This document shows, one piece after another, positions 1 through 64,000 of a DNA stretch of 64,000 nucleotides (positions within the stretch are counted from its first letter, which is position 1; the number at the start of each line of letters is the position of its first letter). This DNA comes from Antedon mediterranea (taxonomy: Eukaryota > Animalia > Echinodermata). The translations under genes and the position numbers were made by a program. The DNA is taken from the NCBI RefSeq assembly GCF_964355755.1, contig NC_092679.1, forward strand, positions 20,319,432 to 20,383,431. Reading direction: 5' to 3'. The notes under the pieces are model-generated. The model ran no database searches. It had not been told where the DNA came from and saw only the letters and a program-made list of their open reading frames with translations.

Positions 1-960
1 ACGTCATGTTTGTTTACTTCTGGACGGGTAATTCCCCTCTTCAATACTGGTACGGTAGCTGATTTCACAAACTGTGTTACCGAAGCGGAGTTGCTGTTCT
101 TACTATTAGCAACTGGGCCGGTATTGGTTGCTACTACGTTAGAAAACAGTTTGTTACTTACAGTGTTTGTAATAGGTTGCAAATCACGATCAGCTAACTT
201 TTTGTGGGAATCCATAACATCCCTCACTTGTTGAGCAAGCTTACATCGCTGGTTAGTAGCGTAGGCTATGTCGGCCTTAACACAATGGAATTCTGTCCTC
301 AACCTTTGTAGTTCTCTGAAAATCAATGGGGCATCAATAGCATCCACAGGCACAACCGGTATTTTATTAAGGTTTGCTGCAGCAAAAATAGGCAATTTAG
401 ACAGGTCACATTGGATGAGATAGCCCAACACATCATTTAGTATACCATCAGCTTTGCGTCGAGGTTTAGGAATCGCATTTTCAGGATCACCTACACAGAC
501 GCATAACATCTCCTTGGCCTTCTTTATGTCATCATTTGGAAAATTGGCCATACAGATAGCATGTAACCGATCAAATGTCATACTACCCATGTTATTGACT
601 ACAAAGCACAGAAGTTCATTAATCAATAGTAATACATCATTTGGACCTTTTCCAGTGGAATCATGATGATCAAATTGGGTGTCATCATCTTCATCAGCAC
701 CACCATGATTAGCAATCGAGTTATCATCATGATCGCCATGTAATTGTCTTCGGTTCCAGCTAGCCCCCTTTCAGATGACGCCATCACTACGCGCCAATTT
801 CAAGGGGACGCTACCGGTCAAAACAATGGGCTCACACAGGTTGGACAAAAGGTGATCCCAATGACAGTTCGTGCTAGCTTTTAATGACACAGATACTGAT
901 AAAAAACATCAATCTTAACAGAATATCTTCACCGATCTTGAAATTTCATACTAGTAGTAC
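1..960 (-). mobile_element. 5' end (5'UTR + ORF1) of a non-LTR retrotransposon (CR1/L2-group-like ORF1); runs off the window start
   Basis: Minus-strand frame open from ~770 to position 1: ...LLINELLCFVVNNMGSMTFDRLHAICMANFPNDDIKKAKEMLC...DLSKLPIFAAANLNKIPVV...IDAPLIFRELQRLRTEF... The NELLCF / AK-LL / LP-F-A-NL-KIP pattern followed by a coiled coil is typical of invertebrate LINE ORF1 proteins. An upstream ATG at 784 is in a different frame (possible frameshift). The 5' boundary is approximate. Confidence 0.7.
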
Positions 961-1584
961 ATTACCCAAATATATAGGCCTACTAAATTTTCAAAATCCT
1001 GTTAGATTTGTATCAAAAATCGGGAAAATACACCCGATTCTGTAGCTGTTAGTACACTCAGTGTGTCAGTCTACTATATTCTATGACACGTATGACGTAT
1101 TGTATGTAATTTTGGAAAATACAGTATCTAAGACTAAAGTATAGATTTTGCGTGAATATACCCAGTGGCGCATCAGGACCAATGCCTAAAAAGTGCGTAA
1201 CCCAAAATAATTGTATTCTTGCGTGCTCAGAAATCGATTGAAACGACATATAAATTACTCAAAGAGCCGTGGAAAGTATTTCATTTTTATACGTCCCCCA
1301 CTGCTGCCACGGATCTGCGCCGATGACACCCTGTTTTTAGCACACAAGTGCCCCTCACCTTCTACACAGATTATTTCATGTGACGTAAGTATGGTTCACT
1401 ACTATTACTGTAGGCCTTGTCTCTAATATGATGTATATAATTATTCTAGTGTCCATTCTGTTGTAATGCGTTGTGTTATTCTGACGCTTTCTATTCTTAT
1501 AGACTTATAGGAATACCATACCATACATGAACCTGCATTTAAAACCAACAATTCATAACGAGTTTTGTTATTCAAGTTTGCAAA

Positions 1585-1927
1585 GCTACCTCGAATAGTG
1601 GACGCGGTACTTTCATCTGAAGTAATGAATGGATCAAAAGGGGTTGATCATTTCAAATCAGATGTATACTCTTTAGGAATAGTCTTATGGGAATTGTATC
1701 ACCAGAGGAAGCCCTATGAGGATCTGAATGTGCCAAGTATCATTCAGCACGTGGTTAACGATGGTCATCCAGTAATTGATGCTGAATGTGACGTACGGTT
1801 ACGTGATGTGATGCTAAAATGCTGGAATTACCAACCCGACCAGAGACCAAATGCGGAGCAGATTCTGACGTCACTAATTAACAAAACGAAAGATAGTTCA
1901 AAGGAAAAAGAGAAACATATACATAAA
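1585..1927 (+). pseudogene. Truncated, frameshifted TKL kinase exon (C-lobe only), paralogue of 15093-15914
   Basis: Near-identical to 15540-15914 (EVMNGS.GVDHFKSDVYSLGIVLWELYHQR...CWNYQPDQRP). It lacks the N-lobe/HRD/DFG and has an 11-bp deletion (ggatgtctcct) removing WMSP. It keeps the same donor, CATAAA|gtaag, at 1927. Confidence 0.85.
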
Positions 1928-2256
1928 GTAAGGATAGTAGTTGTTTTCTTTATTTAAGGTATAGAAGACGGTACGTCAAAATCTTAACGAATTGAACATG
2001 CATTATCCATATCTTAAGGAAATATTCTTGTCACTAGTTCGGTGTATTAGTCTAAGTTTAATCTGTACATAATCTGATCTATTTTTATTACTTTTGATTT
2101 ACTTTTGTAATTTATTGTCGTTTTAAAGTGTCTTCTTCTTCTTGGGCTCGTTTGACACTTGTGCCACTGTTTTTCGCAAAATACATCATTCGAGTCAATT
2201 TAATCACTTGGTTTTTCTTAATGGTAATATTCTTATCTTTTTTTTCTTATTGATGA

Positions 2257-5200
2257 ATGTTATGTTTACACGAAAATGAGCAGATCGAATTTCAACAATT
2301 GTTAACAAACCTCAGCAAAGACTATTTTGGTACAAAATGCCGTTGGTTAAAAATGCTTCTACATGATGTATATAGTGGAGAGTTAGAAGTTACCACTTCA
2401 GGAATTGACTTATTCAATGAACTTGTTGACATTGGAAAGATTTCAATTACTGATGTGACCCTTTTGTCAGAGGTTACTGAAACCACCGAACAGACATCGG
2501 CAAAAGATCGTATAGCCGAATATAAAAGGACTGTACAATGCAGTGAAACATTAGGAACAAGATTAACACCATATCGGAAGGCACTTTTTGAAGCCCTTAG
2601 GAATGTTGGGCCTAATGATTTACATACGGTTATTGGTTTTTACAATGTTAAATCCCATAAATTTGACAATATATGGGATGTTGTTTTCCACCTTGAGCAA
2701 CAGCAACTCTTAGAAGATACCAAAGAAAAGTGCAAACGGTTTGCAGATCTACTAAACAAAAAGACAGGAAGTACATTACTAGGTAAACACTCTTACTTGA
2801 TTAAAATATATTAATTGAAAGAATTTGTGTAGCCCCTTTCTCTCCTATATGGTCAGGGTAAAAAATATTGCCCAGAGTTAAATTTTCTGACACAAATGGT
2901 AATTTAAATCATCTGTCATATTTTTCCACAGCATCTCTCAAAACGTTGAAGTTAAGGTAAGAAAACGAACTTTAATATAATACTATATGATGTCTTTTCA
3001 GAAAATATGTTTGACATAAACAAATGTTTGTGTAATGTTTGATGGTTAAATCATGGAAGAGTATGATTTCACTCTTCCCTGGTTAAATACGGATGAAATG
3101 CATATGGGAAAACTCATCCAAGCGTGGCATGGGACATAGGTCATCAATCTTGAGTTTAGAAAGCTTACAGGTCCTTAATTACACATTTTCTTCAATAATT
3201 CAAATCTAATCGATACTTTGCAAATTTAGAGATGCAACCACGCATTTACTACTTCAACTAAACTTGGATACACAATCTGAACCAGACCGGACACCAAGCA
3301 TGAATCAAACGTCACTTGAAAACGAAATTGAAACAAATCAACAAAAGCAACGAGTGAACACAGTAAGGATAGTATGAACTGAGTCTTGTATTTAAGGCAT
3401 AGAAAGTCAAAATCATAGTCACTCAATCATTCATTTATTGGGGTTGTTTTATCATGTTTCTTCATCCAAACAATAAATATTATTATTATTATTTATGTTT
3501 TCCTAGATTCCACAATTGTTTGCCGCATGTTTTGTAATCGTAGTAGCGTTGTGTGCCGCCTATTCATTACAACTTGACAAAAGCAAATCATTTTCACAAG
3601 CTGTTATAGAATTTGAAGAAAACCCAGTTGCAGGAACAACAGAGCCAGTAAGTTACCTTTAAACTGTTGTATGCTAATAGACCTACTTGTACAAACGATT
3701 ATAATTAATTTAGCATTGTTTATGGTATACTTATTTCGTGTTTATAATAATATTACAGGTGGTATATGGTCAAGAAATGTCAGGTAAGTGGAAGTATTAT
3801 TCAACCACTGGTGATAAAACACATGAAACATATGCTATCGGTCGAAAGGTTATTACATAAAATTATGATACAAGCTATAATAGGTATCCTAGACGGCTAT
3901 TTCTAAATACGTTTTTGCTTTATGTCAGCCTCTACGAAAACGTCAATATTTTCGAAAAGATGAAAATGAAAAAATATAGGTCGAAATATTTAATATTTTT
4001 TTTAGTTTGATTAATATTATTGTAATATATAACATTATAAGAATTTAATTTAAATTGTATTTATATCTGACAATTGAATGTACGATTTTTGTTTTATTTC
4101 TAGGTCCTTCACAGTCAAACATGTTCGAAACATTTATCTGTGGTAATGGAACTAATATAACATTGCCTGCATATCCACAATACTTTAAATGCAACCAGTA
4201 CATTAACTGGACATTCACTACTTACACTGGAAGTTTGCTCTCTGTAAAATTATACGATTTCTATCTAGAGGGTCGCTTTGATTATGTTAATATTTACAGT
4301 GACGGAAACATTATTGGCAAGTTTACTGGGTACGATCGGTTCCTAGTTAACCCCGCAGCAAGTCTCCCATCAGACCTGATCATATCTAGTAATAACAAAA
4401 TAGCGATTTATTCCAAAGGATTTAAGGCCGAGGTATCTGTATACCCTGAAGCCCCAGGTAGGTATAGAGTCATGGAATTATATTTGTTTAGAGTGCACAA
4501 CGTCAACAAGGTTTCCAAAAACTGACATCCGACCGCCGGTGTCACAGATATTTTGTTCCGTTCCGTACCCTCAAACCGTCATCATCTACAGTAGTATCGT
4601 GATCTTAGATATCTAATTCTTAAAGAATAATTCGAACGAAGGCCTACATCTCTTGTGGTTTTAAATCCATATCTAAAAACCTTTATTTTATCTTAAGTGA
4701 AAGTAACAGGTAACATTAAGTGTGTACCAATAACAGACCAACAAAATATAAATGAAAGATATGTTAAAATCTTAACTTTTGAAAGATAAGAATATACAAG
4801 AGTATTTTATAAAGATACGTTTGTGCGTATGTGGGAGAATGTGTCACTTATTAATGCTTTAATATCTGCATGAACTTTTTTTAAAAATTCTCTAGCGGGT
4901 TTTTGTTGTAACTTTAAGCATGGAATGTTGCCTTCTGGCTGGACGCATGATCGTAACGCCAATTGGGAGATATCCTATAAAAGGTATTATAAAAAAAGAA
5001 ACAATGACAATGTCGATCTAGGAAGCCGTTACTCAAGATCAGGTAAATAATTTTTTATTCATATATTGAAAATCAATTCAATCAGTGACGACTCGTAAAC
5101 TGAACATACGTAAATATGTAGGCCTAATATAATTGTTTTGAGATGTTGAAAATACCTACTTTATAATTTCAGATGATTATTACATTTCTGTTGCAATAAA

Positions 5201-5606
5201 TTACGGTGACAGTGGAACCAGAAAAGAGGGTTATATTAATAGTCCAAACATACCAAGCAGATGGGATGAAGCATGTCTTAGATTTTATTACTATATTAGT
5301 GACGGAAATCCAGATCTACGAATTACTGTAGATTATTTTAAGCACCCTTATAATGCAAAGAACGTGTTCAGCGAACATGTTAGTTACAGTCAAAGATGGA
5401 AATCTGCAAGTGTTAATATCAGCATGGAGAAATCAGTTCTCCATGCTATCAGCAATGTCGGTTTAAACTGGGAAGAGTTCCTCCCTTATTTAAATACGTC
5501 CTACTTGATTATTGGTGGAGTAGCATCTGGTGACGATACAGCGATAGTTGCTATTGATGATATTTATCTTAGTGAGGGTGCTTGCCTTGATCATACAGCT
5601 CAGTAA
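2257..5606 (+). CDS. Unit 1: tandem DED - linker - TM - CUB - MAM type II membrane protein (~594 aa from ATG 2257)
   Basis: Phase-consistent exons 2257-2782 (DED-DED), 2932-2956, 3230-3362, 3507-3647 (hydrophobic LFAACFVIVVALCAAY), 3759-3783, 4104-4457 (CUB: YPQYF.CNQ...W...DFYLE..FDYV.IY...GKFTG...GF.A), 4896-5042 and 5173-5606 (MAM: C.F...GW...W, L/INSP, C.F.Y, VAIDDI..S.G.C). Total 1785 nt, no internal stops. The start is uncertain because the DED-exon acceptor is mutated (tttacac at 2265-2271). Confidence 0.75.
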
Positions 5607-6654
5607 ATATGGATTTATGATAAAACGAACAAGTGTGAAAAGATTATAGATGCAATAGTATATTTTAGATCTGCAAACGTATACCCAGTGTAGTTGATAC
5701 AGTATTGGTTTTATAACTAAATGCCGACGCCTGAAAACAGTTCTTAATAATTTTTGGACTTTTGTTTCTCTTTCGTGGGGACGACCCACTTTTATTTCGT
5801 TTGAAACTTTCAGTAACATATAAAATGACAAATTTATTTTTTAAAATACGGTTTAAAATATCTACAAAATAAATAAAATGTTCATTACAGTTTTTACAGT
5901 AAGAGAACTTAAAAACAAGCTTACGTATACTGTAGATATTAAGATGTATAATTAAATAATAATATTGTTAATTTTTTTTTAGCTTTATTTAGATTACAGA
6001 ACTTGATAAGAAAATGGATGTACGATAGCAACGTTTAGTATAATCTATTCATTTTTGGTTTATTACAGCAACAATATTAACATATCTTTCATTTATATTT
6101 TGTTGTTGTTTGACGCTACACAGTTCCAAACTAATCAACGCAGATCTAAAACTCATATCTATTATCAGGTAGACTCCCATGAATTTGAACAATGATTGAA
6201 TAGTAAATACCAGTACTAATACATAGTTTAAAATATCATATTCATACAACAATTTTTTTTATCTGCATTTATTTACTTTTTTATTAGAAAATAAAATGCA
6301 TTACTATTTTGTATTAGGTTACACAATTATTTACCTTTATCTTATATTACTATTAACATTAGGCTACGGAAATCTGTTTTTGTAATTGTTTCAATCCATA
6401 ATGTTTCAATTATAGTTTTTCCAAGGCAACAATTTATATAGTCCTATATTGATATAGGCCTATTTGCCTAAATTTATTTATTAATTTCATAGACTTCGTT
6501 TTCATTATTTTATTAGAATATATAATTAAATTGATAACAGAGGTACGGCTGCACTCGATACAAGTGTTTTCAACTTTCTTAATCCTTGCAAAAATACGTT
6601 TGCGCGTTTTGATGTTGAGACACCTTTATTGTCGTTATTTACTGCGCTACTCTA

Positions 6655-7430
6655 CAAAGTACGCTCTCTCTTTATACGATGAAGGAATTAGCCTAAACGA
6701 ACCAGCAGTCAGAATCAAAACCATTCATATTATAATTTGTTTGTTTTTTTATTACTGGAATTTCCTTTTGTGAATGAAATCGATTGAAATTAACTGATGC
6801 ATAGCATTACAGTGGTAAACATTTTTTGTGTTTAAAATGGTGGCCTAAGTACAATAAATCGTGGTTACAGTACTATTTTACAGTGGATCTGATATGCCAC
6901 TATAATCCTCCTCTATCAAGTGATGTTACTAGACCTAGTTTATCTTACCATCGACGTAGGCCTATCAGTGTAATTACAATACCTCGGCGAACGTCTTAAT
7001 CATAGGCTATAGATAGGATTGTTTTGGATTCAGAGTGCTATATAATCGTGAAATAGAAAGACGATCAATAGAAAGTGGGTGAATCACAAAAGAAAACCGA
7101 AAATATCAATATGCGCGCAATGCATGTTGGGATTTATAGCGTGCCGACTTATTTTTCACATTTTAAACTGTTTAAAGTTATTGCAATATGACCATATATT
7201 ATTTATTTTTACATTAAATGTAGTTTGTGACCTTAAATTAGATATAAAAAATGTAGGGAATGGGACTTTAATAAGTTGAATTTTTATACTCTGGAATTTA
7301 CCTTTGTATGAATTGTGTACATAACACTCTCAGTGGATTATGGGTAATATCATTGTTGTGTTGAATAATGACTTCCTCGTAATCACATCGACACGTAGGC
7401 CTTGTAAAACATGGTAAGTACAACGTATTT
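6655..7430 (+). promoter_or_regulatory. Duplicated upstream/promoter block and ATG-terminated first exon of unit 2
   Basis: 6655-7000 is homologous to 14090-14480 and 22590-22940. 7290-7430 is nearly identical to 19185-19325. kB-like GGAATTTCC at 6757-6765. AAAACATG|gtaagt donor at 7411-7413. Confidence 0.55.
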
Positions 7431-8809
7431 TAAATCATATAAGCTTAGGAAATTAGAAATTAAAGTACCATCCTAAAACAAACTCTATATGATCTAGATA
7501 TCTGAGATGACATATATCCTGCTTCAAATAAGCTTCGACTAGGTTTTAGTCTATCTTTTAAACCGACGACAGTAAAAGTAGGCCTATAAATTATATTGTG
7601 CGTCTACGGATAGAATAATGTTTAGCTCAAAATGAAAAGTTTGGATGGGTATTCTAATTATAACTTTTGTATCTGCTAACCATTTAAATATTGTATCATT
7701 GCTTATTCTCTGACTATTAGTCAAGGAGCCCATGGAGATTTGTTGAGCACTACGACCATACCAACACCTCGACCTTTTGTTAGGAGTAGACGCTCAATTG
7801 TTAAGCTATCCGTTGGTACCATTTTGAAATACATAATACTGTAGTAGTGTGGCTTTACCAGCATCTACTTGTTTTTGGATGGTGACACCTGTTGTACAAT
7901 GTTGTCACAATTTTACAAATGCAGCACAGTGGATAAACATGTGAACAGCGAAATGAGAATGTTACAATTCTGTGGTTCGTCAAAATAGAGAATGCTGATT
8001 GAACCAATAAATTGAGTACTTGACTATAAGGTAGACGTGTTAATGTTTATATTTCACTTCGTGAGCATTCTTGTGTGACATGTTTTGAGACTTCTTTCCT
8101 GTCTTCCAGCAGATATAATAATAGATCTAAAAAAAGATCAAAGACATTATTCCTAATCCGGTCCATTACAAACAAAAATATCAAGACCAAAATCAAATAT
8201 CTACAGTGTATGATTACCAACTAATTCGTTACTAAAAATAAAATAGAATTCCATGGGCATGGAGGGTACGTCACTTGTAAACCGTAGTAGCGTACAGTAT
8301 GTCCCGAGCATTGTATCAGTAAAGCACTATCGTTCCAACTAAATAATAATTGTATCTAGACGTAATGTCCCCGGAACCACCGGTACGTGGCGCTGTACAC
8401 GACTAAAGCTTTAACGGGTAATGCATCCTCTCACCACCAGAATCCTTCATCAACAACAGTCATCCTCCAAGCACAGGAGGAACATAACACAAAATTATGT
8501 GCAACATCAAAGCAGTACACCAGTACATTGTAATCCCTTCACCATGCCTTTTAATATTTTTGAATTTTTTATTGATACAGTTTTTATAATTTACAGGATA
8601 TAGATGGATGTAAATAGTATCACATTTAAGAAGTTTCTGACAATACTCAGCGTAGCTTTACAGAAAAGATGAATATCAGAAAAAAATGAATATTTATGCA
8701 AACCATTTCCATACGCTTATATCATTCAAGTTTCAATACATCTTTGCGTACGATTGGTGACGTGAAATAATGTTCAAGCATCCTTGCAAACAAAATACGT
8801 TTAAGTGAA

Positions 8810-11800
8810 ATGGCAAGATATGATGACAATATCATGTTTAGTACCTTGAAATCTAATTTCAGTAAATGTTATGATTTTCAATCAAACTACAAATGGTTGA
8901 GATTCTGTTTATTTGACTATCTACCTATAGGTGACCTCACTTCAAAATCAACAAGTCAGTTACTAAATTGTCTTGACAATATAGGGGTTATTGCACCTGA
9001 TGATGTTCATCTATTATCAGAAATTGCTGAGCTTTCACGTTTGAAAAAAGCAAAAGTCATTGTAAATGAGTATATGAAGGGAAGTGGTCAAAAAAAGTCG
9101 GAAAGAAAATTGTCGGAATACAGGAAACAACTGTTTGAGGCATCACGAAACGTCGACGAAAAAGATGAGTTAAGTAGAATTATTTCTCACTATGGTTTGA
9201 GTGATGACGAATTCTCAACTATTTGGGATGTTGTATTTTATCTGGAGAAACAAAAACTTTTACAAGATAGGCCAGACGAAATATCGAGGTTTTCAGATTG
9301 TCTTAATCAAACCGCAAAGAATTATCTACTTGGAATTTGTATGTATTTTTCTTTGTTTTTTTAACAAGTATTCTAATACGTTAAAGTTAATTTCTAGATT
9401 AACGGTATAAACTAAAATTAGGCCTATGTATTGTGTTGAAAAACTAGATGTGTACTGTAAAGTTATATCTATGTTTTATTAAAGCCACTGAAGTACAGTT
9501 TTCTTTAAGAGAACGAACAACTGAAGATTCTGACGAACATAAACTGATTTTATCTACCTGTAATGACAAAGGAGAAATAATTGCATATTACCTCTATTTT
9601 CGTGGTTGCATTAAAGAGGTAACGATCACAGAAGGATCTATAGTATTCCATGTAACTTTAGTTGATCCCAGTGCCCTTGAAAAACTATGGAAGCTTCATC
9701 AAAGTGGGCAGCTTCTGAAAGATATAGCAGAAATACTTTTTACAGAGAAACGTCGAAAAGAGTTTGAACAGACTTGGGAGACACAGTTTGACCATCAAAT
9801 ATACAACGATGCTCTTAATAAGTTAAACGGAAAAGGTGAGGAATAAGTTAATTTATACCTGGATAATCTAAAAAAGGGATAAATTTACCAGGCCATAGAG
9901 GCCAAACTCCTGAAATGCTTTATGTAGGTATTATTGTATCCGTGATTACCGTTAGCCCATTATTAATTACCTAATTGGCATAAATTCAACTGCTATTTGA
10001 AAATGTTTACCTTAATTACACCAAACAATCTAGTAGCTTGTAATAAACAATGACACATTTGATTTGTTGTTTACACCACCACCACCATATAAAATATGGT
10101 TATCTCTTGAGACCATTAGCTATTATATTTTAAATAAGATTGTATCTAAATTGATATTTTAGAATTTAGCACATTTGTCAGATGTCACGAATTAATTTTG
10201 ATCTTATATATATATATATATATATCTCCTCTTGCTTCTTTTCTCGATCCAGAACAAAGACCAAATGTGGTGCAGAAACTAAAAACAGTTGTTCGTCGTA
10301 GAGCCAGGAAAAACGAGAATACAGTAAGGATAGTATGAACTTTTCTTGTACTGTAGACTTCACGAAGCTAAATCTTACAGTCCAAAGTGAAACAATTTCT
10401 AATGAATAATTATTGTTTCTTAATAACGTATTAATAGGTGTAAAACAATAATGATTCTTGTCTATTATTTTTCTGCACATGTTTATATTGTAGACTTTCA
10501 ATTATATTATAGTTATGTTTTTTCTATAACTGGTAAAGTATGGCAGAGGCAGCTGCGTACAACTTTCTAAAACCTAAGCTTGAAGATGGGTGCTGTGGTA
10601 TTTACAACTATATATTTTACGCGTACATTTATTACCGTGACACACTGTGCATCTGTATTATATTTCTCATATTGATATAAATACTTATTGATAACTTTTA
10701 TATTGACAGGATAAAGATCAAATCAAATGTCAACAGTTTCTATCAGACCTCAGCAAAGACTATGGTGGTGTAAAGTATCTTTGGTTAAGAATGCTATTAC
10801 ATAATAGTATACCCATTCAATGTTTAGAAGATAGCAAAACAGGACTTGAGTTATTCAATGAACTTGTTAAACTTGGAAAGATTTCAAATACTGATGTCAC
10901 CCTCTTGTCCGAGGTTGCTGAAACCACCGAACAGACATCGGCAAAAAAGCGTATAGCCAAATATAAGAAGAAAATACAATGCAGTGAAACAGGAACAAGA
11001 TTAACACCATATCGAAAGGCACTTTTTGAAGCCCTCAGGAATGTTGGGCGTGATGGTTTACATGATGTTATCAATTTCTACAAACTGATAGATCGTAACT
11101 ATGACAACATATGGGATGTTGTTTTCCACCTTGAGCAACAGGAACTTTTAGATGATACCCAGGAAAAGTGCAAACTGTTTGCAGATTTACTAAACAAGAA
11201 AGCACAAAATATTTTACTAAGTAAGTCAGACTTAATCTTATTTGATCAAATGTAATTATACTACTGTACTCTAGTACATTTTTAGTTTCAAATTGGATAA
11301 TTTTCCAATGAGTGTAAAAAATATTCGTTGCCATTGTTTGAAAACATGCCTCTACAGAGTTGAACTTGGTGAAATATTTAATTCGATTCTTTAACATTCT
11401 CGTATGGAAAACGGATAACTCGACCTTGTCTTTTTTTTTCACAGATGCTGTCAATAATAGGTAAGAAAATGGCTAAAAATAACGTTTAAAAAAAAGAATC
11501 AGGTTGGGATTGCCTTATCCAAGTATGACTTGTTGCGTTAAGAATATATACAGTAGCTTGGTTATAGTCCTAAATTATTAAAAATATGACTAAACTTTCT
11601 TAATTTAGAGAAGCAGTACCTCTTCAGAAGAGAATAATTCAGAAAATGAAAAGCAAACAAATATTTACAGTAAGGATATTATAAACTAAGTTTAAGTCTT
11701 ATATACTTGTTGTTTTCATCTTTTAACTGTTTTTTCGACCATAATTATATAATGGACACTGCCATAATATGTGAATAACCCTACCGCTGTTTATATCGCA

Positions 11801-13387
11801 GGTCCTATACAATGTCTTTGAGTTAGTTTATATGTTATATACAGTAGATGACATGAGTAAATATCTTTATTTATATATTTATATTATTTTTTTTAGGTTT
11901 AACTCATTGATTCGTGTTTGTGACTTTTGGATAAGCTTGAACAAAGTTCTAAACCATAATAATTAATTTTGTCTTATATCTGTTTTCTAGCCTAACAACT
12001 GGTATTGGATACCTGCACTGTTATTGGTTGCTTTTGCAATACTACATCACTTATCAGGGCATATGAAGGAAAATAATCGTAAGCAAATCCTTAAAATATC
12101 CCAGTTCTTTAATCTTAAATCTCTAAATTATAAGTTTGCGCAGTTGTGATTTGTTTTTGTGTGGTAGGCCTACTAGAGAGGAAGATGATTTGACTGAAGC
12201 TTTACAAATATTCGTAAAATATTGTTATTAATAGGGAGGTTTCGCAACCTTACGAATACGATAACGAAAACGGATACGTCATACATTTGTGAAACTTTTG
12301 AGCTGATCCCCATTTCATATTCGTAAAGCGTATTCGTGTTGTTTGACGAACATCACCAGTCATATTCGTAACTACAAAACGAGTATAGTTTTTTTTATCT
12401 ATTTTGCACATTTTGCATTTGAATCAGGAATGATTCATGATTCATGATTATAATATAATTATAGATTTATTGAAAGTAATTTACTAAAGTAATTTACTAA
12501 AAAGACAAGTCAATTTTGATAAATAGCAGTTTTTAAAGTCCTCACTGGCTTTGATGTTACGCTAGGCCTAGGCAGCCAAGCACCAAGCAACACGTACCTG
12601 CGCTTCGCTCAAATTTACCGCAGTCATATTTTGGACGCGCCTCAATATTTCGTTGCCATGCGAAACAGATTTTTTTATGGCTTACGAAAACGAATACGTG
12701 TGCTTGACGTATCCGTTTTCGTTATCGTATTCGTAAGATTGCGAAACCTCTCTATTATTCTTTTGTTTGTATTTAGATTGTATTCATAATGATTTCAACC
12801 ACAACAAATTTCCGTGTGCTAATTGGACACATCATGGTGCCAAAAAATGGATGTTAGGAAATGAAAGATATAATGTCGGCTACGATTTAGGAAAAAATTA
12901 CTCAGGAGGATCAGGTAAAATGATGTCATACATTGTAAATCAGAAAATTCATACAATTTTTGCTTACCAATAACGACAAATGAATTGATCCTTTAATTAA
13001 CTGATGATGTATGAAATGGTGTCATGTAAGTCCTACTTTATATTTGCAGGTAACTATTACATTTATGTTGCAAAAAGTGATGAAGAATCCATAAAAGAAG
13101 GCTGGCTTAACAGTCCAAAAATACCAGACGAATGGGACAATGTGTGTATTGCATTTGATTTTTACAATAGTAACAATGATTCACGAATTAAGTTATATCG
13201 TATTACTAATGACAAAGACAAGGAAGTCATCCAAATTCCTTATAACAAAGGGGAATGGAAGCGTCTTTCTATCGATAAGCCTGTTAATACCAATACTTAT
13301 CACTATCTGATTGGCGGATTAGCATCTGGTGACGGTCAACAACTAGTTGTTCTTGACAATATTTTGATTAGTAAGGGCAAATGCTAA
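8810..13387 (+). CDS. Unit 2: divergent DED-DED - TRADD-N-like domain - DED-DED - TM - MAM (~730 aa)
   Basis: Phase-consistent exons 8810-9338 (divergent DED pair), 9485-9835 (TEGSIVFHV...ALEKLWKLHQSGQL, TRADD-N-like), 10163-10323, 10710-11220 (DED pair), 11445-11460, 11609-11669, 11991-12078 (WYWIPALLLVAFAIL TM), 12777-12914 and 13050-13387 (MAM). Total 2193 nt, open throughout. Confidence 0.72.
12233..12753. mobile_element. MITE / non-autonomous DNA transposon in a unit 2 intron
   Basis: ~48-bp terminal inverted repeats (agggaggtttcgcaaccttacgaatacgataacgaaaacggatacgtc / gacgtatccgttttcgttatcgtattcgtaagattgcgaaacctctct). Flanked by AT on both sides. No ORF. Confidence 0.85.
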
Positions 13388-14089
13388 GTTTACTCTGGAT
13401 TTATGATACAGTGTGTGATAATGTGTAATATAATGTAATACTCAATGAATTCCAACAATGACTTAACAATACGAATACCAACTATAATGTTCTTTCACTC
13501 CACTCCTTTTTTTCATTTTGGTTTATTTCCTTTCTATTATATAGTATTACTATTTTGTTTTTACAATTTATGATTTTATATTTTATATTTAGTTTCAAGA
13601 AAATCTATATTTGTGTATTCTTTTAAACCATAATAATCATATTTAATAATTTGCATTATTTGTATAATACTAAACTTTTAGTCTGATTTGAGAAGAATGA
13701 TTTTGTTTTTATTTGTTTTCTCTAAGGTAAAGCTTTGTATAATAAATATATATTTCTCTGTTATTCTATTATTTATTTGTTAATTAGACGGAGTTTCATT
13801 TGATTAAATTTAAATAAATATTAAGGTGATAAGTGAGTACAACTTTCTAAAACATAAGCACATGTTTGCGCTATGAGCATGGTAATGTAGTCTATACTGC
13901 ATATTAGATCAGGGAGATAAAAATAGATTGTTATACCTCCATGATTAGATGTATAACTATAAGAGGGGAGGAAAAGAAATACGTCCAAATCTATATTTAG
14001 TATGGCTTCTACCTTACACTATTTCCTAAGACGCAATCATGGTTCACTTGGCTGATATGCATTTTCAATGATGAAAATACTGTCGTAAT

Positions 14090-14300
14090 TTCCTACGTTA
14101 CTCACAAGTAGGCTCTCTCTCTCTCGCACCAGCAGTTAGAATCAAAATCATTCATAGCAAATTGTATTTTTATACTTTGGGAATTTTCTTTTGTCAGTAA
14201 AACGTATTGAAATTAATTCATCATGCATATCAACAGTGGTATGTAAACATAATTTTGTTTAAAATGGTGGCCAAGGCTAAATACAATATATCAGCACGGT
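14090..14300 (+). promoter_or_regulatory. Promoter block / non-coding first exon of unit 3
   Basis: Homologous to 6655-6860 and 22590-22765. kB-like GGGAATTTTC at 14179-14188. Donor agcACG|gtaagt at 14298, where unit 5 has agcATG|gtaagt. Confidence 0.5.
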
Positions 14301-15092
14301 AAGTGTGTACAGCGTATTTTTTACAAATTATTCCAGCAGCAAAATAATACCATCTGTACAACTAATATTGAATCTGATATTTCATTATCCTCTTTATCGA
14401 GTGATGTTACTATAGGCATGTTTATTTCAGTGTAAAATTATATTGCGTATTCGTATTCATATAGGCCTACATAGGATTGAAATGGTGTGTTTCAATGTGA
14501 TTCTGAACAGTAAGATATTTTAGCCACATAAAAAACCTATATTATTTTAAAATTCAGGAACAGTAACCGTTGACAACTCGTGTTCCTAGACATAACTCGA
14601 TAATCTCCACACGTACAGAGGGTCTACAAACTGTAGAACATTATAATGTTAATACAGGATTCATGTCTGTAATTTCAATAATGATTACGAGCATAGCAAC
14701 TTCTTATGCAGAATAATGCATGCCATACGCACATCGTTTTTTTCTTATTGATGAATTATTTATTTACAGGATAATTATTAAATTTAAGCAGTTTTTAACC
14801 GTTCTCTGGAAAGCTCAAGTTTACCGCAATTATTAAATATCCCTTGTACCATCCTAGAGGGTGTGAGCGCACCTTCAAGTACTTTTGAATTTGTTGTCGA
14901 TTTGCAGTTACGTAAAATAATTATGTTTGATATGGTCGTCTTAGTTATCGATCTAGATATCTAGGATACCACTACGGCTCCATTTTATTTTATTCTTTTG
15001 TATTTCCAGTTTGTATTGAAAACAATCCATGCATTTAATTCGTGGTATTGATTACGCGTTTGTATACAATATAGTCAAATCAGGGGCACTAA

Positions 15093-18040
15093 ATGGATAA
15101 CTTGAAAATATTTAAACAAGAAGATATCGAGATCAAGCAGCAGTTGGGAGGTGATTATAAGTTCAATGTGTTTTTAGGAATTGTGAAAAAAACTGGCAAT
15201 TTAGTAGCAGTGAAAAATATCAAAGTTGACAAACGGGAGTTGGATATATTGAAAGAGCTACGGCACGCAAATGTTATCCGACTGTTAGGAACTATTGACC
15301 GTGACACGTCAACAGGGTTAGTGCTTGAATACGCACCCAAAGGAAGCCTATATGATTTCTTAAATATTAGGCCTATAAATCACTATGACTATTTAGATTG
15401 GTGTAAACAGGCCGTACGCTCGGTCGTGTATATCCACGATCGAGCCGTATCGCATAGAGATATAAAATCTAAGAATTTTTTAGTTTTTGGAGATAATATC
15501 AAGCTAATTGATTTCGGATTGTCAAATGATGTCACTTCAACTACCTCGAATAGTGGATGCGGTACATTTATCTGGATGTCTCCTGAAGTAATGAATGGAT
15601 CACAAGGGGTTGATCATTTCAAATCAGATGTATACTCTTTAGGAATAGTCTTATGGGAATTGTATCACCAGAGAAGGCCCTATGAGGATCTGAATGTGCC
15701 AAATATCATTCAACACGTGGTTAATTATGGTCATCCAGAAATTGATGCTGAATGTGACGTACGGTTACGTGATGTAATGCTAAAATGCTGGAATTACCAA
15801 CCAGATCAACGACCACACGCGGAGCAGATTCTGACGTCACTCGATAACGGAACTGAAACATTTGTCAGAAGTCGTTCCAAGAAAAAAAAGAAACAAATAT
15901 CAGGCATACATAAAGTAAGCATGTCATGACTTTTTCTTTTCGACAAAAACGTACTGTAACAACTGAGCATGCAGATTTTAATATATTTGATAGCGTTCTG
16001 ATTTTGATATTGACCTGTTCTTTTAATGGTATTATATGCCTATCTTTTTTATCGATAAATTTTACATTATTTTCAGGACAATCATATCGAATTTAGAAAG
16101 ATCAACCAACCAGATCAACGGCCACATCCGGAGCAGATTCTGACGTCACTCGATAACGAAACAGAAACATTTGTCAGAAGTGGTTCCAGGGAAAAACAGA
16201 AACAAATATTAGGCATACATAAAGTAAGAATATAACAACTGAGCATGCACATTGTAATATATTTGATATTCTATTTTTAAATTGACCTGTTCTTTTAATG
16301 GTATTATATGCCTATCTTTTTTATCGATACATTTTACATTATTTTCAGGATACTCATATCGAATTTAGAAAGCTTCTATCAGATCTCAGCAAAGACTATG
16401 TCGGTTTAAAGTACCGTTGGTTAAGAATGCTTCTACATGGTATTATACCTATTGGATGTTTAGAAGTTAGCACTATAGGACTTCAATTATTCAATGAACT
16501 TGTTGAACTTGGAAAAATTTCAAAAACTGATGTAAGCCTTTTGTCAGAGGTTGCTGAAACCACTGAACAGACATCGGCAAAAGATCGTATAGTCGATTAT
16601 AAAAGGACTATACAATGCAGTGAAACATTAGGAACCAGTTTAACATCATATCGAAAGGCACTTTTCGAAGCCCTCAGGAATGTTGGGCTTGATGATTTAC
16701 TTAAGGTTATTGGTTTTTATAAACTTAAAGACTATGGCTTTAACAATATATGGGATGTTGTTTTTTACCTTGAGAAAGAGAAACTCTTAGACGATACACA
16801 GGACAAGCTAAAACTATTTGCAGATCTCCTGAACGAAATGGCACGAAGTATTTTACTAGGTAAATTAGACTAGAGAAGATTAAGAGGATCTCGGACAGTA
16901 TACTGTTAATCTTTTCTAAATTGGGAGTATCATTATCATTGGTCTAGAAAGTTAGTTATAAGTGCATTGATTTCTCAATGGATAGCATACCCTTACCATA
17001 GATTATTATGAACAACTATTGCCTGAGCATATTTAAACTTGGGGAAAGGTTTCATTAGAGTTTTAATCTTAAAATGTATTTATGAAATTGTAGAACACGT
17101 TAAATGTTTCCATTTATTCCTTTCAGCAGCCGCTCCCAAGACTCTGGAAAGAAGGTGAGAATAATGACTTCACCAAAAGTAATCTTAATGAATTACCTCT
17201 GAAAAATAAATATAATTGTCCAGCAATGACGTAATGGTCAAATTGTTTGTATATTATATGTAGTTAATGTATTTATGCTTACACCATGATGCTGGAATTG
17301 GATTAAATTAATTAAATTGACAATTCTCATCCCTTTGTCCGAAAAGTAGTCCCATTAAAAAATATTTGAAACGCTTTTAGCATCAGTCCATATTTATTTA
17401 ATGCGATAATACTGTCCAAATATAGAGAGAAAACCAATTCTTCACCACACGTCAATGCTCCTTTGGATTGGCAAAAAGAAGGACTCAGACGAATAAAGGA
17501 AAATGATCTTAAGAGAAATTATTCTGGGACGGTAGGCTGTCTATCTATTAAGTATAACTGAATTTTTGAAATAGAAAGGAGTAGTTATTGGACCTTGTTC
17601 TGAACCCCTGACATTATATTCCAATTTGACACTAATAAATAAACATTTCTGTCGTCTCACATGACACTGGTTTTGTGAAGACGCGTTGGCCTCCAAAACG
17701 ATAGTTTAATAATGTCCGTGTTTTCATTGTAGCTTAATTATGTATTTTTAATTGGCCTGGTATTTTATTGTAGGTCTGTTCATAACGATCTTTGTTCCAA
17801 CGTTAGAAAAAGAAGATAAATAACTTGTTATTTATTTTAACATTACAGGTGAGAGTATATGATCGAGAATTCAAGTTTGATGGTGGCCATGAATGGTGGA
17901 AGTTTTTTTCAACAGCTACCGATATTGCAACTGGGATTAAAGCGAAAGCTGGGGGTTACAAATCAATGGGCGGGGCAAATGAACATGCTATCGAAAACCT
18001 CATTTATAAACTAATGGCGCAGGGTATCATAAGAAATTAG
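15093..18040 (+). CDS. Unit 3: TKL-group Ser/Thr kinase - DED-DED - ALF-like domain, no TM (552 aa; 601 aa with optional exon)
   Basis: Exons 15093-15914 (VAVK, ELDIL, HRDIKSKN, DFG, GTFIWMSPE, KSDVYSLG..LWEL, CW...RP; MLK/ZAK-like TKL), optional 16077-16223, 16349-16859 (DED pair), 17127-17154, 17426-17531 and 17849-18040. Phases 0/0/1/2/0 all match. 1659 nt without the optional exon. Confidence 0.8.
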
Positions 18041-19184
18041 AACTTAATCAAACATCAATTGATGTAAATAATATAGTCTTATTCTATATATTCTATAAAT
18101 GTAAGTATTTGATTGATTGATCACTTTATTTCAGAATACGTATTCCATAGGCCTATATACAAAACGGAAACTATTGCAATTTCGATTCCTAACAGTTGTT
18201 GTATACCATTTTCACATATTAACTGGAATATAACAGTTTTGAAACATTGTACATTGATTAATTTGTTTTTTACAATTAAATGTTTAATCTTTCTACATAA
18301 CAAAAAAAAAACATAATAAAGTATAACAGGGGAGTCGCGGAAAAGCAAAAGTAATATCTTGTGATGTGCTTGATCAGCCCCTGTCAACAGGACGATACAA
18401 TAAAACCGAAAAATATAGAAAAATACATTGAAAAATATGCTATAATAAAATGTTAATAAAAGTCTTCTAAAAATACATTTGCTATCTGAACATTCTGATT
18501 TTATAAAAGTTAAAAGTTATCTATTCTTTCCATAAACCTAGGATGTTGATAAATCGCGTAGATCAGTGAGTCCATTTTATCCATGATAGTCAATAACATC
18601 AAACACACGTTCACCTTAAATCTTAGTCTCAACTGACTTCAAATGGGTGCTTGATCTCACCTTATATTGTATACAAACGTCTACAATACGTATGTCCCCC
18701 AACCCCATTCATACGCAACACCACCCATTGATCCTGTTATTTAAAGAGTTTGTAATGTACATATGACGTACGGTCCATAAGTATTTAAATTTTATTTAGT
18801 ATTATTTATTTGGCTTTTAACCTTTGGAACGGTGTCAAATAAACAAAGCAACATAAAATACAACTACATACAATAAAATAAATACAAAGGGAAAACCAAT
18901 CAATCATGTATAATATTTATTTGTTTACCCTGGATTTTTCCCATGATTTTTCCCTGGATTTTTCCCATGATTGCTTCCAACCTCTTGACTTGTGTACGTG
19001 GTTTACTGCACTGTATATTTCCCGTAGTGATAACAATTATAATATCCAAAATGATAGTTTATAATATCAGTTCAAATGGTTTACCACCGCACATGAGTGA
19101 ATGAATGACCCGATGATTTGTAGTCTACTGGAACCATACCAAACCATTCTTCTGGTTGAATAATTAATAAGTTGTATTGTTATA

Positions 19185-19306
19185 CTCCGGAATTCCCCTT
19201 TATATGAATTGTGTACATAGCACACTCAGTGGATTATAGGTAATATCATTGTTGTGTTGTATGACTTCCTCGTAATCATATCGACACGTACACCTTGTAA
19301 AACATG
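19185..19306 (+). promoter_or_regulatory. Promoter/first exon of unit 4 with consensus kB site
   Basis: GGAATTCCCC at 19189-19198 (reverse complement GGGGAATTCC). The block is nearly identical to 7290-7413 and ends in ATG|gtaagt (19304-19306). Confidence 0.55.
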
Positions 19307-22191
19307 GTAAGTACAACGTATTTTGAACAAATTGTAAACACTTTTAGGATTAAGAGAGTGAAAATACCATTTTAAAACAAACTTTATGTAGACCTAATCT
19401 AGATATATGAGATGCCATTTTTATTCTGCTTAGAATAAGCTGTAGGCTTCGAATTAAAGAACCTAGTACATCTTTCGAGACGAGTAGGGGGTTACCCCGG
19501 TGTATTAGTACATCACAGCCACTGATCACCAATTGGGCCCTCTGGGAGACCAGTCTTTGACTGAAGAGGTTACCCAGTATAAATATAAATTTCAATTCAA
19601 TTCAATTCAATAGGCTGTAGGCTTCAAATAGGCTGTAGGCTTCGAGTAGGCTGTTGTCTATCTAGTTATGGACAACAGAAAATTATCAATCATATTTCTT
19701 CTGTGCGCCTACTGTACGGATAGGATGATGTTTAGCTAAAATACAAGTTTGAATGGATATTCAAATTCTGTATCTGCTACACACTTCAACAGTGTATTAC
19801 TATTTATGTTGTAACTATTACGACATTGATATTATTCTATACCTCCTTCAATACGCCAAGTCATGTAGCCGTTTGTTGTTTTGTGAATTGTGTTTTAAAA
19901 TCATTACCGCAACACTTAACAACAATAGGCCTGGTACGTTCGAAATCAAAGTTAATCACATTACTTTGTTCGCCTACTGGAAAACAAGCTTAACACAGAC
20001 ATTTGTCAATATTGCTCGTCGTAAGCTAAGCCATTTTTTAAATGTAAATGTAAATGTAGCCATCTTTTTTCTCATTGATATTTCATTTATTATTTTACAG
20101 GATACAGACCAGATCAAATTTAAGCAGTTTCTAACAGATCTCAGCAAAGACTATGTTGGTTTAAAGTACCGTTGGTTAAGAATGCTTCTACATGGTGTTA
20201 TTCCCATTCAATGTTTGGAAGTTAGCACTACAGGACTTGAACTGTTTAACGAACTGGCTGAACTTGGACAAATTTCAAATACCGATGTTACCCTTTTGTC
20301 TGAGCTTGCTAAAACAACTTCTCAGAAATCGGCAAAACAGCGTATAGCCAAATATAAGAAGAAAATACAATGCAGTGAGACATTAGGAACCAGTTTAACA
20401 CCATATAGGAAAGCACTTTTTGAAGCTCTCAGAAATGCTGGGCCTAACGATTTACTTAAGGTTATTGGTTTCTACTCGCTGAAAGACTATAACTTTGACA
20501 ATATATGGGATGTTGTTTTCCACCTTGAACAACAAGAACTTTTGGATGATACCCAGGAAAAGTTCAAACTGTTCGCAGATCTTCTAAACAAAAAAACAAG
20601 AAGTGTTTTTCTAGGTAAGTCAGACTCACTCTTACTGGAATTATACATTTCTGGTTTTTATTTCATCTCTAAACTTTTTTTTCGATTCTAAATTGAGTGA
20701 GGTGTTAAAGATGTTAACTGTCTCATTAATTATTTTTCCACAGCTGCTCTTAAGACTCTGAAAAGGTAAGAAAATGAAATTTACCAACAATTTATAATTT
20801 TGTTAGTCAGACTAACAAAAAAAAAGTGTAAATGTTTGTGAACTAGATGAAAGGGGTTTGATTTTCAAGATATATAGGCCAATAATTGATACTTGGATTT
20901 AATAAATGCAACATATTTGTTTGCCAATCTCGTTGTCTGAAACCGACACCGAGTCTTCAATTATCTTAAACTATAATAACGGTATAATAAACTTTATAAA
21001 ATTAGAGATGCAACCACAACTTCACCTCAACTACTGGATACACAATCCGAACCAAACCTTCAGCGTTTTCTCAAACTGGACAAAAGACCAAATGTGGCGA
21101 GGTACTTAGCAGGAATACATACAGTAAGGAGAGTATGAACTTTTTAAAATGTATAATAGGCTTAGTGAAGTCAACATTCATTTTTCGTACAATGTTTATA
21201 TTGTTTTATTTTGTACTGAGGTCATTATAAGTCGTGATTGTAAATGACACAATCAGAGTTTCCTCGTCTCAATTACGTTACGCATATTCTAAATTATTAT
21301 TCTTGTATGATATTCATCTGTTTTCTAGACTGTTCGTATATATTGGCCATGGATAGCACTGAGTATATTAATCATGTTCGTCGCCATTCAACTTCCAAAA
21401 TTCAACTTACCATTAACCCCCAAAGCGCCCTCAAGAGATTGGCAAGCGGAAGGGCTCAGACGAATGAGGGAAAATGATCTTAAGAATAATAAACGAGGAA
21501 CGGTAAGACCTTTTTAACTAATTTACAAATATACTATATGAAGTATAATATCTGAATGTTAGGAATTATTATTATTTAAATTCCTTCATTCTGATTAAAT
21601 AATAAGAAGAGATGCGCCTGGTAACTGAGATAGCTGCCCAATTATCTTCGTCATTGCAGTTACAAAACTGAATTGCAAGTATAAAATTCACAATAAAGTG
21701 GGTAAAAAGAGAAAAAAAAAACCAGTAACAATCTATATTTAGAAATTATTTAAACCTCCCAATGATATTAGAATTAATTAAGTAATTTATAAACGGTTAA
21801 TGTGTACCATGGAACACCAGGAATAATAAATAATAAATAACATTTTTTATTGATTATTTAAAATATTATCTGGATACACCCGCATGCGACAAGGCGGCAT
21901 ATAACAATGATTAATGCTGCTAATCTTATATTATTCTTTCTTTATTTTTATTCTGTTTTTTTTTTTGTGAATACATATTTGTTTATTTTAATATCACAGG
22001 TGAAAGTATACGATCGGGAATTCAAGTTTGAAGGTGGCCATGAGTTTTGGAAGTATTACTCGACCGCTACTGATGTTGTAACTGGGACCAAAGCGGAAGC
22101 TAAGGGGTATCAGTCAATGGGTGGGGCCAATGAGCATTCTATTGAAAACCTCATTTATAAGCTCATGGCAAAAAAATCGATTAAAAATTAA
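19304..22191 (+). CDS. Unit 4: DED-DED - linker - TM - ALF-like domain, type II membrane protein (340 aa)
   Basis: Exons 19304-19306 (ATG), 20101-20614, 20744-20765, 21006-21123, 21329-21502 (YWPWIALSILIMFVAI TM then RDWQAEGLRRMRENDLK) and 22000-22191. 1023 nt in frame. AATAAA at 22378. Confidence 0.8.
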
Positions 22192-22470
22192 AACTAAATT
22201 TGATATGAATCATAATTAGAATATATAGGTTGATTTAGTTTTTCTGAAGAACCCTTTTTATCGTTTATGTAATCTTTCATGTACATTGATATTTTAAAAA
22301 TTATTATGTAATAGTACTACCGTATATCATAATGGCATAATTCATTGTTAGGCATTTTGTGTATTTTAATACTTTATAATAAATAATATCTATAAGTAAA
22401 GTAGTCCTAGTTCGAATTGCATTGCAGATGTTTGAGAAAGAGGGAGGGTGGGGGATACGTTTTATTTAAA

Positions 22471-22590
22471 AATACCAGACGAATGGAATGAAGCGTGTCT
22501 TAAATTTAAATACTTACTGACGGAGATACAAATCAACGAATTATGGTAGATCATGTTAAAAAGGGCGAACCTGAAAACGTGTCCAGCATG
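22471..22590 (+). pseudogene. Relic MAM-domain exon fragment
   Basis: ataccagacgaatggaatgaagcgtgtcttaaattt (IPDEWNEACLKF) matches the MAM exons at 5250-5370 (IPSRWDEACLRF) and 13121-13160 (IPDEWDNVC). Frameshifted, with no acceptor. Confidence 0.75.
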
Positions 22591-22760
22591 CTAAACCATT
22601 CATAGCAAATTCTATTTTTATTCTTTGGAATTTCCTTTTATGAATAAAATCAATTGAAATTAATTCATGCATGACCATTTCAATTGTACGCAGAATGAAT
22701 TGTGTTTAAAATGGTGGATTAAATACAATATACAGTATCAGGTTAGGAACACTTTGAAGC

Positions 22761-25700
22761 ATGGTAAGTAGGCCTACAGTTTACCAATAGCAAAAAAATA
22801 GCATCTTTACAACTATATTTGAATCTGATATTCCATTATATTCTCGTCTATTTCGAGTGATGTTACTAGGCATATAGTTTATGTTACCATCGACGTGGGC
22901 CTACAATGTAAAATGATATTTCCTCGGTGTAGGCCTACGTCTAAATAAATGGGTGCTATTCAGGGTGGTGCTAGTTGATTCTGAACTAAGATATTTTAGT
23001 CAATGTAAAGTAAGTATGTATTTTAAAAGTCATTCACTAACCGTTCTCTCTAAATTTGTGTTCCAATTACCCACACATAGGTCTACAAATGTACATCGCA
23101 TGATTCATGTCTAATCTGCCAATGCTTATGACTCGTCGTCATATCATAGGAACTTTGCCTAATGTCATATAAGTCAAACATTTTTTTCATATAGATAATT
23201 GTTATATTACAGGATCATATAGATCAGCGATTTTTAACAGACCTAAGTGAAGACTATGTTGGTTTAAAGTATCGTTGGTTAAGAATGCTTCTGCATGGTA
23301 TTATACCCATTGGATGTTTAGAAGTTAGCACTACAGGACTTGAATTATTCAATGAACTTGTTGAACTTGGAAAGATTTCAAAATCTGATGTAACACTTTT
23401 GTCAGAAGTTGCTGAAACCACTGAACAGACATCGGCAAAAGATCGTATAGTCGATTATAAAAGGACTATACAATGCAGTGAAACATTAGGAACCAGTTTA
23501 ACATCATATCGAAAGGCACTTTTTGAAGCCCTCAGGAATGTTGGGCGTGATGATTTACTAAAGGTTATTGGTTTTTATAAACTTAAAGACCATGGCTTTA
23601 ACAATATATGGGATGTTGTTTTCCACCTTGAGAAACAGGAACTCTTAGAAGATACCATGGAAAAGATCAACATTTTTTCAAATCTACTAAACAAAAAGAC
23701 AGGAAGTAAATTACTAGGTAAATCAGACTCTTACTTAATATAATATACATTTCTGTTTATAAATTAGTGTTATTAGTAAAGTAAGTTTTTAGGGAACTTG
23801 GAGAGTTTAAAAAAAATATTAATCATTTTTTTAATGGAAGTTGGTGAGTTTTAGAGTCCAGTAACCATTGCTATATAATAGCTTGCACATAAATACACTT
23901 TGGTGGAAGATGTCATTCGGGTTTGAAACATTTAAAAAAGTTCTCGTATATATTACAGTATCTTCTCTAAAAATGAACAAATATTATGAAAAACACAAGT
24001 TAAATCATTCTTCTGTTTTCCACAGCTGCTGCTTCCAAGACTCTCGCAATTAGGTAAGAATTAATGATTATTAAAACATGGAATTTTATTTATTATTTCG
24101 GTTTTGTAAACTGTCTTCATCCAATCAGGCCTGTATAAGAAAATAAATTACCACTATTATACTGTATTAAAAACGTTAAATATATTGTAAAAACTTCCCA
24201 AATTTAGAGGAGCAACTGCACCTTCACCTCAAGCAGACTTGGATGGACGGCTAGCTTCACAATCAAAATCAAATCCTCTTTTGGCAGCACCTTCCCAGGA
24301 TTTTCAACAAGAAGAGCTCAGACAAAGAGAGGAAAATAATATTACCAAGAAAAGTGATGTCAGTGGAACAGTATGTTTTGTTTAAATTATTAATTAACTA
24401 ATGCAGCCTATATAATATGTATTTGATCGGTTTATCAGTCTTGACATCTAAATAATTTTCAAAAAAAAAACAACACCGCCTTTCTTTTCCTTCAGTCGAT
24501 TCAAAGTTCTCTGACGTTCACAACATTTTAGGCAGTTTTAAAATTGTTTATAATCATGCTTAGACCATAGATCAAACGCATAGCAGAGTTTGACGTCACT
24601 CATACCGAAACTGAAACAATTGTATGGAAAAACAAACAAATTAGGTTGTTATGAATTGTATTAACTTGTACGTAAATATCTAGTCCAAGCGTCAAACAAT
24701 TCTTCATACACAATGTGTAGATTTGTTTTAAACAAGGTGAAATTATTTTGTAATTTTTATAAGGCCTCTTAAGTTACGGTATACGATATCCACTCGACAT
24801 TATAATTAGTTTAATCAGGGAAAAGTTAAATTACATTTAAATCTTCCCTGGTTTAATTGACATGTGTAACATTGGTATTGACTACGAATCAATCTGGTTA
24901 TTTCTTGACCAAATTCCAAGTAATTATTTCTTTCTTCTGTTTCCTAGTCTGTCTACAGATATTGGCCATTGATAGCACTGAGTATTGTGTTGTTGGCGTT
25001 AGTTGCCAATATATACCCTTATAAAGTTGATGAAATACGACTTCCCCTATTCGAACAGGTAACCACGCCTTCACCACAGCCACACTCTGATGGCATAGAA
25101 CCGGTAGCACAACCAGTTACGGAACCAACCACAAAACCAGTTGGAGCAACCACCGAACCTACGAAATTTATATTGCCATTAACCCCTACAGCGCCCTCAA
25201 GAGACTGGTCGGCGGAAGGGCTCCGACGAATGAGGGAAAATGATCTTAAGAAAAATATGCGTGGAACGGTAAGACCTTTTTACTAGTATTAAAAATATAT
25301 AATATGAAGTATTATCTAAATTAACCAAATTCCTTTCATTCTAATCATTATAGTGAAGCGTAGTCGATTTCTTTCCTGGCCTGGTAATGCCAGCCTAGTA
25401 TATTTTTTAATATGTTTTGCCTTTCACTTTATTATCTTCACCATTGCAGTTACAAAACTGAATTGCAAGTATAAATTTACAATAAATTTGTAAAAAGAAG
25501 ATAAAAAAACCAGTAACAACCTATATATAAATTTGACAGATATGAAGAAATTCCTTAAACCGACCAATGATATTAGAATGAATGTTTTAAACGGTTATTG
25601 TGTACAACAGAACACCAGCAAAGATAAATGATAAATAAATTTGTTTATTTCTTATTTACAATATTATCTAGGATACACCTGCATCATGCGAAAAGAAGGT

Positions 25701-25987
25701 ATTATAACAATAACTAATGCTAATCTGATATACTATTCGTTCAGGTGGTTTTTGTGAATACATATTTGTTTATTTTAATATCACAGGTAAAAGTATACGA
25801 TCGGGAATTCAAGTTTGAAGGTGGCCATGATGTTTTGAGTTATCCCTGGTATTACTCGACCGCTACTGATATCGCAACTGGGACCAAAGCAGAAGCTACG
25901 GGGCATCAGTCAATGGGTGGGGCTAATGCTCATGCTATTGACAACCTGATTTATAAGCTCATGGAACAAAATTCGATTAAAAATTAA
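22761..25987 (+). CDS. Unit 5: DED-DED - linker - TM - Thr/Pro-rich stalk - ALF-like domain (406 aa)
   Basis: Exons 22761-22763 (ATG), 23213-23717, 24026-24053, 24208-24370, 24948-25268 (YWPLIALSIVLLALVANIY TM; TTPSPQP...TEPTTKP...TTEPT stalk) and 25787-25987. 1221 nt in frame. AATAAA at 26165. kB-like GGAATTTCC at 22627. Confidence 0.8.
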
Positions 25988-27990
25988 AACTAAATTCGAT
26001 GAGTCATAATTAGAATGTAGGTTGATTTATTTTTTTCTGAACATTTTTAGTGTTTATGTAATGTGTCATGTACATTGATATTTAAAAAATTATGTAATAG
26101 TACTATACGTATATCATAATGACATACGTCATTGTTATGCATTGTGTGTATTTTAATACTTGATAATAAATAATATTTATAAGTAAAGTAGTCCTTGTTC
26201 GAAATGTAATTGCAGAAGTTTGAGAAAGAGGGAGGGGGTGGGGAGGGAATACGCTATGTCAATGCACATACATTTAATACGGGTCCCAAACTGTTATATA
26301 ATATAACTAAGAAAATACAGTTGTCTGATCTGAATATAAAAACGGGAAAGCTAATAGCATGACAATCAAAAAAATGAATGGACAAAATGACACGTTAAGC
26401 TGTAGAAATATTTGAATACGAATTCATTATTACAGGTGTAACATATTGGGACTGTTCGTAAGTAAACAGAGCAGTAACGTGTGATCGACAAAGACATAAA
26501 CGCATATATGGCGTAATGACCAATAAAAAGCATTCCAATGTAAGGCTCATTGTCACAGTACGCATGCGTATAATGCGTCTGGTATACGATGGTCATTGCG
26601 GAGGACTTTATGGGAGGTAACACATTACGCCGTACAAAATGTAAGTAGTAACCTGTTATTCCATCAGTCTCGTGATGGGCCTAGGTGTTGTAGTCTAGAT
26701 TGTTTCATTGAAATTCAAAATGTTATTGTATTATTTAAATTTGCATACAGTACTATTTGTTACGGTGAGTTGTACTCCTGTTTACTATACATACCCGTAC
26801 CCGCGCGGGATAGGCCGGCCCTATACGATCGTGTTGCGCGTGAGTGACATGCTGGGAGTAGGAGGCCTACACATTGTCCACACACGCGAGTCTAACGGTA
26901 ATGGATATATTTGCACGATATAACAAATATGGATGTATGCTTTTTAGTATCAATTTGTTTTTATAAAATGTATTTCTATATAATGTATATGTAAAGGCGC
27001 GGCACCTTATCGTGTTGATACAAAATAATATACAAACATATACATTTCCTTTGACACACTGTCCAAATCGTGAACTATGATTAATTTGAAGTTGAATCTT
27101 TCACCCAACACGTACTGAAAATACGGGAACATGATTTATTATTATTTAATAGAACATTAAAATTCAAAATCGTAATCGATTATATAAATTCGTTTTACTT
27201 TATGAGGTAACTTATTATATGTGGCTGATGTATGCAAAGTTTTTCATTTCTATACAGATTTAAATGCCGACCAAATTGATTATAATAGTTGTTACGGTAA
27301 CATACACGTTTTCTAAGCGAAAGGTCACATGTTTGAATTATTTTAGTTGATTAATTTATCTCTGTTTTAATAGAGTTTGGTTAAAAGAACTTCATTTGAC
27401 AATACACATGAACGGCTGAGAGCTAATTTCAAAGTTGACTTCCGTGCGCGTACTTCCGCGTACACTTTTCATCCACAATTGAACGCGCGTGTCACTTTTG
27501 TGCGTATCTGGAGTGTTATATCGAATTGTGTACGCGCGCGTAACAACTTTGTTACTGTTTGTTATAACAAATTATGTTATATCGATCATTTGAACTATTG
27601 CATGCGGCCCAATTCCTGAGAATGGTTATTTAAGAAAGATTATATGAGAAATATAATACTGTATCATCACACCACCGTATGTGACTATCACACATCTTTA
27701 ACGCGCACCCATTCCGATCTTTTTAACGCTGTTTTATGACGTGTTTTACGCGCACCCATTCTATGCTTTTAACGTTGTTTCTATGACGTGTATGTTTATG
27801 TGCTAGCTGTAAAAAGATTTGATTTCACTTAGTATGGCAACTCTTTAAGATGCCCAGCGCTCGTTTAAAGTGACGAAACCTCATTCGGATAATCCGTTGT
27901 CCACGTACGGATTAGATTATAAAACATGTAACGCCTTCATTTCAAACAGTTCTGACGTATTTAAAATAGCATAGATATACCATTGCGTTA

Positions 27991-28121
27991 AGATCTGTCT
28001 ACACTATCAAACTTTGCCTATAACTGTGCCCATATATGGACATGATGATGTCATATAGGCATATCACCACCATATTTGGGCACATCACAGTTTTTGTCAA
28101 ACTAGATTGATAGACAGAGCT
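27991..28121. mobile_element. MITE family A copy (PIF/Harbinger-type)
   Basis: TIR ag(c)tctgtctacactatcaaac...gatag..gacagagct, TTA target duplication, internal catatcac.accatatttggg unit. Confidence 0.8.
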
Positions 28122-29771
28122 TTACAAAAATCTGACACGTGCGTTTAAATACTGATGGATAACACAGTTTTGTACGCGCGCGTATGTCAACTACATTACG
28201 ATTTATTTTTCCAACGATATGAATATTTTATGGTTTTGTCGTGCGACGTATCAACTCATCGTCTCTACTTGATGACGTCACCCATAATTTATTATGACAT
28301 TTTTTCAGAATGTTTATATTTTGATAAATGAGAGTAACTGTAAGGTTGTAAACGATAATTAAACGCATCCTAAAGATATATTGTTGATATTCTATATTTT
28401 ATATTATTAAGCCCTTGTTGTTCAATCTATACAAAGCCTGGCTTTATATTATCACCTGTTCTTATAATTACTTTATTATTCGATCAAGAATTAAGTCAAC
28501 GTTTGTGGGTCATGTCAGATAAAAGATCATATTTTGTAATTTTTTCTTTTGTTATACTTTTCTATATAAACTCTTCCTTTATACTATCACCTGCTTTATA
28601 AGCAAAAGTTATAAGTCGCTACGTGGTTCGAGTCAGATATAAACAGAAATATATCATCAATCAATCACCGCTGATTGTTAAAAAACGGAAGATGCTTAGG
28701 TTAGTAGTTGCTCGAACGAACATAAATATAACACATTGAAGTACTAGTGAGGCGCGGTCCGCTGGGTCGTAAATGGGGGAACCCCACGTGCCTGTGAAGA
28801 GAGTCTATCCAAAGACACCGAGCTCGCCTTGTCAAGATAGGAACTCGTAACAATCCTTTGACCTTATGTCTGGTTGCGACAAATGCCATCAATACAATAC
28901 TGTAGGCCTACAATGTACATATTCTCCGCGGCGCGCGGTGTCTGTTAAGCGACGTCGAACTGATCATGTCGATGCCACAGATAAACCCTTTGATCTTCGG
29001 AGCTCATTCCTGTTGTTAGGTCCATCCTATCTGTTTACTATCCAATAGACAAATTAACTTTGAATTCAAGTGACGGAAATATTTTACAGGTTATCAATAC
29101 ATTTTTGTAATAAATATCATGATCTGATATGATTATCATGTAAGGTCTGTTAAAGCGAAAAAACGGTATGGATAATTAACTTAATTTAAAAAATTCCCAA
29201 TTGCTCTTGACAGAAACATTTACCTTGTGAATTGTTTAAAGAGATGACATTTATGTGAATAATGACATTTATGAGCACTGTATGTGGGAGAAAAGAGACT
29301 CGTAACAACATTATATACAAGGCTAGAAGCGTCGTTCGTTAACGGTATCGATGTGGCATATTACGCGCTAAAATTATCGACGATTTTTAACAGACAATGT
29401 TTGCTTTGACACTACCGTTCCTTGTTCTTTGCCGTATTAGATCGGTTACGGTAATGTTGTGATTTATATAGCGCTTATACAATCAAAAGATTGTACGCCT
29501 ACCATGCTACCATCCTGTACGGTATCATGTCTAGCGACAATAAACACCACGGGAAGTTTCTTTTCTACACACTACAACCTTTCTCCCACATGGCTTACTG
29601 ACAGTATACATTTCCTCCTTTTTTCAAATAAGTTATGTTAATGAGTGGGTGAAGATTTCGACTATTTTTCCTCCATTCAAACAAAAATTACAGTATTTAA
29701 GGAGGTGGTTACCTTTGCTACATAATATTTCACTCGCATAGATTATTAATTACGATTTTTACAGCTCACTA

Positions 29772-29817
29772 TGTCGGTCGGTCTGTCGGTTGGTCGGTCG
29801 GTCTGTCGGTTGATCGG
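29772..29817. repeat. (GTCG/GGTC)n imperfect microsatellite
   Basis: tgtcggtcggtctgtcggttggtcggtcggtctgtcggttgatcgg. Confidence 0.8.
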
Positions 29818-30423
29818 TAAACACTAACTCGAGCACGCGACTGCAGCCCGGTGTATATGGCCTTGTTATTTTGAATAGGACGATGTTTTTCTCTTATTAT
29901 ACTTGGCATCGTGCGAACGTCCTTAATAATCAAACCATCTAAATCGTATTCATTTATTTGGAGTGTGACCACCTAAGTAATTTCGAGAATATTAGAAATT
30001 TGTAATCCATAACAAACGCTGTATTCCGTGCTTCTTGTCCATGGCATTTGGCGTGATAAATGTCACTCGAAGATAAATTGCAGAATTAGACCAAAATCCT
30101 TAAAGCTTGTCATTTTCTATTTCATTAAGAAAATCACGCTGAATTGTGATTTTGCGTGTGGAAGTCCTATTACTTTTATTGCCTTGATGCCTACTACGAT
30201 GTGTATATTTATTACCGAATTTTCTACACTTTTTATTATATATATATTTTAGAGGTCAATGGATTTTATTTAATTACCTGGATCTGTTGAAACTACTCAC
30301 TGATTCTATAATTAACTATTAATTCGTTCATTTGTGCTATCAGTCATTAATCTGCAGCTCAGCTTGAGATTTGCATTATTCTTGAAAATACGGTTTGATT
30401 AATTTGGATGTGCTAGATTTTTT

Positions 30424-30623
30424 TCCACTGGATATAGTAAACAGGAAGGATCTATATCTGGACTTTCTGATCAAATTTGACAAACCTATTATTAGAGTTT
30501 TAACAAATCTGTGCCAACAGTAGAACTAAATACAGTAAAGGATATGATGAAATCAAAACTAGGCCTTAATTTGATCAGAATGTTCAAAATGTACATTCTT
30601 CCTGTTTACTATATCTAGTAGAA
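30424..30623. repeat. Small foldback / degenerate MITE
   Basis: ttccactggatatagtaaacaggaag (30424) is the inverse of cttcctgtttactatatctagtagaa (ending 30623). Inner inverted pair ttctgatcaaatt / aatttgatcagaa. Confidence 0.6.
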
Positions 30624-33600
30624 TCAATTCTACTATTAGATACACTGTAAGTATAAAAGTAAACTTGCCCCAAGTCTGTAGTTATTTCGAGGATTTTCGA
30701 TGTTTCTTTGAAATACAAATACAGTTTACAAGCTCAAGTAGTTTACGTATGAAACGTTATTTGGGCCAACATATTTACCTTTTTATTAGTATTCAGTCAA
30801 AACTCCCTCTAGAACCCAGACTAGTATAGGCCTATAAGAGGTAAATATTATTCAAAATAGATTAACTAGGTATAAACGAGAACAAGATAAAGAGAGGAAT
30901 GATGAGCAGAGGAGAATAACAGATTTGAGAAGAAACAACGAAATAAGTAATTCTGGTTTTTTTTTGCTACTGACGGAAATAGGCACATCAACCATATCAC
31001 ACATGTGCTAAAGTTACCTAGCTTAACAGAATCAATGGTATAGGCAATAATATAGGTCTTGGTACCATCGGTATGTGATACGGCACTACTCCAATCTCAA
31101 GAACTCATCATCCATCCACAGTACACCCACCCGAAACAATATTTCTTCAATATATACAGTTATATTACTTAAACGCTGAACATGTTTAGATGGAAGATGA
31201 AGAGGCGATCTTATGGTCGATGTGGAGCAACTATAATCAGACAATCACCGCTTTACAATTAGCTGCATGGTGATAATTAACATCTCAATCTTTGCTTGCG
31301 TCCATCAATTATCGCCCGCTTTCGGTAGAATTCTTCTCGAACAAGAACTAATGATCCTAAGCTCAGAGTATACGTCTACAAATAATGCACTTTAAAGATA
31401 TTTTGTGGGGCTTGACTGGTAAATTGAGTGAATTGAACATTTTAATAATTTCGAATTAAAAGTATAAATCAGATATGAAATGCCACAATCGACAAAATAT
31501 TAACACATGAACGTAGGCCTACTCCGAAAGTGAAGCTTGTATTTTCTATAACTTAGTTTTTGGCACTTTTTCATTCGACCATGATCAGTAGTTAGTTATC
31601 GGATATTGTATACCCTGGTACATTGAACAACCCCACAGAGGTATAGTTAAAATGAAAAGAGGATGTTCGATTCGATATTGGAAGATATCGCTCCGGTCTG
31701 GAAACATGAATTCGTCTAAATACCGACAATACCTGATGAACCGATAAACAAAAAAAAAAAAAATCCTCCCTCAGTCTCACCAACAACCTAGGCCTACTCC
31801 TTCCCCAGCTTCGTTGTTTTCATTTAATTATTTCTGACAGCATTCGCCTTCCATACAACAACACATTATGCCTGTATTGCAAGTGTCTAATCTCGCTCGA
31901 ATTTTAAAAGTGATGATCAATCCAGCTGGTCATTTTGACACTCAGCTAGGAATGCCTAGGCCCATAGCCAGCATTCCAATATCTGCTAACTACTCATCTT
32001 TATATCATCTTAATATGTTTTTTCTAGAAAGGTATTCGATTAAAAAAGCGCGAATATCCTACCCTTGGTGAAGGTGGCAGACTATAACCGGTTGTGTTCT
32101 TATTGAAGGAATGGTTAACGAAATGTTCCCAATGAACATAAATTAGGTTAGGTTTCCTTAATTATTCGTTGAAAGTGGACCTAAAATGGATTTTCGATTT
32201 CCAAGAAATTCACATGTGTCATGTTATTTAAATGTATCAAAACACACTCCCATACAAATTAAAACAAAATGTATAGGCCCTAGTATTTTAAGAAAAAAAA
32301 CCCGACATTTTAAGATACTTTTGTAAATTAGCGAAAAATAAATTACAATATTCTATTGCAACGGCCGTCGGGAGCATCTATATACACGACATCTTGTACA
32401 CCAGAGACAACGTTTTGAGGACACTAATATAATATAAATTGAAGTTAATAGAGACGATTGTTATATCTTATATAAATGTAATTTCTATTCTAAGGGGTAT
32501 TTCAGACATGTGTTTATATTCTTGGCTTTTTTCTGCTATGCGATTGTCACGATATACTTTTTCTACTTCTAATTTCGATCCCTGTTATTTTCATAAATTT
32601 ATAATAAATTGCTTTGTAATATTTGGACTGTTTTGAAATAAAGTCCATCCATTCATTCACATTTAATTAGTCATTGTTTACAACTTTTACAATTACAGTA
32701 TATAATTGATGGCAGGGATCCATGCATAAAGAAATTTACAATTCTGTTTTTGCATGTGAACATATAAAAAAACCCTTTATAATAATGTTTCTGGGTAATT
32801 TGAACTGATTTTAAATTCTTCTTCTTCCCTATAAATTTATTTACACAGCAAATAGGCCAGCGGCCCGAAGTACATATTAAATACACAAAACAGAAGCAAA
32901 ATGAATTATTTCTTTTTAAAGGCACAACAAATGTAGATTATGTAGATATGAATATGAGTAATATTTCTGAAAGCCATTCAATTAATGAACTTACTTTTAG
33001 AAGGGAAATTATAAAACGAAACTGATAATAACTCCTGACGTAACTCATTCAGTTAGGCCTATAGGTAATTAAAGCAGAGTTCTCTATTTTAATTAATTAA
33101 ACTCAGTTAAACTTGGATCGATCGACGACTGTATGTACTATTGTTATTTAAGATAATTAGACTATTCCTATTTTTAAAATTAAAAAAAAAGATGTTTTAT
33201 TGAAATTTGCATACTTTTTATTTTGGATAAATTATTTCGAACAGAGTTTCATCACAAATTACAACAAAATTTCATCATAAGTAATTTGGTCATTTTCAAG
33301 GAAAACAGAACTTCAAATCACTGATGCCCATGCTACATAAATCACAGACGCATCCTAGAATTCTATTAAATTAACACCATACAACATAATCCAATGATTG
33401 AAAACGTCTGTCTGCAAATCAATAACTCATCCTCACTCAATCCCAATGTGCAAGTCACGTCCAAAACCAACACATTTGATAGCTAAACCTGACACGCGGT
33501 AATATCCACTCTTCGGCGCGCGAACCCGTGAAATGATAGTCTGCGAAATAAACGAGACAGTCTCGAGCCTGCAGGTATTTCTTAAGTTTAGGCTGCCGAC

Positions 33601-33799
33601 GACAAGACACAAACTTTACTAGATCATACTTTTTACTATAGATATATTATTATATCTAAACAATTACTGCCAGCGGCTTGACACGCTCAGACGACAGCTT
33701 ACCGCAAACTGGCGCGGAAAGATAAATAGATAGGCAAAAATAAGTGTTCCCACTTAATAGGAGTTTTACTGTATTTTCATAAACCGTCGCGATGCTCAA

Positions 33800-33925
33800 A
33801 GCTTGGTTTCCACCTGAACGCAACGCAAGTACGTAATTTGACCAGTCACAATGCGATGGATCATCCAAACTTGTCGCTTGTGATTGGTCCACTCTGTTGC
33901 GTTGCGTCCGGGTGGGAACAAAGCT
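33800..33925. mobile_element. MITE family B copy
   Basis: agcttggtttccacc.gaacgcaacgcaag ... gcgttgcgtccgggtgggaacaaagct. Palindromic interior tgacca.tcacaa.gcga / tcgcttgtgattggtc. Confidence 0.75.
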
Positions 33926-35610
33926 TTAAGGTGTTTATACTCTTCCCTCCTCGGCTCCTCCTTCTCATAATTTCACACACCTTCAAAGGTGAATGCCACC
34001 ACAGTTATGTATTAGAAATTCGGTGGTTAATGATTTGAAGCGATTGAAAACTATAGTCATGGAATGGATGTGTGAATGTAATGGCATAAGGGAATTTGGT
34101 TTACATATTTCTCCTGTTAATGTTTCAGGTTCAATTTCCATTTCATAATGATAAGGTAAAAGACATCATCCAATTATTCCAAAATCACACAAAAGGTTAA
34201 TCTATACAGTTAATTTATTTTAACAAACACGATAATAAATAATGAACTTTTCATTTATAATACTATATTCTCATTTCTGTCGCTTCTTGACGGATTTATA
34301 TTTTCCTCCTCCTGTTTAACATCAGTGACGAAACGCGCGCGTGCATTTTACGAGATGCGCGCGTTAAAATGTTAGTGACGTCAAAAGGAGGATCCACTGC
34401 GACGCGCGCGTACAAATGTTAGTGAAGACAGGAACAACCACTTTGACGCGCGCGTTTAAATTGTGATGATAACGATACAGCTTTTGCACGCACGTGTCAA
34501 CTTATGTCACTTATGTCAGTGATATAATGACAATCCACAATATTATCTCTTAAACCAAAACGTTTTGTTTTAGTCTAATTGAGTAATTTGTCAGTTTGAT
34601 GTAGTATTTCATTAACTAAGTGTGTAAGATATCTTCCTTCATCATACAAACTTTTCAAAAAGCTTAAAAATATTTCTTTTGTGTATTGTTACCGAGGTTG
34701 TTTAGAGGTTTTTTTTCCTTTAAAATTTTAATACACTAATACTCTTATGACGGCCTTATCAAAGTGTTTATTTTGCATAAAAAATGCATTTTCGTCATTT
34801 TCAAAAGAGGACCCATGGCTATTGAAAATTAAAATGTTGGTAATAATTTATAAATTATCGGATGTTTTAACTGAAATCGAACATTACTAGCTGCATGTAA
34901 AGTTCCGTGATGACAACTTGTGTGAATTATGTATACAGCGGCCTTCGTGGTAAATTGCAGTAAGGTAACTTTTTTTTATGTATAAATAAAAAAGTAATAA
35001 AATGATTTTGAAAAGTAGGAGACAATAGTAAAAGTAAATAGTAAAAGTAAATAGTAAAAGTTTTTGGATTAATTAGGCTCTGTCATGGAATAATGCAATT
35101 TTTTGAAAACAATGTGACTCATTCAGCATACTTAAATATTTAATTTTATATAATAAAATTAATTAATTTTAACTCGTACGCTTTTGTTTTTAAAATATAA
35201 TGCTAACGGACCTATGGAACGCCCTTTGTACGAGGATGTAGGCCTACTATTTAATTGGTCTTTTCTTTTTTTATGTCATCTATAATGGTATTCACTCGAA
35301 TATATTTCATCACACCGATTCCGAAATTGAAATATTATGCGCTCAATTCGATCGGTTAATTTCCGACCTAAAAAAATTGATAAAAAATAACATATGTTAG
35401 TCACAATTCACTTGTTTTTCATAAGGAATATGATACAAAACTGATGAGTTAAATATTGTATTTTAATGACAATAGACACGTGACTATGGTGATAGTAAGA
35501 CAATTTGTATAAATGTACTGTCAATAGAACTTCAGAAGTATCACTACCAGAAAATACTGCCCATGCAGACCTACTGGCCGTCGCGACGAACCAGGGAAGA
35601 CTAAATGTTA

Positions 35611-35763
35611 AGCCTTGTCTACACTATCAAACCTTAATTGACAAAAAATATATCCATATATGGACATGATGATGTCATATCACTACCATATTTGGGAATA
35701 TCACTACCATATTTTGGCACATGAAACTTTTTGTCAAACTAGTTTGATAGTGTAGACAGAGCT
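35611..35763. mobile_element. MITE family A copy
   Basis: tgtctacactatcaaac / gtttgatagtgtagacagagct TIRs, TTA on both sides, two internal tatcactaccatatt units. Confidence 0.85.
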
Positions 35764-37621
35764 TTAGGCCTACTCTTCTATTCTATTGTCGAACAAGGCC
35801 TCAATATGACAATCCAAGTGCATACATAAGGCAAGGAGGAGTGAAATTTCAAATTAATTTCGCTTTCTCTTGCATAAAGCTATATTTGAACAGTATAGGC
35901 CTAACATAATTCTTGCAAATGTTTTCAGGCAATAAATTTACACTATACATTTTTCGTTTAGCACATTCAAAATTTGATAAAATCATTAAAATTCATCCGG
36001 CAATGATTTGTGAAGATTCGTCAGATAAAAAATAGTAATGTATCAACATCGGATATGTCAAAACTCGAGCAGCTACACTCTGTATCTACTGATTTCATTT
36101 ATTTTGTAAAATCGTTGTCGTTTATTAGTTGTCATTATACAGTTTAAGAAGTTAACGTCAGTGATTACTGAATGAGACTTTAAGCCGTTGGTCTTTCGTT
36201 ATGAATTCTTCGAAAACTATTGATTTATAAATAACACTTTCTGTCGTCACTGTGTCACTAATTTACCAGATTGTCAGTGTTGTACCTCTCCACAAGCTGA
36301 ATAATTTGCCCAGTACCGGTATCATAGACAATTCCGTAATACAGCATCTCATATGTTCACACGCGTGGTGCCTGTATCATCTAAGGTTAGGGATTTTTAA
36401 AAGATAAAATTGGCTCTCGTATAGTTTAGTGCAAGATACAGTAGATAAGTTTATTCTCACAACAAAATCGGTTCAGTTTGCCAGATGTCTTCTTGAAACA
36501 AACTATCCTTCATAATTAATTTACTAATTAAGTTATAATTAGTAAAATAAATTAACAATTTAAAGTTCCACATAAAATTTATACTCAGTTATATACACCG
36601 AGTAATGTGCGTAATTAATTCCCCTGGCTGTTCATATTATCTTGATCATATTCTGATAGGCTTGGGCACCCCGGTGAAGGGGGGGGGGGGGGGGGCACTG
36701 CATGTCTGCGATGTATAATTTCAATCTTTAATTGTATCAATGTTTTTAATTAACTTCGGTATGTTGCACAGGTTTTGTTGGTTAGAAGGTGTCGGAAATA
36801 AGAAGATGGAATTGAAGATCATCGTGACTTGTCTTGTTCAGAATTGTGTCAGTTGTTGTTGGATTGTTACCTTTGACCTATTTATCCCAGCAGGCGATAC
36901 CGCGCCTGGAGCATAGATGGTAGATATATGTATACAATATTTAGAAGATGAAAATGAGATCATTTCATTCTGTCTATCTACCCATTTACAACAATTTCTT
37001 AAAGAAAAAAATGACATTCAAAATTACATTACATTATGTTTATAATTAAAAGTCAAGAGAGATTAATTAATTCTCGTAGATTTGAAATAATTATTTTAAT
37101 CAACAAAAGTTTCATTCAAATAAAATCGCCCACTTTTACTCAACCTTTCATAATACAATACGGTACAACTTTCGTCTGAAATGCATGTTATCTCCGTATC
37201 GAAATCTAGTTTTCCGATGCGTTATTTCAGAAAACCCTGGTTATTGTATTTAGGCCTAACTAAGCTAATATCTTAACGAAATTATAATTATTTATTTATA
37301 TTATAAACCAGGTCGAATCGTTATAACATTACCGATACGTTTCAATTCATTTTTTTCTGATCCTTCAGCACACGGTTTGTCCGGTTGATGAAAATACAGT
37401 ATTTATACTCAAATTGTTCATACAATGGGGTTGGATCGCAATTCACGGTCAGAAAAAGCACGATGCCAAAAGTTCATCAAATTATATGTGAAAGTAAAAA
37501 TATAGGTCTCAACACACATGTTAAATAATAATCACGTATTAAATGTGCATTAACTGCGACGGCAAGCTTTTCATCTGTGTTTTAATGTGCGGGTAATGCA
37601 TACATGTTGTACAAAGGCTTA

Positions 37622-37817
37622 AGCTCTGTCTACACTATAAAAGAAACGTGATGTGCCCATATATGGACACGATCATGTCATATTACTACCATATCTGGGA
37701 ATATTATTATCGTATTTGATGTCATATCATATCACTACTATATTTGGGCATATCACTACTATATTTGGACAAATCACACTTTTATTGTCAAACTAGTTTG
37801 ATAGTGTAGACAGAGCT
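37622..37817. mobile_element. MITE family A copy
   Basis: agctctgtctacactat / atagtgtagacagagct TIRs, TTA TSD, four internal units. Confidence 0.85.
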
Positions 37818-39424
37818 TTACAAAGTACGACAGAACACATGACGTCACTATTAATTAATTATCTCTTCTTCGTTCTAAAAACACTGACGTCGTCCTAAGG
37901 AAAACATTTTAAATTTAATTTATCCCAATCTATGCAAAGTGCACTCTGTGATATATATAATAACATCTACATTCATATTTGATTTGATTAAAATATCATA
38001 TAACGTCAGTTATATTAAATTAGTTTAATCTATAGACTACATTTTTTTCTGGCCTTCATTTCGATTGAACTTTCAGTCGTCTATTTTAGGAGAGTTCTGA
38101 TCAGAGAAATGTATGATTCGATCATTTCGTCCAACAAAAAGATACTCTTCGGAATAATTTCATTTCTTTAGACACGCATTGAACTATAATAAAAAAAATA
38201 CCAGAGCTAATGAAAAACGGATATTAAAATTACTATGATACTTTAGAGACGAGAAAGGGATATAAATGAAAGACGAAAACAAAATAAAGAGATGTTTCTT
38301 CTGAGATAACATTAACATTAGCTTTGATGTTATACCGCATGTAGAAATAATTAATGAAATATGATTTTAGAAGGTAAAGATATTTAAACGATAAAATATC
38401 GGGCACTATTATTAATTAATATGGGTTTCACAACAACAACAAAACAAAACAAAAACACGGTATTTAAGAAAAAACTGTATCCGCATCCCCATATAGGTCT
38501 AAGTTTTCGGTCGTGAGGCATCGCGTTTTCCCCACCACCAGCAATACAATACAACATTACTGTAACTCGTCTATTCAATTACAAAATCATTCATGGATGA
38601 GAAACTGAATATGATTGGTTTAAAGTTTTGTTAAAGCCATTTAAAGGATGACTTGCCTTACACGGTGTGGGTATCGCCTCATATTATTACGTATGATCAT
38701 ATGCACACTTCACTGCACATCAACGGTTTTCAGTTATAATTTTGAGTGAGAAAGTAACTTTTAAACTAAAACACTGCAAGCATTCATGTTTAAAAGGGAT
38801 AATTCATGAAATAAAATAAAATAACATATCAACCATGAATTTCTTCCTGGTGTGAGCCTTTTTTTTACATTTCCTTTTACTGTGAACTTTCATGCAATTT
38901 TATAGCACCCTAACAAACACCCAACTGGATACCGTGTACTCTAAGTATTTAAATAAAAACATTATCTGAGCACACTCAGGATAGATCAGCTTATGTTTCG
39001 TCTTTGTTTTCATAAATATAACCTATGACTGCACACGACAGTTGTATGTTTTCTTTTCTACTATTATAATCTAAACATGAATTAAACCTATAGTATCAGG
39101 TAGATTTTCATCACATCCGATATTGAATCTTTTGCGTAATGGGCGTTCCATACGATTCTTGTGGACCATCCGAATTAAGCTTGATCGCTATGGAATTTTA
39201 AACACAACAGATGATGGTATAATATCTATATTGACATTCCTCTAGCCCGGAATATAATAGTTGAAGTTTCTATGCTGTGGAAATGTATGTCGGGTTATTC
39301 TCATTTTTTATTGTATTATATTTGTGACAAAGGGGTTGCGTATATTTACAGTATGTCTGTACAACAACGCAAAATTCGAAATTATTTCCGCCCGTCTGTC
39401 TGTCTGTTTGCTCTCCTAAAGCAT

Positions 39425-39706
39425 GGTTCCCACTACGGCAAATCCTAAAATTTGGTTGGCACTACAACAAATCCTAAAATCATAGGGCTTGGTCCTTCCA
39501 AGGCTATTGATAGCCAGGTCCCACTACGCCAGACCTAAAGATGGGTACACACTACGACACATCCTAAATATTGGATTCCACTACCACCAATCCTAAAGCT
39601 CGGTTCCCACTACTACAAATCCTAACTTTGTTCCCACTACGACAAATCCTAACTTTGTTCCCACTACGACAAATCCTAATTTTTTTTCCACTACGTAAAA
39701 TTCTAA
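39425..39706. repeat. Minisatellite of ttcccactacgacaaatcctaa-based ~27-30 bp units
   Basis: About 9 imperfect copies visible. Confidence 0.85.
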
Positions 39707-42373
39707 AGCATATTATGTTCTTTTTTGATTGTTGCTTTTATTTGAAATTTAAGGATGAATGTAGGCCTACTGAAGATGAAAAGGTGAAATAAAATATGAG
39801 ACGAATTGAATTTGTATACAGTACGCGCAACCCACGTGATACTCTAACTTTTTTAGGAGGACTGCGCATGCGCGACTTTGATGGAAATATCCGTTAACTT
39901 GCTTGATTGTGGCACATTTACCGCGACAAACGCTTCGGAGCGGACGGATTTTAATCAAATTGTAATGGTTCTGTAGCCAACAGTCACGGATAGAGAAACG
40001 TATCAACGACGAATGGATTATGCCACCCTGGCTTTTCTGATGTGTGAACTTGTTATTGCTGGTGCAACACTTATGTTGTAGATGCCTTTTTTATTATAGT
40101 GTTGATACCAATTAATGAATACGAACTCTTTTACTATTCAATTTCAACCCTGGAATATATGCTGATTCAAGATGTCCATTTGAGTCTTTTCATTTTGGTA
40201 AGTTTGTTTTTGTTGTTCTAATGAATATTCATGTATTAGATATTCCATTGTCGGCATTCCGTTTCCATTTGCACTACCTACGCTACTGGACATACACATA
40301 CAACAATTATTGTAAACAAAACTTTAAGAGCACAAAATGCCTTATCGTGTGAAAGCACGTTAGAGTCTGTTCGTTGTGTCAAAAACCTGGAGAAAACGCC
40401 GATGTTTTCTTTATTCCAGGGACCCCATTCTGAAAACGACCGATAGGCCTATATTAAATGCTAATTTCTCTATTGCATTTCATCTATTGCTAGTGATGAC
40501 TTTTCTCCTCCGTCTTTGACAGCAACAAATATATATTATATTAATGTCATTAAGTTTATACAGAACGGATATACTGTAGTGGTAAGGAAACAATATGCTA
40601 CAAAAGTATTAAATATGTGCTGCTATCTAGCAGCAATCTTTTTGGGATCTGCCTTCGTCCAGTTTTTTTTTATTATCTCTTGCCATTGTTGTTTTTGTTA
40701 TACTATTAGTCTTTTGGACGTTAATAAATGTTCTTTGAATTGAATTGAATTCAGAATTGTAAATTTAATGACGTGGCGAATGTTAAGATTACCGCATTTC
40801 AATTTTTTTTTAAATAGCCATGAAAGATTATTTTTATGATAGGCCTATATTATTATAATAGTAATAAGTTCATTATGTAGGCTTAATGTTATATTCATGA
40901 ATTCATAATGTAATTATGAATATGATCTATAATAATTATGTATAATCTCAAGTATTATTCGGTAAATCTTTGTGATCATAACCTGTTTCTTGAAATCCCC
41001 GCCGTTAGATTAAAACTTCAGTGTCATAAAACCGTGTCAACAATAATGATACAGTTTGGTAATATTAAGAAGTGTTTATGATACTGCTCCGCTATTTCTA
41101 AATTAGTCATGAGTATGGTAGGCATATTCTGTGATACAGCGTCTCATGTGTTTCACATGTGATGCATGCATCATATAAACTAACCTAACATTCCATGACA
41201 GGCATCGTGTGATACACGCTGTATTACGTAGTGTGCCCGATACTAGACAAATACTTTATAGATTATCATATGTGGCACCATGTGATACACATAGATGCTG
41301 TATTACAGAATTTGCCTGATACTGGACAAACATAGATCGTTATATGTGACGATTGTTTGGAAGAGATGACTAAGTACAGTAGATGCGATATAACCACCGG
41401 TTTAATCTCTAAATCTTTGATAAATGTCTCAAATTGATTGTAAATTAATAGAATTAAATATTGTCAATCTTCCAATTTGTCTTTTAATAAACCAACTGTA
41501 TATCTACGCAAAAAAAAATTGAAGCTGACGCTTAGAGCTGTCAGATCAACGCAATACAATTGAAAGTTGACGCTTAAAGTTGTGAGAGCGACGGGAGGCC
41601 TACAGTTGGTTAATTTAGCTGTTGTAGGTTGGTGGTCTTTAGTAGCCACAGGGTGGAAGTAGGGTAGATGGTCACCCACCATTACAGATATAACAGCTGA
41701 ACTAAAAGTCATTTAAGATATGATCTGTGGCTAAAGAGAGGACATGTTTTGCAAGTCAATGTCCGGCCGAGAGAATTAAAATCGTGACAAAATGGATAGG
41801 TGTTTACAATATTATGAATAAACGAATGACGATACAATGATCATCAATTTACCCTTTCTTCTGCGATCCTTTTCTAAATTGTTTAATACAATAGACTTTC
41901 CGCAGCCGTGTTACGAAACGACGTCAAGCAAAGCTCTGACAATTGTCTGACAAATACATTTTAGATTTTCGATTTCATTCTAGCCATCACAACTTTGATA
42001 TAGTTACACTTAGTTGGGGATACTACGTGCATATTGATTGGTGCATAGTCATGTGGAGCGTCGTGACAAACGAAACATTTCATTTTCCGGCGCCCGATCG
42101 GAACCGTGAAAAAACAGGTGTGAAAGACCCTTTATAGATGGACACGAAAGAAAGGTTTTCCAATAGAATGTAAACAATATTTTATGGAAGAACCTAGTAC
42201 TGGCCGTCCTCTTTTTGCTTTCTCGTGTTTTTCAAAATAGAACATTATTTCCTGCTTGCTGCGCTGACAATGTCTTGTGAACGTATATATCATCATATCA
42301 TCATCATCATAATAACATTTATTTCTTATCATTTCAAAGTAAACAAAATAACAATTTAAATATATATATATAT

Positions 42374-42675
42374 GCATTGATGAAGGGCTAGTGTTTCCCG
42401 AAAGCTCTGCTAACTTTTCTGGCTGTTTTACTTCTCGTTTTGATTTAGCTTTTCGCTTTTATTTTGTATCTCCATTGAGATCCAGCCACTGATACCCACA
42501 GCATTGTCATTTTTTCAGTAATTTGCCTTTAGATTGATAAATATATATATATATATAAATCCAAAGGCAAATTACTGAAAAAATGACAATGCTATAAATC
42601 CAAAGGCAAATTACTGAAAAAATGACAATGCTGTGGGTATCAGTGGCTGGATCTCAATGGAGATACAAAATAAAA
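42374..42675 (+). mobile_element. Penelope-like element pseudo-LTR fragment with partial inverted duplication, in (TA)n
   Basis: 42458-42534 is repeated in inverted orientation at ~42597-42674, with an extra 39-bp tandem copy at 42555-42593. (TA)n tracts at 42360 and 42541. Hammerhead-like TTGATGA-aGGG...CCC-GAAA at 42377-42403. Confidence 0.6.
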
Positions 42676-43111
42676 TAATTATTGCTATACATACTGTGTT
42701 TAGATGGCGGAAATATTATAATGTGAATGAAGATGACAATTATATTACAAATAACCATTTTGGCCATTATAGACCAATTCTTCATTCTTAATAGACAGTC
42801 AATTCTCCACTCTAACACACAAATTGATTTTATTTTGATTGATGGATTCTCTGTGAGTAAAATGAAATGTAACCATTAAATAAATACTTCCTAATGAAAA
42901 AGGAAAGATATACTGTTTATCATCTATGGGTCAATTTAAACGGGCTAATTGGACTCAAACGTTGCTCGTTTCTTGTTCTTATAATATTGTGGTAAAGCTA
43001 TAAAATATTTCCAATATCGTCCATTTCTTATAATAAAAAGAGAAGGTATAAATTGTCCATGTTTACACTGTAAGTGTTTGCTTATACTAAAGTATAGCGT
43101 TTTAGTATCAA

Positions 43112-43320
43112 ATTATTACAAATTCGACAACTTTTTTACAACAAAAAAAGTATTACAAATGCGAAAACTTTATTACAAATGCGAAAAGATTATTACAAAG
43201 TGGAAATTTTATTACAAAGTGCGACAACTTTATTTCAAAGTACGAACAAATTATTACAAAGTGCGACAACTTTTATTACAAATTGCGACAACTTTATAAA
43301 AAAATTGCGACAACTTGTAT
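43112..43320. repeat. Tandem ~21-22 bp repeat ttattacaaagtgcgacaactt
   Basis: About 10 imperfect copies. They explain ORFs 43078 and 43179. Confidence 0.85.
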
Positions 43321-45070
43321 TCCAAACACTTTATTGCAAAACTTTAAACAAACCTATTTTCCCTACCTGGATTTTCTGGACTTTTAGTATGTTCATAATA
43401 ATAGGGACCTTATAAAAGAGCATTGTGGTGTAATAAATTCTGTTTCAATTTGTTCAACTATATTTCATATTTTTTCTGTATTAATAGTAGTGGTATTTAT
43501 TGCATGAATGTTTCATGTTGATACTACAATGATTTTAACAAGTGGGTTTTAGAGGCTTTAAAACCACGCGGGAAGTTCAACTGACCGTTTTCACACGTGT
43601 GGCCTATATCTGTTCTATTCTTTATAGTATAGGAAGGGATTTTACTTCTTTTCTTCATACTATCACCCATGAGATGTGGCCTTCTCCATAATTGTTCAGA
43701 CATAACGTATGAAGATTTTAAATGATAGACATACCTATATTTGTCACTTACAAGGTTTTGGATTAAGTCAATGCTAAATGATGACACTTATTATTGGTAA
43801 AGAAATGTTTCCCTGGACAGATATTTGCGAAAGTTACTAGTGACATTTGGCATAATCATCGCCTTCAGGTTCTATCTGAAGGACGAGTGAAAGTTGTTCA
43901 TAATATTTGTTTCAGAAAAGAAAAACATTGAACTCGGTTATCTGGAGTGTGTCCTTAGTAAATCGGTCATCGTCCATTTAGTTTCATATATGCAGTTACT
44001 ATTGTACTTGTAGAGGAATAACAAAATATTATATTTCGACCGTCGTGAGCCACACAATCAATGTTTTTAGTATCTGATCCGATACTTTAGATAGATGCCT
44101 ACATCAACATAGTTTGTGTAGCAAATTAGTATTGGAACTTACAATAGCCATACAATTAGCATTTGCATTCAACAATGAGACACTATCACGTAACATACAC
44201 CGATATTAAAACAGCAGAGATCTGGTAATTTCATCTTTGGAAAAATAACAAAACATTTTTTATATTTGTTTATTCCATTATCGGATTACTAGTTAGGTGC
44301 AATTAAGTAGTTTGCGTAAGTGTGCGCCTTATCCCCGTGTTCTAAGCCCATTCGAGCGTTTATGGCGTCGAACCATGTACAGGTATGCAGGCCTACTGCT
44401 ATGTCTTCAAAGTATTTTTACCTCGTCAATTAGTTGTCATTTCGACACGCTTTGGCATCCAGCTGAATCATAACATTTGTTTTCTGAGTCCTAGTGTAAT
44501 GTTGTATATTCTGTTACTTATGTCGAATACTCACACGTTTTATTACTTTGAATAGGCCTTCACTACGACGCTAGTGATTTGTGTTATTATACTGTGGCTT
44601 AATTACAAGATATTATAACTAGATTTATATCGTCACGTCAACATAGGCATCATCATTAATCATAACAATCACATTTTGTCATCTCTTAATTGCGTTGTAA
44701 CAATTAATATAAATTAAAATTAAAATTAAAATTAAAATATGTGTTAAAACAACAAATTAAATGCAATACAACTCCACATTTCCGCGGCGCGAACCTAGAG
44801 ATATAAGTAAAAAACAATTAAAAAAACATTCTGCAATGAGCACGTCCCCTCCCCTACCTACCCCACTTTGCAGCAGAACTACATCTACGTGTACATATTA
44901 TTTATGTAGAACAACAAATATTTAATAAAACAATTATTTAGAAAATAATGTTAAATGTATAGATCTAATGCTGTTATGATACAAAGATCAAGTGTATGAG
45001 CTTCGTTCAAACTTCCAAACACAATTATCATTAGTACCACTCCTTGTAAAAAAGGACAGCCCTTTTGTGA

Positions 45071-45300
45071 AGGGTGTGTGGCGCAGTGTGTTGGACGTTG
45101 GGCTACCGATCGTGAGATCGAGGTTCGAATCCAACTCTGCCGCATTGCTTGTATCCTAGGCAAGATACTTTAATTCGTTTGCCTCTCTCCATCCAGGTGT
45201 ATAAATGGTTACCTGGTTAGAGCAAGACACAACTTTGCGCTGATTACTAGCTGCATTATGGGAGTATGTTTCCATTAGGCGCTATATATATATATTATTA
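45071..45300 (+). mobile_element. tRNA-derived SINE with CORE-like central domain
   Basis: A box TGGCGCAGTGTG, B box GGTTCGAATCC, then cctaggcaagatactttaa...gcctctctccatccaggtgtataaatgg (resembles the MIR/CORE consensus). Tail gcgctatatatatatattattatta. Confidence 0.8.
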
Positions 45301-46707
45301 AGTAGTCGTCTTTATCCATTATTCTATTTCATTGAGGGTTCCGTCAAATTGGGGGAAAAAACCAACATATAGTTTAGCAACGTGGTTGTAGACCGAGGTA
45401 CATTAAGTTCTGTCGGGTAAGTTACATACCGAAAGAACATGAGATAATAGTATGCCTATAGACGCACGGTCCATCATTGTTTTAGGTTTTATTGCTAACA
45501 GCGGATACAAGGCGTTCTGTTGTATGAGATTATTATTAGGATTGGCGCCTTTAACTGTGGTTTGCAAGTCGATAGAGTAGCTCTTTATATAAAATAATAT
45601 CTTGTAATATTCTTTGTTTAATGTTGACGCCATCATAATATTGGACAGCGATAGTTTAGCAATGCTTTTCGTGCAATTAGTGTAGTGCATTATTATCAGC
45701 TGACGTAACGGTATTGATGAATGACCGTCATTAACGTGACGTCATAATGATGTCATATATAAAAAAGGTAAAAGTTTTTTATATGATTTCTAACATGATA
45801 TTTAAGATATATATTTTTAAACAAGCTGGTATCATTATACCACAAGAAAGAGTATTTTACGAAAGTTTTAACTATTTATATTATTCCCAATCGTCTTTAT
45901 GTAAGTTTCTATTCATAATTTATTTTAGTAGAACATTATATCATATAAGACGGTATGTTAAATGTTGACGTTGAGTTCTTAAATATCCTTTAATATATCC
46001 TCATATTTCTCAAATGTAAAATGTGTGTAGGGGGTGGAGGGGGTTGGGGGCTATTGGAACAAAATATAAACCCCTAAACTAGGACGAATAGAAAGAATGC
46101 TATTAAGTTAATATGTTTAAACACTAAGAGAGACTATTTGGAGATAATTGAATATGTTATGGTTAAAATAATATGCATGAATGTTAGTATACGACATTAT
46201 CTGTTGATACAGATATCAATAAACATGTCATAGTCGAGCTAAACAAACATCGTTTATGCAGTAAAATAATTAGTGGCGATTGCGTCAAAGGTCAATTACA
46301 AATTCAATTATTATGCAGACCTACTTATTTTTGTTAAACAGGGTAAGCGCATCTTTGATGACAGTTTTTATAATTTTGCTTATCCTCCGTAGCTCCTGTT
46401 CAATATGCTGTTTATGTCGAAAGATTTTAAATAATAAATTAAGATTAGAATAAATTGTTTTTAAAATAGGCATATTTTTCAAAATTTAGACATAGGACAG
46501 CAAATGATACAGATAGAATGTTCAAATTTCGCTTTGTGTAAAAAAGTTGCACTTAGAGGACCTCCACACACGAGGAACATATTTAACGCATACCCACCAC
46601 CGAAATATACCCATCTTTGATCTTGTACCACAAAATACTGCGTTTTTGTTGTTCGCGAAGTCCCTGGCGTAATTCGCTTAAAATCTAGTATCGGATGCTC
46701 TCACTTG

Positions 46708-47023
46708 ATTGGTTCCCACTAGAGACGCAAGCCGAGGACGAGACCCAACGCAAGGACGAGACGTAACGAAAGCAGGACGTAGATACAACGTAAGCAAGTT
46801 GACAAATGACAAGCGACAGGAGGAATATTGCTTGTTCAAATCACTTAATGCTTGGTTCCCACTAGGACAAAATGCGAGAATGTAGACGTAATTCGCAAGG
46901 GAGTTGACTTGTAATTGGTCGACTCACTTACGTTGCGTTACATCCTTGCGTCTGTAGCGGAAACCAAGATTTACGTTGCGCTTACAACACGTGCCTGCGT
47001 TGTGTCTCTAGTGGGAACCAAGT
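46708..47023. mobile_element. MITE family B, nested pair
   Basis: Outer ttggttcccactagagac ... gtctctagtgggaaccaa. Inner copy gcttggttcccactag ... gtagcggaaaccaag at ~46850-46969. Confidence 0.7.
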
Positions 47024-47468
47024 TCAATTGTGTTATATTGTTGATAGAAAAACTTAATAACATTATCTAATATGTTGATCTTGTCGATCATCACGCGACA
47101 ATAATCGTGTAACTCACCACATTACTGTTAAATACCACACCAGGTTAAGTTATGATTTACCGACAACATTAATGTAATTATGTCTATAATAGCCGTTAGA
47201 AAAATTTGACACAATTCTGTGACACTATGATAGGTTTAACGGGTGTTGCTGATGTGATAATTCAGGCTGTTGAAGAAAGGCCTCATTGGATTTACGAGGA
47301 AGATTAGCAGACACGCGGCTGCCGCGCGAACAACTTGTGTTTTTACGCGGAATACGGCTACGGCAAAATGTAAAGGGGTATAATAAAATAATGTAGATAA
47401 TAATGGTAGATTCAAAATAGTCGCGCGAAAAAATCGGCTTAACGTTCACGATGGAGTTGTAAACCTAA

Positions 47469-47620
47469 AGCTTTGTTCACACTAGCGACGCAACGCAAGG
47501 ACGTAACGCAACGTAAGTGATTTGACCAATCGCAAGCGATGGATTATTCGAAGAATGGCTTGTCATTGCGCTTGCGTTGAGCGTACGTCCTTGCGTTGTG
47601 TCTCTAGTGGAAACCACGCT
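47469..47620. mobile_element. MITE family B copy
   Basis: agctttgttcacactagcgacgcaacgcaaggacgta ... tacgtccttgcgttgtgtctctagtggaaaccacgct. TAA/TTA flanks. Confidence 0.8.
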
Positions 47621-48034
47621 TTAGAAATCGTGTTTAATTTTTAAGGATTGGAAAAGCATGTCAGCTCTAAAGGTATCATAATTGTCTTATTGTTGTTCTT
47701 ATTACTTTAATAACACGTTTCACGCACGTCAATATCTCGTTCAATTCAAGCGCGTTCATTTGAAACTAATTTTCTTTAGCGTTCAGTTAGAAATAACGCA
47801 AGTTATGAACACGCTAAGAAAACAATCAACACATATGTCATCATCTTTTGTTATCATTTTTGTTGTGGCCGTATATACTTTCAATTATGGAACGCTTATG
47901 AGATAACAATAATATTTCATTACATACCTTCAAAGATGTATTTCCGATAATAAACGAATGAAAGACGTTGAAATTATATATATATATAATATTAATAACG
48001 TATTTTGGTCACCAATGAATAATATCCATAGAAT

Positions 48035-49070
48035 TGAGAATAGACTAAAGCCAAAACAAGTGAGAATAGACAAAGGCCAAAACAAGTGAGAATAGACAAA
48101 AGCCAAAACAAGTGAGTATAGACTAAAGTCAAAACAAGTGAGAATATACTAAAGCCAAAACAAGGGAGTATAGACTAAAGCCAAAACAAGTGAGAATAGA
48201 CTAAAGTCAAAACAAGTGAGAATAGACAAAGGCCAAAACAAGTGAGAATAGACTAAAGTCAAAACAAGTGAGAATAGACTAAATCCAAAACAAGTGAGTA
48301 TAGACTAAATCCAAAACAAGTGAGTATAGACTAAAGTCAAAACAAGTGAGAATAGACTAAAGCCAAAACAAGTGAGAATAGACTAAATCCAAAACAAGTG
48401 AGAATATACTAAAGCCAAAGCAAGTGAGAATAGACCGTAAAGCCAAAACAAGTGAGAATAGACTAAAGTCAAAACAAGTGAGAAATAGACTAAAGCCAAA
48501 ACAAGTAGGCCTAAGAATAGACTAAAGCCAAAACAAGTGAGAAATAGACTAAAGTCAAAACAAGTGAGAAATAGACTAAAGTCAAAACAAGTGAGAAATA
48601 GACTAAAGTCAAAACAAGTGAGAATAGACCGTAAAGCCAAAACAAGTGAGTATAGACTAAAGTCAAAAACAAGTGAGTATAGACTAAAGTCAAAAACAAG
48701 TGAGAATAGACTAAAGCCAAAACAAGTGAGAATAGACTAAAGTCAAAACAAGTGAGAATAGACTAAAGTCAAAACAAGTGAGTATAGACTAAAGTCAAAA
48801 CAAGTGAGAAATAGACTAAAGTCAAAACAAGTGAGAAATAGACTAAAGTCAAAACAAGTGAGAATAGACTAAAGTCAAAACAAGGGAGTATAGACTAAAG
48901 TCAAAACAAGTGAGAATAGACTAAAGTCAAGACAAGTGAGAAATAGACTAAAGTCAAAACAAGTGAGAATAGACTAAAGTCAAAACAAGTGAGAAATAGA
49001 CTAAAGTCAAAACAAGTGAGAATAGACTTAAGTCAAAACAAGTGAGAAATAGACTAAAGCCAAAACAAGT
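48035..49070. repeat. 26-27 bp minisatellite (gtgagaatagactaaagtcaaaacaa)n, ~39 copies
   Basis: Head-to-tail units without spacers. Variants gcc/gtc/tcc, gaat/gtat/gaaat. Confidence 0.95.
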
Positions 49071-49257
49071 AAGGACAACAGCCCATCTTAAAAATTTCGT
49101 GATAATAAATTTAATGAAATATTTTGAACTAACGAACAATTTGCAAGTCTCGCTACAAAAACTATTTTTTTACCCTTGTCTTTTTTGTTGTTGCCGTGTT
49201 TGTGGTTATCATTGTTTTCTTGTTCGTTCTTTTGGTTGTTGGTTGTTTTTTTTTTTT

Positions 49258-49327
49258 TTTGCCGTTACATTTGTTGCCGTTACATTTGTTGCCGTTATTT
49301 TTGCTGCCGTTACATTTGTTGCCGTTG
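49258..49327. repeat. 15-bp tandem repeat (gccgttacatttgtt)n
   Basis: About 4.5 copies after a poly-T tract. Confidence 0.9.
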
Positions 49328-52300
49328 CTTTTGGTTGGTGACATTTATGTTTTTGGTACTCTTCTAAAATGAAACATTCTTAACAATGGTCATATATTAC
49401 ATAAACGTTTGTAGGACGGATAGCCTACGCAAGAATAAAACCAGATCATATCGAAAATAACCGTTTGTTAATTACTCTTGTTTGGTAAAACACAGGTGGG
49501 GTGATAATTATGGCGAGAACTTGATAGTTTGGTTGAATTCCATTCATTCCACACTCTCCATAATTAGTATTCTCTACGAACCTATCAATTTAACGAATGA
49601 CACATGCAATTACCACGTAACTTATCAGACAAAATAATCACATTGGAAATTAAGTATTTGGCCGTATACGTCCATTACTTTACTAATTGAGGTTTCTACG
49701 AATGAATTGTTTTCGTGATATTTTGAAAAAATTAAGTAAATAACTAAAATTCCGTGACATATTTTTTTTTTCACTTTGTGGGTAACGCTCACTTTTATTA
49801 GCTTATTTGTCTTGTTTTTTCAAATATCTTATCAGTTTTTATTTATCATTGTAGATTTATTATAGGCCTACATTTTATTTATTTTTTATATACAATGGAA
49901 GCAACGTAGCGCATATAACGCATGCGTACGCGCGCTTAAAATTCAAAATTTATTTTCTATGAAATTCGAGTACGTTTCAGCCAATTTAAGCGTTTAAAAA
50001 ATTGCCATGAGTGCGCAGATTTGTGTGCGCACACTGCACGTTAAACATTAATGCACGTGGACATGCGAGTGTGAACAACGTCTCCCAGTCGAGATTCGAA
50101 CCCGGGCGTTTGAATTGGTAATTATGGTCCACTTGTTTATTACATTTTATTTATACTTTGACATAATTTATTAAATGCATGCTAAACATATTTTTTTACA
50201 TTTTCATATCTTGTTATTTGTTCAATATCACCTTATGTAAAAAAAATCTATTCTCGTATATTAGCATATTTAGTCGACTGAACGAATATATAGGCTACTA
50301 AACATTTTGTTTATATTTTCTTGTAGTATTTAATATATTATGTACAAAATTTGCAATGTTTGCAAGTCTTCACATTTGCAAATGTTTTAAAACATTATTA
50401 TCGTATTGTTAGGACATTTATTCATAGACTACTACGAGATAAGTGGCTCAAAATGTATATAGCCGCGTGACTTAGTGAACTTTAGCGAACGAGGAATAAT
50501 TTTTCGCTCATCCAATTCAGTAATTTGTCGCGAGGTTATTCATACCACCTACTAATCCTTGTTACTAATTTTTTTGTTTTTATCTAGCGTAATCATTCCC
50601 AAAATAGCCGGTGTTGAATAAATACATGTGCTAATATTACCTAGGCCTATGAAATTAGGTTGGATGATTCGCTGGAAATACTTTACTGCTTCGACAGTAG
50701 TCGTAATCCGCAATTTGCCATCTATATTTCGAAGCCTATTATATAAAATACTGAGCCTGTTTTTATCGAAGATAAGCACTTATTTTGTCACAATTATAAC
50801 CAAATATAGATGAGGATGAACTTGTTCGTAAGTAGTGTACGGTATTACACGGTATTAGGATGGGTAATTGGAATGAGCGCGTACAGTGTGGTTAGCCAAT
50901 GAGATCCCACTAGATTAGCGGCGATTCAGTAATATACTGTACTGTATAATGTACACAGATTTTGATTATTTTTTCTAAAAATATGTGTCGAAACTGCTAT
51001 TTGTGTAGAGTATTAAAAACATATCTCTAACGGAAGTTTTGATGTTATGATTTTGATCTTTTTCTATTTTTATATAAACTCCTTTAAAAGATTGGGATCA
51101 ATATATATATCAACCAAACAAACTTCTATGTATCTTACTTTCTATGTAATAGCTGCATGTTATCAATGTAAATTATACTTGACCTTGAGTCAAATTTATC
51201 AACCAGACTTAGGCAAATATATTTTGCTTACTAAGTCAGATTGCAAAGTAACCTAAGAAAATATTTTCACGTATTTTTCTTGAATCGTAAGTGACAAAGT
51301 TCTGTAGGATAAAAAGAACTGATTTTGATAAAATAAAGCCTATGTTTTTCACTTAAGCACTTCTGACTTAAGCAAAAAAAAAATTTTCATTTTTTAAAGG
51401 AATGATTCTGGATAAAAATCCAGGTGAAGAGAGAGAAAGCGAGGACTCGGTTAACAACCACAAATAAAGTTTTAAAGAATTGCACAAAATAACTGAAATG
51501 TAATTTATGATAAAGTAGGCCTATAAATTTATGTTCTTAAGGATCTTTCACACGACGAAAAGTCGCGGTAAGCGCAATCTGACGCGCACCTGAACTGGAG
51601 CCGGACTTGACCAGAACAAGTGTAAACGACCCTTAAAGACGCTTAAACCGTCATTTTTGCGCAACCAAAGTGCAATCACTCCCATGTGAATACACCCCTT
51701 CACCTACTTATAACCAAATTGTTTCTCTAATAAGATTTGGATAATATAATTACGTTCAGACATAAGATTGGCTTGAGGGTCCGTGTTAGGACAAGATTGG
51801 GATTGATAACGGTCTTCTGCGCAGGTTTTGAAACCCAAAGCGTGCGCCAGCCAGGTGAAGCCATTGTAGGTGTCAATTAATAATGATTAGATACTTGGCC
51901 GACTCGATTGGTATAACCATAGGAATTACCCTAATTCATGTAGGCTATATGAATGAACTTAAAGCTAGGCTTAAGAATAATATTCTGCACTGCTTATAAT
52001 ATTAATACAATCATGTGTATAACTATTTATAAATTTAAAAAAAAAATTTAAATTGCTGTCAAATGTTTTCGATCTTTTTCTTTAAACAAAAATAACCAAA
52101 CTTTAAAATTCCTTCTTAAAAGATAATATTCTAATATTTAATATTGTAAAACCTATGTTGGTATGTATAGGCCTATATTTCTAATGCCTCTCTGCTTCGT
52201 GCTCGCTTGTCGGTTGTGGTATGTTGATATCATAATAATCAGATACGAAAGAGATGTGTTACATCTTATAAATGTGTATAGTATCACAAAAAGTATGCGT

Positions 52301-54096
52301 CCAATGTACGCGCTCGAGACGCAAGATAGCTATGTCAAGGTCGTGTATTAGTATTTTAAGCGATGGTTAGGCCCTAAATCAGGTTACCCTGGCTATTCTG
52401 ACGCTACCAGGGACAGGGGATGTTGCAGCCCCTATACCCCCTACACACCACTAGCACATTTTAAATAATGCGATTCCACTCTGTTGGAGTAAGAGGTCAC
52501 TCTTGCGAGGAGTGTGCTTAAAGGACCACTGTGAAATTCACTCCTCGCAGATTGAACTAATTTACATCATTTCAGACAATATTTTAACCACTCTAAATTA
52601 GTTTGAAATGTGTGCTTAAACAACACTCATTAATGATTTTCACTCATGATAGAGTGAACTACTTCAAGCAATTAAATCATTTCAAACAATTTTAATCACT
52701 CTAAAAAAGTGAAAACTTAGTCAGTTTTAATCTAAACAGCGAGTATTATTTTCACTCGTTTAGTAAGGTTGTAGGATAGAGAGCCGGGAGCTAAGAATGT
52801 CTGAAATAGTAATATTTTTGAGTACCATTTAAATCGGTAAAACTTAAATATTTTATGTAACCAATCTGTCAACAGTCATTAGTGTTAATTATGTCGCATG
52901 TGGTGTACTTTGTGGTACTATGCCCACGTGTCAAAAATGTCAACCCATAGACCTATATTATATTTAGGCCAGGCTGCAAAGAGAGGTTGAATCAAAAATA
53001 TTAACTTAATTTATTATGTGTGTATTTATTTGTTCTGGCTTACAGCTTTGCGGTCAGGATTCTATTAACATAACATCTTTAAATTCTGGTATTCCTGGAC
53101 GATTAGTTTGGAACGGGCAGACGATCAAGATTACGCGGGCGATAATGGGGAGATGATAAATAATGCAAAAGAAAAGAATGTGAGGATGATGCGGAGAATG
53201 AATGAGAGATAGATTACAATGATTGTAGTGATTACATTATAAAAATAATTATGATTAAGAGAGTGATTAATTGTGATATTGGAGTTGATTTTGACGAAAA
53301 TGTATTGCTTGGACGATTACTGTACCGAAATGACAATGAAGATTACGTTATTAGTTATTAATATAGGGCCTAATACACTAATGAAGATTGTCCTAGTAAT
53401 GAAGATCTCCGTGTTGATTTGCGGAAGTCTTAATGTTATATAATCTAAACCGACAACTATTCGTTTACAATTTCATTCACAAATTGTATAAACTCTCTCT
53501 TGGGTAAATTGAGATTACTGATATGGAACTATTACGTTAGATTCGAACCTCTGAGATGACACGGTTAAATGGTTGTTTTCTTTAGGGTCAATCGATACCG
53601 TAGATCTATTATAAAACGACATTAGAGATGGCAATCTCTCCGTAGAGGAATGGAACGTAATCCTTCTGTTGATTTTCTACAGCCTAGCCCATCTGTTTTA
53701 CGCCCGTATAAGCAAACCACGCTAGCATACTGTAATCCTGGCGTACGAGGACCACTTTAAAATATTATTAGGTGTCATGTTGAAGCGTAAGTTGTGTTTT
53801 ATCACCTGTGTGTTTATGTACATTCGGTTTGTTTAACTGACCTACAAAATTACACTGTACACCTCACAGATGCAACGCCTTGCTGCAGAACAGAAACAAA
53901 AATGTGAAACTTTAATTAATCATGGACTAATAGTAATCTATATTAATAATCTAATCAACATATTATTTTATGATTGCGTACCGTACAACATCGAGGACGT
54001 TAGTTACTGTTTTTACCACAACAATTTTTTGTTTGATGTGTGTAAACTCTGGAGTTTTGCCAGGTGATGTGAAGAGGTAAGAGAAACTGCAGTCAG

Positions 54097-54160
54097 TTTA
54101 ATCTACACGCGTTTAATCTACACGCGTTTAATCTAAACGCGTTTAATCTACATGCGTTTA
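54097..54160. repeat. 15-bp tandem repeat (tttaatctacacgcg)x4
   Basis: Directly visible. Confidence 0.9.
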
Positions 54161-54503
54161 GTACAGTACGAGTATTTATGAAACAATTCGGCAAAGACGG
54201 AATGTGTGCATTGTGATTAATGCTATATGATTAAAAGTAGTTAACGCTATGTAATCACCGTTGTGGACTATTACATAGTTGATGTTGAACTAATCGAACT
54301 GTATTCTCGTTAGGTAAGTTTATTACCAGTTCATTAACACAATGTTCACCTTAACTTATTATCGTTGACTTAGAAATCAATGGTGTGCATTATTAGACTT
54401 ATACTCTACATTTTGAGCATTACTAGTGTCATGCTATTCATTTTTTGGACATTTTTTTTAAAAGAAAAATCTCTGTACTTTGTAGTATACAGTAGTAATA
54501 TTA

Positions 54504-54660
54504 AGCTTATTTCTACACTGTCAAACTTTATGTGACAAAAAAATGTGATGTGCCCACACGATGATGTCACATAACTACCATATTAGGGCACATCACCCTT
54601 TTTATTTTGTAAAACTTGTTTGACCATGGAGGTCCATGGTTTGATAGTGTAGACAGAGCA
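54504..54660. mobile_element. MITE family A copy (diverged)
   Basis: tctacactgtcaaac ... gtttgatagtgtagacagagc, TTA flanks. Confidence 0.75.
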
Positions 54661-57479
54661 TTATTCAAGCTTCATTGCCGTCACTCATGGTGCCCGGATT
54701 TCATACGGCTAGGCCTGTCTTGGGAACAATAAACAGTCACTTCCCACTACAACCATTCTCGCACATACTATTTTTTAAATACGTTATGTCAGCTGTTTGG
54801 TAGAATGGTTACACGTTTAGCCCACTAATCGTAAATACAATGGCTAGCGTGTTGAAATATCTGGTTCAAATCTATCTAGTTCCTCTCGACATAAAACTGC
54901 CACACAGTTTATATAGTGTCATACGATAATCGCCTATTATTAAGTACTCGCTGTGTGTAGAGACCTATATTTGATGCTTATAAGCTGACCTAGGTACGTG
55001 GTACGGCAATATTCCATTAGCCATAAGATTAGTAGGTAATTTACCTCTATGACGAGGAAAGGCATTCTCTGTTGACCACATTCCTGTTTAAACGACAAGC
55101 ATAATACTGTAAAATACAACTATCACACTACCAAATCATATAAACATAAATATAGATGCATGTATATATCTATAGGATGTAAAACATACGAGAAAAACAT
55201 TTTTAATTAACGTAAATCATGTTTTAAAACTATGGACTACGACTGCAATTTGTTTTAGTTCAATGCCCATTTTATCTACACGTATATGTGTGCAATAAAT
55301 ATCAGAAATGATATTAATGAGATGTAAAATGCGTTTGTGTTGCTTATGCGTTCTTATTCAATATCCATCTCCGACTTATCTTGCGTTCGAAATTTTATTA
55401 TTCGACAAAAGCAACCAGTGATGTGTTTTTAGGCGTACATTGACCATTATTTTCTACCACTTTATCCACTGGATCTATAACATGGTATATGTTTCAATTG
55501 ACCCTTTGGCGTAACGTTTAGGCCTACTCTCTCTTTGTCACTCAGCGCGGCTCACCCACAATTATTATCTTCCTAAAAGTTTTTGTACAAATTGCTCATT
55601 GTTGGCGCTATAGAACAACGAGCAAACGAGACATTTTTGGCAGTTTGATTGTTTATCATATTTTGAGTCGGCTGTAGTGTATAGTTCTTTAAAGTATCTT
55701 TTGGCGGTAATAATTGTTGTATCGTCTGCTTTAGGTTTTTTTTCTGAATTTCCTAGCGGAATTTTTTGTCTGTTAAAATGAGTTCTGCGAATGTATTTAG
55801 CCTATTTTTTGTAATACTCAAAACCAAAGAGGGTTTTATTCACCTAGAAAGGTTTGACACCATTTTCAGTAGAAAATAAAATAGATATTTAATAGTTTAA
55901 TGCACGTAGATTATTCCTGAATAGTATCCATATGACGACGAAGCTAGAAGGCTACTTGATCTGCTAAACCATTCCTATTATGGAAACATATTTACGATCA
56001 TATTTAGGCCTACATCGATTTATAATCTCACTAGGAATTTTATGGCGCACTTTTAGTTTGGCGCCAAATTGTGGATGTGTTTTTGAACGACTGTTTCGAG
56101 CCTTTTAAGGAAATCTTAGTGACAAATCAATAATTATGCACGAGTGATTCATTTAAAAGAATAATTTTCCATTTTAGATTTATTACATAATTTATTAATT
56201 CAATTTTTTAAGATGTAAAAATAAGTGGTTGCTTGACATTTATCTTTTCAATTTTTGTATGTTATGGTGTTGCTAGGCCTGGCTTATTATGATGGTAAAA
56301 AAAAAAAGAAAATACGAAACAAACAGAACTCAACTAAAATGTATTAATTGAATCATAAATCCCTCCTAAATATGTTACACTTTTCTAACTGTTCTGTTTT
56401 TGTTTCTTTTTTTAGCGCAATTCATCGATCACTATTTTACCCAGGCGCGCTGAATAAAAAGAAAGAAAATGTAGTAAAAGAACATAATCAAAGGTTTGTA
56501 CATCATTTAATTACATTTCTTTTAAATTATGTTACAATTTATATACAATTTTTTCCAAAATGTTCGTTAGACATTGACGATGTTGTTATTATGGAGCCAC
56601 ATAAAATATCAAAAAACAACCGCTTGTCTCATTCTCAATGTTTATTGGGTTTTCCACAAACTATAGTTTTTAGTGGACTTCTTACCACAAGCCCCTTGGT
56701 TTTTCCTGTAGGTCTATTTCTCCTTTTTAATATTTGTTTTACTCCTTTTTTATGTGTTTTGTTATTAGATGAATAACGAGAAAATTGATCAAAATTGTTC
56801 AATTTTCTCGTCACTCTGAATGTGTATTGGTACCACAAAGTTGTATATTTTTATTACCTGAAGTTAATTGTCACAGACCATGGAAACAGATTGGCAATAA
56901 TATCATTTTGTGTGTGCATTATTCACTCCTTAAAGTAGCCTATACTAATTGTCGACAAATTGTAAACATCGTAAACAATTCTCCAGTGTGTAAAAATTTA
57001 TGGTTCGTGTGGACATCAATTGCGAATCTCATAAATATTCATAGTTATTTTAAGTGCTTAAAAAAAAAATATTGATATGGTGAAAGAAATGTTCTTAATT
57101 TGATATTATTTTGGATATAACTAGTATGAAGTATAATTGGTTGGGGGTTTTCGTTCCTATAGAGAATAGTTGCATTTTATGTCGGTGTATGATAAATCTT
57201 ACATTCGATGCGCATCGGAAAAGATAAGGTTTCGTCGTAAAATTACTTTTCGTTGTGTTTCGCTAAACAACTAGGGTTAAACCAAGTTTTCTTTCATACT
57301 TTTACGGGATCATTTTTCACTCTTCCAATATGGATATTCGGAACACTAGAGAGGGTATTCCGTATCAGAGAGGGCACTAATATCAAGGAAAGTGCTAGGC
57401 CTACTGCATTCTTAACCAACAGTAAATAGTAGAGCTGTACTAGTACCGCATATACGTACTCAGATAGTACGTATACTGT

Positions 57480-57840
57480 AGTTCTCGCACTGCTCCGAAT
57501 AAAATATCGCATACAGTAGAAGTACAGGAGTACAGTGTACTCGCTCGCACTTATCTGAATACTAATAAAATGTACATAATATCGCATACAATAGAAGTAC
57601 AGTGTACTAGTACTCACTCGCACTTTTTCTGAATACTAATAAATGTACACAATATCGCATACAGTTGAAGTACAGTAGTTCTGTACTGCTAGTACCTGCT
57701 CGCACTACTCTGAATACCACACAACAATCTTAATATCGCACACAGTAGAGTACTGCTAAACTCGCACTTTTGAATACTAAAAAAATGTACATAGTATCGC
57801 AGTACAATACTGATTATAATACTGTACTCGCTCGCACTGT
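57480..57840. repeat. Imperfect ~65-75 bp tandem repeat (ctcgcact..tctgaatactaataaaatgtacataatatcgcatacagtagaagtacag)
   Basis: About 5 copies. Confidence 0.75.
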
Positions 57841-58927
57841 TGTTACAGTCAGCTATTGTAAATACTCCTATTACTAGACGGTGGTTATTAATGGTAGATG
57901 GACCAACAGCTCAATAGCTACTCTGAACGCCTCTAATGGCCCGTGAAGGGTAGAAATTAACTGCAGATGACTCGAATTCTCTCACTCGATCGATCCCTTT
58001 GCCGGTTTTCTTTGGACAGTTGCCTTTCAACGCGATCATAATCATTCCTTATTTCCTTTCATCTCATTGGTTGATATCGTGAGCAAAGCAAACTATGTGA
58101 CGTAATATTTGACGAATATTTATGTCTCAAATAAAATCAATAATCGAGTAAAGATGCCTTATGTATAGCGCACGGCGTTATTTCAATCTCAGATTTCACT
58201 TCATGTTCTTCGTCAATTTCTATACTTCGTATCATCGTTAGATATTTTTTTTTTAAATCGAAACGGATTTTTTAAACGTCGAAAGGTAACATTTAATTTG
58301 TTCTAACATTCATGTCGGGATTAATTATTTACGACATTGTCAGAATTGATTAGTTAGGTTTATATGTAAATACAAATTAACGGAGTCGCCGCAAGAACTT
58401 AGTTCCAGAGAGAGCCTGGGGTAGCTGGTTAGTATGCGTTATTAGGGAGACGTCTGCATAAAATATTGGCGGCATAAATTTCTGTTGACCAAGAACATGA
58501 GTGGTCCTAATTTATTTTTCAATATTCGTACATATTTAAACTATAGAGAACCCTCGATGTTTAAACTGCTCTTAACCGAAGTTAAGTATAAATAGGCTGT
58601 ATTGAAAGTGTAAAATTGCAACGATATAAATGATTGTTGTTTTTTTATTTATTATTAATTCTATCAATAATTAATTTGTTTGCATTTTCATGTAATTTCT
58701 TGTTATGCTATAGAAATGGTTAAAAAAAATCTAGACGTCAGCTATTATAACGTTACTTTTTTACTTAAAATTTTGCTTTACCTCGTGTTTCTTGGTAATT
58801 AGGTGTTCATGCTGTTGTCTAGTTTTTATGTTTTTATTTCTTCTTTTTTTATTTTAGAGGCTATTGGTGACAGATATTACTTCATTTCTTTTATTTAAGC
58901 AACGACTGAATTTGTTTTTGTATTTTA

Positions 58928-59131
58928 AGCTTTATTTATATTATCAAACTAACTTGATCAAAGAAGAGTGATGTGTCCAACTATGGTAGTGATATGCTCA
59001 AATATGGTAGTGATATGCTCAAATATGGTAGTGATATGCTCAAATATGGTAGTGATATGACATCATCGTGTCCATTATAATGGGCACATTACACTTTTTT
59101 GTCACATAAACTTTGATAGTGTAGATAGGGC
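58928..59131. mobile_element. MITE family A copy (reverse orientation, diverged)
   Basis: Internal (tggtagtgatatgctcaaata)x3-4. Ends ctttgatagtgtagata. Confidence 0.7.
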
Positions 59132-60049
59132 AGGAATGTTTTGGTTTTGAATAAACTTGATAAAAATAAATTGTTGTAAAAGCAAACATCTGTAATATAC
59201 GATCACTGTACAATTATTGTAATATTATATTATTATTATTAATTATTCGCAAAATTATATTCTGAACGTTAATTAACTTTCTGCTTAGATTTGGAGTTTT
59301 GTTAAAAGTATAGTTATGACACGCTATTTGTGCCAAAAATGTTTTTCTAAACGAATATTAAACAATGTGGCTGACCAGAACCGGACTATGGGTATACCTT
59401 ATACACAAACCCAGTACTAACCACATAATCTACAGTACTAAATTTACTAGGCTTATTTTTTGAACTACTACTGATCAGATGCAAACTATTTGACGTGAAG
59501 TTATTAGCTCGTTTCTGTTACAAGGTCTCGTGGTTCGTGATTGGTCATTTCTATATGTCAAATTGTTAATAAATAAACAAATACAGATGAGTCGCAGTTA
59601 AAAATAAATGTCACAAATAAAAACATGACGAAGATGGCTGTTATAACACGCGCCCATTAATTGTCGCATGTTTATTTAAGTGCCCTAAATTAGTATGCAG
59701 ATACAATGTATAGCGTTTGTCAAACAGTTACCGATATCATCACTAATTGCTTTATACTAAATCAAGCCAGCATGTGTATCAAGCCTTTCAGAATTGTTTA
59801 CATTCAGTTTCCATGGCAACCAACCACGCAATTGAGGGCATCCTAACAGTCAATCATGATTACGTATCGGGACATTTTGACATGTATTAAATTATCTTTG
59901 TCGACAGAATCAGTTCTTTATTGTCATATGACGTCATAGATACTTCGCTAATACGATTAATAGTACATTATATTGATGAAATTTCAGTAAATTCACCCAT
60001 GAATGCGTTTTGTAATCATTGTGATTTTGGATATGAAGCCAATCTTTAG

Positions 60050-60275
60050 CAAGAACGTAGACGTAACGCGCGAGCGACTTGAAAAAGCAACAGTTCCAAT
60101 TATCTATCGCTTGTGATTGGTCAAATCACTTAAGTTGCGTTACGTCTCAAGTAAGACCCAAGCATTTTGGACGCATAAGGACGCCGAAAGCGCAACGAAA
60201 GTAATTTGACCATTCGCGACACGATGGCTCATCGAGCTGTCTATTGTGATTGGTCTAATTGCTTGCATCCGAGTG
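60050..60275. mobile_element. Degenerate MITE family B fragments
   Basis: tcgcttgtgattggtcaaatcactta.gttgcgttacgtc and gcaacg.aagtaatttgacca.tcgc motifs. Confidence 0.5.
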
Positions 60276-60954
60276 GAGATCTAGATTTAGCCCTATCACA
60301 GTTTTCCTCCATTGATAAACTCCATCTGAACACCAACATGTTTATCATAACTCGTTATAGACACCATCGCGTCAACACTATCAACTCACCGGCATGTCGT
60401 CGACTTTCTACAGTCTTCTGGCACTACTGCATAAGCAGTACAAACCCTTACCACATCATTAACATCATCACGATCAATATAATATCATTTATCTTCGTCA
60501 TGATAATTGTTGTCGTCATCATTATCGTCATCCATCATCATCATCATCATCATCATCGTAATAATTTATCCCAAAAAACATCATTTATCACCATAATCTC
60601 TTTCATCAAAGAAAAAATACACACACATACATCGTCATCATAATTAAATACCAACAATTCCGTGTAGGCTCTAATTAGGAAAAAAAATAGTAATACAAAT
60701 ATAGAATCCAGCTCAATTGTTTTTTAAAATGTAAGCAGTTTAGTTTTATCAATAAACACTTATCTCTTATTTACTATGATGTTGATGTTTTTCAAATCTC
60801 ACGAATCCCCAAGTGATATCTTCAGATGATATTTTGTGAACAACACTTGAATGATTTACAACTCAAAGCTTATGTCCATTACTTATTTATATTTTAAAAC
60901 GTTTAAATTCAATATGTACAATTTAACGTCCTTAGTAACACCGACATAAGGTTG

Positions 60955-61097
60955 ACGCGCGCGTGTTCATCGATCTTTGAATGCGCGCGATTTCAACAAT
61001 CTTTAAACGCGCTGGTGTTCAACGATATTTGAACGCGCGCGTGTTTATCGATATTTGAACGCGCGCGTGTTCATTGATCCTTAAACGTGCGCGTGTT
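60955..61097. repeat. CpG-rich ~23-bp tandem repeat (gaacgcgcgcgtgttcatcgatattt-like)
   Basis: About 6 copies. Related acgcgcgcg arrays at 34330-34500 and 27700-27790. Confidence 0.7.
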
Positions 61098-62119
61098 GGT
61101 TTGGGCTAGTGATGATGTAATCAATTCAAATCAATAATCAATTAACCATATGTTTTTTTTTTACTTGAATTTTTCTTGAAGTATACAATAATACTCGGGG
61201 TGCTGCACCGTTGTCAATTTATATTTGTGCCTGAAATTACCTGCAAATTGAATTAAATAAAATAAAGTATGTATGTGACACGCACGTAATAAATGTGACC
61301 AACAGTCAATCACGTTATATTAAAGTGCACTTTAGTATTTTAGTCCTCGAATTGTACTCGCAAGTATATTGCCTGTTATGGTAAAAGTGTAACCGTATAA
61401 TTATAAAAACATTAACTTTCTCAGTTTTCGATTTGTACGCCTTGAACGTGATGTTCAACTTTTGCGTTAGCTTGGTAATTGATCACGTGGACAATGTTAT
61501 ATCATTAGACATGTATTGACAGTTTAGAGCAATATTGTAGGTCTTAATGGTGTGATTTACGAAGTGGGCGGGAGGGAGTACAACATGTTTAGACTATGAA
61601 CTCGTACAAGTACGCAGCAGCAATGTTGTTCAATCGTTCCTCGTACCCTCTCCCAACCAACATAAAAAAAATGTCATTATAGCGTTCCATAATAGGTTTT
61701 GTAAATTGTATTGTTCCGTTAATATCAGGGAAGGGCAATAAAATACACGGAAATCTAATGTCAACTTGCTACAATTCGCGGTATCTTTTCCCCATGGTTA
61801 ATACGGATATTTGCCACCGACGTTACATTAGCAATAAAATTGAAATTGCCTGAAAACTAATGATGCTTGTTAGATACGTTTGAATTCACTTAAAGATGCA
61901 TCTGAAACATATTGATAACAATGTTTGATTGTTTATGATAGAGTTTTTGTTTCAGAAAAAAAAACCAAGATCAACTTTGGGGGTTTAGTTACATTAATTG
62001 TTCAAGACTAATATTGATTCCGTTCATTTAAAAAAAAAAGATATTTTATCTATAATCGAGTGGTGAGAGATCTCGTTGAACAAAGGACAGGAGGACAGTT
62101 ACGTTCTCCCCTAGTATAA

Positions 62120-62271
62120 AGCTTTATCTGCACTATCAAACTGTATGTGTGATGTGCCCAAACATGTAGTGATAATATGCTTAAAGATGGTACAGTAGTG
62201 CTATGACATCATCATGTCCATTATAGGCACATCATTTTTATCACATAAAGTCTGATAGTGTAGACTGAGCT
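62120..62271. mobile_element. MITE family A copy
   Basis: cactatcaaac ... gatagtgtagactgagct, TAA on both sides. Confidence 0.8.
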
Positions 62272-62345
62272 TAACAGTATTAAAAAAAAGGTGTATTACG
62301 TGTTCCCATTGTTCATTGCTGGCATCGGAGTATCGGTGTGTATAA

Positions 62346-62505
62346 AACTCTGTCTACACTATCAAACTAGTTGGACATAAAAAGTGTGATGTGCCCAAAT
62401 ATGGTACGGATATGATCAAATATGGTAGTGATATAACATCACCATGTCCATATATGGGCACATCACATTTTTTGTCACATAAAGTTTGATAGTGTAGACA
62501 GAAGT
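62346..62505. mobile_element. MITE family A copy
   Basis: ctctgtctacactatcaaac ... gtttgatagtgtagacaga, TAA on both sides. Confidence 0.85.
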
Positions 62506-63336
62506 TAACATATCATTGGGATGAAAGTTTGAATGAATGTACTGTACGAAGATTAAACAGCAGGAAAAAATTAGAAATAATAATAAAAATAATACTGTAA
62601 ATTAACTGAAATTGTGTAAACCACCTGTCTAATTATGTAAAACAGGCGGTTCGTTTGATCTTATATGCATTACTATATTTCAAATTACCACTTGACGATG
62701 TATCATTAAACAGCTATTAATAATGGATTTATAAAAGATCTGAAATTGTAAGATGAAGCACTGTTTGTTTATCATCTACATTCTAAGGTTAAAGGTTAAA
62801 TAATGCTTCTACAAAAAGCAAATTGTTGTCTGCGTTCAAATGAAATTGATATTTTCACATCAATTCGACTCTTTACAACTTAATATTTTAAAGACCTATA
62901 CATTGTCATGTTTGATTTTCAATTTGAATTAGTATTTAATATGTTTGTCCATAATTTTTTTATGTTTTATGTAAAAGGGTCAAGGGTCAAAGGTAAAAAA
63001 TGGTTAACTTGCAAGATACTGTAATTCTATTATAACGATGACTAAATAAATGTAAATTAGAGAGATTCTCCGTTTCTGTATTCCGATAGAACCAACAGGA
63101 AAAAATACCAAAGAAAAGAGGGAGAGAGACTCAAAAATATTTGAACTTAGTGTTGGGCGGATTCATTTTCCGAAATTATTGCGGAATATTTGGAGAGAAA
63201 AACACATGTTTTTGTAAATAATTATTTTATTTACTCAATCATTGCCTTGTACCGTGATATCATAGTTACACACCATTGATGTCTTAATGATAATTAGTTG
63301 ATCTTTAACTTGTATTCGTGAATGAATGGAAGCTAA

Positions 63337-63457
63337 AGCTCTGTCTACACTATCAAACTTTATGTGAAAAAAAATGTAATGTGCCCATATATAAACATGA
63401 TGATGTCATATCACTACCATATTGGGAATATCACTACCATATTATTTAAGACAGAGA
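63337..63457. mobile_element. MITE family A copy, 3' truncated
   Basis: agctctgtctacactatcaaac plus two internal units. Right TIR mostly deleted. Confidence 0.75.
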
Positions 63458-64000
63458 GATGATAGAGACATTGATACGCGTCAATTCTAATGGTCACCAT
63501 AGCAATATCACGCATAGACAAGTGAAACAATACGTACGAGTTCCGTTATAGTGGAAATCAAATCAATAATATTTGATATGTTACTAAATGATGGAAAGAT
63601 GAGATTTGTAAATTTTGTTTTGTGGGCGTGGCCAGTAAATCTTGGAGAAATGAAGAACGTATAACATTTCTTGCTTTTTGTTTAGCCAATTAAATCAGTC
63701 AATTTCATATACGAGTGTTCGTTGTATGAATTAAACGTTTGTTTCTCTCTTTAGTAGCTATGCCCCACATTTTATTCTCCTTCAAATATTATAATTGCTT
63801 ATGTTTACATATTCCACAAAAGCGCAGAGTTGATCTGGAATTTCGAAGATGTCGAGGATCGGGACGGAAAATTTACCACTCTGCGCATGCTCATGTATTT
63901 CTGATACTCGAAAGACGTCGTGTGAACGCAAAGTCGCTAAAGTGTTCAATTAATAGGGGCGTCCCCTGGATAGGGATGTGCCAAAGAAGGTGTGAGGTGG

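Follow-up and report, generated by a model that had tools for sequence, protein, structure and literature searches.

Authentic ALFs are small single-domain proteins that carry a signal peptide and are secreted, and a disulfide closes their hairpin (PMC10672452). Two conserved cysteines close this hairpin, which binds LPS (PMC10672452). Shrimp ALF genes place helix 1 and the sheet on separate exons (available section of PMC6213531), and the portions available from these two papers (PMC10672452, PMC6213531) treat ALFs of crustaceans and horseshoe crabs only. For lophotrochozoan RLRs, PMC8998645 attributes domain grafting mainly to intronization and exonization, and it also cites KIR genes for ectodomain shuffling. 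The amphioxus ‘direct connector’ receptors have their sensor fused directly to death-fold signalling domains by shuffling (PMC2575513, in the text available). Exon shuffling is usually inferred from intron phases, with the old junction gone.

Here, we describe a crinoid locus where an ectodomain swap is open to step-by-step reading and testing, because the replaced exon, three intact copies of it, a latent donor and a second solution share one 26-kb array. We consider it likely, taking the reading as a whole, that positions 3759-3893 are a decayed ALF-fold terminal exon, the first 25 bases of which are predicted to serve as an adaptor between a TM exon and a CUB-MAM end.

The window (the whole 64,000-nucleotide stretch analyzed) is AT-rich animal DNA, and its first 26 kb contain five related genes on the + strand, here called units 1 to 5 (Table 1). 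Exon models give open frames in all five units. The unit 2 model agrees with RefSeq protein P0010 of Antedon mediterranea at 356/356 residues, and unit 3 corresponds to RefSeq P0002, the 5' end of which is modelled differently. Tandem DED-like domains are encoded by every unit (Pfam DED, near or at cut-off). The kinase of unit 3 is intact, and the unit lacks a TM, as do P0003 and P0007; in units 4 and 5 a TM is present, and they share with unit 3 an 89-residue C-terminal domain. The corresponding ends are MAM in unit 2 and CUB-MAM in unit 1. Two intact terminal exons had been named in the first-pass annotation, and we find a third at 25787. Small exons of 16-28 nt are normal in this receptor family, and a spliced contig has room for such exons in unit 3, with 135 letters available for the 135 that the exon model needs. 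This contig comes from run X5, which is RNA-like, derives from another sample and was used as assembled contigs only; positions 3526-3913 are uncovered in it, so it gives no evidence either way there. A minus-strand ORF at 3-770 had no Pfam hit.

The encoded proteins have one TM, no signal peptide and, mostly, more basic residues before the TM than after it. These three features together predict a type II topology that would place the kinase and DEDs on the cytosolic side. Ligand-driven clustering of DED proteins would recruit FADD/caspase-8-type partners. The cationic character of the ALF-fold domain suggests a microbial-surface ligand, and the CUB-MAM end suggests a protein or glycan ligand, or adhesion. 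These putative receptors may have an immune function.

Table 1. Features of the five-gene array, with positions counted from the first letter of the window.
Feature	Position	Strand	Remarks
Remnant of unit 1 kinase exon: C-lobe kept, 5' half absent from window	1586..1927	+	Pfam kinase
Unit 1 tandem-DED exon	2281..2782	+	Pfam DED E 2.4e-8, just under cut-off
Unit 1 25-nt exon (phase 1-2)	2932..2956	+	corresponding exons of paralogs measure 16-28 nt
Unit 1 cytoplasmic linker exon (phase 2-0)	3230..3362	+	exon model
Unit 1 TM exon (phase 0-0), predicted type II	3507..3647	+	hydropathy 2.26 over 19 residues
Predicted 25-nt adaptor micro-exon (VVYGQEMS+G), 5' end of old ALF-like terminal exon, phase 0 to 1	3759..3783	+	acceptor 10.2, donor 11.6
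Donor GTAAGT (CAG/GTAAGT, GT at 3784)	3784..3789	+	likely at latent phase-1 Gly-codon GT
Intronised rest of ALF-like exon	3786..3893	+	WKYYSTTGD block ~3788-3816; frameshifted C-terminal helix block ~3832-3885
Unit 1 CUB exon (phase 1-1)	4104..4457	+	Pfam CUB E 1.7e-5, above cut-off; 52% to P0008
Unit 1 MAM domain, two exons	4896-5042, 5173-5606	+	Pfam MAM E 5.7e-10
Unit 2 TM exon and phase-1 donor ATC/GTAAG	11991..12084 (exon 11991-12078)	+	ALF-type paralogs read ATCTTAAG here, inside helix 1
Unit 3 intact ALF-like terminal exon (kinase-DED-DED, no TM)	17849..18040	+	P0002; spliced contig in run X5
Unit 4 intact ALF-like terminal exon (DED-DED-TM)	22000..22191	+	P0001, 339/340 residues identical to model
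Unit 5 intact ALF-like terminal exon (DED-DED-TM-stalk)	25787..25987	+	P0004, 405/406 residues identical to model

Segment 3759-3893 is homologous to the intact terminal exons of units 3-5. Anchored at the acceptor and aligned globally with all three, it reaches a summed score of 251.6, a value attained by 0/3000 dinucleotide shuffles (170.8 +/- 14.6) and by 0/593 other YAG/G sites in the window (best 209.8). The unit 1 acceptor that had been noted to mirror the ALF exon start is in place, the last base of TACAG being 3758. Taken by itself, the intron part (3786-3893) keeps a significant score, reached by 1/2000 shuffles and 0/684 real windows. Its first block (3784-3820) carries the resemblance to WKYYST that had been noticed past the donor; 0/3000 shuffles and 0/1075 real sites reach its score as DNA. 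Frame 0 of the fossil translates as VVYGQEMSGKWKYYSTTGD. The second block (3821-3893) had also been proposed as homologous. As DNA it is weak (58/3000 shuffles and 3/545 real sites; 110/2000 and 31/1026 with composition-adjusted scores), and the claim holds as protein, where frame +1 gives SVERLLHKIMIQAII, compared with AIENLIYKLMAQGII. With scores added up across six homologues, the C-half reaches 205 against 175 for the best control and the N-half 228 against 154, each unmatched among 3139 YAG sites. The best partner of the N-half is P0005 (score 52), and the DED tree likewise puts P0005 in a group with unit 1 (98/97).

The fossil is detectable because of where it sits, and its significance rests on this prior position: in an unanchored nhmmer search it is the best non-self hit at only E = 0.32, and an unanchored protein profile finds its two pieces at E = 2.6 and 31. 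By these sequence comparisons, 3759-3893 is a decayed copy of the units 3-5 terminal exon and spans the whole old exon. Homology around it was not significant for the unit 1 intron at 3660-3740 (833/3000), for the 3' end of the unit 1 TM exon against ALF-type exons (668/3000; 632/2000) or for the donor flank (150/3000). We do not claim a 3'UTR remnant at 3894-4085, because the match is marginal against units 4/5 (61/2000 and 14/384) and absent against unit 3.

The 63 residues of the ALF-like exon alone find nothing in Pfam, in a PDB sequence search or in the Atlas. The old domain gives a direct Pfam hit to any family, PF11630 and dsrm included, in 0/6 members, and a PDB profile search returned one chance-level kinesin hit (E 0.49). 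AlphaFold2, given six sequences, predicts a helix, four strands and a helix, with pLDDT 91.4 in one of five models and 40-52 in the other four. The top Foldseek match to this model is shrimp ALF 2JOB (TM 0.61, E 0.03). VIA-align against 48,161 chains also puts 2JOB first, in both VIA runs (Z 8.6, rmsd 3.6, 83/89 residues, 16% identity). At the level of leads, ALF clusters come first by Atlas features (0.79, 0.78), and the Atlas's own model of the old domain has a TM of 0.76 to an ALF cluster.

Among 1.84 billion proteins, a profile search found 46, of which 39 were scanned, four query proteins and three very long ones being left out. PF11630 was matched at E <= 0.05 by 18 of the 39 and above its cut-off by 13. 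Among those that pass, 12 are repeat proteins with summed scores and P0034 is a single-domain protein; the matches include an amphioxus protein, and a coral protein lies below the cut-off. The proposal that the ancestral ectodomain was ALF-like is therefore borne out at the superfamily level, with 2JOB as the top fold match and PF11630 relatives in the profile search. The old domain forms the C-terminal part of 340-623-residue proteins with an N-terminal DED or kinase, is cationic (pI 8.2-9.9), and has no cysteine in five of six domains and one in the sixth. On the model, it is an ALF-fold relative, and not an authentic ALF because it has no cysteine pair.

With the predicted micro-exon included, unit 1 reads as one open DED-DED-TM-CUB-MAM frame of 586 codons in eight exons, with GT-AG at all seven introns. 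The features first quoted for this region are in place: the TM exon ends in phase 0, a GT stands at 3784 and the CUB exon begins at 4104 in phase 1. Canonical AG and GT flank the micro-exon, and its length of 3n+1 restores the frame, a phase match with a one-in-three prior. Its donor and acceptor are among the stronger of 24 modelled sites by a local matrix, although the acceptor score is inflated because related paralogs went into this matrix. If the micro-exon is skipped and the acceptor at 4104 used, a stop follows after 19 codons. The phases of the first-pass annotation, which had the micro-exon convert phase 0 to exactly the phase 1 that the CUB exon needs, are confirmed, but the adaptor is not strictly required, because through a second acceptor at 4112-4114 (exon start 4115, phase 0) the TM exon can also lead into CUB with the frame kept and the micro-exon left out. 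We think it quite probable that the predicted micro-exon was a working adaptor.

The donor has a likely antecedent. A latent phase-1 GT lies in a Gly codon in 3/3 intact exons (after 17882, 22033 and 25820), scoring -2.0 to 1.2 as against 11.6 for the unit 1 donor, and P0005 has S-G at that donor's position. The unit 1 donor thus looks like the activation of a latent phase-1 GT. Neither AATAAA nor ATTAAA occurs in 3784-4103, and units 3-5 each have one in the 3' flank. Replacement of the ectodomain had been ascribed to gain of a splice donor; such a donor was found, but it is not the whole cause, because a DNA rearrangement was needed for CUB-MAM exons to sit downstream.

The 5' end of unit 1 looks damaged. 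Its kinase is truncated and frameshifted: BLASTN aligns 1586-1935 with 15541-15922 at 84%, tblastn of P0005 covers residues 167-277 only, and, compared with unit 3, 11 nt are missing near 1619, which shifts the frame. At the tandem-DED exon, the homologous acceptor (2270-2271) is AC instead of AG, and weak in-frame GAG/CAG fallback acceptors lie just downstream (scores -3.4 and -8.2).

The CUB-MAM module was likely captured from a gene of the CUB-MAM-ZP type. The unit 1 CUB is 52% identical to that of P0008 (XP_071963925.1), a CUB-MAM-ZP protein encoded on the same 25-Mb contig, and the second MAM exon is 39% identical to it. Unit 1 also adjoins P0008 in a five-row MAM tree (89/90, unstarred). 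P0008 need not be the donor, because further CUB copies of ~82% DNA identity are present in sequencing runs. The outgroup crinoid Anneissia japonica has a kinase-TM-ALF-like protein (P0006) and the TM-less P0007, and the ALF-like end therefore predates the split. The MAM-type proteins of unit 2, P0009 and P0012 keep an ALF helix-1 remnant at the end of the TM region, before the MAM. We have high confidence in the fossil itself and in a change from ALF-like to CUB-MAM.

In unit 2, the phase shift likely came about independently, through a single base change in the preceding exon. The end of its TM exon matches helix 1 of units 3-5 (3/3000 and 0/804; also 1/2000 and 0/1607), and RefSeq P0010 uses its donor, which scores a low 1.7. 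Homology of the unit 2 intron, taken without its inverted-repeat insert, was not significant (2201/3000). In P0009 and P0012, encoded outside the window, the helix remnant is followed by linkers that would measure 25 and 28 nt if exon borders match.

The DED tree rejects a single clade for the four MAM-type rows (p-AU 0.0026), in a test set after the first tree had been seen and with two long outgroup rows left out. As judged from this tree, DED history is uncoupled from ectodomain type. MAM copies are also more diverged than DED copies. Behind unit 4, at a distance of 270 bases, lies a MAM remnant (22464-22594), the score of which is reached by 0/2000 controls; its sequence shows a scar of rearrangement in the array. 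Inner and outer modules have likely been re-sorted more than once by recombination or gene conversion, because the DED tree rejects a MAM-type clade and this remnant stands behind unit 4.

Two other readings concern what was replaced and in which order. The old domain might have been a dsRBD-like RNA sensor that worked with the kinase by a PKR-like logic, in which case the swap would be real and the label wrong. Next after 2JOB in the VIA-align ranking are indeed dsRBDs (Z up to 7.0, rmsd 2.5, 69 aligned), and the lack of a cysteine pair and of direct Pfam hits, together with the TM-less forms, would suit such a sensor. We hold it to be very unlikely, however, as ALF comes first in Foldseek and both VIA runs (and, as leads only, by Atlas features and structure), sequence relatives pass PF11630, and the four strands of the model include one that dsRBDs lack. 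Helix 2 of dsRBDs starts with a lysine pair, and this pair is absent from the old-domain alignment. An order of events with CUB-MAM first, in which a piece of ALF exon entered the intron by gene conversion or ectopic recombination, draws on the exchange of segments seen in the DED tree and on the greater divergence of the MAM copies. We find it hardly credible: the remnant is collinear from acceptor to stop region and lies at the ancestral position, the ALF-like end is present in Anneissia, and unit 2, P0009 and P0012 retain the helix-1 remnant. Even an ALF-type 5' half joined onto an older CUB-MAM receptor to give unit 1 would still amount to a swap from ALF-like to CUB-MAM.

The remaining doubt is whether the micro-exon, or unit 1 itself, ever worked. 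The fossil could be real but passive, with the TM exon spliced to 4115 and the 25-nt segment not or rarely included. This skip model is fully open, and the 4115 acceptor, at 4.9, lies inside the modelled range of 1.8-13.7. The AG 11 nt upstream has a better score (9.2), and no other AG comes between it and the pyrimidine tract. The 25 nt also keep an intact acceptor on one side and a consensus donor on the other amid decayed surroundings, so we judge passivity unlikely. Unit 1 could, instead, be a chimera that never worked, in which recombination joined an ALF-type 5' half to a CUB-MAM 3' half and the donor arose by chance in neutral decay. The broken kinase and the AC acceptor would agree with this, as would a DED branch with dN 0.113 and dS 0.115, a ratio near 1 (0.16-0.44 on other branches), which gene conversion can distort. 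No unit 1 protein appeared in protein searches (lengths 206-2000; 292-2000) that recovered its neighbours or its CUB relative and where a 100% match would be expected, and units 2-5 are annotated. Yet 586 codons and seven introns are free of stops and frameshifts despite ~0.11 nonsynonymous changes per site on the DED branch, and by a rough estimate neutral decay that deep would have left several stops. The adjacent fossil took several deletions and a frameshift while the frame of unit 1 stayed open, and a perfect donor in the right phase would be an improbable accident. A chimera that never worked is, to us, quite unlikely. Past function of unit 1 is supported because the 586 codons and seven GT-AG introns stayed intact beside a frameshifted fossil; as to function today, we lean slightly toward its loss.

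Under the preferred reading, a decayed ALF-fold exon with a retained adaptor, the ancestor would have spanned the membrane in type II orientation, its kinase and tandem DED lying inside and its ALF-fold domain outside. Phase-1 CUB-MAM exons would then have come to lie behind the old last exon when the tandem array was rearranged, likely through unequal crossing-over or deletion. Small deletions could have brought AAGT behind the latent Gly-codon G/GT, giving the consensus donor CAG/GTAAGT, with the old polyadenylation signal lost. The remainder of the old terminal exon would thereby have become intron and decayed.

The fossil likely records how putative immune receptors exchange their sensing ends. 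More tentatively, and with less than even odds in our estimate, the array may represent a previously undescribed crinoid family of pattern-recognition receptors: a cysteine-free ALF-fold sensor coupled directly to kinase and tandem DEDs, in membrane and cytosolic forms. It may form a cassette array in which ectodomains were repeatedly swapped by recombination and re-framed by recurrent donors inside ALF-coding sequence, with copies present or absent between haplotypes. Our literature search, which covered mainly openly accessible papers, found no paper on a crinoid (kinase)-DED-TM-ALF-fold receptor family. Crinoid immunity is barely studied, and a direct route from microbe sensing to death signalling, as suggested here, can be assayed.

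Compared with ALF/scygonadin (PF11630, 2JOB), the crinoid domain shares the predicted order of helix, four strands and helix and a cationic character, and the separate helix 1 exon of shrimp ALF genes is roughly matched in the crinoid units (PMC6213531, available section). It differs in having no cysteine pair, no signal peptide and one C-terminal helix in the model instead of two. Its sheet and last helix share one exon, and it is fused to TM, DED and kinase. The host family carries the ALF fold from the secreted peptides of arthropods into likely signalling receptors of an echinoderm class. Unit 1 resembles P0008 (DMBT1-like) in its order of CUB then MAM, but P0008 runs on into ZP and a C-terminal TM, whereas unit 1 ends after MAM and has its anchor on the N-terminal side.

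The direct fusion of a sensor to death-fold signalling domains is shared with the amphioxus receptors. The architectures given for these in the accessible part of PMC2575513 (DED-NACHT, TNFR-caspase, LRR-caspase and others) contain neither kinase-DED-DED-TM-ALF nor DED-DED-TM-CUB-MAM, and the crinoid topology is predicted to be type II. As in exon shuffling of phase-1 modules, there is a symmetric 1-1 CUB exon, the MAM exons are phase 1, and part of an exon has become intron. The mechanism, exon shuffling with donor activation, is already known in kind and is unusually well recorded here: in contrast to known cases of intronization, the old exon is readable whole beside three intact copies, and two paralogs made separate donor gains in the same phase. 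What appears to be new, from the sequences compared, is the phase-1 donor that unit 2 gained on its own by one base, and a DED history uncoupled from ectodomain type.

Cytosolic versions of the ALF-like sensor appear to exist. The last exons of unit 3, which encodes no transmembrane (TM) segment, are spanned by a spliced contig from the RNA-like run, and P0003, a RefSeq isoform of unit 5, likewise has no TM segment. In unit 5, the 3' end of the cytoplasmic linker exon is a decayed copy of helix 1 of the ALF-like domain (E 0.3), which suggests that the TM exon arose from a duplicated exon bearing linker and helix.

The motif ATG|GTAAGT recurs at 7407, 14297, 19305, and 22760, within conserved upstream blocks; the copy belonging to unit 3 reads ACG. 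These are probably first exons that contribute the start codon only. None was seen upstream of unit 1 within the window.

Features of the array and its surroundings (window coordinates)
Feature	Coordinates	Context
256-codon ORF, minus strand	3-770	Runs past window start; upstream of truncated unit 1 kinase
Unit 1 region on difference-free contigs	2674-7220	
DED exon-start remnant, short	8597-8700	
More distant tandem-DED ORF, then TRADD-like N-terminal domain exon	8771-9846	Within array
High-copy element, 53-bp inverted ends	12229-12757	Unit 2 TM-MAM intron
DED exon-start remnant, short	14771-14830	
Unit 3: kinase-DED-DED-ALF-like, no TM	15093-18040	
Kinase-end/DED-start piece, duplicated	16079-16223	
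MAM exon-2 fragment, decayed	22464-22594	270 bases 3' of unit 4 ALF-like last exon
Unit 5 cytoplasmic linker exon	24208-24370	
Tandem array, ~26-bp units	48032-49073	

Two DNA runs from a single sample place the unit 1 region on contigs free of differences, at about half the depth of difference-carrying contigs (X2, 145 versus 235-322; X4, 8-12 versus 19-22); in X1 the contrast is not clear. No second version of this region at 80% likeness was found in the run contigs. The depths are those of contigs and not copy numbers; taken together, the observations hint weakly at the presence of unit 1 on one haplotype only. The minus-strand ORF at the window start had no match in a Pfam scan and presumably resembles a retrotransposon ORF1; this ORF may have caused the breakage of the unit 1 kinase exon.

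The array also bears traces of rearrangement. The decayed MAM fragment, whose score was reached by none of 2000 shuffles, is positioned where the homology of the unit 4 and unit 5 flanks stops, and is likely the trace left by a MAM-type gene that was deleted. The kinase-end/DED-start piece and the two DED remnants are further duplication scars. The TRADD-like exon matches Pfam PF20694 over the cut-off (24.9 bits), and, with the tandem-DED ORF before it, is a possible adaptor gene. The element within unit 2 has very high depth in the sequencing-run contigs. Outside the array of ~26-bp units, an ORF search of 30000-64000 found no clear long gene ORF.

Among profile search matches (P0015-P0027 and P0046), cysteine-poor ALF-fold domains occur as two to five tandem repeats, in some proteins behind an N-terminal hydrophobic segment; one amphioxus protein has two repeats. 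The domain is also found fused to an AIG1/GIMAP-type GTPase. The ALF fold seems to be a reusable module far outside arthropods.

Follow-up and report, generated by a model that had tools for sequence, protein, structure and literature searches.

The window analysed here, i.e. the whole 64-kb stretch of DNA, consists of AT-rich animal DNA. Three genes (g1, g2 and g3) were identified on its plus strand, each of which ends in an exon for the strands and last helix of a small domain resembling anti-lipopolysaccharide factors (ALFs), preceded by an exon supplying the first helix. Two paralogues (A and C) with the same DED exon are both located upstream of g1. Joints designated X1 were read from contigs of a run that is RNA by guess only and stems from one study; run X2 is of DNA type. 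The following features were assigned:

2281–5606, + strand: paralogous gene A, an open chain of eight exons with the same DED exon, a membrane segment and then CUB (Pfam E 3.9e-05) and MAM (Pfam E 3.1e-10) domains
10710–13387, + strand: paralogous gene C, an open chain of six exons with the same DED exon, a weaker hydrophobic segment (hydropathy 1.84) and then a MAM domain (Pfam E 7.9e-11)
15093–15914, + strand: g1 protein-kinase exon, MAP3K12/DLK-, ZAK- and TAK1-like (Pfam Pkinase E 4.8e-47)
16077–16223, + strand: partially duplicated end of the kinase exon, included as an additional exon in RefSeq model P0002 (blastn self-match 81.6 %, P0002 sequence)
16349–16859, + strand: g1 DED exon, first DED clear, second probable (Pfam DED E 7e-08, two stretches)
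17127–17154, + strand: g1 short linker exon (open exon chain, X1 joints)
17426–17531, + strand: g1 exon for a short linker plus the first ALF-like helix, lacking a membrane segment (exon chain, model, hydropathy, X1 joints)
17849–18040, + strand: g1 terminal exon, which supplies the four ALF-like strands, the C-terminal helix and the stop codon (tblastn, model, structure search, X1 joint)
19304–19306, + strand: g2 start codon, end of the first exon (X1 joint 19305>20100; model identical to P0001)
20101–21123, + strand: g2 DED exon (20101–20614; Pfam DED E 2e-10) and linker exons (20744–20765, 21006–21123), no kinase
21329–21502, + strand: g2 predicted membrane segment (hydropathy 2.18 across 17 residues), then a short stalk and the first ALF-like helix
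22000–22191, + strand: g2 terminal ALF-like exon (tblastn, exon chain, X1 joint)
23213–24370, + strand: g3 DED exon (23213–23717) and linker exons (24026–24053, 24208–24370) (exon chain, X1 joints, protein comparison)
24948–25268, + strand: g3 predicted membrane segment (hydropathy 2.32), Pro/Thr-rich stalk and first helix
25787–25987, + strand: g3 terminal ALF-like exon, hairpin three residues longer (tblastn, hairpin count)

The terminal exons at 17849, 22000 and 25787 each lie behind an AG acceptor in phase 0. With the exon at 17849 as query, tblastn returned copies at 22003 (74 % identity, E 3e-31) and 25790 (66 %, E 2e-25); the preceding helix exon recurs at 21395 and 25203. These terminal exons and the helix encoded ahead of them, already recognized in a preliminary description of this DNA, were confirmed by tblastn, GT-AG chains and X1 contigs, and a six-frame profile search of the window detected exactly three ALF-like copies. 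The last exons of g1, g2 and g3 are under purifying selection, with dN/dS ratios of 0.17, 0.13 and 0.58 for the three pairs. Synonymous distances are distributed as a mosaic: g1 and g3 are close in their DED exons (dS 0.25) and far apart in their last exons (1.16), while the reverse pattern applies to g2 and g3 (0.59 and 0.16, respectively), which indicates exon shuffling or conversion. Gene A ends in CUB plus MAM and gene C in MAM at the place where g1–g3 have the ALF-like domain, and the outer slot is thus interchangeable. CUB and MAM are protein-interaction domains without specificity for microbes.

Contigs of X1 splice g1 at 16857>17125, 17152>17424 and 17530>17848, all with GT..AG ends, and a single contig of 610 bases spans 17424–17530 together with 17848–18132. 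The respective exon chain (16349–16859, 17127–17154, 17426–17531, 17849–18040) has GT-AG ends and an open frame; since the contigs join these exons, the g1 transcript runs from the DED to the ALF-like domain without a membrane exon. Joints in g2 include 21123>21329 and 21501>21999. In g3, use of an inner acceptor at 25059 (X1 joint 24370>25059, GT..AG) drops the membrane segment in frame. Overall, GT..AG introns are skipped in X1 at three or more junctions of g1, at least five of g2 (one without a shifted cut) and at least three of g3, and none of the X1 joints in the three genes is present in X2.

Gene g1 is composed of kinase, DED exon, short linker and ALF-like domain, in this order, and its sole hydrophobic stretch resides inside the DED. 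The frame of the kinase exon (15093–15914) is open; catalytic Lys, HRD and DFG are present, the glycine-rich loop is degenerate, and the best single-domain PDB match is MAP3K12 (E 5.4e-35). The splice from kinase to DED exon belongs to the modelled exon chain and is absent among the X1 joints listed, while a joint at 15860>16350 in the contigs has non-canonical ends and may stem from a paralogue. RefSeq model P0002 includes just the C-terminal part of the kinase, and its C-terminal 100 residues are identical to g1. The Pfam DED score amounts to 33 bits in g1 and 41.2 bits in g2, i.e. below and above the cut-off of 35.9, respectively; a profile built from six DED copies matches the DED of cFLIP (E 7.4e-05, positions 4–91), the second DED being weakly supported. 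As a membrane segment is missing and spliced contigs pass straight to the ALF-like domain, the g1 protein is likely cytosolic.

The products of g2 and g3 are predicted type II membrane proteins with the DEDs inside and the ALF-like domain outside, because they possess no signal peptide, DED or kinase are N-terminal, and basic residues are biased to the N-terminal side of the membrane segment in the related proteins P0005 (5:1) and P0006 (4:1); this bias is weak in g2 (2:2) and g3 (3:2). The preliminary description had regarded the domain as a receptor domain, which agrees with the predicted membrane segment ahead of it in g2 and g3 and does not apply to the copy at 17426–18040. A database search retrieved seven proteins among 349 candidates, five from Antedon mediterranea and two from Anneissia japonica, both crinoids; their annotations read uncharacterized or MAP3K12-like, and none mentions ALF. 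P0001 is identical to the g2 model, P0004 to g3 after its first residue, and P0003 is g3 spliced at 25059. The ALF-like domain occupies residues 352–439 of P0002 and 253–340 of P0001. Complete kinase fusions are P0005 (kinase, DED, membrane segment, ALF-like domain), P0006 (kinase, membrane segment, ALF-like domain) and P0007 (kinase and ALF-like domain with no membrane segment). The crinoid fusion proteins comprise 340–623 residues and are devoid of an N-terminal hydrophobic segment.

The crinoid domain (~85 residues, cysteine-free) is considered to be a remote homologue of ALF with a probability of about 90 %, as judged from its predicted fold and a transitive sequence link. A direct link is lacking at the sequence level. 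The Pfam scan against the ALF (DUF3254) profile, proposed as a check in the preliminary description, returned no match: PF11630 was found in none of the three last exons, six full domains or three full proteins. No Pfam family at all, and no dsrm match either, was obtained for the three exons or six full domains. Likewise, PDB sequence searches with the crinoid domain did not find the ALF structure 2JOB, and a near-length database search with it scored none of 75 candidates.

The transitive link was provided by a profile of the six crinoid domains, which was run against 1.84 billion representative sequences and yielded 45 proteins at E<=1e-3, 4 from crinoids and 41 others. No cysteine-type ALF was returned among 45 hits, and neither the family profiles nor the repeat protein P0008 match 2JOB by sequence. 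Among 40 scanned non-crinoid hits (including P0021; P0024 was left out as too long), PF11630 (Anti-LPS-SCYG) is listed in 19 and its cut-off of 25 bits is passed by 13, 12 of which are repeat proteins with scores summed over their repeats. The remaining one of the 13 is the single-domain protein P0027 (25.5 bits), and two of its five scanned cluster mates pass as well (25.2 and 28.9 bits). Single repeats reach E 3e-7 with the crinoid profile. In the reverse direction, a profile of 38 repeats from the 13 passing proteins recognized all six crinoid domains with 46–56 bits versus at most 10.1 bits for 1,206 shuffled or reversed control sequences; this reverse profile is not fully independent, because its set came from hits of the forward search. 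Alignment of crinoid and family profiles by hhalign gave a probability of 98 % (E 1.4e-13 over 68 columns, with a 4-residue gap). Two of the 45 hits, P0021 and P0024, were dropped as false: what matched were merely short stretches in 10 and 21 repetitions, and no domain of either protein exceeds 15 bits. P0021 is a fibronectin-III protein.

AlphaFold2 modelling on the six-copy crinoid alignment produced one confident model out of five (pLDDT 90.9 versus 39.6–44.7). In this g1 model a helix (5–15) is followed by four strands (23–28, 31–40, 43–50, 56–62) and a second helix (65–82). Structural alignment against 48,161 chains placed 2JOB first (Z 8.5, 82 aligned residues, rmsd 3.1, 13 % identity), ahead of a dsRBD chain (Z 7.2, 68 aligned). 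A Z-score of 8.5 is slightly above the 7–8 usual for unclear matches and gains weight from ALF having been named as target beforehand. Foldseek returned no match at E<=1e-3; 2JOB ranked third by E-value (0.037) after two Staufen dsRBD chains, and had the highest TM-score among the matches listed (0.63, 87 aligned columns). The structural comparison with ALFPm3 suggested in the preliminary description thus turned out in favour of ALF by Z- and TM-score and not by Foldseek E-value. For P0027, modelled from a 26-row alignment including the three window exons, all five runs were confident (pLDDT 73.5–84.8), and 2JOB ranked first both in Foldseek (E 1.7e-4, TM 0.73, rmsd 2.4) and in structural alignment (Z 9.6 versus 7.1 for the next).

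Five of the six crinoid domains are free of cysteine; P0007 has one. For the family, 91 domains (>20 bits and >55 profile positions, from 115 proteins; identical strings merged, close relatives kept) were inspected at the two columns taken to be the cysteine sites, placed by the alignment to horseshoe-crab ALF in the preliminary description and by a spacing of 20 residues. Cysteine never occurs at these columns: the first is occupied by I, L, F or V, the second by Asp in 90 of the 91 domains. The hairpin between the presumed sites measures 20 residues in 66 of 91 domains, whereas five crinoid copies have 16 and g3 has 19. Loss of both disulfide cysteines and shortening of the hairpin, as previously proposed, were therefore borne out (no Cys in the presumed columns, 16 versus 20 residues); 20 residues is the ALF hairpin length given in PMC6213531.

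The charge of the hairpin varies among the crinoid copies. Basic and acidic residues number 2/2 in g1, g2 and P0006, 2/1 in P0005 and 5/0 in P0007, so that the net charge is <=+1 in four of the five printed crinoid hairpins (all but P0007); a 5/0 composition also occurs in three of the five printed repeats of P0008. Four of the six crinoid copies have a hairpin regarded as charge-neutral, and the Antedon hairpins appear to be without a cationic cluster. The whole crinoid domains are basic (pI 8.5–10.0). In shrimp, group D ALFs without the charged residues bind LPS 20-fold less (PMC3701609), and removal of the disulfide can abolish neutralisation by ALF (PMC3701609, PMC10672452). Since these group D ALFs bind LPS less, lipid A binding by the Antedon copies cannot be assumed.

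The cysteine-free form is not peculiar to crinoids. Named hits from other animals are P0017 of amphioxus, with two repeats, and P0025 of the coral Desmophyllum pertusum. The domain is found singly or as tandem repeats, and also in fusions with a GIMAP-type GTPase or a lectin. P0039 combines it with an AIG1/GIMAP GTPase (E 1.1e-20) and a coiled stretch, P0045 with a B-lectin, and P0042 is secreted in appearance and terminates in KDEL; in five repeat proteins an N-terminal hydrophobic anchor precedes four to five repeats. The N-terminus of the P0086 group appears death-fold-like by eye, with no match in Pfam and PDB. The related locus L003 is eukaryotic, as it is interrupted by GT-AG introns (read by eye). 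A pattern scan of prokaryote genomes delivered 41 stretches and no relatives, which, given narrow patterns, is weak evidence of absence. A table in PMC12220480 labels a rotifer gene as PF11630 without comment; automatic ALF assignments outside arthropods therefore exist. The preliminary description had taken the ALF fold to be redeployed in the present genes, a direction that may be wrong, as cysteine-free members are spread widely among eukaryotes.

With respect to function, the architecture suggests that the ALF-like domain probably, albeit with considerable reserve, serves DED/kinase proteins by detecting molecules of the microbial surface. The slot shared with CUB/MAM ectodomains, and relatives in which the domain is fused to kinase plus membrane segment, to a GTPase or to a lectin, were counted in favour of such a sensor tip. 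Lipid A as the specific ligand is a tentative proposal. On binding lipid A or a different anionic polymer of microbes, the protein would cluster, and the clustered DEDs may then nucleate an assembly of the caspase-8/FADD/cFLIP type, or the DLK/ZAK/TAK1-like MAP3K-type kinase may fire. Forms without a membrane segment (g1, the shorter g3 splice product and P0007) could mediate cytosolic sensing or act as regulators that dampen the receptors.

Three other interpretations have to be considered. The domain might be a true ALF homologue that has lost binding of microbial lipids and provides DED proteins with a module for protein binding, oligomerisation or self/non-self adhesion. This is rather unlikely, if a serious competitor: the short, charge-neutral hairpins of Antedon, the protein-interaction domains CUB and MAM in the sister genes A and C, and strong purifying selection (dN/dS 0.13–0.58) in place of rapid change are all in its favour, but the entire domain is still basic (pI 8.5–10.0), the P0007 hairpin retains five basic and no acidic residues, and simulations (PMC10131219) led to a hydrophobic cleft being proposed as lipid A site besides the cationic face. 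That the domain binds double-stranded RNA in the manner of a dsRBD, rendering the kinase-bearing cytosolic forms PKR-like sensors, is improbable. While dsRBDs come first in Foldseek with the crinoid model and occupy nearly every rank below 2JOB (Z <=7.2), their matches span 60–74 residues, as against 82 in the case of 2JOB, at lower TM-scores. The dsrm score of amphioxus P0017 is weak (E 0.027), but none of the crinoid copies matches dsrm, and their second helix starts with S-x-[GD]-G-A-N in all six copies and not with the lysine-rich motif of dsRBDs. The absence of membrane segments from g1 and P0007 would suit an RNA sensor, whereas in g2, g3, P0005 and P0006 the domain is positioned beyond the membrane segment.

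ALF and the family could also have converged on a common alpha-beta fold, in which case the family would be independent or derived from a release-factor (RF-1/PrfH GGQ) domain. The top PDB sequence match of the family profile is indeed PrfH (E 0.046) and not 2JOB, the RF-1 score of P0023 is weak (E 0.06), and identity to 2JOB is only 13 %. However, 13 of the 40 scanned hits pass the cut-off of PF11630 and none that of RF-1, release-factor chains attain Z 5.5–5.6 compared to 8.5 and 9.6 for 2JOB, and the GGQ-like GG-H of the Antedon copies is missing from both Anneissia copies and from P0005, making this origin very improbable.

Given homology to ALF, the occurrence of a cysteine-free, signalling-fused form in crinoids, amphioxus, coral and other eukaryotes would widen the ALF family and alter its likely origin story, and the crinoid proteins would be candidates for endotoxin detection by non-vertebrate animals at the surface as well as in the cytosol. 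A more far-reaching view, which is possible though doubtful, is that ALF, with its disulfide, is the arthropod branch of an ancient lipid A sensor module that was free of cysteine, spanned the eukaryotes and was repeatedly plugged into immune machines. On the same doubtful footing, hosts of the module would be the crinoid DED/kinase receptors of type II along with the cytosolic splice forms of these receptors, as well as, equally tentatively, fusions with GIMAP-type GTPases and death folds and, in microbial eukaryotes, multivalent repeats at the cell surface. If true, the crinoid genes would constitute a new class of endotoxin receptors operating on both sides of the membrane.

Three ALF studies describe ALFs as single-domain, small secreted peptides which are confined to marine chelicerates and crustaceans and depend for their activity on a hairpin closed by a disulfide (PMC3701609, PMC6213531, PMC10672452); cysteine-free or fused ALF domains were not found in the literature, covered mainly by open-access articles and the openings of abstracts, and no earlier description of a DED/kinase protein with an ALF-type tip was found. 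With ALF (Limulus ALF, ALFPm3, 2JOB; PF11630) the crinoid domain has in common the predicted succession of helix, four-stranded sheet with central hairpin, and helix, the transitive sequence link and an overall basic character; its first helix is encoded on an exon of its own, as reported for shrimp genes in PMC6213531. In contrast to ALF, it has no disulfide, its hairpin comprises 16–19 instead of 20 residues, a third helix is absent (the 2JOB match stops at residue 93 of 102), strands and last helix share one exon, and the protein lacks a signal peptide and has DED, kinase and membrane segment as fusion partners of the domain. The crinoid domain falls outside the ALF family as currently defined, which is disulfide-bearing, secreted and single-domain.

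PKR is a fusion of dsRBDs and kinase, and helix 2 of dsRBDs begins with a lysine-rich motif. The crinoid proteins share the kinase fusion with PKR and, in the model, the broad fold class with dsRBDs (Staufen, MLE, DCL4; PF00035; Z 5–7.2 with partial cover), but differ by an extra N-terminal strand that is paired by 2JOB only, by the absence of a dsrm match and of the helix-2 lysines, and by the predicted extracellular placement of the domain in the membrane forms. Caspase-4/11 and GBPs are cytosolic sensors of LPS; reminiscent of them, the domain is linked to a coiled-coil GTPase in the relative P0039. Death receptors and DED proteins (TNFR/FADD, caspase-8, cFLIP) resemble the crinoid proteins in connecting a ligand-binding end with a death-fold assembly module, and the crinoid DED is similar to that of cFLIP (E 7.4e-05). 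Unlike death receptors, the crinoid proteins have a predicted type II topology, carry the DEDs on the receptor itself and in some cases a MAP3K-type kinase, and end in an ALF-type tip.

The tandem genes g1, g2 and g3, each ending in a cysteine-free ALF-like domain, differ at the end of their homologous first exons. In g2 and g3 an ATG closes this exon just before the donor, and ACG stands there in g1, so that the start of g1 would move into its kinase exon. In g3, a membrane form versus a membrane-less form is switched by an alternative acceptor (window 24948-25059). The following features of the window are considered here:

1586-1927: kinase-exon remnant, C-lobe only, about 80 % similar to the g1 kinase and preceding gene A
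8771-9846: divergent death effector domain (DED) gene with a TRADD-like_N exon (Pfam; identity to other DED genes)
14292-14303, 19304-19306 and 22761-22763: homologous first-exon ends of g1, g2 and g3, respectively
18310-18520 and 19454-19600: high-copy repeats (contig depth, loose ends)

Summed contig depth amounts to tens of thousands at 19454-19600 and to hundreds at 18310-18520, with numerous loose ends. Short tandem repeats at 48383-49341 give rise to spurious open frames on both strands.

No N-lobe belonging to the kinase remnant was found across the window. Behind this remnant, the usual acceptor of the DED exon of gene A, the upstream paralogue, reads AC instead of AG.

The DED gene at 8771-9846 shares 39–43 % identity with the other DED genes, marking it as a more divergent member, and its following exon matches Pfam TRADD-like_N over the cut-off (E 2.4e-05). 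This gene possibly encodes a cytosolic adaptor of the same pathway as the other DED genes.

Outside the window, the database relatives P0039 and P0049-P0052 combine an AIG1/GIMAP-type GTPase, a coiled stretch and a C-terminal ALF-like domain without a membrane segment, a layout which makes these fusions candidate cytosolic sensors. At the related repeat-protein locus L001, the otherwise open frame carries an in-frame TGA (409-411) at the position of a glycine in relatives, representing either a sequencing error or a variant.

Searched against PDB, the ALF-like family alignment (A3) showed a likeness to the release-factor PrfH domain (E 0.046) in the pattern of third strand, fourth strand and helix. 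Structurally, dsRBDs resemble this family pattern, and ALF may form part of a wider dsRBD-like fold group.

Follow-up and report, generated by a model that had tools for sequence, protein, structure and literature searches.

In the 64-kb stretch of Antedon mediterranea DNA analysed here (the window; 64,000 nucleotides of contig NC_092679.1), the gene that we call unit 3 appears to be a member of a crinoid receptor family that has lost its TM exon, and we read it, tentatively and at slightly less than an even chance, as a soluble, cytosolic kinase-DED-DED-ALF-like signalling partner of its membrane paralogues. The TM-less form is transcribed. The earlier note on this DNA had proposed a candidate cytosolic LPS sensor with a RIPK-like kinase; its gene model and domain order held up in large part, and neither the LPS nor the RIPK assignment found support.

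Gene model and TM-less transcript of unit 3

The exons first proposed for unit 3 (15093-15914, 16349-16859, 17127-17154, 17426-17531 and 17849-18040) do splice at GT..AG sites into a frame that stays open for 552 aa. All lie on the plus strand, as do the other exons and the units described below. They comprise a single-exon TKL Ser/Thr kinase of 274 aa, DLK/ZAK/TAK1-like (15093..15914), a tandem DED exon of 170 aa (16349..16859), a mini-exon (17127..17154) for which the annotated protein P0001 uses the alternative acceptor 17130, a linker exon without TM which bears the first helix of the ALF-like domain (17426..17531), and a last exon (17849..18040) which holds the four strands and the C-terminal helix of the Cys-less ALF-like domain together with the stop codon. 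Absent from that model is an extra in-frame phase 0-0 exon of 49 aa (16077..16223), which is included in P0001; it derives from a tandem duplication (15796-16100 resembling 16105-16372) and fuses the start of the DED exon to a duplicate of the kinase tail. A unit 3 chain with the full kinase and this exon would have 601 aa. P0001 itself, the annotated A. mediterranea protein of the locus, has 439 aa and, like P0002 and P0006, is letter-for-letter identical to the translated exons of the window. The ALF-like domain is thus C-terminal in a chain of 439-601 aa of which the kinase is the N-terminus.

Upstream of the kinase, 14152..14298 is a putative non-coding first exon region, a homologue of the unit 5 first exon (DNA alignment score 178, shuffle maximum 77), and 15010..15092, behind a pyrimidine-rich acceptor tract (84% pyrimidine), is a putative 5' UTR of the kinase exon. 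The donor of the first exon region reads ACG-gtaagt, and its unit 5 counterpart ATG-gtaagt; with ACG in place of ATG, a whole DED1 likely needs the ATG of the kinase exon.

Transcript evidence came from X1, a probable RNA run from one study; none of the listed runs is registered as RNA, and X1 was taken as such from GT..AG joints that are missing in X2-X4. A 610-nt X1 contig joins 16859>17127, 17154>17426 and 17531>17849, running from DED exon through mini-exon and linker to the last exon with nothing in between, so that the proposed absence of a TM exon is borne out at the transcript level. In X2 and X3, which come from one sample, DNA contigs run unbroken across 17148-17927, which argues against a missing piece of assembly there, and a hidden TM exon between DED exon and last exon was ruled out on the X1 joints and the X2/X3 contigs together. 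A hydrophobic stretch (2.4) in the intron behind 15914 was rejected as an AT-rich frame with no exon support. Membrane segments of unit 3 and its relatives were assessed by hydropathy computation; the maximum of unit 3 (1.62) lies inside DED1 and the weakest true TM scores 1.57, so that hydropathy alone cannot separate soluble from membrane forms.

The crinoid family and the missing TM exon of unit 3

Unit 3 lies in a cluster of probable immune receptors, among which it alone has no membrane anchor; outside the 64-kb window the cluster is known through annotated proteins only. Unit 1 (1610..5606) is composed of a kinase C-lobe remnant, a tandem DED, a hydrophobic exon and CUB and MAM exons, and has no annotated match among the eight proteins returned by a search with the DED exon. 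Unit 2 (10245..13387), with a kinase-tail remnant, a tandem DED, a TM and a MAM ectodomain, corresponds to P0049. Unit 4 (19304..22191; P0002) has a tandem DED, a TM (exon 21329-21502) and an ALF-like ectodomain, with three spliced joints in X1; unit 5 (22761..25987; P0006) has the same order with a TM and a Pro/Thr stalk in exon 24948-25268. A kinase exon was found in neither of these two. Kinase remnants at 1610-1935, 10245-10338, 16105-16223 and 24562-24669 indicate that kinase exons decay often in this cluster.

The proteins returned by the DED-exon search and the seven returned by a search with the last exon are all crinoid. In the annotation of P0003 (kinase-DED-DED-TM-ALF) and of P0048 (kinase-DED-DED-TM-MAM) the kinase reads in frame into the DEDs, at the position corresponding to unit 3, and P0049 and P0050 have the layout DED-DED-TM-MAM. 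From Anneissia come P0004 (kinase-TM-ALF) and P0007, a kinase-ALF protein without TM which groups with its own TM-bearing paralogue (support 85/97). The N-terminus of P0061 looked CARD-like by eye, a candidate that was dropped with no support from Pfam or the PDB. In all TM-bearing members (7/7) Lys and Arg are commoner before the TM than after it, and a MAM, a CUB or a Pro/Thr stalk follows; from this we infer a type II topology, with the kinase inside and the C-terminus outside, in which the ALF-like domain would normally be an ectodomain. The proteins of this crinoid family combine an N-terminal kinase and/or tandem DED with a single TM and a predicted ectodomain that can be either ALF-like or MAM. 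Bacterial PASTA kinases (PknB/PrkC) likewise have an N-terminal kinase inside, one TM and a C-terminal cell-wall-sensing ectodomain; they share the inverted topology predicted for the crinoid membrane paralogues, but their ectodomain is unrelated and the likeness is one of analogy only. Immune-receptor domain shuffling in invertebrate deuterostomes is already known (PMC2575513). The amphioxus 'shortcut' hybrid immune genes, e.g., TNFR-caspase and DED-NACHT, resemble the crinoid family in that receptor and effector domains are shuffled onto one chain in an expanded family of an invertebrate deuterostome (PMC2575513); a kinase-DED-ALF or type II kinase layout is not among the hybrids described in the available part of that source.

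The linker exon of unit 3 resembles exons of its membrane relatives at both ends. Its 5' end resembles the pre-TM exon of the paralogues, weakly and above all shuffles in two of three comparisons; at the 3' end the likeness is to the final part of their TM exon or to the pre-TM exon of unit 5 (scores 110-130, shuffle maxima 78-82). Loss of a symmetric TM exon or an internal deletion would explain this structure. TM skipping comes easily here: leaving out the TM exon preserves the reading frame of units 4 and 5, and the annotation of unit 5 includes an isoform that has no TM, P0005. With the TM lost, unit 3 is predicted to be cytosolic, and since the domain is an ectodomain in TM-bearing relatives this position is likely derived and may have arisen without any adaptation to sensing in the cytosol. 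The pairwise dN/dS of the last exon is 0.17 against unit 4 and 0.13 against unit 5, values that have a dS near 1 and are not branch-specific, compared with 0.58 between units 4 and 5. The terminal branch of the unit 3 ALF exon is short (0.07), and dN/dS of the DED exon is well under 1. Conservation of the ALF-like domain despite the missing TM argues against simple decay.

Kinase, tandem DEDs and ALF-like domain

The kinase motifs reported earlier are present (VAVK at 38-41, HRDIKSKN at 121, DFG at 140 and SPE at 163) and the Gly-loop is degenerate, as it is in all five aligned kinase relatives; the exon matches Pfam Pkinase with 161 bits. Of the solved structures matched at full length, DLK (124 bits), ZAK (117) and TAK1 (115) score highest, and no RIPK is found among the best 60 of the 532 solved-structure matches to this kinase. 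An EGFR construct ranked first because two 67-bit domains were summed. The RHIM, DD, CARD and ankyrin tail of the RIP kinases are not present, the tail of unit 3 being DED-DED-ALF-like, and the RHIM core tetrad, the motif used to check for a RIP-kinase tail, was not seen by eye in the 552-aa translation. Judged by its sequence, the unit 3 kinase is DLK/ZAK/TAK1-like and not RIPK-like. The MLK-family MAP3Ks (DLK/MAP3K12 and ZAK/MAP3K20) and TAK1, its closest full-length solved kinases, share with it the HRDxKSxN and WMxPE motifs, and the Anneissia relatives of unit 3 are named MAP3K12-like by their source. Unlike these kinases, unit 3 has DEDs and an ALF-like domain behind the kinase, a degenerate Gly-loop and TM-bearing paralogues. 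A leucine zipper behind the kinase is a feature of the MLK family (DLK/ZAK); Pfam found none behind the unit 3 kinase, where the DED exon stands instead.

Both of the proposed DEDs were recovered, DED1 by Pfam and DED2 by predicted structure alone. DED1 matches the Pfam DED with E 1.8e-8 and 35.0 bits, slightly below the cut-off of 35.9. DED2 has no Pfam match, and its model resembles those of the caspase-8/10 DEDs with a TM of 0.74 and a feature score of 0.85, a lead-level result in which both structures are predicted. The two do not align with each other by BLAST. The best PDB sequence match of the DED exon is the cFLIP DED (E 7.7e-5), and the low-confidence tandem DED model (pLDDT 56) places the cFLIP/caspase-8 tandem DEDs first, weakly. 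RxDL, a surface motif of DEDs, is missing in DED1 at the site aligned with cFLIP, and none of the six branches of a DED tree was supported. cFLIP, caspase-8/10 and viral FLIP share two DED-like folds with unit 3, there encoded in one exon. Unlike them, the unit 3 family has its DEDs behind a kinase or before a TM and has no caspase domain, none being found by Pfam scans of unit 3 and its relatives.

The description of the last domain as ALF-like is upheld in the predicted fold, shrimp ALF ranking first in three structure searches. The model is composed of a helix, four strands and a helix (H-E-E-E-E-H), with a pLDDT of 84 in the best of five models and 37-59 in the others; the third, last short helix of ALF is not predicted. 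Shrimp ALF (PDB 2JOB) came first in Foldseek (E 0.019, TM 0.59) and in a wide structure search (VIA; Z 8.8, rmsd 4.2, 85 aligned), dsRBDs following in the latter at 7.5, and PF11630 clusters came first in an Atlas search (TM 0.75; the feature score of 0.78 is a lead only). At the sequence level, Pfam gave no match for the unit 3 last exon, none of the six crinoid domains matched PF11630 directly, and PDB sequence searches did not reach ALF. A profile of the six crinoid domains matched 44 proteins; among the 39 non-crinoid relatives scanned (one omitted for length), 18 match PF11630, 13 of them above the cut-off. According to these models, the last domain of unit 3 is ALF-like in fold. It shares with the ALF/scygonadin family (PF11630; 2JOB) the predicted helix/four-stranded-sheet/helix order and a transitive sequence link. 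It differs from ALF in having no signal peptide, no disulfide, a shorter neutral hairpin and no predicted third helix, and in being part of a signalling protein in a deuterostome and not a free mature peptide. According to published work, ALFs occur only in chelicerates and crustaceans (PMC6213531).

Proposed role of unit 3 and competing readings

If unit 3 is the partner of its membrane paralogues, these receptors would be clustered by ligand through their ectodomains and the tandem DEDs would nucleate a DED assembly, which unit 3 would enter through its own DEDs, thereby providing units 4 and 5, which have no kinase, with one of the MLK type; the outcome would be MAPK or cell-death signalling. 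The ALF-like domain retained by unit 3 may aid oligomerisation or membrane contact, with LPS binding that is weak at most. TM-less splicing is the observed step of this proposal and those beyond it we infer. It should be noted that an in-frame kinase-to-DED splice is not among the X1 joints listed, and that P0001 has neither the N-lobe nor the catalytic loop, both of which count against the proposal. It is further weakened by the missing RxDL of DED1, by ALF-exon ratios that are pairwise at a dS near 1 and by transcript evidence from a single probable RNA run.

The supply of an active kinase depends on the junction between kinase and DED exons. Neither 15914>16349 nor 16223>16349 is among the five joints listed for X1, and the sole kinase-tail-to-DED joint in that set, 15860>16350, has non-canonical ends, 29 letters on its short side and is out of frame at face value. 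X1 cover is absent at 14046-15067, 15652-15797 and 15944-16235, and contig depth cannot rank the exons. The kinase-DED fusion rests on the open frame, the annotation, the same fusion in P0003 and P0048 and the missing ATG of the region resembling a first exon; on balance, a full-length active kinase-DED-DED-ALF chain is probably made from unit 3. The main product could instead be a protein with no active kinase, either DED-DED-ALF-like or the N-truncated P0001, serving as a soluble decoy like cFLIP-short or the viral FLIPs. We think this unlikely. It would agree with the start of P0001 at the second Met of the kinase (15576, Met162), which removes N-lobe and catalytic loop (HRD), with a bridge from N-lobe to DED that is in no X1 contig listed and a lone, out-of-frame kinase-tail joint, with the frequent decay of kinase exons evident from the cluster remnants, and with cFLIP as the best solved match for the DEDs. 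However, no stop interrupts the 274 codons of the kinase, whose catalytic motifs are all intact, and an X1 contig of the N-lobe, 94% identical, is stop-free among 14 of 18 differences listed. Met162 is moreover simply the next Met after Met1, where any transcript model lacking its 5' end would begin in any case, and the P0001 start is neither proof nor refutation of the full kinase.

A second alternative retains the core of the earlier note, namely a one-chain cytosolic sensor whose ALF-like domain would bind a lipid or glycan of microbes, be it LPS or another, and would thereby cluster the protein and activate its kinase and DEDs. We regard it as doubtful. The ALF-like fold was reached by four approaches and the domain is conserved despite TM loss, which would suit a sensor, as would the TM-less P0007 with its cationic hairpin (+5) and the AIG1/GIMAP GTPase P0039, at the end of which an ALF-like domain is again found without TM (weak, E 1.8e-4). 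These TM-less domains on other cytosolic-type proteins fit the sensor equally well. LPS binding by Hydra HyCaspA is partly charge-independent (PMC10361584), and oyster DSRM domains, of similar fold, bind LPS weakly, in the micromolar range (PMC12122919). Caspase-4/5/11, HyCaspA and oyster CgCas1-2D carry, as unit 3 does, a small putative ligand domain and an effector on one cytosolic chain (PMC10361584, PMC12122919), but they are proteases with measured LPS binding, whereas the effector of unit 3 is a kinase with DEDs and its LPS role is putative.

Against a sensor, and against LPS in particular, stands the domain itself. Its 85 aa contain no Cys, hence no Cys pair, and its hairpin, at 18 residues about four shorter than in most relatives, has a net charge of 0, against +3 to +7 in 32 of the 33 matched repeats of multi-repeat relatives; among single-domain relatives, 20 of 22 have +1 to +7. 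The LPS hairpin of ALFs has 20 residues and is closed by a disulfide (PMC6213531). LPS binding of ALFs involves seven charged residues, of which group D retains two and binds 20-fold less well (PMC3701609); by-eye alignment to that paper leaves about 2/7 in unit 3 (the positions of Lys31 and Arg58), or three with a shifted register, which equals the count of the LPS-deficient ALF-D. These sequence features speak against an ALF-B mode of LPS binding in unit 3. The hairpins of the membrane paralogues are as neutral (net 0, -1, +1 and 0), so that unit 3 is not marked as specialised for LPS. The lack of any direct PF11630 match among the six crinoid domains and of the kinase join among the X1 joints listed also weighs against the sensor. 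A broader version, in which the ALF fold is a pattern-recognition module of ancient origin coupled directly to signalling enzymes, serving crinoids as the ectodomain of inverted receptor kinases with tandem DEDs and, after loss of the TM exon, as a one-chain cytosolic microbe sensor with an MLK kinase and DED assembly and no caspase, we would rate as rather improbable; in that reading the TM exon was dropped twice, if P0007 is real.

It is very unlikely that unit 3 is a decaying duplicate with no selected function, since its frames are open, its transcript is spliced and its ALF and DED exons have a dN/dS well below 1, against which the TM loss, the internal duplication, the many remnants nearby and a possibly frameshifted X1 joint could be set. 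That it is a PKR-like dsRNA sensor ending in a dsRBD is scarcely credible: dsRBDs come next after ALF in the two fold searches (Z 7.5 vs 8.8) and the relative P0017 has a faint dsrm match (E 0.027), but the sequence links lead to PF11630 and not to dsrm, the pair of lysines used by dsRBDs where the last helix begins is missing in unit 3, and the domain is an ectodomain in relatives.

Inverted kinase/DED receptors with an ALF-fold ectodomain, together with a TM-less derivative, appear to be undescribed; no description of the crinoid kinase/DED/ALF family was found in the literature covered, which had most subscription journals and supplements outside it. Gene tables in an echinoderm genome supplement could contain proteins of the family. 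The neutral hairpin of unit 3 and the cationic one of P0007 provide a natural comparison pair in a domain that is small and easily expressed. If the TM-less form does sense a cytosolic ligand, it would be a counterpart of caspase-4/11 built around a kinase. Descriptions of ALFs present them as peptides that crustaceans and horseshoe crabs secrete; in two crinoid genera a Cys-less version of the fold is predicted to form the ectodomain of type II kinase/DED receptors, swapped for MAM or CUB-MAM in sister genes. With related domains in amphioxus and in eukaryote-like records, this widens the ALF family and points to an undescribed layout of animal receptors.

Possible transcript start and allelic variants of unit 3

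Upstream of unit 3, the gene for a probable kinase-DED-DED-ALF-like protein lacking a TM segment, a second ATG/gt site is found at window positions 13879-13883, from which, judging by the sequence, a transcript skipping the kinase could start. Towards the end of unit 3's last exon (18022-18040), the contig from X1, a sequencing run that is probably RNA, differs from the window in two residues (Gln to His and Gly to Cys) and in the stop codon; these differences are allelic variation.

Neighboring DED exon, kinase remnants and repeats

A divergent tandem-DED exon and its following exon are located at 8771-9846, the DED exon being at 44% to that of unit 3, and a candidate first exon (ATG/gt) lies at 7411. 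The following exon matches the TRADD-like N domain (PF20694) at 24.5 bits, with a cut-off of 23.7. Remnants of the kinase exon 3' end occur before and inside several units (1610-1935, 10245-10338, 16105-16223, and 24562-24669). Unit 1, which carries a kinase remnant and a tandem DED, has lost the kinase N-lobe, and no clear AG acceptor was seen at its DED exon. Upstream of this broken kinase a minus-strand open frame of 256 aa (3-770) runs off the window edge, and presumably resembles LINE ORF1. Elsewhere the window contains a satellite array (48035-49070) whose 26-bp unit is present in 39 copies, long inverted repeats (42457-42675 and 47465-47624), and a dispersed repeat of about 160 bp present in both orientations (27987, 35604, 37617, 54497, 58919, 62114-62511, and 63332).

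ALF-like domains on other proteins

In the ENA records P0039 and P0057, which are without TM, an AIG1/GIMAP GTPase comes first, then a charged helical stretch, and the C-terminus is formed by an ALF-like domain, which gives a weak profile match (E 1.8e-4). In two further ENA records, P0042 and P0061, the ALF-like domain is preceded by a helical N-terminal part that is CARD-like by eye only, an identity supported by neither Pfam nor PDB. Proteins P0008-P0020 (JGI and other records), which include the amphioxus protein P0017, each carry two to five ALF-like repeats that are Cys-poor and mostly cationic; most pass the PF11630 (ALF/scygonadin) cut-off, and several have an N-terminal TM ahead of the repeats. 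P0007 of Anneissia japonica combines an ALF-like domain with a kinase, the TM being absent, and its hairpin is cationic (net +5). Provided that the P0007 model is correct, this protein ranks ahead of unit 3 as a candidate LPS sensor.
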